32,000 nucleotides of DNA from Thermodesulfobacterium commune DSM 2178 (GTDB taxonomy: Bacteria > Desulfobacterota > Thermodesulfobacteria > Thermodesulfobacteriales > Thermodesulfobacteriaceae), in contig NZ_CP008796.1 in the NCBI RefSeq assembly GCF_000734015.1, positions 1,620,001-1,652,000 of the forward strand, in the 5' to 3' direction. Positions 1 through 32,000 of this stretch are shown piece after piece. The notes beneath the pieces were generated by a model. That model ran no database searches and was not told the origin of the DNA. It worked only from the letters and a program-made list of their open reading frames with translations. Every line of letters begins with the position of its first letter. The first letter of the stretch is position 1. Made by a program: the position numbers and the translations under genes.

Positions 1-459
1 AATAATACCGTTTATGACAAATAAGCTCATCCAGGCAGAGATGGCGTATAGCAGCGCTACCCTAAGACGCAGTTTGTCAGACAATTCATCGAACTTGTAG
101 TGGTATATCAAAAGAGCTACTATTTCCACAAAGAAAAACACCCATTCTATAGCCCAGAAGAAAACAAACTGATTTATAAGGATTGAGGTAGCCTCAGGGC
201 TTGCAATCCCTATGATAAACCAAATACCTACTCCAGAAACCCCGCCCAAAACCATCGTGATCAAAAGGAAAAACCAGGTATGTTTACGCACAAATTCTCG
301 TAAGTCTTGATCGTTGGTCAACACAGAAAGTCTGTCTGTATACCAGAGAAAGATTCCTCCTCCTACGGCAAAATGAGAAATAAAAACATGAAAAACCGCA
401 ATAATTGCTACCCAAAGCCCAGGATTTATAAAATAAGTTTCCCAAACAGGATAGTTCAT
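1..459 (-). CDS. Integral membrane protein, N-terminal part only (gene runs off the window start); possibly cytochrome bd subunit-I-like superfamily
   Basis: My own translation of the minus strand from ATG 459..457 is open to position 1: MNYPVWETYFINPGLWVAIIAVFHVFISHFAVGGGIFLWY...FWAIEWVFFFVEIVALLIYHY...SAWMSLFVINGII. It is not in the ORF track because it is truncated. The ATG overlaps the TGA of the upstream gene (ATGA at 459..456). The hydrophobic helices and the His / E-x-x-x-x-x-x-E pattern loosely resemble CydA N-termini. Confidence 0.5.
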   Translation of the reverse strand, partial: MNYPVWETYFINPGLWVAIIAVFHVFISHFAVGGGIFLWYTDRLSVLTNDQDLREFVRKHTWFFLLITMVLGGVSGVGIWFIIGIASPEATSILINQFVFFWAIEWVFFFVEIVALLIYHYKFDELSDKLRLRVALLYAISAWMSLFVINGII

Positions 460-1499
460 ACTTTTCTTCCTTCCTGCTTAGAGAAACTATGTTTTAAAAA
501 GTAATACACTGTAACAATTCCTAACCCCAAAAACAGTAAAAACAACAAGAAAACATCCATTTGAGGAGAAAATTGCAACAGTTCTGTTTGATAGTAAGAA
601 GACAACTGAAGGGTTCTTAAGTTAAACCTGTTTACTACCATAAAAATAAGGGTAAGTATAAAAAACGATGTGGTTAGTTTTAAGTGATGCTTTTTACTAA
701 AATATAGAGAACCGATAACAAAAACAATGCTTAAGTAAAAAAAGAAAGCAACTTTTGGGGCATTGCCTAAAAATAAGCCTCTTATCTCTGAAGGTAGAGA
801 TAATAGAAAAGCTATTCCTACTCCTATTTGCAACAGGGTTAAGTAAAAAAATAGGTTTAGCCCTTTTATAAGGCATATTTTATCGTTTTTATAATGTCCC
901 AAAACCCCTAAGCTCAAACCGCTTACAGCCAAAGACCCTGCCAAAAAATGTAGATATTTAAAATATAGATAAGGTATATCTAAGGGCAGATAGGTGCCTT
1001 TTCTATTAGCAAAATAGACGTGCCATTTTTCTGGGTTTTCCAGAAGGGTAAGGTTGCTTACCAAGATAAAGGCTATATAAAGAAGGATAAAAGCCTGAAT
1101 AAAAATAAAAGGTTTAAAAGGCTTTTGAGAAGAACTTTTCTTAGAGATGAGGTAAGAAAGATAGTAGACAAAGATAACAGAAGGGATGATAAGCATCCAA
1201 TGGGTAGCAAGTATGATAGAACTCGTATAAAAAAGAGGTCCGTATACTACCTGAAGGAAAAGAAGGGCAGGGATGGCCATGTTGATAGCTAAGGCAAACA
1301 GAATCGGTTTTTTCTTAAAAAAAAGACGAGCAGTTTCCGGAAGGAAGGTTTCTTTTAACTGTTGGTATGTAAAAAACAGCGACCATCCTAAAATAAGATT
1401 GATAAGCAAGATATGGACGAGAAAAAAGGTATGCTCCAGAAAATTCAAGATTGAAGGATAAAAGGGAAGTTTTTCAGGATAAAAAACCAAACTTTCCAT
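456..1499 (-). CDS. Polytopic integral membrane protein of unknown function (347 aa)
   Basis: Long ORF that is almost entirely hydrophobic helices. Its stop overlaps the start of the downstream membrane-protein gene (ATGA). I recognise no family motif. Confidence 0.6.
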   Translation of the reverse strand: MESLVFYPEKLPFYPSILNFLEHTFFLVHILLINLILGWSLFFTYQQLKETFLPETARLFFKKKPILFALAINMAIPALLFLQVVYGPLFYTSSIILATHWMLIIPSVIFVYYLSYLISKKSSSQKPFKPFIFIQAFILLYIAFILVSNLTLLENPEKWHVYFANRKGTYLPLDIPYLYFKYLHFLAGSLAVSGLSLGVLGHYKNDKICLIKGLNLFFYLTLLQIGVGIAFLLSLPSEIRGLFLGNAPKVAFFFYLSIVFVIGSLYFSKKHHLKLTTSFFILTLIFMVVNRFNLRTLQLSSYYQTELLQFSPQMDVFLLFLLFLGLGIVTVYYFLKHSFSKQEGRKV

Positions 1500-1506
1500 A
1501 TAAAAA

Positions 1507-1535
1507 ATTTTAGAAAAAGTTTAAAAATAAGTCAA
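1507..1535 (-). promoter_or_regulatory. Sigma70-like promoter TTGACT-17 nt-TAAAAT, placed to give a leaderless mRNA for the 347-aa membrane protein
   Basis: Minus strand reads TTGACT (1535..1530), a 17-nt spacer, TAAAAT (1512..1507), then TTTTTAT and ATG at 1499. There is no Shine-Dalgarno sequence. Confidence 0.4.
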
Positions 1536-1714
1536 GAAAAAATCGCAATTGTAGATAGATTTAAAATTAAAAATTTTTTTTATAACATCTTTTTTAAATC
1601 ATTAAAAAAGGAGACACTACCAAAGCTTGCATAGAATTGAAAAAATTAGAAAACAATCCTGATTTACACCAGCAAATAACTCTTCTTAAAGAATTTTGCC
1701 AAAAATAATCACAC

Positions 1715-2146
1715 TTAAAGTTCTTTGATTTCTTCCCAGGATAAAAGATGAACCCCTTTTTCCTGTAATAAATCTATGGTTTTATCTAAGTTGTTAGTCC
1801 TTAAAACCACCACTGCTTTTTCTCCAGATTTTTCTACAAAAGCATAGATATACTCTACGTTTATGTCTGCATCGTAAAGATGTTTAAGTACTCCTGCCAG
1901 TCCTCCAGGTTCATCTTTTATCCCTACGGCAACCACGTTGGTTATCTTAGTGGTAAACCCTGCTTCTTCTAAAACTTTTTTAGCCTCCTCAGGTTGTGGC
2001 ACTATCATTCGTAGAATTCCAAATTCAGAGGTGTCAGCTATAGACAAAGCTCTTATGTTTATCCCGTGGTCTGCTATAGCCTTTAAAGCTTCATAAAGCC
2101 TACCTTTTTTATTTTCTAAAAACACCGATATCTGTTTAATCTTCAT
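1715..2146 (-). CDS. ACT-domain protein (tandem ACT, 143 aa), partner of the adjacent PaaK-type ligase
   Basis: MKIKQISVFLENKKGRLYEALKAIADHGINIRALS...KDEPGGLAGVLKHL is the typical beta-alpha-beta-beta-alpha-beta ACT signature, seen twice. The gene lies 15 nt downstream of the ligase gene. Confidence 0.8.
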   Translation of the reverse strand: MKIKQISVFLENKKGRLYEALKAIADHGINIRALSIADTSEFGILRMIVPQPEEAKKVLEEAGFTTKITNVVAVGIKDEPGGLAGVLKHLYDADINVEYIYAFVEKSGEKAVVVLRTNNLDKTIDLLQEKGVHLLSWEEIKEL

Positions 2147-2161
2147 ACCAATCCTCCTGGT

Positions 2162-3466
2162 TTATTTAAGATTACGTTTGTCGATGATCCTTTTGGCTTT
2201 ACCCTCACTTCTCGGGATAGATTTAGGTTCAACCAACGTCACCTTAACCCTTACCCCAACCGTTTGTTCTATCTTCTTTTCTAAACGTTTTCTTAGGGTT
2301 TCTATCGTTTTTACGTCGTCTGAAAAGATTTCCTTAGACATCTCTACTTGTACCTCCACTTCATCCAGATAATGAGGACGGGTAAGGATGATTTGATAAT
2401 GAGGTTCTACCCCCTGTACCTCAAGGATAGCCTGTTCTATTTGATATGGAAAGATCATCACACCCCTTACCTTGATCATGTCGTCAGACCTTCCTTTAAT
2501 CCGTTCTATCTTTGCCAGGGTCCTTCCACAAGCACATTTTTCTCTATGGAGGGTGGTGATATCCCTTGTCCTAAACCTTATCATCGGCATACCTTCTCTG
2601 GTTAAACTAGTTAAAACTAACTCTCCTTCTTGTCCCTCAGGCAGAGGTTCTCCTGTTTCAGGGTCTATGATTTCTGGGTAAAAATGGTCCTCCCACACAT
2701 GAAGGCCTTGCTGAGCAGGACATTCATGGGCTACTCCAGGCCCGATAATCTCCGTTAATCCATAAACATTGTAAGCTTTAATCCCCATTCTTCTTTCTAT
2801 CTCCTTTCTCATTTCTTCAGTCCACATCTCTGCGCCAAAACTTCCTATTCTAAGCTTTAAGGTTGAAAGGTCTATACCCATCTCTTCTTTTGCATACTCA
2901 GTCAGATAAAGAGCGTAAGAAGGTGTACAGGCTAAGAAGGTGGTTCCAAAATCTTTCATAAGTTCTATCTGCCTTCTTGTATTTCCGGCTGAAGCAGGAA
3001 CTACCGTTGCTCCTATTTTCTGAGCTCCATAATGAAAACCTAACCCTCCGGTAAACATACCGTAACCATAGGCTATCTGAACGATATCGTCCTTGGTAGC
3101 CCCTACCATAACCAAACAACGGGCCATTACTTCAGCCCAAAGGGCGATGTCTTTAACCGTATATCCGGCAACCACAGGTTTTCCAGTGGTACCACTTGAG
3201 GTATGAATTTCGACTATCTCTGAGAGAGGTACGGCAAACAATCCAAAGGGATAAGCCTCTCTCATATCAGTCTTACTGGTAAAAGGAAGGTATTTAATAT
3301 CTTCCAAAGACCTGATATCTTCAGGCTTAATCCCTGCTTCATCAAATTTTTTACGATAAAAAGGCACTTTTTCGTAAACTCGTCTGACTACCTCTTTTAA
3401 CCTTTGAAGCTGGATTTCTCTTAATTTTTCTTGGTCTATGCATTCTAACTGCTGGTCCCAAAACAT
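2162..3466 (-). CDS. paaK: Phenylacetate-CoA ligase family adenylate-forming enzyme (PaaK-like), paralog B
   Basis: Motifs [10 protein letters not shown] (AMP-binding P-loop), YGLTE, RFRTRD and [11 protein letters not shown] are characteristic of PaaK/F390-synthetase type ligases. I chose the start at ATG 3466 (MFWDQQ...) because GGAGGA lies 8 nt upstream. The ORF-track start at 3490 is less likely. Confidence 0.85.
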
Positions 3467-3507
3467 CGTATTTATCCTCCTTCCACACATTTTTTATTTT
3501 TTATATA

Positions 3508-3927
3508 TTAGACAAGCTTTAAAAGTTCAAATCCGTTGTCTTTTAGTTTTTCAAGGACTTCTTCAAAATTTTCTACCTCAAAAATAAAATAGGCCTTTTC
3601 CCTGCTTTCTGCTACATAAACCAAAGCATTTTCTATGTTTATTCCTTTAGAAGAAATAAACTTTACTACTTCATAGAGACCACCTGGTTTGTCTTTCATC
3701 TCAATACCTAATGCAGGGTTTAAAGCTACCACAAACCCATTTTTTTTGAAAAGTTCATAGGCTTCATGAGGTTTGTCTACTAAAAATTTTATGATACCAA
3801 AATCTTTGGCATCTGTGATAGAAAATCCAAGTATGTTGATGTTTGCCTCTGCCAGCAGTTTGGTAATTTTTTCAAGCTTGCCAGGTTTGTTTTCCACAAA
3901 TATAGAGATAATTTCTACCTTATACAT
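3508..3927 (-). CDS. ACT-domain protein (139 aa), partner of PaaK paralog A
   Basis: IISIFVENKPGKLEKITKLLAEANINILGFS...KDKPGGLYEVVKFI has the same two-ACT architecture as 1715..2146, at roughly one-third identity by eye. Confidence 0.8.
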   Translation of the reverse strand: MYKVEIISIFVENKPGKLEKITKLLAEANINILGFSITDAKDFGIIKFLVDKPHEAYELFKKNGFVVALNPALGIEMKDKPGGLYEVVKFISSKGINIENALVYVAESREKAYFIFEVENFEEVLEKLKDNGFELLKLV

Positions 3928-3952
3928 AAAAGCCTCCTAAATGTTTCTGAAT

Positions 3953-5254
3953 TTATAAAGTCCTTTTATCTATCACCCTTTTAGCTTTACCTTCACTTAC
4001 AGGTAAAGTTCCAGGTTCTAACAACTCTACCTTAGGCTTAACCAAGATAGCTTCTCTCAGTTTTTCTACTATTTCTTCTTTTAGTTTAAGCAACCTTTCT
4101 ATTCTTCCGTCAAAAAATTCTCTGTCTATTTCTACCTTCACTATCATTTCATCGTAGTTTTCAAGCACTATCTGATAGTTTTGAGCTACTCCTTTGATAC
4201 CCATCAACACAGCTTCTATCTGCTGCGGAAAGATGTTTACCCCTCTGACGATGAACATATCGTCTGCACGTCCCAAAATCCTGCTAATTCTTCTATGGGT
4301 CCTTCCACAGGCACAAGGTTCTGTAAAAAAGAACGTGAGGTCCCTTGTTCGATAGCGAATAAGAGGCATTCCCTCACGGTTAAGTGAAGTTAACACTAAT
4401 TCTCCTATCTCCCCTTCTTTAACAGGATCTCCGGTTTCAGGGTTTACGATTTCTACTAAAAAGGCATCTTCCCATATGTGTAGTCCCTCTTTATACACAC
4501 ACTCAAATCCTACTCCAGGACCTCCCATCTCAGATAAACCATAACAATTGTAAACGTCAATCCCTAAGAGTTCTTCTATTTTTTTTCTGGTTTCTTCAGT
4601 ATAAGGTTCTGCTCCTAAATAGGCTCTTTTAAGCTTTAGGTCCCTTCTTGGGTCAAGGCCTTTGTTTAAGATTACAGAGGCTACATAAAGGGCATAGCTT
4701 GGGGTCATGTGAAAACAAGTAGTACCAAAGGTCTTCATAAGTTCTATCTGTCTTTCCGTATTCCCAGGACCAGCAGGAATTACCAAAACCCCTAATTTTT
4801 CAGCTCCGTAATGCATTACCAAAGCTCCGGTAAAAAGTCCATAGGTCATAGAGTTTTGAAGAACATCTCCTCGTGTGGTGCCTGTCATAACTAAATTCCT
4901 TGCGATCAACTCTGCCTGAGCGTCTATATCCTTTTTGGTAAAAAATAAAGCCTTTGGTTTCCCGGTGGTACCACTTGAGGTGTGTAGTCTTACCACCTCT
5001 TCTAAAGGTACGGCTAAAAGCCCATAAGGATAGTCTACAAACAAGTCTTCCTTGGTGGTAAAAGGTAATCTTACCACATCTTCTAACGACTTTATGTCTT
5101 CAGGTTTTACCTTTGCTTCTTCAAACTTTTTACGATAATGGGGTACCCTTTCATAAACTAACGTTACCACCTTTTTAAGTTTTTCTAACTGCAGGGCTTT
5201 TAGATCTTGTTGAGGCATAGTCTCTATCTTTGGATCCCAAAAGTTTACCTCCAC
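3953..5254 (-). CDS. paaK: Phenylacetate-CoA ligase family adenylate-forming enzyme (PaaK-like), paralog A
   Basis: [21 protein letters not shown] and GRADDMFIVRG motifs. GTG start at 5254 with GGAGGG 7 nt upstream. About half of the residues are identical to paralog B by eye. Confidence 0.85.
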   Translation of the reverse strand: MEVNFWDPKIETMPQQDLKALQLEKLKKVVTLVYERVPHYRKKFEEAKVKPEDIKSLEDVVRLPFTTKEDLFVDYPYGLLAVPLEEVVRLHTSSGTTGKPKALFFTKKDIDAQAELIARNLVMTGTTRGDVLQNSMTYGLFTGALVMHYGAEKLGVLVIPAGPGNTERQIELMKTFGTTCFHMTPSYALYVASVILNKGLDPRRDLKLKRAYLGAEPYTEETRKKIEELLGIDVYNCYGLSEMGGPGVGFECVYKEGLHIWEDAFLVEIVNPETGDPVKEGEIGELVLTSLNREGMPLIRYRTRDLTFFFTEPCACGRTHRRISRILGRADDMFIVRGVNIFPQQIEAVLMGIKGVAQNYQIVLENYDEMIVKVEIDREFFDGRIERLLKLKEEIVEKLREAILVKPKVELLEPGTLPVSEGKAKRVIDKRTL

Positions 5255-5282
5255 CTTTCCACCCTCCTAAGGTTTATCAATT

Positions 5283-7214
5283 TTAGTTTTCGTAAATGAT
5301 TTTTCCCATATGCCTTACGTCGTATCCTCCTAAGTTTACCACCATCTTTTTAAACTCTTCGTCATTTCTGATTATGTCTAAAAAGGCCTGAACCATCTCT
5401 AAGTCTAAAAATTCCTTGGGAATAAGGATATCATAACGTTCTTCTGCTAAAGGTATAAAATCTAAATCTAAAGCCTTAGCCGCCGCATAAATCCCAAGCC
5501 CTACATCAGCCCTTCCACTCGCAACCGCCTGAGCTACTCCCATATGAGTATATTCTTCTTGGTCATAACCTCTTATCTGAGAAGGATTTATTCCTAAATC
5601 CTTCAAATGTTTGTCAAGAAGAAGCCTTGTTCCTGAACCAGCTTGTCTGTTGATAAACACCACATCTTCTCGAGTAAGGTCAGAAAAACTAAAGATGTTT
5701 TTAGGATTACCTTTTTTTACGATAAACCCTTGTATCCTGTAAACTAGATTTACCAATACTACCGAACGTTCAGGCAAGATTCTTTTAATAAAAGGTATGT
5801 TATATTCTCCGGTTGTTTCATCTAAAAGGTGTGTGCCTGCAAGATGGGCTTCTCCTTTCTTGATAGCTATAAGACCTCCCATAGATCCTACATGAGCTGA
5901 AGAAAGAGAAATATGAGGATATTTCCTACGTAAGAAGTTGTAGACCACATCAAGGGTATTGTCATGGCTTCCTATACACACTAAGGTGTAATCTATCTCT
6001 TCTTTGTTTCTCCAGAGAAACACCTCTACCTCTTTCCCAGGAGAAAATCCCTCAATACCTGCTGGGATCCATAGATAACCGTCTGCCCTAACCACTGACA
6101 TAAGTAATCCAGCTCCTCTCCCCAAAGGAGAAACTATGTACTTTTCTCCTACCTTTCCCACCTTTACCCTTACAAATTCATCTACTCCTACAGGAGAAGA
6201 AAGTTGACGAGAAAGAAGGCCTTTGATCTTTTCTTCCTTGGGTAGTTTAGCCCCTAAGTAAAGCTCAATAAGAGGTCTTACAAAAAGTTGATAACAAAAG
6301 ATGGCTGAAACTGGATAACCAGGTATTCCTAAAACAGGTTTATTTTTACAAAAACTTGCGATAAAGGGCTTCCCTGGTTTGATAGCTACCCCGTTAATTA
6401 TAACCTCTCCTAACTCACTTAACACCTTATAGGTAAAGTCTTCCTTACCATAGCCTGAACCAGCATTTAAGAGTACCATATCATTTTCTATCAAAGCTTT
6501 TTCTATAGAAGATTTTATAGAAAACTCATCATCTTTAGCTATAGGATAAACTTTAACCTCAGCTCCGTCTTTTTCTAAAAGTCCTTTCAAAACAGAAGAG
6601 TTATATTCTATCAAGCTGGGTGGGTTAAGACCTTCTTTTTCAGCCTCTTCAGGAGTTAACAATTCAGAACCTGTAGGAATAATGCCTACCTTGGGTTTTT
6701 TTCTTACTACAACCTCTAAGATACCACTTGCCAACATAGCCCCGATTTCAAAGGGTCTTATAAAATGATTTTCTGGAATGATCATCTCAGTAGCCACGAT
6801 GTCTTCTCCCACAGGACGGACGTCATGGTAAGGGGGATAAGATTTGTATATCTCGATAAAACCTTCTTTAACATTAACCTCTTCTACCGGAATAACTGCA
6901 TCAAACCCCTCAGGTAAAGGGTCACCTGTCTCTATCCAGAGGGCTTGCTCTCCTATTTTTAAAAGCACAGGGTCTTTTTCTGTAGCGTTAAAGGTATCTT
7001 TAGAATGAACAGCATAACCATCCATCGCAGCTGAATGGAAATAAGGAGACGAACGTTTAGCAAATACAGGCTCTGCTGTGACCCTTCCTAAGGCTTCTTT
7101 AACCTTTATCTTTTCTGCAGGAAGAGGATGAAATACCCTTTGTTTAAAATTTTGGATCAAGCTGTGTAAAGCTTCCTCAAGACTTAAGATTTCATGAAAA
7201 ACCTTTTTTCCCAT
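5283..7214 (-). CDS. moeA: Molybdopterin molybdenum/tungsten transferase MoeA fused to a C-terminal periplasmic-binding-protein-like (oxyanion-binding type) domain, 643 aa
   Basis: The N-terminal ~400 aa carry MoeA hallmarks (SPYFHSAAMDGYAV, VRPVGEDI, IPTGSEL, AIKPGKP, GIPGYPVS). The C-terminal ~230 aa (GSHDNTLD...NRQAGSGTR...GVAQAVASGRADVGLG) look like the PBP_like domain found fused to MoeA in anaerobes and archaea. The start ATG shares one nucleotide with the fdhE stop (TAATG). Confidence 0.85.
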   Translation of the reverse strand: MGKKVFHEILSLEEALHSLIQNFKQRVFHPLPAEKIKVKEALGRVTAEPVFAKRSSPYFHSAAMDGYAVHSKDTFNATEKDPVLLKIGEQALWIETGDPLPEGFDAVIPVEEVNVKEGFIEIYKSYPPYHDVRPVGEDIVATEMIIPENHFIRPFEIGAMLASGILEVVVRKKPKVGIIPTGSELLTPEEAEKEGLNPPSLIEYNSSVLKGLLEKDGAEVKVYPIAKDDEFSIKSSIEKALIENDMVLLNAGSGYGKEDFTYKVLSELGEVIINGVAIKPGKPFIASFCKNKPVLGIPGYPVSAIFCYQLFVRPLIELYLGAKLPKEEKIKGLLSRQLSSPVGVDEFVRVKVGKVGEKYIVSPLGRGAGLLMSVVRADGYLWIPAGIEGFSPGKEVEVFLWRNKEEIDYTLVCIGSHDNTLDVVYNFLRRKYPHISLSSAHVGSMGGLIAIKKGEAHLAGTHLLDETTGEYNIPFIKRILPERSVVLVNLVYRIQGFIVKKGNPKNIFSFSDLTREDVVFINRQAGSGTRLLLDKHLKDLGINPSQIRGYDQEEYTHMGVAQAVASGRADVGLGIYAAAKALDLDFIPLAEERYDILIPKEFLDLEMVQAFLDIIRNDEEFKKMVVNLGGYDVRHMGKIIYEN

Positions 7215-7966
7215 TACTTAATCTCCCTTATCCCTAAAATGTTAGGAGACCTTCTAATAAAGCCACGTTCCTGGGCAACTACCTCTAAAGGAAGGCTTAT
7301 CAGGTCTATAAGATAAGGGTCAGGATATTTTAAATACAAGGGAATGGTTTCTTTAAAACTTTTTACATAACTTTTGCAGTCCTTACAAAGTTCAACCCTT
7401 ATTTCATCTTCATCTACCAAAAGGTCTATCTTTTCACAGCTAGTATGACCACAATAACCGCATCCAATCCTTGGTCCTTCTTCTTTATAACCACAAACAG
7501 GACAAAGAAAATAACGTTTGTTGTTTTCATCTATAACCGATAAAGAATAAAACTCTCCACATACAAGGCATCTTTTCCGATCTTCTGAATTGGGCTTATT
7601 CTTTCTATCTTCTAAAGCAAGTTTTCTAAAAAGAGGCATACTTAACAAAAAGAGCATTCTCTTTATCTCTTCCTCAGAACTTTCTTCCCCAAAGAAGGCT
7701 ATTTCCCATAATTTTTTAGGATAATACAAGACCTCTTCTTCTTTACCTTCTAACCCCTCTTTTAAAAAAGAAATAAATTCATAAGGTACCTCAAAGGTTT
7801 TTCCAAAAATCTCTAAAAGTTTATCCAGGCTTTTTACAGGATCCTCGGTTTTAAGAATTTTTTCACATTCTTTGTTAAACCCTGCTACCTTGTCATATAA
7901 ACTTAAAACCTCTTTTAAATGTGGTTTTTCTGTGATAAGTTTTTCTATCCAAATCTTTAAATCCAT
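7214..7966 (-). CDS. fdhE: Formate dehydrogenase accessory/maturation protein FdhE-like
   Basis: Four CxxC pairs in the C-terminal half (CLVCG...CPVCG...CGYCG...CKDCKSY), the rubredoxin-like arrangement typical of FdhE. Located next to fdhAB. I chose the start at ATG 7966 (MDLKIW...) with AAGGAG 6 nt upstream. The alternative is the GTG at 8005. Confidence 0.75.
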   Translation of the reverse strand: MDLKIWIEKLITEKPHLKEVLSLYDKVAGFNKECEKILKTEDPVKSLDKLLEIFGKTFEVPYEFISFLKEGLEGKEEEVLYYPKKLWEIAFFGEESSEEEIKRMLFLLSMPLFRKLALEDRKNKPNSEDRKRCLVCGEFYSLSVIDENNKRYFLCPVCGYKEEGPRIGCGYCGHTSCEKIDLLVDEDEIRVELCKDCKSYVKSFKETIPLYLKYPDPYLIDLISLPLEVVAQERGFIRRSPNILGIREIK

Positions 7967-8020
7967 TTTTTTCTCCTTCTTGTTTTTGATTGAATTTTTG
8001 ACCACATTACTTCTATAATA

Positions 8021-8068
8021 ACTTAAGATAAAAAAGAAGAAAGGGGGAGAAAATACCTCCCCCTTTCT
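8021..8068 (-). terminator. Rho-independent terminator (or attenuator) between fdhB and fdhE
   Basis: Perfect 12-bp inverted repeat AGAAAGGGGGAG (8038-8049) / CTCCCCCTTTCT (8057-8068) with a 7-nt loop. On the minus strand it is followed by UCUUUUUUAUCUU. Confidence 0.55.
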
Positions 8069-8094
8069 GTAAGATTTTAGTTTTTTTCTTTTTT

Positions 8095-8823
8095 CTATCC
8101 TTTTATCAACCCTATGTCTTTAAGCACAGAAGGTGAAAGGGCAACTCCTTTTTCGATGAGGGTTCTTAGCATCTGTCCCATAGCGATCAAGTTTTCAGGT
8201 TTTTTCGGATTTTCTGCTAAGTTATACTCTTTAGGAGAAGCCTTTAGAGCATACACTACCCCCAAGCCTCCTAACTCTGTTTCTCCATAAAGTACAGAGT
8301 ATCCTTCTGCTTTAGCCTCTTTAATCAATTCTTCGCGGTTTCCATACTTGATGGCTTCGGTAGGACAGGTTTTAGCACAAGCTGGACTAAGCCCAGCTTT
8401 AACCCTGTCGATGCAGAAATGGCACTTAGAAATCTTTCCGTTTTTATCATACCTTGGTATGTTAAAAGGACATGCGGCTTGACAGGCCTGACATCCGATA
8501 CACTGAGTTTTATCATAATAAACTATACCAGTTTCAGCATCTTTTTTAAGAGCCTTTACAGGGCAGATTTCTACACAGGCAGGTTCTCCACAGTGTAAAC
8601 ACCTGTGACTTACAAACAACCATTGAACTTCACCTTTTTCGTTCACTTTTTCGATAAACCTGATACGGTTATAGGTGTATCCGGTGAGGTCTGGTGGGTT
8701 TTCATGGGTTCCGTTGTTTTTGGTCTCTTCTGCTGGTAAGTCATTCCAGGACTTGCAAGCCACCTGACAACCTCTGCATCCTATACAAAGGTCTGGAGTT
8801 ATTAATAAAGCTTTGCGTGCCAT
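8095..8823 (-). CDS. fdhB: Formate dehydrogenase iron-sulfur (beta) subunit, four [4Fe-4S]-type, soluble (no TM anchor)
   Basis: Ferredoxin motifs CIGCRGCQVAC, CLHCGEPACVEICP, CIGCQACQAACP and CHFCIDR...CAKTCP. No C-terminal hydrophobic helix. GGAGGA lies 6 nt before the ATG. Confidence 0.85.
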   Translation of the reverse strand: MARKALLITPDLCIGCRGCQVACKSWNDLPAEETKNNGTHENPPDLTGYTYNRIRFIEKVNEKGEVQWLFVSHRCLHCGEPACVEICPVKALKKDAETGIVYYDKTQCIGCQACQAACPFNIPRYDKNGKISKCHFCIDRVKAGLSPACAKTCPTEAIKYGNREELIKEAKAEGYSVLYGETELGGLGVVYALKASPKEYNLAENPKKPENLIAMGQMLRTLIEKGVALSPSVLKDIGLIKG

Positions 8824-8847
8824 ACTTTTCCTCCTTTTAATTTTTTC

Positions 8848-8873
8848 AAGGAGGTAGGTTCCCCTACCTCCTT
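8848..8873 (-). promoter_or_regulatory. Intercistronic stem-loop between fdhA and fdhB built from SD-like and anti-SD-like arms
   Basis: Perfect 11-bp inverted repeat AAGGAGGTAGG / CCTACCTCCTT with a 4-nt loop. It sits 9 nt after the fdhA stop and 13 nt before the fdhB SD. No U-tract follows it on the minus strand. Confidence 0.4.
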
Positions 8874-8882
8874 TTTATTGGG

Positions 8883-11800
8883 CTATGCCTTTCTTATGTT
8901 TACGATAAAACACTTTGTTTCTTGTATAAAGGTATTTGGGTCAACCACGTTAGGTGTAATAAGGTTAGCACTATCCCCTCCGTTTTTGGGAAACTTCCAT
9001 CCATAATGCCAGGGGATGCCTATCACATGACACTTCTTACCCTGAACGATAAGTGGTCTTATTCTTTCTGTAACGATAGCTATCGCCCATATTTCTCCTC
9101 TTGGACTGGAGACTATTACCTTATCCCCGCTCTTTATGCCTTTTTCCTTAGCCAGCTCTGGGTCTATCTCTGCAAAAATCTGAGGTTCAAGCTCTAACAA
9201 CCATGGGGTATGTCTGGTCATAACACCTGTCTGCCAGTGTTCTGTAACTCTATAGGTGGTCCCTACATAAGGATATTTAGGATCCATTCCTACCACGAAC
9301 TTATCATCTGGACTATCATAAGTTCTGGCTACAGGGTTAAAATGCACCTTAGGATAAAGTAGGTTCTTAAAAGGTGATTCAACAGGCTCATAGTAAGTGG
9401 GGAAAGGTCCATCTGCCAAACCAGCTCCAAAGATAGTTCCTACACCTAAAGGTTTCATGATAAAAGGTAATACTCCTCCTTCCATCGCTAAAGGTGGTTG
9501 TGGGCCGTCAGGAACATCTCCAACCCATTTTTTATTTTGGGCATCCCATTTAATAACAGGTCTTTGTGGATCCCAAGGGTTCCCCATAGGATCAACACTT
9601 GCCCTGTTGTAAATAATCCTTCTGTTAAGAGGCCAACACCAAGCCCAGTTAGAATACAAACCAAGACCTGTGGGATCCTCTTTTCCTCTTCTTTTCATCA
9701 TGTTGCCTGCTTCAGTAAAAGCAGCAGAATAAATCCAGTTCCCACAGGCAGTTGAACCATCATCCATTAAAAATACAAAGGAGGCAACCTGTTGCCCTTT
9801 TTTGTAAGCTTTTTTGTCTATAGGATGAGAAGCTACATCCTTGGTGTAGTAACCGTTTATTTCTTTGGCTACTTTTTCTATGTCTACATGTTTATCCCCA
9901 TAATTCCAGTTAAGTTTGAGTATGGGGTCAGGAAAAACTCCGCCTTGTTTTTGATAAAGTTCTTTAATCTTATGATAAAGCTCATTCATAATCTCGGCGT
10001 CAGGTAAACATTTTCCAGGAGGTTCTACAGCCTTATATCTCCATTGAGCCAACCTTCCAGAGTTGGTGATGCTACCTTGTTTTTCTACTGAAGAAGCACA
10101 AGGTAAGAAAAACACTTCAGTTTTGATCTTCTTAGGATCCATCCCAGGCCCTTTCCAGAAAGAAGAGGTTTCATTGTCCCAAAGGTTTACACAAACCAAC
10201 CAATCAAGCTTAGCCAAAGCCTTCCTGACTTTATTAGCGTTTGCACTTGAACAAGCTGGGTTTTGTCCCCAGGCAAAAAATCCTTTAATTTTTCCTTTAT
10301 ACATGGCATCAAAAATATCATACCAACTATAAGTGCGGTTATCGTCAAGTTTAGGTAGATAGCTATAGCAAAAATCGTTTTCTTTGGTGGCATAATCTCC
10401 ATAAAAAGCCTTAAGTAAGCTTACGATATATTTAGGTCTGTTTTTCCACCAGTTAAGACTCTTAGGTTCTGCAGTTTTTGGGGTATTTACCTCTATATAA
10501 GTTTTTAAATCAACCCAAGAAGCCTTTGGAGTAGGTAAATACCCGGGTAACACATGGAAAAGAAGTCCCATATCCGTTGAGCCTTGAACGTTACTCTCAC
10601 CTCTTAAGGCATTAACACCACCTCCAGCCATTCCTATGTTACCAAGAAGTAGTTGAATGATAGACATGGCTCTTATGTTCTGAACTCCTACGGTATGCTG
10701 GGTCCATCCCATCGCATAACAAATGGTAGCCGTTTTATTGGGTTTTCCGGTTGAAGCTATAATCTTATAAGCCTCAAGCACCTTTTCTTTAGGTGCTCCG
10801 GTAATCTCCACCACCATGTCTATGGTATATCTACTGTAATGTTTTTTAAGGAGCTGAAACACACAGTTAGGGTCTTTAAGGGTTGGATCCTTTTTAGGAA
10901 CTCCTTTTTCATCTAACTGGTATTTCCAAGTAGCTTTATCATATTTTCTGGTTTTTGGGTCATACCCCGAAAAATATCCATCTAAGTCTTCGGGACCTTT
11001 AAAGTTGGGGTCTACTAAATAAGAAAGGTCGGTATAGTTGATTACATAATCTTTGAAGTAGAGTTCATTATCTATAATATATTTAATAAGCCCACCTAAG
11101 AAAGCTATGTCAGTGCCTGGACGGATAGGAACATACAGGTCTGCTTTAGAAGCTGTTCTGGTAAACTTGGGGTCTATGACTAAAAGTTTAGCTCCTCTTT
11201 CCTTTTTAGCCTTTAATATCCATTTCATCGAGATAGGATGGTTTTCAGCAGGGTTACCCCCCATAACGATGATTACATCAGCGTTTTTGAGGTCAACCCA
11301 GTGATTGGTCATTGCGCCACGTCCGAACGACTCTGCCAGAGCCGCCACGGTGGCGCTGTGTCATATTCGCGCCTGATGCTCGATGTAAACTAATCCTAAG
11401 GCCCTCATCAGTTTTTGTAAGAGATAACATTCTTCATTATCCAAGGCAGCTGATCCTACATGAGCGATAGCCTCAACTCTGTTTACCACCCGTCCTTTTT
11501 CATCTTTAATGATAAAATACTTATCTCTTGTAGCCTTCACCCTTTTTGCTATCTCAGAAAGAGCCCATTCCCAAGAAACCTTTTTCCATTCGGTAGCTCC
11601 TGGAGCACGATAAAGAGGTTCTGTAACCCTGTAAGGATTGTTGGCCATTTGCAATAAAGAAGCTCCTTTAGGGCATAGGGAACCCTGATTGATAGGGCTA
11701 TCTGGATCACCTTCTACCTGTACTACCTTGCCTCCCTTTGCATAAACAATCAGGCCGCATCCTACAGAACAATAAGGACAAACAGAAGTACTCTCCTTAG

Positions 11801-11924
11801 CGTTTTTGATCTTGAGTTCTGTAGCTGCATAGGACTTAACAGGTGTAAGGTCTATTGAGATGGAACTTAAAACCAGAGACCCTAACGACAACTTTAAAAA
11901 GTTTCGCCTACTTATTCCACCCAT
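8883..11924 (-). CDS. fdhA: Periplasmic formate dehydrogenase catalytic (alpha) subunit, selenocysteine-containing bis-MGD enzyme; one gene, with in-frame TGA at 11363..11361 read as Sec
   Basis: The two ORF-track ORFs (11361..11924 and 8883..11348) are in the same frame and separated only by TGA. The context ...IEHQARI-U-HSATVAALAESFGRGAMTNHW matches the conserved FDH active-site motif (E. coli FdnG ...NQARV-U-HGPTVA..FGRGAMTNHW). Tat leader MGGISRRNFLK. N-terminal FeS motif CPYCSVGCGL. A SECIS-like hairpin lies downstream. Confidence 0.9.
11314..11356 (-). promoter_or_regulatory. Putative bacterial SECIS element directing Sec insertion at the fdhA UGA
   Basis: It starts 5 nt 3' of the UGA. 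The outer stem is GCGCCAC (11356..11350) pairing with GUGGCGC (11320..11314). The inner stem is GGCUCU / AGAGUC around a small GGC-containing apical loop. The stretch is conspicuously GC-rich in an AT-rich genome. Confidence 0.5.
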
Positions 11925-11960
11925 AACATACCCTCCTTTTTGTTTACTCCCTTAATATAA

Positions 11961-11990
11961 AATTTAGTACTATTTTTACGTTTAAATCAA
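11961..11990 (-). promoter_or_regulatory. Candidate promoter for fdhAB (TTGATT-18 nt-TAAATT)
   Basis: Minus strand: TTGATT (11990..11985), an 18-nt spacer, TAAATT (11966..11961). It lies ~35 nt upstream of the AAAGGAGGG RBS of fdhA. Hexamer matches only. Confidence 0.25.
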
Positions 11991-12168
11991 GAGCAAAAAT
12001 GGTTAGTTATTTATTATTTTGGGTAATAAAGTTTGATTTTTTTTATTTTTTGTTTTTAAACACAAAATTTTTTGTATATTTGCTGCCGTTTGAAAAGTCT
12101 AAAGATAGCACCTATAAAGCTTTAAAATTAGTTATAGGTTAACATGGTTCACAGGTAGTCTTTTTAAC

Positions 12169-12197
12169 TTGCTTTTTAGAAGAAAACAAGCTAAAAT
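12169..12197 (+). promoter_or_regulatory. Candidate promoter for the EncFtn-like gene (TTGCTT-17 nt-TAAAAT)
   Basis: TTGCTT at 12169-12174, a 17-nt spacer, TAAAAT at 12192-12197. It is followed by AGGAGG (12217-12222) and ATG at 12229. Confidence 0.35.
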
Positions 12198-12228
12198 AGT
12201 TATTAAATTTTAAAATAGGAGGATTCCT

Positions 12229-12525
12229 ATGCTTTCAAAGATACCTTTCGACCTTTCAAAGATTGATCCAGAGGACTTAGATAAACAGATTCTAAGGATA
12301 GCAATCATTGCTGAGCTTGATGCCATCAACCTTTATGAACAGCTTGCTTCTTTAACTGAAGATGAAAACTTACAAGCCGTACTTCTTGACATAGCCAGAG
12401 AAGAAAAGACCCATGTAGGAGAGTTTTTATCGATGCTTTTAATCAAAGATGAAGAACAGGAAGAAGAGCTTGAGGCTGGGGAAGAAGAAATAAGTGAACT
12501 CTTAGAAGACGAAGAAGAAAACTAA
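12229..12525 (+). CDS. Small ferritin-like protein of the EncFtn / half-ferritin type (98 aa) with a poly-acidic C-terminal tail
   Basis: IIAELDAINLYEQL ... IAREEKTHVGEF reproduces the E...(x30)...ExxH di-iron ligand pattern and the helix-pair layout of encapsulated ferritins (compare LIEELEAVDWYQQR ... NEEVEHA). Strong AGGAGG RBS. The tail is EEQEEELEAGEEEISELLEDEEEN. Confidence 0.55.
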   Translation: MLSKIPFDLSKIDPEDLDKQILRIAIIAELDAINLYEQLASLTEDENLQAVLLDIAREEKTHVGEFLSMLLIKDEEQEEELEAGEEEISELLEDEEEN

Positions 12526-12565
12526 CGATCGTTTAGGATTTTTAATTCTAAAGCTATCTTTTATC

Positions 12566-14740
12566 ATGGGATTTCGGGTTAAGTTGATTTTTTCAAAGGT
12601 ATTTTTATGGATAATTTCGGCCTGCTTCTTTTTTGTCCCTGTTCAAGCTTTTGGTTCTGTTTCTAAACCTTTGGAGGTTACCGCTCAAAAGGTAGAAGCT
12701 TTTAATAATTTTAAAATTTTGGTAGCTGAAGGGGATGTGGTAATTCAGACTAACAGTATGCTCATCTGGGCTCAAAAGGCTAAATACGAAGTTTCTACCC
12801 GTTATTTAATCCTCTATCAGTATAAAATTTTTGATTTTACCAAAAATGCAACCCTTGAAGGAGATCAAGCCTTCTTAGACTTGAGAAACGAAGAATTTTG
12901 GGGACAAAACATTTTTATGTTTTTGAAAAAGGAAGGGATCAGGATTAAGGCTAAGGATTTACATAAAAACGCCTTAAACGAATACCTGGCTAAAAGTGCC
13001 TTGGTTACCTCTTGTGAGTTTGATTGTGAAAATGAAAAAGACTTTCCTCCCTGGAGTTTAGAAGTTAGAGAGTTTGTTTTGACCCCAGAAGGGATAAGTA
13101 AAGGAGAGGCTACCAAGTTTAAGATTAAAAAACAAACTGTGGTTTCTGTGCCTAAAACAGCCTATGTTCCCAAGGTAACCCTCCCGATGGTTCCTCAAAG
13201 AAGTACAGGTTTTTTATTTCCTAAAATAATTCAGGGGAATAGATTAGGGTTAGGACTTCAACTACCTTTTTTCTGGCCATATACCGACCAGGTTGATTTT
13301 ACCTTATCGCCGATGTTTCTTACCAAAAGAGGTTTATTGTTAGATTTAGAAAGCCAGTTCAGATTGATAGAACCTTTAGAAGGGGTTTTTAAATTGAGAT
13401 ATCTAAAGGATAATAAAAAAACTTTACTTGGCGATACAGAAAAAGAGGAAGAGAAAAAACATAAATGGTGGTTTGTAGGGAAAATCGATTACACACCTAA
13501 ACCAAATCTTGATTTCCATCTGGACATAGATGTGGTCTCCAATAAAGACTTTTTGGAAGAGTTTGACATAGGAGAAAATGGCTTTTCCTCTTCAAAGACT
13601 TTTTTTTTAGAAAGGTTTCATCGCACTTTAGAAGAAAAAAATCAAGAATATAGAACATCTCGTTTTTGGGCTCAATATTATCGTGGTAGTCTTTATTCAA
13701 GGATAGAAAGTTCTTATCTTGACTATCATGGAGCTTCTGATAAAGACACGGTTTTACAACCTCTTTGGGGTTTTCGTCTAAATTTGTTGCCTTTTAAGAC
13801 CATAGGAAACCTTATGACAAACTTTAGTTTGGTACATAGCTATAGGTTTAGAAAAGAGGGGTACTATGGGCACAAACTAAGCTCAAACTTAGAGTTGGCT
13901 TATCCTTTTAGAACCTCTTTTTTGTTTAACGAGTTTAAGGCAAGTTATTTCCTAAACCATTTTATCCTTGACGATTCTACAGGTTTTTCAAAAAACAGTT
14001 TAAACAATCATTACTACGATGTTTCTTTTACTACCTACACTCAGATTTTTAAGTTTTACGAAATACCTCTACCTTTAAACCGCAATTTAACCTTCTTACA
14101 TGTCTTAAAGCCATATGTAAGCTATTATTTTAAGAAAAAACCTTCTAAAACCAACCTACCGGTTTTTAACTATGAAGACCTTTCTCATGAAGAGATAAAT
14201 ACCTTAGAGTATGGGTTATGGCAACTTTTTCGACTTAAAAACCAGCCAGACTTTTTAAGAGTAAAGGTTTACCAGCAGTATCAGTTTAACGCAGAGGAAA
14301 CTCCTATCGCTACCTCAAGTGAGAAGAGAAAGTTTTCAGACTTAGGCCTTCAGGTGCTGATAAATTACACCCCACACCTTTCTTTAAGATACGATGGAAG
14401 TTATAACTTTTATGGATTAGGTTTTAAAAAACACTCCTTTGACCTTGGGTTAACTGACTGGATGGTTGACCGTTTAGGTCTTACTTTTCAAGATGATAAA
14501 GCCTGGAATACCAGACAACTTACCCTTTTTCTTTCTCACCGATTTTTTCAAAGGTTGCAAACAGACTTTTATCTGAGTAGAAATTTAAGGCTTGAAGAAA
14601 ATACCGAGATGAGGTTCGGTCTTTCTTACGTGCATGATTGTTATCTATTAGGAGGAGGGGTTTCAATTACCCCTAAGGACACAAAATTTTTCTTTAGGGT
14701 AGAATTAAAAGGTTTAGGAGGTTATGGATTAGAAAAATAA
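12566..14740 (+). CDS. lptD: LPS-assembly outer-membrane protein LptD (OstA family), 724 aa
   Basis: N-terminal signal peptide (FFFVPVQAFG). An OstA-like N-terminal beta-jellyroll segment (LVAEGDVVIQTNSMLIWAQKAKY). A long aromatic- and Gly-rich region of alternating beta-strand character, ending in a beta-barrel-type C-terminus. Confidence 0.65.
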   Translation: MGFRVKLIFSKVFLWIISACFFFVPVQAFGSVSKPLEVTAQKVEAFNNFKILVAEGDVVIQTNSMLIWAQKAKYEVSTRYLILYQYKIFDFTKNATLEGDQAFLDLRNEEFWGQNIFMFLKKEGIRIKAKDLHKNALNEYLAKSALVTSCEFDCENEKDFPPWSLEVREFVLTPEGISKGEATKFKIKKQTVVSVPKTAYVPKVTLPMVPQRSTGFLFPKIIQGNRLGLGLQLPFFWPYTDQVDFTLSPMFLTKRGLLLDLESQFRLIEPLEGVFKLRYLKDNKKTLLGDTEKEEEKKHKWWFVGKIDYTPKPNLDFHLDIDVVSNKDFLEEFDIGENGFSSSKTFFLERFHRTLEEKNQEYRTSRFWAQYYRGSLYSRIESSYLDYHGASDKDTVLQPLWGFRLNLLPFKTIGNLMTNFSLVHSYRFRKEGYYGHKLSSNLELAYPFRTSFLFNEFKASYFLNHFILDDSTGFSKNSLNNHYYDVSFTTYTQIFKFYEIPLPLNRNLTFLHVLKPYVSYYFKKKPSKTNLPVFNYEDLSHEEINTLEYGLWQLFRLKNQPDFLRVKVYQQYQFNAEETPIATSSEKRKFSDLGLQVLINYTPHLSLRYDGSYNFYGLGFKKHSFDLGLTDWMVDRLGLTFQDDKAWNTRQLTLFLSHRFFQRLQTDFYLSRNLRLEENTEMRFGLSYVHDCYLLGGGVSITPKDTKFFFRVELKGLGGYGLEK

Positions 14741-15195
14741 AGGTTTTAGCTCCAGGGCCTTTAAAGTTTAGTTTTATAGAAGAAGGAATTTCTTATTATG
14801 CCAAAAAAATCGCCCCGCTATGTCCTGTAGAGGTATGTCTACCCAGGGTTAAAGGTGGGGTAGAGAAAAAGGAAGAAAGATTGAGGATAGAAAAAAAGGT
14901 ATTAGAAAAGTATTTTACTGAAGACGAATTTTTGGTGATTTTAGATGAGAGAGGACAATTCCTTAATACCATAGAGCTTGCCTCTAAAATCGAAAAATGG
15001 CTTGAAGCCTCAAAAGATTTATGTTTTTTAGTAGGAGGTCCTGAGGGAATATCTCCAGAGTTAAAAAATAAAGCCCACTTTCTTCTTAGCCTTTCTTCTT
15101 TGACCCTTAACCACGAAATAGCTATTTTGGTGTTGATGGAAGCCCTTTACCGAAGTTTTACCATATTAAAGAAAATCCCTTATCATAGGGCATAA
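14728..15195 (+). CDS. rlmH: 23S rRNA (pseudouridine1915-N3)-methyltransferase RlmH (SPOUT); start codon uncertain, proposed ATT
   Basis: The C-terminus LVGGPEGISPELKNKAHFLLSLSSLTLNHEIAILVLMEALYRSFTILKKIPYHRA closely matches RlmH (E. coli ...IGGPEGLS...LSLSALTLPH...ESLYRAWSITTNHPYHRE). The RlmH-like N-terminus IRKIKVLAPGPLKFSFIEEGISYYAKKI lies upstream of the first canonical start (TTG 14881). AGGAGG (14716-14721) sits 6 nt before ATT 14728. Confidence 0.75.
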   Translation: MRKIKVLAPGPLKFSFIEEGISYYAKKIAPLCPVEVCLPRVKGGVEKKEERLRIEKKVLEKYFTEDEFLVILDERGQFLNTIELASKIEKWLEASKDLCFLVGGPEGISPELKNKAHFLLSLSSLTLNHEIAILVLMEALYRSFTILKKIPYHRA

Positions 15196-15253
15196 TAAAT
15201 AAAAAAAACAAATAAAAAATACAATTTTTAACCAAAATCGTCGAAAAACACTC

Positions 15254-15282
15254 TTGACTTTTATTCTCATTATCGCTAAATA
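15254..15282 (+). promoter_or_regulatory. Sigma70-like promoter TTGACT-17 nt-TAAATA for the Tmc/Hmc-like cluster, giving a very short or absent leader
   Basis: TTGACT at 15254-15259, a 17-nt spacer, TAAATA at 15277-15282. The ATG at 15294 is only 11 nt downstream and has no SD. Confidence 0.4.
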
Positions 15283-15293
15283 CTTTAGCTAAG

Positions 15294-16496
15294 ATGTCCT
15301 GGGTAGACCTTCGAGTATTAGAAAAATATGCAAATTTTTCAGAATTGGTGGTTAACTCTTTAGGAGATAAAATAGCCACGGTTGTTGAGGATGAAGAAGG
15401 ACAAAGGTTTATTTGGGTTAATGGTAAGACCATAGATGAGCCTTTTGAAAGGGTAAATTTACTTCAGTTTACACCTAACGGAGATTTGATAGCTTCTGTT
15501 CAAAAAGACGGGTTGTGGACAGTTTGGAAAGAAGGTGTTTTATGGGAAGAGTTTTTTGAATATCTATGGAACCTAAAAACAGATAACTCAGGGCAGAAGG
15601 TCTTAGCTAACGTTAAAATCGACGGAAACTACACGGTTTGTGTGGATGGGATTCCCTGGAGTCATAGTTTTTATGATACCAGAGATCTTTTTGTGTCTCC
15701 TACAGGGGCTAAAGTAGCTACTTATGTGAGGTTAGAAAATTATCCGGTGTTAGAGATTTTTAACTTTGCCAAAGGAATGTGGTCGCTTGCGGTAAACGAC
15801 GTTTTTTGGGATAAAAAGTTTTTAGCCCTTTTTGGTTGTTGCTTTAGCCCTAAGGAGACAAGGGTAGCTACAGCTGTAAGACTTACTGACAGAAGCTTTA
15901 CCATAGTGGTAGATAATGTGTGTTGGGAAAAAAGTTTTTACCAGGTTTGGGAACCAAGGTTTTTAGATGAGAATCAGGTGGTTGCTCCTGTAAAAACTTC
16001 TCGAGGATGGGAGTTATACTGTGATGGTAGTCCTTTTTGGGAAAGGTCTTTTACCCAGTTATGGAATCTTAAGGTTTTTCCTGAAAAGAAGAGGGTGGCA
16101 GCGGTTGTGGCCTTAGAGCTTGGAAAGTGGACCTTAGCAGTAGATGGGAAAACTTGGAAGCCAACCTTTGGACAGATGGTGTTAGAGCCCCATTTTAGTC
16201 CCGATGGAGAAAGGATAGCCGCGTTAGTAAGACATAAAGATCGGTGGGGGCTGGTGGTAGACGAGGTTTGTTGGGACCTTGTTTGGGAAAGGATAGGAGA
16301 CCCTGTATTTAGTCCTAAGGGTAGTAAAATAGCAGCTAAAGCCGAAAAAGATGGAGGATATTATCTCTTAGTAGAAAACAAAGTTTTAGATGGCCCTTAC
16401 ACCTATTTATGGGACCCGGTGTTTTTAGAAGAGGATATCCTGTTGATAAAAGGTATAAAAGAGAAGAGCTATTTTACGAAAGAAATTAAGGTGTGA
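15294..16496 (+). CDS. Cytoplasmic tryptophan-rich repeat protein (400 aa, 20 Trp), probable beta-propeller; candidate TmcD-like subunit
   Basis: About nine to ten tandem units of ~38-45 aa with the consensus FSP(D/K)G.(R/K)(I/V)A..V......W.L.VD...W...F...W.P. No signal peptide. Its stop overlaps the next gene (GTGA at 16493-16496). Confidence 0.7.
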   Translation: MSWVDLRVLEKYANFSELVVNSLGDKIATVVEDEEGQRFIWVNGKTIDEPFERVNLLQFTPNGDLIASVQKDGLWTVWKEGVLWEEFFEYLWNLKTDNSGQKVLANVKIDGNYTVCVDGIPWSHSFYDTRDLFVSPTGAKVATYVRLENYPVLEIFNFAKGMWSLAVNDVFWDKKFLALFGCCFSPKETRVATAVRLTDRSFTIVVDNVCWEKSFYQVWEPRFLDENQVVAPVKTSRGWELYCDGSPFWERSFTQLWNLKVFPEKKRVAAVVALELGKWTLAVDGKTWKPTFGQMVLEPHFSPDGERIAALVRHKDRWGLVVDEVCWDLVWERIGDPVFSPKGSKIAAKAEKDGGYYLLVENKVLDGPYTYLWDPVFLEEDILLIKGIKEKSYFTKEIKV

Positions 16497-17158
16497 AACT
16501 TATGACGTTTTTTGAGATAGTAAGAGGCCCTTTGGCTTGGGTGTCTTTTTTGGTCTTTTTTTTAGGTTTAGTTTATAACCTCTATAACTTTTTTAAAAGA
16601 GCTCAAAAAGATAAAGTACTCTATGGATATTTTAGTCTTAAACATACGCTTAGGTCTTATCTTTTTTGGCTTTTACCCTTTGGTAGCTATAGCATGAGAC
16701 AAAGACCTCTTTTTACCGCGATAAGTTATGTGTTTCATGTAGGGCTTTTGTTAACCCCTCTCTTTTTTTTAGGTCATATCGAAATGTGGAAGGAATCCTG
16801 GGGGATAAGCTGGTGGGCTTTACCTAATATTGTTTCTGATTTTTTAACAGTCTTAACCATTATCTGTGGAGTTATTTTACTTTTGAGACGTTTTTTGGTT
16901 AAAGATGTTAAATATTTAAGCACTCCTATAGATTATGCTCTTTTAGCTTTGGTGATCTTAGTTTTTTTAACCGGGTTTTTAGCAAGATATCAGTTGGTTT
17001 TTACCTATCAGGTTATAGCAGGTTTACATATCTTATCAGGAGAAATGATGTTAGTTCTTATTCCTTTTACTAAGCTTTCGCATATTTTTTATTTTTGGTT
17101 GATTAGAGCCTATACTGCCTCAGAGTTTGGTGCAGTTAGGCGGTCAAAGGACTATTGA
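16493..17158 (+). CDS. hmcE: NarI/DsrM/HmcE/TmcC-family membrane di-heme cytochrome b subunit (~220 aa)
   Basis: Five or six TM helices with conserved His residues (YVFHVGLL, GLHILSG) and the C-terminal IPFTKLSHIFY motif typical of the NarI-like family. The start could be GTG 16493 or ATG 16502. Confidence 0.75.
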   Translation: MKLMTFFEIVRGPLAWVSFLVFFLGLVYNLYNFFKRAQKDKVLYGYFSLKHTLRSYLFWLLPFGSYSMRQRPLFTAISYVFHVGLLLTPLFFLGHIEMWKESWGISWWALPNIVSDFLTVLTIICGVILLLRRFLVKDVKYLSTPIDYALLALVILVFLTGFLARYQLVFTYQVIAGLHILSGEMMLVLIPFTKLSHIFYFWLIRAYTASEFGAVRRSKDY

Positions 17159-17166
17159 GGAAAAAC

Positions 17167-18495
17167 ATGGAAGGGTTTGTAAGAAAACCGGTTTTTGATA
17201 TAGGGATAGACAAAACGATAGAACGATTAGACCAACAAAAGATTAAAAGGGCTATCGAGAGGGTTTTAAACGAAGAGGCTACGGTAAGATTTAAGATCTT
17301 TTTAGAAACTTGTATGCGCTGTGGAATGTGTTCTGAGTCTTGCCATCACTATCTTTCCCATGACAGAGACCCAAGTTATGCGCCGGCCTCAAAAGTAAAG
17401 CTCACCTTAGGAGACTTGGTTGCTAAAAAAGGCAAAATAGAAAAAGCCGATTTAAAGCGATATGCAAGGATTGCTTTTACCGAATGTAATCTTTGTCGCC
17501 GGTGTACTCAGTTTTGTCCCTTCGGTATTGATATTGCCTATTTGATCTCTTTGGTGAGAAGACTTTGTGGGGTTTTAGGGGTAGCTCCTCAGTTTATTCA
17601 GGACCAGGTCTACAGTCATATGTCTTCTTACAACATGCTCTGGTTTAAACAGGATGAGTGGATAGACACGATACAATGGATAGAAGACGAGCTAAGGTAT
17701 GAGATAAAAAATGCAAGGATCCCTCTTGGGAAAAAAGATGCAGACATTTTGTTACTTATTCATGGTCTTGAAGCTAAATACATGACTCCTTTGCTTTCTA
17801 ACATGCTTAAGATCATGCTTGTTTCAGGGGTTGATTTTACTTTACCTGACACAGACGGTTGGGATTATACCAATAAGTCTCTCTATATGCATGATTTTGA
17901 GACGATGACGTTGGTAACCAAAAGGCATTATGAAATAGCCTCTAAACTAAGGGTTAAAAGGATTTTGATTACAGAGTGCGGACATGCCTATAGAGCAGCG
18001 CTTTATGAATCAGCAAGACTTTTAGGCTGGAAAGAGGCCCCTATACCTTTTATCCATGCAGTAGAGTTTTTCTATGAGATTTTAACCCAGGGAAAGATAA
18101 AGATCGCTCATAAGGTTAAAGAAAAGGCTACCTTACAAGATCCTTGCAACATAGTGAGATACAGAGGGTTAGGACAAAAACTCAGATTTATAGTTAGGGA
18201 ACTTTGTGAAGATTTTGTGGAAATGACCCCTAATCAAGAATACAATTATTGTTGTAGTTCAGGAGGAGGGATGGTTGATGCAGGGCCTCCCTGGAAGGGG
18301 GCAAGGATAGAAGGAGGAAAAGTCAAGATAGAACAGATAAAAGAAACAGGGGCATCTTTAGTGATAGCACCTTGTCATACCTGTCATAAGGGGATAGAAG
18401 ATTTGATTGAGCACTATAAAGTAGAGGCCCATGTTAAATTTTTGGCAGACCTAATAGCAGAACATATGGAAATCCCTGAGAGGTTAAGACCTTAG
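17167..18495 (+). CDS. hmcF: HdrD/DsrK/HmcF/TmcB-family cytoplasmic FeS protein with CCG domains
   Basis: Two ferredoxin motifs (CMRCGMCSESC, CNLCRRCTQFCP). Cys-rich CCG-type regions (ECGHAYR, DPCNIVR, YCCSSGGG, APCHTCH). I chose the start at ATG 17167 (MEGFVRK) with GAGGA 5 nt upstream. The ORF-track TTG at 17155 is the alternative. Confidence 0.8.
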   Translation: MEGFVRKPVFDIGIDKTIERLDQQKIKRAIERVLNEEATVRFKIFLETCMRCGMCSESCHHYLSHDRDPSYAPASKVKLTLGDLVAKKGKIEKADLKRYARIAFTECNLCRRCTQFCPFGIDIAYLISLVRRLCGVLGVAPQFIQDQVYSHMSSYNMLWFKQDEWIDTIQWIEDELRYEIKNARIPLGKKDADILLLIHGLEAKYMTPLLSNMLKIMLVSGVDFTLPDTDGWDYTNKSLYMHDFETMTLVTKRHYEIASKLRVKRILITECGHAYRAALYESARLLGWKEAPIPFIHAVEFFYEILTQGKIKIAHKVKEKATLQDPCNIVRYRGLGQKLRFIVRELCEDFVEMTPNQEYNYCCSSGGGMVDAGPPWKGARIEGGKVKIEQIKETGASLVIAPCHTCHKGIEDLIEHYKVEAHVKFLADLIAEHMEIPERLRP

Positions 18496-18496
18496 G

Positions 18497-20107
18497 ATGA
18501 AGAAAGAAACAGTCTTGTTGATTTTAGGGTTAGGTTTGACGGTTTTATTCTGGTGCTGTTTGAGTAATCCCTTGGCTTTAACTGAACCCTTTAGAAAAGT
18601 GGAAAAAACTTTAACTCCTACAGAGGTCCAGAAAAATCTTCTTCTTATTAAACATCCTGAGGTTTTTGGGAGGTTAGAGTATGCCCCTGTTTTGTTTAAC
18701 CACCTAAAACATGTTAAGGCGTTAGAAAAAGAAGGTTGTGGGATTTGTCACCCGGTAGATAATAACAAGAATCTACGTTTTGTTTTTCCTAAGGAGTTTT
18801 TATCTGTTAAAGATCCAGAAAAGTTAAAAGACCTTTACCATCAAGCTTGCATTAAATGCCATCAACAGAAAAAGCTTGAGCAAAAACCTTATGGTCCGGT
18901 AAGACTTTCTTGTGGGGATTGCCATGTAAATATTTATGCGTACAAAGATATAAACTATCCTAAGTTTGATTTTGATTTTGTTTACCATGAAACCCATGTC
19001 AAAGAGTTAGACCAAAAATGTGAGAAGTGCCATCATACCTATGATTTAGAAGAACGTGATAAAGGGAAGGCTCTAAAATATATCAAAGGTAAAGAAGAAT
19101 CTTGCTACTATTGCCATGATTTTACTAAGAAGAAAGGTCCTGAGTTAACCAAGATATTGAAGATAGCTCAAGAAAAAAGTTTAAACCTTTCTCAGGCCTT
19201 TCATGGGTTATGTTTGAACTGTCATGTAGAATTAAAAAAGGATGGGAAAAAGGGTGGTCCGATAATCTGCAGTGATTGCCATAAAGGAGAAAAAAGGAGT
19301 TTGGAAGATCTGTCTAAAGCTCCAAGGCCAGATAGAGGACAAAAAGAGTTTTATTTGATGGAATTCCCTAAAGCTTCTAAGATGAAAGCAGTAGTGTTTA
19401 ATCACCGAATTCACCAGTTTACAGCCCAGAAATGTAGAGATTGTCATCATGAAAGACTTGAAGGGTGTCGGAATTGTCATACCTTAGAAGGTAGTCCTAA
19501 AGGGAATTTTGTAAATGCTGTCACAGCTTTTCATTCAGTATTTTCAGACAGAAGCTGCCAGGGATGTCATCAAAAGGAAATAAATGCAAGAAAAGAATGT
19601 TTAGCTTGTCATCATCTTGACAAAAAAGAAACCTCTCGCACAGAAGTTGCTTCTGAAACTACTTGTGTTAAATGCCATATAGGTAGAGCGAGGTCTGATA
19701 TTAAAAATTTAAAACCCTATTCAGGAGAGATAAAATCTCAAATAGAAATAGAGGTTTTATCCAAGGAGTTTGAAAAGGCAACCATGCCTCATCAAAAGAT
19801 AGTGAAAAGTTTGGTTGCTAAGACCTCAGGCAATAGACTTGCGGTATACTTCCATGATAAGGAAGAAACCCTGTGTAAAGGATGTCATCATAAAACGAAC
19901 CCTGAAGGGAAAATAAAAGGACAAGAGGTTAAATGCAGTTCTTGCCATGGAATAAGTTTTGATGCTTTACACCCTGAAAGGCCAAGACTACAGGCAGCTT
20001 ATCATGGACAGTGTATTAAATGCCATGAGTATTTAAAGATAGAAAAGGCTATGAGTTGTGATAGTTGCCATAAACCTAAAAAAGAGAGAGGTTTACCTAG
20101 TTTTTAG
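18497..20107 (+). CDS. hmcA: Periplasmic 16-heme high-molecular-weight cytochrome c (HmcA type), 536 aa
   Basis: I count exactly 16 CxxCH motifs: CGICH, CIKCH, CGDCH, CEKCH, CYYCH, CLNCH, CSDCH, CRDCH, CRNCH, CQGCH, CLACH, CVKCH, CKGCH, CSSCH, CIKCH, CDSCH. There are many additional distal His residues and an N-terminal signal/anchor helix. Confidence 0.9.
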   Translation: MKKETVLLILGLGLTVLFWCCLSNPLALTEPFRKVEKTLTPTEVQKNLLLIKHPEVFGRLEYAPVLFNHLKHVKALEKEGCGICHPVDNNKNLRFVFPKEFLSVKDPEKLKDLYHQACIKCHQQKKLEQKPYGPVRLSCGDCHVNIYAYKDINYPKFDFDFVYHETHVKELDQKCEKCHHTYDLEERDKGKALKYIKGKEESCYYCHDFTKKKGPELTKILKIAQEKSLNLSQAFHGLCLNCHVELKKDGKKGGPIICSDCHKGEKRSLEDLSKAPRPDRGQKEFYLMEFPKASKMKAVVFNHRIHQFTAQKCRDCHHERLEGCRNCHTLEGSPKGNFVNAVTAFHSVFSDRSCQGCHQKEINARKECLACHHLDKKETSRTEVASETTCVKCHIGRARSDIKNLKPYSGEIKSQIEIEVLSKEFEKATMPHQKIVKSLVAKTSGNRLAVYFHDKEETLCKGCHHKTNPEGKIKGQEVKCSSCHGISFDALHPERPRLQAAYHGQCIKCHEYLKIEKAMSCDSCHKPKKERGLPSF

Positions 20108-20116
20108 GGAGAAAAA

Positions 20117-20233
20117 ATGTATATATGGGAAAAACTTTTTAGTTATCATGGTGCGGAATATGTAATTTCTGGAGCCGCGTTTTTTATGTTCATCCTGCTT
20201 TTTTTATGGTTTAAGTCTAAGAAAAAGTTTTAG
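20117..20233 (+). CDS. Small single-TM peptide (38 aa), possible HmcD-like subunit; absent from the ORF track
   Basis: My translation: MYIWEKLFSYHGAEYVISGAAFFMFILLFLWFKSKKKF. GGGAG lies 6-7 nt upstream of the ATG. It fills the hmcA-hmcB gap exactly, with one hydrophobic helix followed by a basic tail. Confidence 0.4.
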   Translation: MYIWEKLFSYHGAEYVISGAAFFMFILLFLWFKSKKKF

Positions 20234-20242
20234 GAAATAGGT

Positions 20243-21202
20243 ATGAAGAGAAGGAATTTTTTGAAAGGTTTTTTGAGTTTGCCTGGGCTTTTGGGAATAG
20301 ATACTGCCTCTAAATTTATCGAAGAAGAAAGAGCTTTTAAAACCATCCATACCCAGGCCAACGCTAAAAACTGGGAGATTTACCTAAAAAGAAAAGAGAG
20401 CAAGTACGAACCTAAAGAAGGAAGTTATGGCGTACTTTTTGATGCTACTAAATGTATAGGGTGTCGTAGATGTGAATGGGCCTGTAATGAATGGAATAAA
20501 AACCCTAATCAGCCGATAGAAAATTTTGAAAGGTCAAGATTTGAAATCAATTCAGTTTTTGAAAAAATTAGAAGACCTTCTGCCGGTGCTTTTACGGTAG
20601 TAAATCGGTTTGATGTTGACGGAAAAGTTATCTATGTAAAAAAACAATGTATGCACTGTTTAGACCCAGCCTGTGCTTCTTCGTGTTTTGTTGGGGCATT
20701 TACAAGGACAGAAGAAGGGGCGGTGATCTATAATCCTACGGTATGCGTAGGATGTAGGTATTGTATGGTTGCCTGTCCTTTTGACATTCCTGCCTATGAA
20801 TACTATGACCCTTTAACCCCACAGGTTACTAAATGCACGATGTGCTTTGACAGGATGGTTGAAGGCAAAGTACCTGCCTGTGTGGCTGTTTGTTCGGCTG
20901 ATGCCTTGAAGTTTGGGAAACGGGAGGAGTTATTAAAACTTGCTTATAAATTGATTGCAGACAACCCACATAGATACTATCCTAAGGTCTATGGGGAGGA
21001 CGATTTTGGTGGGACAAGCTGGTTATATCTCTCTCCTGTTCCTTTTGAAAAGATAGGATTACCTACTGGACTTAAAAAAAGTCCGGCGGTTTATACCAGA
21101 AACTATCTTTTTGCGGTAAAGGTGTTAGAAATTTTAGCCTCCCCGGTGCTGGTCTACTTAGCTTATAAGGCTATGTCTAAGAAGGGTAAAGACGAGGAAT
21201 AA
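20243..21202 (+). CDS. hmcB: Tat-exported four-cluster FeS subunit with C-terminal TM anchor (HmcB/DsrO/NrfC/PsrB type)
   Basis: Twin-arginine leader MKRRNFLKG. Motifs CIGCRRCEWAC, CMHCLDPACASSC, CVGCRYCMVACP and CTMCFDR...CVAVC. Hydrophobic helix near the C-terminus (VLEILASPVLVYLAY). Confidence 0.85.
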   Translation: MKRRNFLKGFLSLPGLLGIDTASKFIEEERAFKTIHTQANAKNWEIYLKRKESKYEPKEGSYGVLFDATKCIGCRRCEWACNEWNKNPNQPIENFERSRFEINSVFEKIRRPSAGAFTVVNRFDVDGKVIYVKKQCMHCLDPACASSCFVGAFTRTEEGAVIYNPTVCVGCRYCMVACPFDIPAYEYYDPLTPQVTKCTMCFDRMVEGKVPACVAVCSADALKFGKREELLKLAYKLIADNPHRYYPKVYGEDDFGGTSWLYLSPVPFEKIGLPTGLKKSPAVYTRNYLFAVKVLEILASPVLVYLAYKAMSKKGKDEE

Positions 21203-21204
21203 AG

Positions 21205-22401
21205 ATGGAAAAGTTTGATTTAAAGGGATTTAAACAAAAGTTGCTCTTAGCTCCAGATTTTAAGTCTTATGTTTTTGGGCTCTTTACTCCTTGGAATGTG
21301 ATAGCAGGAATAATTTTGCTTTTTGGTTTTTACGCGATGGTTTATAGGCTTATTTTTGGCCTTGGTCCTGCGACCAACTTAAATAACGACTATCCTTGGG
21401 GGCTGTGGATAGCCTTTGACATTTTAGCAGGTATCGCCCTTGCAGCTCCTGGGTTAACCTTAGGAACTGTGGTATATCTTTTTAGACTGAAAGATTACAA
21501 GAGTTTTGCCAGACCTGCCATCCTTTCAAGCCTGTTAGGATATGTTTTTGCGGTTATAGCCCTTCTTTTTGACCTTGGAAGGTATTATCGGGTGTTTTAT
21601 CCTATCGTTTGGTCCTGGGGTTTAGAATCGGTGCTGTTTTTAGTTGGTTGGCATTTCTTTCTGTATATCATCATCTGTGTGGTTGAGTGGTTCCCTTCCT
21701 TTTTTGAATGGTTAGGGCAAGAAAGGTTGAGAAACTTCTTTTCTTCCTTGGGGATTTGGGCTACGGCTTTTGGGGTGATCATAGCCGGTGGCCATCAGTC
21801 AGCCTTAGGAGCACTTTTTTTGATAGCTCCAACCAAGCTACATCCCCTCTGGTATTCTCCTTTGTTGCCTCTGTTTTTCCTTATTACAGCAGTATTAGGT
21901 GGAATGGCTGTGGTGGTGATAGAAAGTGCGATTACCCATAGATATTTTAAACATCAGCTAAAAAGGTTTGACCAAAAGGCATTTGATAAAAAGACCCTTG
22001 GTCTTGGAAAAGCTTTGGCTGTAGTTTTGACGTTATATCTTCTTCTTAGGGGATTGGACCTGTTCCATCAAGAAAAACTACACTATATAAATTTAAGTTC
22101 TACCTATGGAGTCCTTTTTGTGTTAGAACATTTGCTTTTTGGTGTAATTCCATTGATTTTACTTTTATGGGCCGTAAAGGAAGAAAAACCTTTTTGGGTT
22201 AGGATATTGTCTTTTTGGATAGCCCTGGGGATAATAGTTAATCGTCTGATCGTCTGTTTGATTGCCTATAACTGGTATATTCCTTGGTCTCAAAAATACT
22301 ATCCCTCTTGGATGGAGGTTGCGCTTTCTCTTTCGATGGTTGTGTTAATCATCTTGTCTACCAGGTTTATGATAAGAAGACTTCCTATCCTTTCAGACTA
22401 A
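21205..22401 (+). CDS. hmcC: NrfD/PsrC/HmcC/DsrP-family integral membrane quinone-interacting subunit (398 aa)
   Basis: About ten TM helices. The gene starts 2 nt after the stop of the FeS subunit gene. Size and hydrophobicity pattern fit the NrfD family. Confidence 0.8.
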   Translation: MEKFDLKGFKQKLLLAPDFKSYVFGLFTPWNVIAGIILLFGFYAMVYRLIFGLGPATNLNNDYPWGLWIAFDILAGIALAAPGLTLGTVVYLFRLKDYKSFARPAILSSLLGYVFAVIALLFDLGRYYRVFYPIVWSWGLESVLFLVGWHFFLYIIICVVEWFPSFFEWLGQERLRNFFSSLGIWATAFGVIIAGGHQSALGALFLIAPTKLHPLWYSPLLPLFFLITAVLGGMAVVVIESAITHRYFKHQLKRFDQKAFDKKTLGLGKALAVVLTLYLLLRGLDLFHQEKLHYINLSSTYGVLFVLEHLLFGVIPLILLLWAVKEEKPFWVRILSFWIALGIIVNRLIVCLIAYNWYIPWSQKYYPSWMEVALSLSMVVLIILSTRFMIRRLPILSD

Positions 22402-22557
22402 TCGCTGTCCTTTTTGGGACAAACTTTAGTCCAAATAGGTTAATCGTTTAGGAGAAAGAGTCTTTATAGGCAAGTAAGTTTGTTTCTGTTTTTAGGCATA
22501 AATTTTGTTATTAAACTCCATAAAAACTTGGGGTAAAAAGCAGGCAGGGGAGGGCAT

Positions 22558-24645
22558 ATGAAAAAACAGGTGTTTTCTGTATGTGGGATGTGTTCTGCAA
22601 GGTGTCCTATAAGGGTTGAGGTAACAGATGGAAGGATTACCTGGATAGAGGGTAATCCCTATGCAGCTGGTATCGAGGGTTCAATGTGTGCCAGGGGCTC
22701 TGCTGGGTTGGTTCACGTATATGATTTTGAGCGTCCTCAAGGCCCTATGGTAAGGATAGGGGAGAGAGGGTCAGGAGAGTGGAAAAGGGTTTCTTGGGAT
22801 GAAGCTTTGAACTATATTGCCAACAGACTTTCTGAGATAATTGGTAAATACGGACCTAAGTCAGTGGCTCTTTTAGACCGAGGAGGTGGTCTTTTTGGAG
22901 AAATGCAAAGGGTTTTTATCAAGGCGATAGGTTCTCCTAACTATTTTAACCATGATGACCTGTGTAGAAAAGACGCAGATTTAGCACTTCAAAGTTTAAT
23001 CGGTATTCCGAGAAATCAAATAAGTTATGATTTTGCTAACGCCAGACATATAGTGTCCTTTGGTAGGGCCTTTTTTGATGCGGTGGTGGTTAAAGAGGCT
23101 AACAATGTGTTAAAAGCCTTAGAAAAGGGAGCTAAACTTACCTATTTTGACCCAAGGGTAAACGTAACTGCCACCAAGGCAACACGATACTTAAGAATCA
23201 GACCTGGGACAGACTATGCTGTAGTACTGGCTTTGATCCATCAAATTTTAAAAGAAGATTTATACGACAGGGATTTTGTAAATAAATACATGTTGGGTAT
23301 TACAGATTTAGAAGAATTTATAAAACCTTATACTCCAAAGTGGGCTGAAGCAGAGTCTGGAGTTCCTGAGTACCAAATCATAAAATTGGCAAGAGAACTT
23401 TCTGAGGCTAAGCCAAGGGTGATAATCTATCCTTACTGGTTTGGTGCAAGGTATACAGATTCTTTCTATTATGCCAGGGCAGTCTGGATATTAAACTTTT
23501 TACTTGGGAATTTGGAACAAAAAGGAGGTTTGATTTTAGCTAAATCTCCTAAAGAGGTAGGGGCTCAACCGTTAAAAAGTCTCTTAGACCCCATTCCAGC
23601 CCCTCAAGATAAACGAATTGAGGCTGAATTAGGTAAGGGATTTTTGTATGATGGAGCTGGCCATATCTTACATCTATACAAAGCGATCAAAACTGAAGAA
23701 CCCTATCCTATAAAAGCACTTTTTGTGTATAGATATGACCCCTTTGCAGGGATGCCGTTAGAAGATATTAAGGAAATCACCAGGAAACTTGAACTTTTAG
23801 TCCATATTCCTGTAGATTATGGTACTACCAGTTGGTTTGCCGATGTTATCCTTCCAGAATCAACCTATCTTGAAAGGGATGACATCATTGGTTTACAGAG
23901 AGGGGCTAAACCTGCTTTTATTTTAAGAAGGAAGGCCATCGACCCGGTTTACGATACCAAACCCAGGTGGTGGATTTTTACCCAGTTATGTAAAAAGCTT
24001 GGTTTGGAAAAATACGTCCCCTATGAAAGTATTGAGGACATCTGGAATTATCAATTAGAGGGTACAGGGATAAAAATCGAGGACTTTGAGGCTAAGGGTT
24101 TTGTTTCGCTTTGTAAGGAGCAGGTTCTTTATTCTCGGGATCAGCTAAAGTTTAAAACTCCTTCCGGAAAGATCGAAATTGTTTCTTCCAAGATGCAAGA
24201 AAGAGAGGTACCAATCTTTTATCCTTATAAAACTCCAGAGAAACCTAAGGTAGAAGAGGGAGAGTTTAGACTTATTTTTGGAAGAGCAGCCATGCATACC
24301 CATGTTAGGACCCAGAATAATCCGTTATTGAATGAAATCAAACCAGAAAACGAACTCTGGATAAACGACGAGGTAGCAGAAAGATTAGGGATAAAAGATG
24401 GGGATTGGGTAGAGGTTTCCTCAGGAGACTATACAGGAAAAATCAAGGCCAAAGTAACTCCTTTTATCCATCCTGAGGCAGTGTTTATGGTAAGAGGATA
24501 TCAAAATGACATTCCCTGGCTAAGCAGGGTTTATGGTAAAGGGCTTAACGAGGGAAGATTGCTTAAAGGAGCTTTTGATAAATTTGCATTAGGAAGCCAT
24601 ACAGGTGTTCTTTTTGAAAACTTTGTAAAAGTCAAAAAAGCTTAA
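22558..24645 (+). CDS. Cytoplasmic (Tat-less) molybdopterin (bis-MGD) oxidoreductase catalytic subunit, Psr/Phs-like, 695 aa
   Basis: The N-terminus MKKQVFSVCGMCSARCPIRVEVTDGRITWIEGNP...SMCARGSAG carries the CX2CX3C...C FS0 cluster motif in the form seen in polysulfide/thiosulfate reductase A subunits. A candidate Mo-ligand Cys sits in NHDDLCRKD. There is no RR leader. The RBS is GGGGAGGG. Confidence 0.85.
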   Translation: MKKQVFSVCGMCSARCPIRVEVTDGRITWIEGNPYAAGIEGSMCARGSAGLVHVYDFERPQGPMVRIGERGSGEWKRVSWDEALNYIANRLSEIIGKYGPKSVALLDRGGGLFGEMQRVFIKAIGSPNYFNHDDLCRKDADLALQSLIGIPRNQISYDFANARHIVSFGRAFFDAVVVKEANNVLKALEKGAKLTYFDPRVNVTATKATRYLRIRPGTDYAVVLALIHQILKEDLYDRDFVNKYMLGITDLEEFIKPYTPKWAEAESGVPEYQIIKLARELSEAKPRVIIYPYWFGARYTDSFYYARAVWILNFLLGNLEQKGGLILAKSPKEVGAQPLKSLLDPIPAPQDKRIEAELGKGFLYDGAGHILHLYKAIKTEEPYPIKALFVYRYDPFAGMPLEDIKEITRKLELLVHIPVDYGTTSWFADVILPESTYLERDDIIGLQRGAKPAFILRRKAIDPVYDTKPRWWIFTQLCKKLGLEKYVPYESIEDIWNYQLEGTGIKIEDFEAKGFVSLCKEQVLYSRDQLKFKTPSGKIEIVSSKMQEREVPIFYPYKTPEKPKVEEGEFRLIFGRAAMHTHVRTQNNPLLNEIKPENELWINDEVAERLGIKDGDWVEVSSGDYTGKIKAKVTPFIHPEAVFMVRGYQNDIPWLSRVYGKGLNEGRLLKGAFDKFALGSHTGVLFENFVKVKKA

Positions 24646-24659
24646 GAAGGAGGGGAGTT

Positions 24660-25166
24660 ATGAGCCTTTATTATATATATCAGGACCACAACAGATGTAT
24701 CGGTTGTTTTGCCTGTGAAGTTCACTGTAAAACCAACAAAGGGTTAGGCCCTGGGCCAAGGCTTTGCAGGATCATCCCAACCGAAATCAAAGCTATAAAC
24801 GAACAGGTGGTTCAACGGTTTATCTTTATGCCCTGTTTTCATTGTGAAGACCCCTGGTGTGTAAAAGCCTGCCCCACAGGAGCTATGCAGAAAAGGGCTA
24901 AAGATGGAATAGTTTTTGTAGAACCAAATCTTTGTGTTGGTTGTAAAAACTGTATCACTGCCTGTCCCTGGGGTATTCCTCAGTTTAACCCAGAGACCGG
25001 GAAAGTAGTTAAGTGTGACTATTGTAAAGACAGGATTGACCAGGGACTTTTACCTGCTTGTGTGTCTAAATGTACTACCCATGCTTTAAAATGGGTTTCA
25101 ACTCAAGAAGCTTCTACTATTAAAAGAGAAAAGTTTGTAAAGGAAGCCTATGCTAACCTCTATTAA
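24660..25166 (+). CDS. Four-[4Fe-4S] ferredoxin-type electron-transfer subunit (PsrB/HycB-like, 168 aa, no signal, no TM)
   Basis: 17 Cys residues grouped as [37 protein letters not shown] and CDYCKDR...CVSKC. RBS GAAGGAGGGG. The 3' end overlaps or abuts the nuoB start. Confidence 0.85.
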
Positions 25167-25665
25167 GATGGAAAACCCTACGGTTGAAATAGCAGACGGG
25201 GTAAAGTTGGTAAAGGGGACTGATAGTGTCCTTCTCACCACCCTTGATAAACTCATAAACTGGGGCCGGGCGAATTCGCTTTGGCCCCTTACCTTTGGGC
25301 TTGCCTGTTGTGCTATAGAGATGATGGCAGCCGGTGCCAGTCACTATGATTTTGATAGGTTAGGGGTTCTTTTTAGAGCCTCTCCTCGTCAAGCAGATTT
25401 GATGATAGTAGCCGGAACGGTTACCTATAAAATGGCTCCGATTGTGAGAAGGCTTTATGATCAGATGCCAGAGCCTAAGTTCGTTATTGCGGTAGGTAGC
25501 TGTGCCTCAACCGGAGGAATTTTTCAAACCTATAGTGTTTTGCAAGGGGTAGACCAGATCCTTCCGGTAGATGTTTACATACCTGGTTGTCCACCAAGGC
25601 CAGAGGCTTTTTTCCAGGGGATTATAAAATTACAACAAAAAATTTTAGAAGGTTATAACAAATGA
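25150..25665 (+). CDS. nuoB: NADH:quinone oxidoreductase (complex I) subunit B, N2 cluster carrier
   Basis: [16 protein letters not shown]...GSCASTGG...IPGCPPRPE is the canonical NuoB/Nqo6 signature. The start is ATG 25150 (AAGGAAG upstream, 17-nt overlap with the FeS gene) or ATG 25168. Confidence 0.9.
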
Positions 25666-26867
25666 AAGGGTATGTTTTAGAACAGATAGAACCCTCAAAG
25701 TTTGTTTTACAGATGGGTCCTCACCATCCAGCTACCCATGGAGTGTTAAAGCTTTTTTTAGAACTTGAGGGGGAAAGGGTTGCCCGCTGTAGGCCTGAGG
25801 TAGGGTATCTTCATCGAGGTATAGAAAAGCTTGCTGAGACTAAAACCTATCCTCAAGTTGTACCTTTAACCGATAGGTTAGATTACATCGCAAGCATGAT
25901 AAACAACGTAGGTTATTGTGTGGCTGTTGAGAGACTTTTAGGGATAGAGCCTCCTCCAAGAGCTAAGTTTCTCCGTACTATGGTCTGCGAATTGTCAAGG
26001 ATTAGCAATCATTTACTTTGGTTAGCTACTCATGCCCTTGATATAGGTGCGATGACAGTCTTTCTTTATTGTTTTAGAGAAAGAGAACAGATCCTCTGGT
26101 TTTTAGAAGAAATTTGCGGAGCAAGGCTTACCTTTAGTTATCCAAGAATAGGAGGAGTAAGGATTGATGTAGAAGAAAAAACCTTAGAAAAAATAGACAG
26201 GTTTATCGATGGATTTTTTCAAAAAATAGATGAATACGAGGGTTTGCTTACAGAAAACAGGATTTGGATAGCCCGTACCAGAGGGGTTGGAGTTATAAAT
26301 CCTGAAGATGCTATAGCTTATGGTCTTACAGGTCCCAGTCTTAGGGGTTCGGGAATAAACTATGATGTAAGAAAACATTTCCCTTATGACGCATACAGTG
26401 AGGTAGATTTTGAGGTCCCGGTAGGAAAACACGGAGATACCTATGATAGATATTTATGTCGTGTCCAAGAGATGAGGCAATCTGCTAAAATAGTTAAACA
26501 ATGTATTCAGAAAATGCCAGAAGGAAGTATCCTGGCAGAAAACGCTATAGAGTTAGACCTTCCCCCTTCTGGTAAAAAAAAGCTTCATCCAGAAGGTTGG
26601 TCTACCGGTGCTTTTATTTCTTTTTTAAAAGAGAAGGAACCTCTTTTACCTGAAGGGGAAATCTATTCAGCAGTAGAAGGGGCAAAAGGAGAACTTGGGT
26701 TTTTTATCATAAGTGATGGGTCAGGGAGACCTTACCGGGTAAGGATTAGGGTGCCCTCTTTTATACATATTTCAGCCATTCCTAAGCTTGCAGAGGGTCA
26801 GTTTTTGGCAGACGTGGTAGCCATCATCGGAACCCTTGATATCGTTATGGGAGAGGCTGATAAATGA
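25662..26867 (+). CDS. nuoD: Complex I subunit D (49-kDa/Nqo4), quinone-site type, not a [NiFe] hydrogenase large subunit
   Basis: [43 protein letters not shown] and C-terminal [12 protein letters not shown]. It has no RxCGxC or DPCxxC Ni-binding cysteines. ATGA overlap with nuoB. Confidence 0.9.
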
Positions 26868-27424
26868 AACAACTGTTAAAAAAGATCTTGTTGATAGACC
26901 TTATAAAAGGGCTTTTAATCACCTTAAGAACCATTTTTACCCAGCCGGTTACCATAAGATACCCCAAACAAAAAAGAGAGATCGCTCCAGGTTTTAGAGG
27001 AAGACATGCCTTAGTTAGAGACCCTGAAACAGGTAAAGAGAGATGTGTGGCCTGTTTAAGATGTGCAAGAGTTTGTCCTTCTCAGTGCATCTACATCGGA
27101 TACAAGGAAGATGAAACCTCAGGAAGAAGAGTGCTTACTAAATATGAAATTGAGGCCTTTAGATGTGTTTATTGTGGATATTGTGTAGAGGTATGCCCTG
27201 TAAATGCTATCGTCCTTACTGAGTTTTATGAGTATGCAGCATACGATAAAGAGGAAAATTACTTTACCAAAGAAAAGTTACTTCAAAACTGGGATGAGTT
27301 TTTAAGTCTTTATAAGCACCAAGAATATATAAACAAATTCTGGTATCTAAGAGGGATAGAAAGGATAAGACTTCCTTATGAAAAAAGGTTTCCTACCCCT
27401 ATCAGGATTAAAAAGGAGGGTTAG
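26864..27424 (+). CDS. nuoI: Complex I subunit I (TYKY/Nqo9), 2x[4Fe-4S]
   Basis: CVACLRCARVCPSQCI and CVYCGYCVEVCPVNAI. N-terminal amphipathic/TM segment. ATGA overlap with nuoD. Confidence 0.85.
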   Translation: MKQLLKKILLIDLIKGLLITLRTIFTQPVTIRYPKQKREIAPGFRGRHALVRDPETGKERCVACLRCARVCPSQCIYIGYKEDETSGRRVLTKYEIEAFRCVYCGYCVEVCPVNAIVLTEFYEYAAYDKEENYFTKEKLLQNWDEFLSLYKHQEYINKFWYLRGIERIRLPYEKRFPTPIRIKKEG

Positions 27425-27427
27425 CCT

Positions 27428-27811
27428 GTGACCCCAGGTACTTACTTACCGATAAAATACTTGCCTGTTTTTTTGATGTTAATTTTGGCTACCATTTTTA
27501 GTGTGGCCGCGATTTTTATAAATCAATTGCTTAGTCCAAAGAAAAAGACCGCTGTGAAACTTATGGCCTATGAATCAGGTAATTTGCCTTCAGGAGAGGT
27601 AAGAGAAAGGTTCTTCATCGGTTATTATGTGTTAGCTATCCTTTTTGTGGTGTTTGACGTGGAGTTGGTCTTTCTTTTTCCTTGGGCCTTAACCTTTAAT
27701 AGCCTTGGTTTCCTTGGTTTCTGGGGGATGCTGTTTTTTATCTTTCTTATTTTGTTAGGCTATTTTTATGAGATCAAAAAGGAGGCTTTGGAATGGTTGA
27801 AGAGATCTTAA
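27428..27811 (+). CDS. nuoA: Complex I subunit A (ND3)
   Basis: 127 aa with three TM helices and the conserved YESG...FDVE..FLFPWA pattern. GTG start with GGAGGG 7 nt upstream. Confidence 0.8.
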   Translation: MTPGTYLPIKYLPVFLMLILATIFSVAAIFINQLLSPKKKTAVKLMAYESGNLPSGEVRERFFIGYYVLAILFVVFDVELVFLFPWALTFNSLGFLGFWGMLFFIFLILLGYFYEIKKEALEWLKRS

Positions 27812-28275
27812 AGGACCTTCAACAGCAATTTAAAGAAGAAATTTTAGAGATAGGAGAGTTTAGAAAACAGAAGTTTTTGGTGGTAAAAAAAGATAAAGTA
27901 AAAGCTGTTTTAAGGTGGCTTAAAGAGAATTGGAGTTTTAACTATCTGCAAGACCTTTTTGGGGTAGATTTTTTAGGGAAGATCCCTCGTTTTGCGGTAG
28001 TTTATCAGCTTTATAGCCTTCCTAATAAGGTTCAGCTTAGGATAAAAGCCCTTATCGATGAAGAAGACCTTACCATAGACAGTGTAGTAGACCTTTGGCC
28101 TGTTGCCAACTGGTTAGAAAGGGAATGCTATGACATGTTTGGGATCGTTTTTAAAGGGCATCCAGATTTAAAAAGGATTTACATGCCAGAAGACTGGAAA
28201 GGTTATCCTTTGAGAAAAGATTATCCTGTTAAAGGGGAAGGCCCCTGGGATGGAGTAAAGGACCTAATCCGTTAG
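27793..28275 (+). CDS. nuoC: Complex I subunit C (30-kDa/Nqo5)
   Basis: LRWLKEN..F..L.DL.GVD...RF.VVYQL.S...RIK...VDLWP.ANW.ERE.YDMFGI.F.GHPDL.RI is the canonical NuoC signature. It overlaps nuoA by 19 nt. Confidence 0.85.
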   Translation: MVEEILKDLQQQFKEEILEIGEFRKQKFLVVKKDKVKAVLRWLKENWSFNYLQDLFGVDFLGKIPRFAVVYQLYSLPNKVQLRIKALIDEEDLTIDSVVDLWPVANWLERECYDMFGIVFKGHPDLKRIYMPEDWKGYPLRKDYPVKGEGPWDGVKDLIR

Positions 28276-28296
28276 ACTTAGGGAGAAGGACAAACC

Positions 28297-29310
28297 ATGG
28301 ATAGAACTTTAGATTTTTATCAGTTTGGTTTTTTGGTTTTAAAAACTGTATTTATCTTTGCTATAACCTTGGTGCATGTGGCCTTTACCACCTATGCTGA
28401 AAGAAAGATAATCGGAAGAGCTCAGGCACGTTTTGGTCCAAAAGAAGTAGGACCTCATGGTATTCTTCAGCCTTTAGCTGATTTTTTAAAAATTTTCGGA
28501 AAAGAAAACATAATCCCTCAATCTGCCTATCAACCGGTATTTAAGATAGCTCCGATCATAGTTTTTGCTTTTACCGCGGTTAATCTTACGGTCATCCCTT
28601 TTGAGCAAGGTTTTATTTTAGCAGACCTAAATGTAGGAGTTCTTTTTATTCTGGCTTCAGCCAGTTTGGCTGTATATGGAATTATCCTTGCAGGTTGGTC
28701 TTCTAACAGTAGATATTCCTTTTTAGGTGGATTAAGGGCAGCTGCTCAGGTGTTGAGTTATGAAATTGCTCTAACACTAAGCTTAGCCTCTGTAGTTCTT
28801 ATGGCAGGTTCTCTTAAGCTGAGCGATATTGTCCTTGCTCAACATAACTCACTTTTTGGTTTTTATGCCATACCTCAAATAATAGGTTTCGTAGTTTTTG
28901 TAGTTGCTGCCTTTGCTGAAACCAACAGGACCCCTTTTGACCTTCCTGAGGCAGAACCCGAGCTGGTTGCAGGGTATCTAACCGAATATAGTGCTTTTAG
29001 GTATGCCTTGTTTTTCCTCGGAGAATATACAGCTATGTATATCATGGCAAGCCTGGCAGCGCTGTGTTATTTAGGTGGATGGACCGTTCCTAAATATGTG
29101 ATGGCTATTCTTCCTTTTTTGAAGTGGATACCAGGATGGGTGTGGTTTTTGTTAAAGGTGTATCTTTTTATCTTTCTTTATATCTGGGTTAGGGCTACTT
29201 TCCCAAGATACAGGTTTGACCAGTTATTAAGTCTTGGATGGAAAGTTCTAATACCTTTGGGATTTGTGAACCTTTTTATTACCATCTTGTTTAAAAAGTT
29301 GTTTGCATAG
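28297..29310 (+). CDS. nuoH: Complex I subunit H (ND1)
   Basis: ERKIIGRAQARFGP...GILQPLAD..K...KE, then ETNRTPFDLPEAEPELVAGY.TEYS is the canonical NuoH signature. Confidence 0.9.
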   Translation: MDRTLDFYQFGFLVLKTVFIFAITLVHVAFTTYAERKIIGRAQARFGPKEVGPHGILQPLADFLKIFGKENIIPQSAYQPVFKIAPIIVFAFTAVNLTVIPFEQGFILADLNVGVLFILASASLAVYGIILAGWSSNSRYSFLGGLRAAAQVLSYEIALTLSLASVVLMAGSLKLSDIVLAQHNSLFGFYAIPQIIGFVVFVVAAFAETNRTPFDLPEAEPELVAGYLTEYSAFRYALFFLGEYTAMYIMASLAALCYLGGWTVPKYVMAILPFLKWIPGWVWFLLKVYLFIFLYIWVRATFPRYRFDQLLSLGWKVLIPLGFVNLFITILFKKLFA

Positions 29311-29319
29311 GAGAAAAGG

Positions 29320-29841
29320 ATGGTTCTACAAGGTCTTTTTCTTTATTTTGCCTTGATGATTTTAGGGACAGGGATTTTAGGTATTACTCAGAAAAATCCT
29401 GTAAAAAGTTTGCTCTGGATTTTATTAACCTTTGTGCATTTAGGAGGGTTGTATCTTTTACTTAATGCAGAATTTTTAGCGGTGGTACAGATTATAGTTT
29501 ATGCAGGGGCGATCTTGGTGATGTTTTTGTTTGTCATCTTTCTGTTAGACCTGAAAGAGGAAGAAAAAGGTGAGGTGTTTTTAAAGTCTTGGCAGTTAAG
29601 AGTTTGGGCTATTCTTTTGCTGGTGTTTTTTTTAGTAATAGGTGGTTTGAATTATAAGATTTTTTATCAAGGTCCTTATACCATAGAGTTTATAGAAAAG
29701 GAAGGACACAGTAAAGCCTTAGGCTTGGTTCTTTTTAGCGACTATGTTTATCCTCTTATTTTGTTAGGGTTTATCCTTTTAGTACCCCTTATTGGGATAG
29801 GAATTATGCTTTTTGGGAGGAAGACTAATGGTTCCTCTTAG
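29320..29841 (+). CDS. nuoJ: Complex I subunit J (ND6)
   Basis: 173 aa with five TM helices. The AEFLAVVQIIVYAGAILVMFLFVI motif is typical of NuoJ. Confidence 0.8.
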   Translation: MVLQGLFLYFALMILGTGILGITQKNPVKSLLWILLTFVHLGGLYLLLNAEFLAVVQIIVYAGAILVMFLFVIFLLDLKEEEKGEVFLKSWQLRVWAILLLVFFLVIGGLNYKIFYQGPYTIEFIEKEGHSKALGLVLFSDYVYPLILLGFILLVPLIGIGIMLFGRKTNGSS

Positions 29842-30133
29842 CTGGTATCTTATTGTAAGCTTTTGTCTTTTTGGGATAGGTCTGGTAGGTTTTCTTATCA
29901 GAAGAAACCTGATAATGTTACTTCTTTCTATAGAGATTATGCTTAATGCAGTCAATCTTTCTTTAGTGGCTTTAGGCCATTATTTACAAGACATAAGACC
30001 TCAGGTTATGGCGCTTTTTATCATAGGGTGTGCTGCTGGAGCTGTAGCTGTGGGTCTTATTCTCTTGGTTATAACCTATCGTAATAAAGCAACCTTAAAA
30101 GTAGACGAATTCAATTTATTGAGGGAAGACTAA
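29828..30133 (+). CDS. nuoK: Complex I subunit K (ND4L)
   Basis: LGFLIRRNLIMLLLSIEIMLNAVNL contains the conserved TM2 Glu. I chose the start at ATG 29828 with GGGAGG 8 nt upstream. The ORF-track TTG at 29813 is less likely. Confidence 0.85.
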   Translation: MVPLSWYLIVSFCLFGIGLVGFLIRRNLIMLLLSIEIMLNAVNLSLVALGHYLQDIRPQVMALFIIGCAAGAVAVGLILLVITYRNKATLKVDEFNLLRED

Positions 30134-30134
30134 G

Positions 30135-31616
30135 ATGGTAGTAGAAACCTCTATCACACCTTTACTCTGTGTGCTGGTTTCTCTTTTAGCTATACCCTTT
30201 ATCATCGCTACCGGAGAAAGGAATCCTAACTTAAGAGAATTCTGGTCTGTTTTGGCAGGTATAATCAAATTTATCTTGGTTTTATCGATGGTCCCTGAGG
30301 TAGTTTCAGGAAAGATTTTAGAGTTTGAAGTTTTCTCTATACTTCCTGGGATCTCTTTGAAGTTTAGAGTAGATGCGATGGGACTGCTTTTTGCCCTTGG
30401 AGCCTCATTTTTATGGATCATTACTACGTTTTATTCTATAGGATACATGAGGGGCCATCACGAACAAAAACAAACTCGATTTTATGCTTGTTTTGCTGGT
30501 GCACTTTCTTCTACCATAGGGGTTGCCTTTTCTGCCAACCTTTTTACGATGTTTTTATTTTACGAAGCCCTTACCTTTGTAACCTATCCTTTAGTGGCTC
30601 ATCATGAGACACAAGAGGCTCGAGCCGGGGCGAGAAAGTATGCCATTTATTTGATAGGTTCTGCTAAGCTGTTTTTGGTAGCAGCCATAACCATCACCTA
30701 TCTTTTAGCAGGTACCCTTGAGTTTCAAAAAGGAGGAATCTTCCCTAGCCATATAGTAGAGGCTCATCGAGGACTTTTAAGTGTACTTTTTCTTATGTAT
30801 TTTTATGGGTTTGCCAAGGCTGCTGCGATGCCTTTACATGGTTGGCTTCCTGCGGCGATGGTGGCTCCTACTCCAGTTTCTGCCCTTCTTCATGCGGTAG
30901 CGGTGGTAAAAACCGGGGTTTTTACCGTGTTAAGAACCATATTTTTTGTGTTTGGTCAAGAAACGATGAAACTTCTTTATACCACGGATTTGGCTCTTTT
31001 TATAGCAGCTTTTACCATTACCACTGCTTCGATCATTGCCCTTACCAGAGATAACTTAAAAGCAAGGCTTGCCTATTCAACCGTTAGCCAACTTTCATAC
31101 ATCTTACTCGGTGCTCTTTTGCTTACCTATCATGGTACTATCGGAAGCATTATCCATATCTCTAACCATGCCTTTGCCAAAATAACCCTCTTTTTTTGTG
31201 CTGGCTCTATCTATGTTTGTGCTCACAAAACTGAGGTTAGTCAACTCGACGGTATAGCGAAAAAACTACCTATTACCATGGCCTCTTTTACGATAGGAGC
31301 ACTTGGTATGGTAGGTATCCCTATGGTAGGAGGCTTTATTACCAAATGGTATCTCCTTCTTGGTACCATAGAAGCCCACAATTTTTGGACCTTAGTTGTC
31401 CTTCTTTCTAGTTCTTTACTTAATGCAGGCTATTTTTTTCCCATAGTTTATAGAGCTTATTTTAAGGAATATAAGGGAGAAGGGCATGAAACCCATCATC
31501 CAGTCAAAGAAAACCCTTTTATGGCTACTACCCTTTTGATTACAGCTATCATCAGCGTTATTTTAGGTCTTTATCCGGACTTTTTAATAAACCTTGCTAA
31601 GGAGGTTATTAGGTGA
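30135..31616 (+). CDS. Antiporter-like proton-translocating subunit (NuoN/NuoM/MrpD family), 493 aa
   Basis: FLFYEALTFVTYPL (TM5 Glu) and HGWLPAAMVAPTPVSALLHAVAVVKTG (TM7-8 Lys/His region) are typical of Mrp-type antiporter-like subunits. The length is too short for NuoL and I saw no obvious long lateral-helix extension. Confidence 0.85.
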   Translation: MVVETSITPLLCVLVSLLAIPFIIATGERNPNLREFWSVLAGIIKFILVLSMVPEVVSGKILEFEVFSILPGISLKFRVDAMGLLFALGASFLWIITTFYSIGYMRGHHEQKQTRFYACFAGALSSTIGVAFSANLFTMFLFYEALTFVTYPLVAHHETQEARAGARKYAIYLIGSAKLFLVAAITITYLLAGTLEFQKGGIFPSHIVEAHRGLLSVLFLMYFYGFAKAAAMPLHGWLPAAMVAPTPVSALLHAVAVVKTGVFTVLRTIFFVFGQETMKLLYTTDLALFIAAFTITTASIIALTRDNLKARLAYSTVSQLSYILLGALLLTYHGTIGSIIHISNHAFAKITLFFCAGSIYVCAHKTEVSQLDGIAKKLPITMASFTIGALGMVGIPMVGGFITKWYLLLGTIEAHNFWTLVVLLSSSLLNAGYFFPIVYRAYFKEYKGEGHETHHPVKENPFMATTLLITAIISVILGLYPDFLINLAKEVIR

Positions 31617-31762
31617 GCTTGCCTCAGGAAGATATAGCCCAAGAAAGACAAATACTAAAACATAACCCCTGGCCAGGATACAAAAGGGCATTTTACATAG
31701 TTTTTACCATTGCTGTTTTGTATTTGTTTTTCATCTTTTATCTGGGATACAGGCCTCACTAA
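31613..31762 (+). CDS. Small single-TM protein (49 aa), unknown function; absent from the ORF track
   Basis: My translation from GTG 31613 (GTGA overlap with the antiporter-like gene; AAGGAGG 7 nt upstream): MSLPQEDIAQERQILKHNPWPGYKRAFYIVFTIAVLYLFFIFYLGYRPH. Confidence 0.35.
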   Translation: MSLPQEDIAQERQILKHNPWPGYKRAFYIVFTIAVLYLFFIFYLGYRPH

Positions 31763-31776
31763 AGGGGGGTACCTTT

Positions 31777-32000
31777 ATGCAAGAAGAAAAAAAAGGTTTT
31801 TTTGATTATCAGGAAAACGTTAAGAGGTTTTTAAGAGGGTTTTATCTATTTTTGGTGCTGGTAGTTTTAATAGACCCTTTTATCCATAAACATGCTTATT
31901 TCGGTTTTGATGGTTATCCTTCTTTTTATGGAACCTTTGGTTTTGTAGCCTGTGTGTTGTTGGTGTTAGCAGCAAAGCACATTTTAAGGCCTCTGGTAAT
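31777..32000 (+). CDS. Membrane protein of unknown function, N-terminal part only (runs off the window end)
   Basis: ATG 31777 with GGGGGG 7 nt upstream: MQEEKKGFFDYQENVKRFLRGFYLFLVLVVLIDPFIHKHAYFGFDGYPSFYGTFGFVACVLLVLAAKHILRPLV... The frame is open to the edge and shows two hydrophobic helices. Confidence 0.4.
   Translation, partial: MQEEKKGFFDYQENVKRFLRGFYLFLVLVVLIDPFIHKHAYFGFDGYPSFYGTFGFVACVLLVLAAKHILRPLV

Follow-up and report, generated by a model that had tools for sequence, protein, structure and literature searches.

A gene pair encoding a Tat-less bis-MGD (Mo/W) oxidoreductase (MoOR) and an iron-sulfur (FeS) protein stands directly upstream of a complex I cluster, both in the window analysed here (the whole stretch of 32,000 nucleotides, which matches Thermodesulfobacterium thermophilum DSM 1276 at 99% identity) and in no fewer than 45 other anaerobic sulfur bacteria belonging to three phyla (Thermodesulfobacteriota, Nitrospirota and Bacillota). 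Since the complex I cluster lacks the NADH-binding genes, MoOR is probably the electron entry or exit of this complex. The interpretation of the pair as a Nuo-linked module, put forward in an earlier note on this DNA, is supported; physical docking, the substrate, and the direction and H+/e- stoichiometry of electron flow are what we infer. If this reading is true, a molybdenum enzyme replaces the NADH module as the electron entry or exit of the proton-pumping complex I in anaerobic sulfur bacteria.

Gene content and order of the cluster

The cluster is close-packed on the forward strand in the order MoOR, FeS protein, nuoB-D-I-A-C-H-J-K and an MrpD-like subunit, and all of its gene families were confirmed with Pfam and NCBIfam. 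MoOR (695 amino acids, 22558..24645) is preceded by an intergenic region of 156 nt after hmcC (22402..22557), which presumably contains the operon promoter; the scan of this region for sigma-70 promoters and terminators did not exceed the chance level, and it matched no Rfam family. The FeS protein gene (24660..25166) is followed by nuoB (25150..25665; NuoB model 253 bits, above the cut-off), nuoD (25662..26867; NuoD model 519 bits), nuoI (26864..27424) and, as identified by family models, nuoA (27428..27811), nuoC (27793..28275), nuoH (28297..29310) and nuoJ (29320..29841). The longest reading frame of nuoK begins at TTG 29813, but ATG 29828 (29828..30133) is the likelier start, giving a length of 101 amino acids as in the relatives, e.g. 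in the orthologue of locus L001. The first MrpD-like antiporter subunit (493 amino acids, 30135..31616; PRK08375 MrpD-like, 650 bits) is followed by a 49-amino acid protein with a single transmembrane segment (31613..31762), which has no Pfam match but is conserved in this nuo type with 44-amino acid orthologues in related loci, and by the 5' part of a gene for an 83-amino acid membrane protein (31779..32000), which is cut by the window end. The tight joining of these genes, previously described from nuoD to the antiporter-like gene, was confirmed: they overlap by 4 nt (B/D), 4 nt (D/I), 19 nt (A/C) and 14-29 nt (J/K), or are separated by 3 nt (I/A), 21 nt (C/H), 9 nt (H/J) and 1 nt (K/antiporter-like gene).

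Judging from relatives, the operon runs through the 49- and 83-amino acid protein genes and on, past the window end, to a second MrpD-like subunit and then to NuoM and NuoN. The 83-amino acid protein gene of the 99%-identical genome is succeeded by one for a second MrpD-like subunit (592 amino acids, with an HL-like C-terminus), and Thermodesulfovibrio aggregans has a second MrpD-like subunit, NuoM and NuoN at the corresponding place, which brings the antiporter-like subunits to four. Neither nuoE, nuoF or nuoG, whose absence had already been noticed, nor a ferredoxin gene is present within the cluster, and nuoEFG might be found elsewhere in the genome, as encoded in Desulfurobacterium. The sole NrfD-type gene (21205-22401, just 5' of MoOR) is HmcC-like and has the Tat-bearing HmcB as its partner, in agreement with the claim that MoOR possesses no NrfD anchor.

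The FeS protein (168 amino acids) is of the PsrB/DmsB/HycB type and, as the earlier note had it, is a soluble four-[4Fe-4S] protein: its 16 Cys make up four cluster motifs, and it lacks hydrophobic segments. Its PDB matches include PsrB (2VPW_B, E 7e-27) and HycB (7Z0S_B, E 1.6e-13), and in 76 of 83 loci its gene comes directly after MoOR. No Nuo-specific sequence feature that could be a docking signature was found in it. With HycB and PsrB as homologues of the FeS protein and HycF as that of NuoI, the comparison with formate hydrogenlyase, offered before as an analogy, is a reasonable one.

At the putative translational-coupling junction (25140..25166) the nuoB ATG at 25150 and the preceding AAGGA Shine-Dalgarno sequence sit within the last codons of the FeS protein gene, with a 17-nt overlap. 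The start at 25150 is better supported by the sequences than the alternative at 25168, the other option named earlier, because the ATG at -17, the Shine-Dalgarno sequence and the overlap are kept in 12 of 13 loci (Thermodesulfobacterium, Thermodesulfovibrio and Thermodesulfitimonas; three phyla); in T. aggregans a mobile element separates the two genes. NuoB, the cluster N2 subunit, contains the ligand cysteines (CC...C...C, read from the sequence), and NuoI contains the two [4Fe-4S] cluster motifs for N6a/N6b. The assignment of NuoD to the quinone type held well: His26 (HPATHG) and Tyr75 (DRLDY) of the quinone site are kept, the NiFe cysteine motifs are absent, and the protein scores 423 bits against mouse NDUFS2 versus 118 bits against HycE. 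The quinone site and the FeS ligands of the cluster proteins are thus intact.

The catalytic subunit

MoOR consists of Molybdop_Fe4S4, Molybdopterin and Molydop_binding domains, and both MGD-binding domains are intact. Its top NCBIfam model is PhsA, with 540 bits, below the cut-off of 694. The previously claimed lack of a Tat leader was borne out, since the match begins only at profile position 41; just 8 residues stand ahead of the first of the FS0 cysteines (C9, C12, C16 and C44). The nearest solved structure is that of Thermus PsrA (2VPW, 404 bits), whose Cys173, which we take to be the Mo ligand, aligns with Cys136; this is the predicted Mo ligand of MoOR, found by the alignment that had been proposed. 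The AF2 model (pLDDT 89) has 2VPW_A as its top fold match (TM 0.90). The FS0 cysteines are conserved in the MoOR clade, Cys136 and Arg108 are present in 87 of 87 members and Trp294 in 86 of 87, and by its residues MoOR is predicted to be a catalytic enzyme and not a scaffold.

The signature R108/H132/C136/W294 fits the proteins above the PhsA equivalog cut-off ([R/K]-H-C-P-[W/H]), unlike the PsrA type (H-P-C-x-R): compared with the active site of Thermus PsrA, H145 is replaced by R and R332 by W, in agreement with the PhsA equivalogs. In the neighbour-joining tree, too, MoOR is located beside the PhsA equivalogs and not with Thermus PsrA. Within the Psr/Phs-type placement of the earlier note MoOR is therefore closer to PhsA, with PsrA more distant. 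Only the Tat-less clade carries R298. By its lack of a Tat leader MoOR is cytoplasmic, but this lack is a trait of its entire clade, also where Nuo linkage is missing, and not a consequence of this linkage. Tat loss and linkage to nuoB had together been taken as a hint of docking; the linkage is indeed conserved, in synteny and overlap.

Conservation of the linkage

The earlier note had let its reading depend on conserved synteny, which was found in three phyla and with two nuo orders. Among the MoOR-seeded loci the pair lies directly 5' of nuo in 43 of the 73 informative ones at species level, and whether the order is B-D-I-A-C-H-J-K or the canonical A-B-C-D-H-I-J-K, it stands immediately before the first nuo gene. 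NuoD-seeded look-ups gave the pair upstream in 4 of 5 cases: four NuoD proteins at 68-70% identity, chosen blind to context (Thermodesulfitimonas of the Bacillota, Caldimicrobium, a metagenome contig and T. aggregans), all had it, and a 60%-identical NuoD belonged to an ordinary nuoA-N operon with nuoEFG and without MoOR. The NuoD relatives of at least 63% identity that were looked up always have the pair directly upstream, now split by the mobile element in T. aggregans. Against a background of 0 of 80 unrelated metagenomic nuo loci with MoOR upstream, this adjacency is not due to chance. The identities of MoOR and NuoD co-vary (r = 0.96) as tightly as those of NuoD and NuoH, and in some Nitrospirota NuoD and NuoI adjoin the pair although nuoB and the membrane genes are not adjacent. 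In Bacillota, Caldimicrobium and most Nitrospirota, MoOR has a pair of TauE/SafE 'sulfite exporter'-family permeases at its side.

The pair is also a portable catalytic module, since about 17 loci combine it with an NAD(P)H-oxidoreductase module, accompanied there by an LMWPc (ArsC-like) gene, and it stands alone in others, including those of the nearest Thermodesulfobacteriaceae relatives (L007-L010).

Proposed reaction and alternative readings

We tentatively propose, at a little short of an even chance, that a PhsAB-like module sits on a complex I devoid of its N-module and that the proton motive force drives menaquinol electrons onto thiosulfate. The cluster would encode one respiratory complex in which the cytoplasm-facing MoOR and the four-cluster FeS subunit replace NuoEFG, the FeS protein docking on NuoI as HycB does on HycF in formate hydrogenlyase, and the membrane arm would comprise four antiporter-like subunits (two MrpD-like, NuoM and NuoN). 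The electron chain would consist of Mo, FS0, four [4Fe-4S], N6a/N6b, N2 and menaquinone. Cytoplasmic thiosulfate would most likely be cleaved reductively to sulfite and sulfide, and the complex would run in 'reverse', inward proton flow lifting menaquinol electrons to the Mo site, given potentials of about -402 mV for thiosulfate/(HS- + HSO3-) and about -74 mV for menaquinone. Thiosulfate reduction by PhsABC was reportedly found by Stoffels in 2012 to be driven by the proton motive force. Where it cites Stoffels 2012, one report gives menaquinol-driven thiosulfate reduction (Em -402 mV) as the physiological function of PhsABC (PMC13490349). The earlier note knew of no biochemical characterisation of such a complex, and none of the MoOR-FeS-Nuo linkage was found in the literature, but the linkage and the coupling idea had already been published in 2016 with the Thermodesulfovibrio sp. 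N1 genome (PMC5165239).

In Desulfolithobacter dissulfuricans (Desulfobulbales) GF1_30490-30540 (PhsA-1, PhsB-1 and NuoA-D), which by gene numbers and protein sizes appear equivalent to this cluster, were higher or exclusive under thiosulfate disproportionation (PMC9751629 supplement). A cytoplasmic PhsAB-like enzyme was among the most increased proteins of Dissulfuribacter during thiosulfate disproportionation, raised specifically on thiosulfate and not on sulfite plus H2; it is not adjacent to Nuo, and the two responded in opposite directions (PMC13490349). The increases on thiosulfate speak for our reading. Against it speak the separate position and opposite response of Nuo in Dissulfuribacter, the occurrence of the pair with the NAD(P)H module or alone, the FeS subunit devoid of a Nuo-specific feature, the split T. 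aggregans junction, the MoOR score under the equivalog cut-off, the nuoEFG that might lie elsewhere and the apparently ordinary L/M/N arm of Desulfobulbia-type clusters, which means that the linkage needs no extra pump.

The Dissulfuribacter case, the pair standing alone or with the NAD(P)H module, and the FeS subunit without a docking signature would suit a soluble cytoplasmic thiosulfate or sulfane reductase that has no more than its transcript in common with an 11-subunit complex I dependent on ferredoxin, the two being linked by a diffusible carrier (ferredoxin) or a common regulon only, and ferredoxin is generally thought to be the electron donor of EFG-less complex I (PMC11238625). We regard the lack of a stable supercomplex as unlikely, given that the pair invariably stands immediately before the first nuo gene in two nuo orders and upstream in the NuoD relatives of at least 63% identity that were looked up, that the FeS/nuoB overlap is conserved, that the NuoD-NuoI pair stays beside it without the remaining nuo genes, and that the cluster has no ferredoxin gene. 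It is hardly credible that MoOR is a catalytically dead structural and electron-transfer subunit: NuoG, with its degenerate MopB domain, is the precedent, but 87 sequences show no variation in the FS0 cysteines, in Cys136 or in the active-site residues next to it, both MGD-binding domains are intact and the same protein is found without Nuo.

The same complex might also run forward, as an energy-conserving sulfite or sulfide dehydrogenase oxidising a low-potential sulfur substrate (sulfite, giving sulfate at about -516 mV, or sulfite together with sulfide, condensing to thiosulfate), reducing menaquinone and pumping protons. Complex I is reversible, the substrate would be as far from menaquinone in potential as NADH is, the TauE/SafE pair stands beside MoOR in many loci, and with the alternative module sulfite-dependent NAD(P)+ reduction would be exergonic. 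The active-site signature and the tree position nevertheless fit PhsA reductases, and the NCBIfam matches include no family of the SoeA type, SoeA being the known cytoplasmic sulfite dehydrogenase and a much larger protein. Sulfur disproportionators do have a 'sulfite oxidoreductase' activity without an assigned gene (PMC9751629), but the related PhsAB-like enzyme responds to thiosulfate instead of sulfite plus H2 (PMC13490349), and we consider the forward run quite unlikely. Decidedly improbable is a complex acting on sulfane sulfur (polysulfide, or carrier persulfide of TusA/DsrC) or on another oxyanion (tetrathionate, selenite or arsenate). The Thermus polysulfide reductase as top structural match, the sub-threshold PhsA score the clade-specific R298 and the LMWPc gene would suit this reading, but the active-site positions agree with PhsA equivalogs and not with PsrA, high-potential acceptors have no need for complex I, and the proteomic response is to thiosulfate (PMC9751629, PMC13490349).

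Composition of the operon

Every gene from position 22558 to the end of the window lies on the forward strand. The ORF list and the Pfam/NCBIfam scans gave a MopB-family enzyme of 695 amino acids (22558-24645, +; hereafter MoOR), a 168-residue protein with four [4Fe-4S] motifs (24660-25166, +; the FeS subunit), then nuoB, D, I, A, C, H, J and K in this order (+, 3' of the FeS gene), and an antiporter-like gene for 493 amino acids (30135-31616, +); neighbouring genes of the operon overlap by 4-29 nt or are 1-21 nt apart. At the MoOR locus the identity is 99% with Thermodesulfobacterium thermophilum DSM 1276 and 97% with T. hveragerdense. The complex I core within the window consists of nuoA, B, C, D, H, I, J and K with one antiporter-like gene, and the rest was found in the T. 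thermophilum locus (L005) and in that of Thermodesulfovibrio aggregans (L170). No nuoE, nuoF or nuoG was present in the window cluster or in any orthologous cluster examined, and the N-module has been reported absent from Thermodesulfovibrio (PMC5165239). The gene content described in the earlier note, a MopB enzyme without Tat leader and a four-cluster FeS protein joined to nuo genes lacking nuoEFG, was borne out by these scans. Scans of the operon and its surroundings for promoters, terminators and Rfam families (e.g. a Moco riboswitch) gave nothing over chance level.

It had also been proposed that NuoD is of the quinone type and has no Ni-binding cysteines, and this was upheld: the histidine of HPATHG and the tyrosine of DRLDY are kept according to the sequence and the alignment with NDUFS2, the bit scores were 423 with mouse NDUFS2, 370 with Thermus Nqo4, 217 with MbsL and 118 with HycE, and the Ni-binding Cys motifs of NiFe hydrogenases are absent from the window protein. 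The four N2 cysteines of NuoB and two CxxCxxCxxxCP motifs of NuoI can be read from the window sequence.

As seen in L005 and L170, the operon runs past the window with membrane proteins of 49 and 83 amino acids, a second MrpD-like subunit of 592 amino acids with an HL-like C-terminal extension, NuoM and NuoN. The first MrpD-like subunit scored 650 bits with PRK08375 and the second 746 bits with PRK12668, over the cut-off. Since the operon continues with the second MrpD-like subunit, NuoM and NuoN, the membrane arm has four antiporter-like subunits, two MrpD-like ones replacing NuoL. Four such subunits also occur in complex I of the 'Green' and '2M' types, in which a fourth pump is present and NuoL is likewise replaced by two MrpD-like proteins, the second with an HL-like C-terminal extension; the likeness was drawn from profile matches and from the description in PMC9040806. 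Green complex I, however, possesses NuoG (PMC4967309), while the window cluster has no nuoG. The MrpD-like stretch occupies 30135-32000 of the window, 17578-21241 of L005 and 14492-21016 of L170, and the two small conserved membrane proteins between the MrpD-like genes (44-49 and 78-88 amino acids) belong to no Pfam family. An exact-sequence look-up with the MrpD-like protein of the window gave no record.

Identity of the molybdoenzyme

Based on its Molybdopterin, Molydop_binding and N-terminal Fe4S4 Pfam domains, all over the cut-offs, MoOR is predicted to be a bis-MGD enzyme of the MopB/DMSO-reductase superfamily. Eight residues precede CGMCSARCP, the motif of the N-terminal cluster FS0, there is no RR motif, and the match to the PhsA profile starts at position 41; since the profile was matched only from this position and so few residues stand before FS0, the Tat leader is absent, in agreement with the earlier note. 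The leader is lacking in all 87 members of the clade of homologues, whatever their neighbours.

The best curated family was PhsA (NF012032) with 540 bits, under the cut-off of 694, whereas true PhsA equivalogs reach 998-1058 bits and carry Tat leaders of 44-50 residues. The closest solved structure is that of Thermus PsrA, both by sequence (404 bits) and by fold, the AF2 model (pLDDT 89) having a TM of 0.90 to 2VPW_A at 33% identity. Cys136 of MoOR aligns with PsrA Cys173, which we take to be the Mo ligand, and it is invariant in 87 of 87 clade members, so that Cys136 can be named as the predicted ligand, a prediction that the earlier note had deferred to an alignment. The positions of PsrA His145 and Arg332, which presumably flank the Mo-ligand Cys173 with the roles assigned in the 2008 structure paper, are occupied by Arg108 and Trp294 throughout the clade.

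Distant relatives were drawn from a search of 1.84 billion cluster representatives. The active-site signature of the PhsA equivalogs is [R/K]-H-C-P-[W/H], that of Thermus-type PsrA H-P-C-x-R and that of the Tat-less enzymes R-H-C-x-W-R: the window MoOR has R108, H132, C136 and W294, and the equivalogs P0254, P0264 and P0288 have R/K, H, C and W/H. In a neighbour-joining tree, calculated without support values, the PhsA equivalogs are neighbours of the Tat-less clade, and the PsrA type stands apart from it. The phylogenetic placement suggested in the earlier note thus came out, by tree and by signature, next to PhsA and not PsrA, and as judged from its sequence the enzyme is best named PhsA-like.

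Besides the basic residue 108, His132, Cys136 and the aromatic residue 294, MoOR and PhsABC of the Salmonella type have in common a four-cluster FeS subunit encoded next and an endergonic step from menaquinol to thiosulfate. MoOR is nevertheless not a PhsA equivalog, because its score is under the cut-off, it has no Tat leader and there is no PhsC; it has eight instead of 44-50 residues before FS0, is predicted to face the cytoplasm, and differs at Arg298 and at residue 137. No dedicated membrane anchor of the PhsC or NrfD type follows the FeS gene, and the membrane partner would be complex I, in place of the dihaem or NrfD-type subunit of PhsABC. In comparison with PsrABC (2VPW), the Mo-ligand Cys is aligned and the FeS subunit of the window resembles PsrB, but PsrABC is periplasmic, Tat-dependent and anchored by an NrfD protein, and PsrA-type enzymes form a separate clade.

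Among the Nitrospirota members of the MoOR tree, forms linked to nuo and forms linked to NAD(P)H-type modules interleave. Together with the absence of Tat leaders throughout, this argues that MoOR and the FeS subunit constitute a portable cytoplasmic catalytic dimer which was plugged into varied electron-transfer modules.

Two other assignments were rejected. Formate dehydrogenase models score far lower with MoOR, and the clade has no conserved His at residue 137, the neighbour of Cys136. The NrfD-type HmcC (21205-22401) was dismissed as the anchor of MoOR, for it pairs with the Tat-exported HmcB and the 16-haem HmcA, and no HmcC-like gene is adjacent in MoOR-nuo loci outside Thermodesulfobacterium. 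One Tat-less clade representative of 921 amino acids (P0247) has a C-terminal extension of about 215 amino acids and may be a MoOR-FeS fusion.

Linkage of the enzyme pair to complex I genes

For the survey ten MoOR homologues were aligned, one genome per species was scanned, and the ORFs of the 80 resulting loci were classed by BLASTP against the window proteins; once those truncated at a contig end had been taken out, 73 informative loci were left. In 43 of these 73, nuo genes stand directly after MoOR-FeS, either in the order B-D-I-A-C-H-J-K-MrpD-like (Thermodesulfobacterium, Thermodesulfovibrio and many Nitrospirota MAGs) or in the canonical order A-B-C-D-H-I-J-K-L... (Desulfobulbaceae, Desulfocapsaceae and other Desulfobacterota MAGs). 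About 17 of the 73 have, instead of nuo, a [2Fe-2S]/[4Fe-4S] protein and a NAD(P)H flavoprotein resembling the NuoF C-terminus and GltD. MoOR-FeS is alone in the remaining informative loci, which include the nearest Thermodesulfobacteriaceae relatives (L007-L010). The conservation of synteny, proposed earlier as a check across genomes, was confirmed, by this survey together with the reciprocal test below, over three phyla, two operon architectures and at least 45 species.

A reciprocal test, in which NuoD homologues were picked blind to context and followed by exact-protein look-ups, gave a graded picture. MoOR-FeS was found 5' of nuoB in all four loci whose NuoD was 68-70% identical (Thermodesulfitimonas autotrophica of the Bacillota, Caldimicrobium, T. 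aggregans and a JGI contig). In one Nitrospirota locus, at 63% identity, NAD(P)H-type modules come after MoOR-FeS-NuoD-NuoI, and nuoB and the membrane genes are not adjacent; at 60% identity there was an ordinary nuoA-N operon with nuoEFG and without MoOR. As a background control, metagenomes were scanned with generic patterns from the NuoD alignment, the NuoD proteins among the matches listed being 49-59% identical; MoOR occurred in none of these 80 nuo loci, which gave only NuoG-like matches of 23-25% identity.

The FeS stop codon and the nuoB ATG overlap by 17 nt, with AAGGA before the ATG, in 12 of 13 loci from three phyla. This conservation favours translational coupling and the nuoB start at 25150; of the two starts considered in the earlier note the one at 25168 is therefore the less favoured. 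Pairwise identities of MoOR and NuoD correlated with r = 0.96 over 36 Nuo-linked loci, as closely as those of NuoD and NuoH, shared species phylogeny contributing to the value. The conserved overlap and this tracking of identities fit a single inherited unit of MoOR, FeS and nuo.

Several variants of the locus were recorded. MoOR-FeS-NuoD-NuoI without adjacent nuoB or membrane genes occurs in some Nitrospirota (L168, 5369-15583; L037, 10001-14383; L029; L030), and further along the L168 cluster come another PsrB-like FeS protein, a Pyr_redox_2 flavoprotein, a Fer2/Fer4 protein, a GltD-like NAD(P)H subunit and LMWPc. In the NAD(P)H context (L004, 4864-11254; L047; L051; L055; L168) the genes after MoOR-FeS encode a [2Fe-2S]/[4Fe-4S] protein of 264 aa and an NADH_4Fe-4S/Fer4_20/Pyr_redox_2 flavoprotein of 650 aa and often, after these, an LMWPc (ArsC-like phosphatase) and a PPDK_N/PEP-utilising protein of 1060 aa. 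In T. aggregans the FeS/nuoB junction is the exact site of a roughly 4.3-kb insertion (L170, 4650-9495) with a transposase fragment and hypothetical genes; the FeS gene is shortened to 163 aa, and the coupling is naturally broken. A second, paralogous MoOR-FeS pair (45-47% identity, FeS of 150 aa) lies, in some Desulfobacterota, in tandem directly 5' of MoOR-FeS-nuoA (L054, L063 and L080), and such a pair was also seen in L075.

A split permease pair of the TauE/SafE family stands beside MoOR in Nitrospirota, Bacillota and Caldimicrobium (L001, 8322-9982; L165, 1728-3329; L166, 1435-3047; L170, 874-2534), consisting of a protein of about 420 aa with a signal peptide and a large extracytoplasmic domain and a partner of about 129 aa. 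It is a candidate transporter for the substrate or product of MoOR; tblastn did not find it in the window. The C-terminal tail of about 25 residues in the FeS subunit was rejected as a docking signature, being non-diagnostic: it is found in all Nuo-linked forms and also in many NAD(P)H-linked and stand-alone ones.

Possible function and neighbouring genes

The layout of the cluster is that of E. coli FHL-1 (7Z0S/7Z0T), with a MopB enzyme, a HycB-type FeS protein and NuoI-, NuoB- and NuoD-like subunits on a membrane module of complex I type. Both systems are Tat-less and face the cytoplasm, and homology is detectable for the FeS subunit, NuoI and NuoD; the set of cytoplasmic MopB enzyme, HycB-type FeS protein and NuoI homologue, known here from the genes, fits the FHL type in content and homology. 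The two differ in the terminal site (NiFe hydrogenase in FHL-1, quinone-type NuoD in the window), in the Mo enzyme (FdhF and a PhsA-like protein, respectively) and in the membrane arm, which is here that of a full complex I with four antiporter-like subunits. The 11-subunit complex I enzymes (cyanobacterial NDH-1, Fpo, Desulfitobacterium Nuo) have the same core of nuoA, B, C, D, H, I, J, K and antiporter-like genes without nuoEFG, and a complex I without N-module needs an alternative partner for electron input (PMC11238625). These systems use diffusible ferredoxin or FpoF, whereas the window encodes a dedicated redox enzyme translationally coupled 5' of nuo, and its two MrpD-like replacements of NuoL also set it apart.

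The sequence data show a predicted cytoplasmic PhsA-like enzyme whose active site is intact, a ferredoxin-like subunit with four clusters, a complete Q-module in which the quinone site is preserved, four antiporter-like subunits in the P-module and a conserved linkage with apparent translational coupling. In FHL-1 (7Z0S) electrons pass from FdhF to HycB, which is seated on the NuoI homologue HycF, and by analogy the FeS subunit might dock on NuoI. An FeS-NuoI interface is pointed to by the persistence of NuoD-NuoI beside MoOR-FeS in loci without the remaining nuo genes.

The potential of the thiosulfate/(HS- + HSO3-) couple is -402 mV and that of menaquinone -74 mV (PMC13490349). Because of this difference, menaquinol-driven thiosulfate reduction needs about 63 kJ per two electrons. 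According to Stoffels in 2012, Salmonella PhsABC reportedly pays for thiosulfate reduction with the proton motive force. The same price could be met by a complex I running backwards, 58 kJ coming from 4 H+ at 150 mV or 72 kJ from 5 H+, and the fourth antiporter-like subunit would fit the requirement, but it is not essential to the linkage, since the L/M/N arm seems to be normal in the clusters of the Desulfobulbia. According to older physiological work, thiosulfate disproportionation probably depends on reverse electron transport, which the reversed complex would supply. We tentatively consider as possible, though less likely than not, that a molybdo- or tungsto-pterin thiosulfate reductase takes the physical place of the NADH module, giving a menaquinol:thiosulfate oxidoreductase driven by the proton motive force and equipped with four antiporter-like subunits.

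The orthologous cluster of Thermodesulfovibrio sp. N1 (L017, 70% MoOR identity, same gene order) was described by Frank et al. 2016 (PMC5165239) as THER_0567/0568 with THER_0569-0582, and a coupling of proton transfer to the redox chemistry of sulfur compounds was suggested; that report holds a one-sentence hypothesis on one genus, without a survey, PhsA/PsrA discrimination or biochemistry. Cytoplasmic PhsAB-like enzymes are known in the literature on sulfur disproportionation (PMC13490349, PMC9751629). In the proteome supplement of Desulfolithobacter dissulfuricans the consecutive genes GF1_30490 (PhsA-1, 701 aa), 30500 (PhsB-1, 168 aa) and 30510-30540 (NuoA, B, C, D) appear, and all six products (GF1_30490-30540) were higher in, or detected only in, thiosulfate disproportionation (PMC9751629). 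The authors left the Phs and Nuo sets unconnected and noted that Phs was without a C subunit (PMC9751629); from gene order and protein sizes this is probably the same type of cluster.

Three open alternatives stand beside the menaquinol-driven thiosulfate reductase. A soluble enzyme may merely be co-transcribed with nuo: in Dissulfuribacter thermophilus the PhsAB-like proteins are among the most increased in thiosulfate disproportionation, their genes are not beside nuo, and Nuo falls (PMC13490349); the conserved nuoB overlap speaks against this alternative. The reaction might also run forward, sulfite, or sulfite and sulfide, being oxidised with proton pumping. Thiosulfate reduction is a candidate activity of MoOR on the indirect basis of the proteomic rises of relatives on thiosulfate, and sulfane sulfur might be the substrate instead. 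The FHL-like interpretation of the earlier note has, as a whole, the support of every computational test available, with docking, substrate, metal and direction as the parts that we infer.

The cluster is a variant of the modular complex I/FHL family which has been noticed in the literature but is uncharacterised; a limited literature search turned up no PhsAB-Nuo complex that had been purified, assayed for activity or solved in structure. Our analysis adds the breadth of the linkage, the conserved overlap, the affinity to PhsA rather than PsrA, the NAD(P)H module as another partner, the variant with NuoD and NuoI only, the membrane arm with four pumps and the tie to existing proteomic data. 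Since the linkage had already been a one-line genomic remark, the value lies in breadth, PhsA affinity and testability, and not in a first sighting. Two questions are open, namely what feeds or drains complex I enzymes without NuoEFG, and how electrons reach the low potential for thiosulfate cleavage in thiosulfate respiration and disproportionation; for both the unit is a concrete, purifiable candidate. It was found in the cultivated thermophiles T. thermophilum, T. hveragerdense, Thermodesulfovibrio species and Thermodesulfitimonas autotrophica and, by gene numbers and protein sizes in the published proteome, probably exists in D. dissulfuricans. If the proposal were true, this would be the first complex I with a sulfur-compound enzyme as its dedicated redox partner, and the missing device of reverse electron transport by which quinol-level electrons reduce thiosulfate (-402 mV) in the cytoplasm of sulfate reducers and sulfur disproportionators. 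The modular logic of complex I, FHL, MBH and MBS would then extend to a sulfur-compound molybdoenzyme, the Q- and P-modules would be a general docking platform for CISM-type catalytic dimers, and estimates of the energy yield of sulfur disproportionation would change.

Other genes accompany the operon in the window. Directly 5' of MoOR, in the same orientation and after a gap of 156 nt, lies a hybrid Tmc/Hmc electron-transfer operon (16493-22401, +) for TmcC-like, TmcB-like, 16-haem HmcA, Tat-HmcB and NrfD-type HmcC proteins; this adjacency occurs only in Thermodesulfobacterium (L005, L006). A periplasmic FdnG-type formate dehydrogenase with the Tat leader SRRNFLK (8883-11924, -) is a selenocysteine enzyme, as concluded from an in-frame TGA at 11358-11360 ('HQARI*HSATV'), and is followed by an FdnH-like FeS subunit (8095-8823) and FdhE (7214-8005). 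Near MoOR there is also a gene for a 643-aa protein in which MoeA is joined to a periplasmic-binding-protein-like domain (5283-7214, -), and the stretch 1715-7214 (-) additionally holds two consecutive gene pairs, each of a PaaK-like phenylacetate-CoA ligase and an ACT-domain protein.
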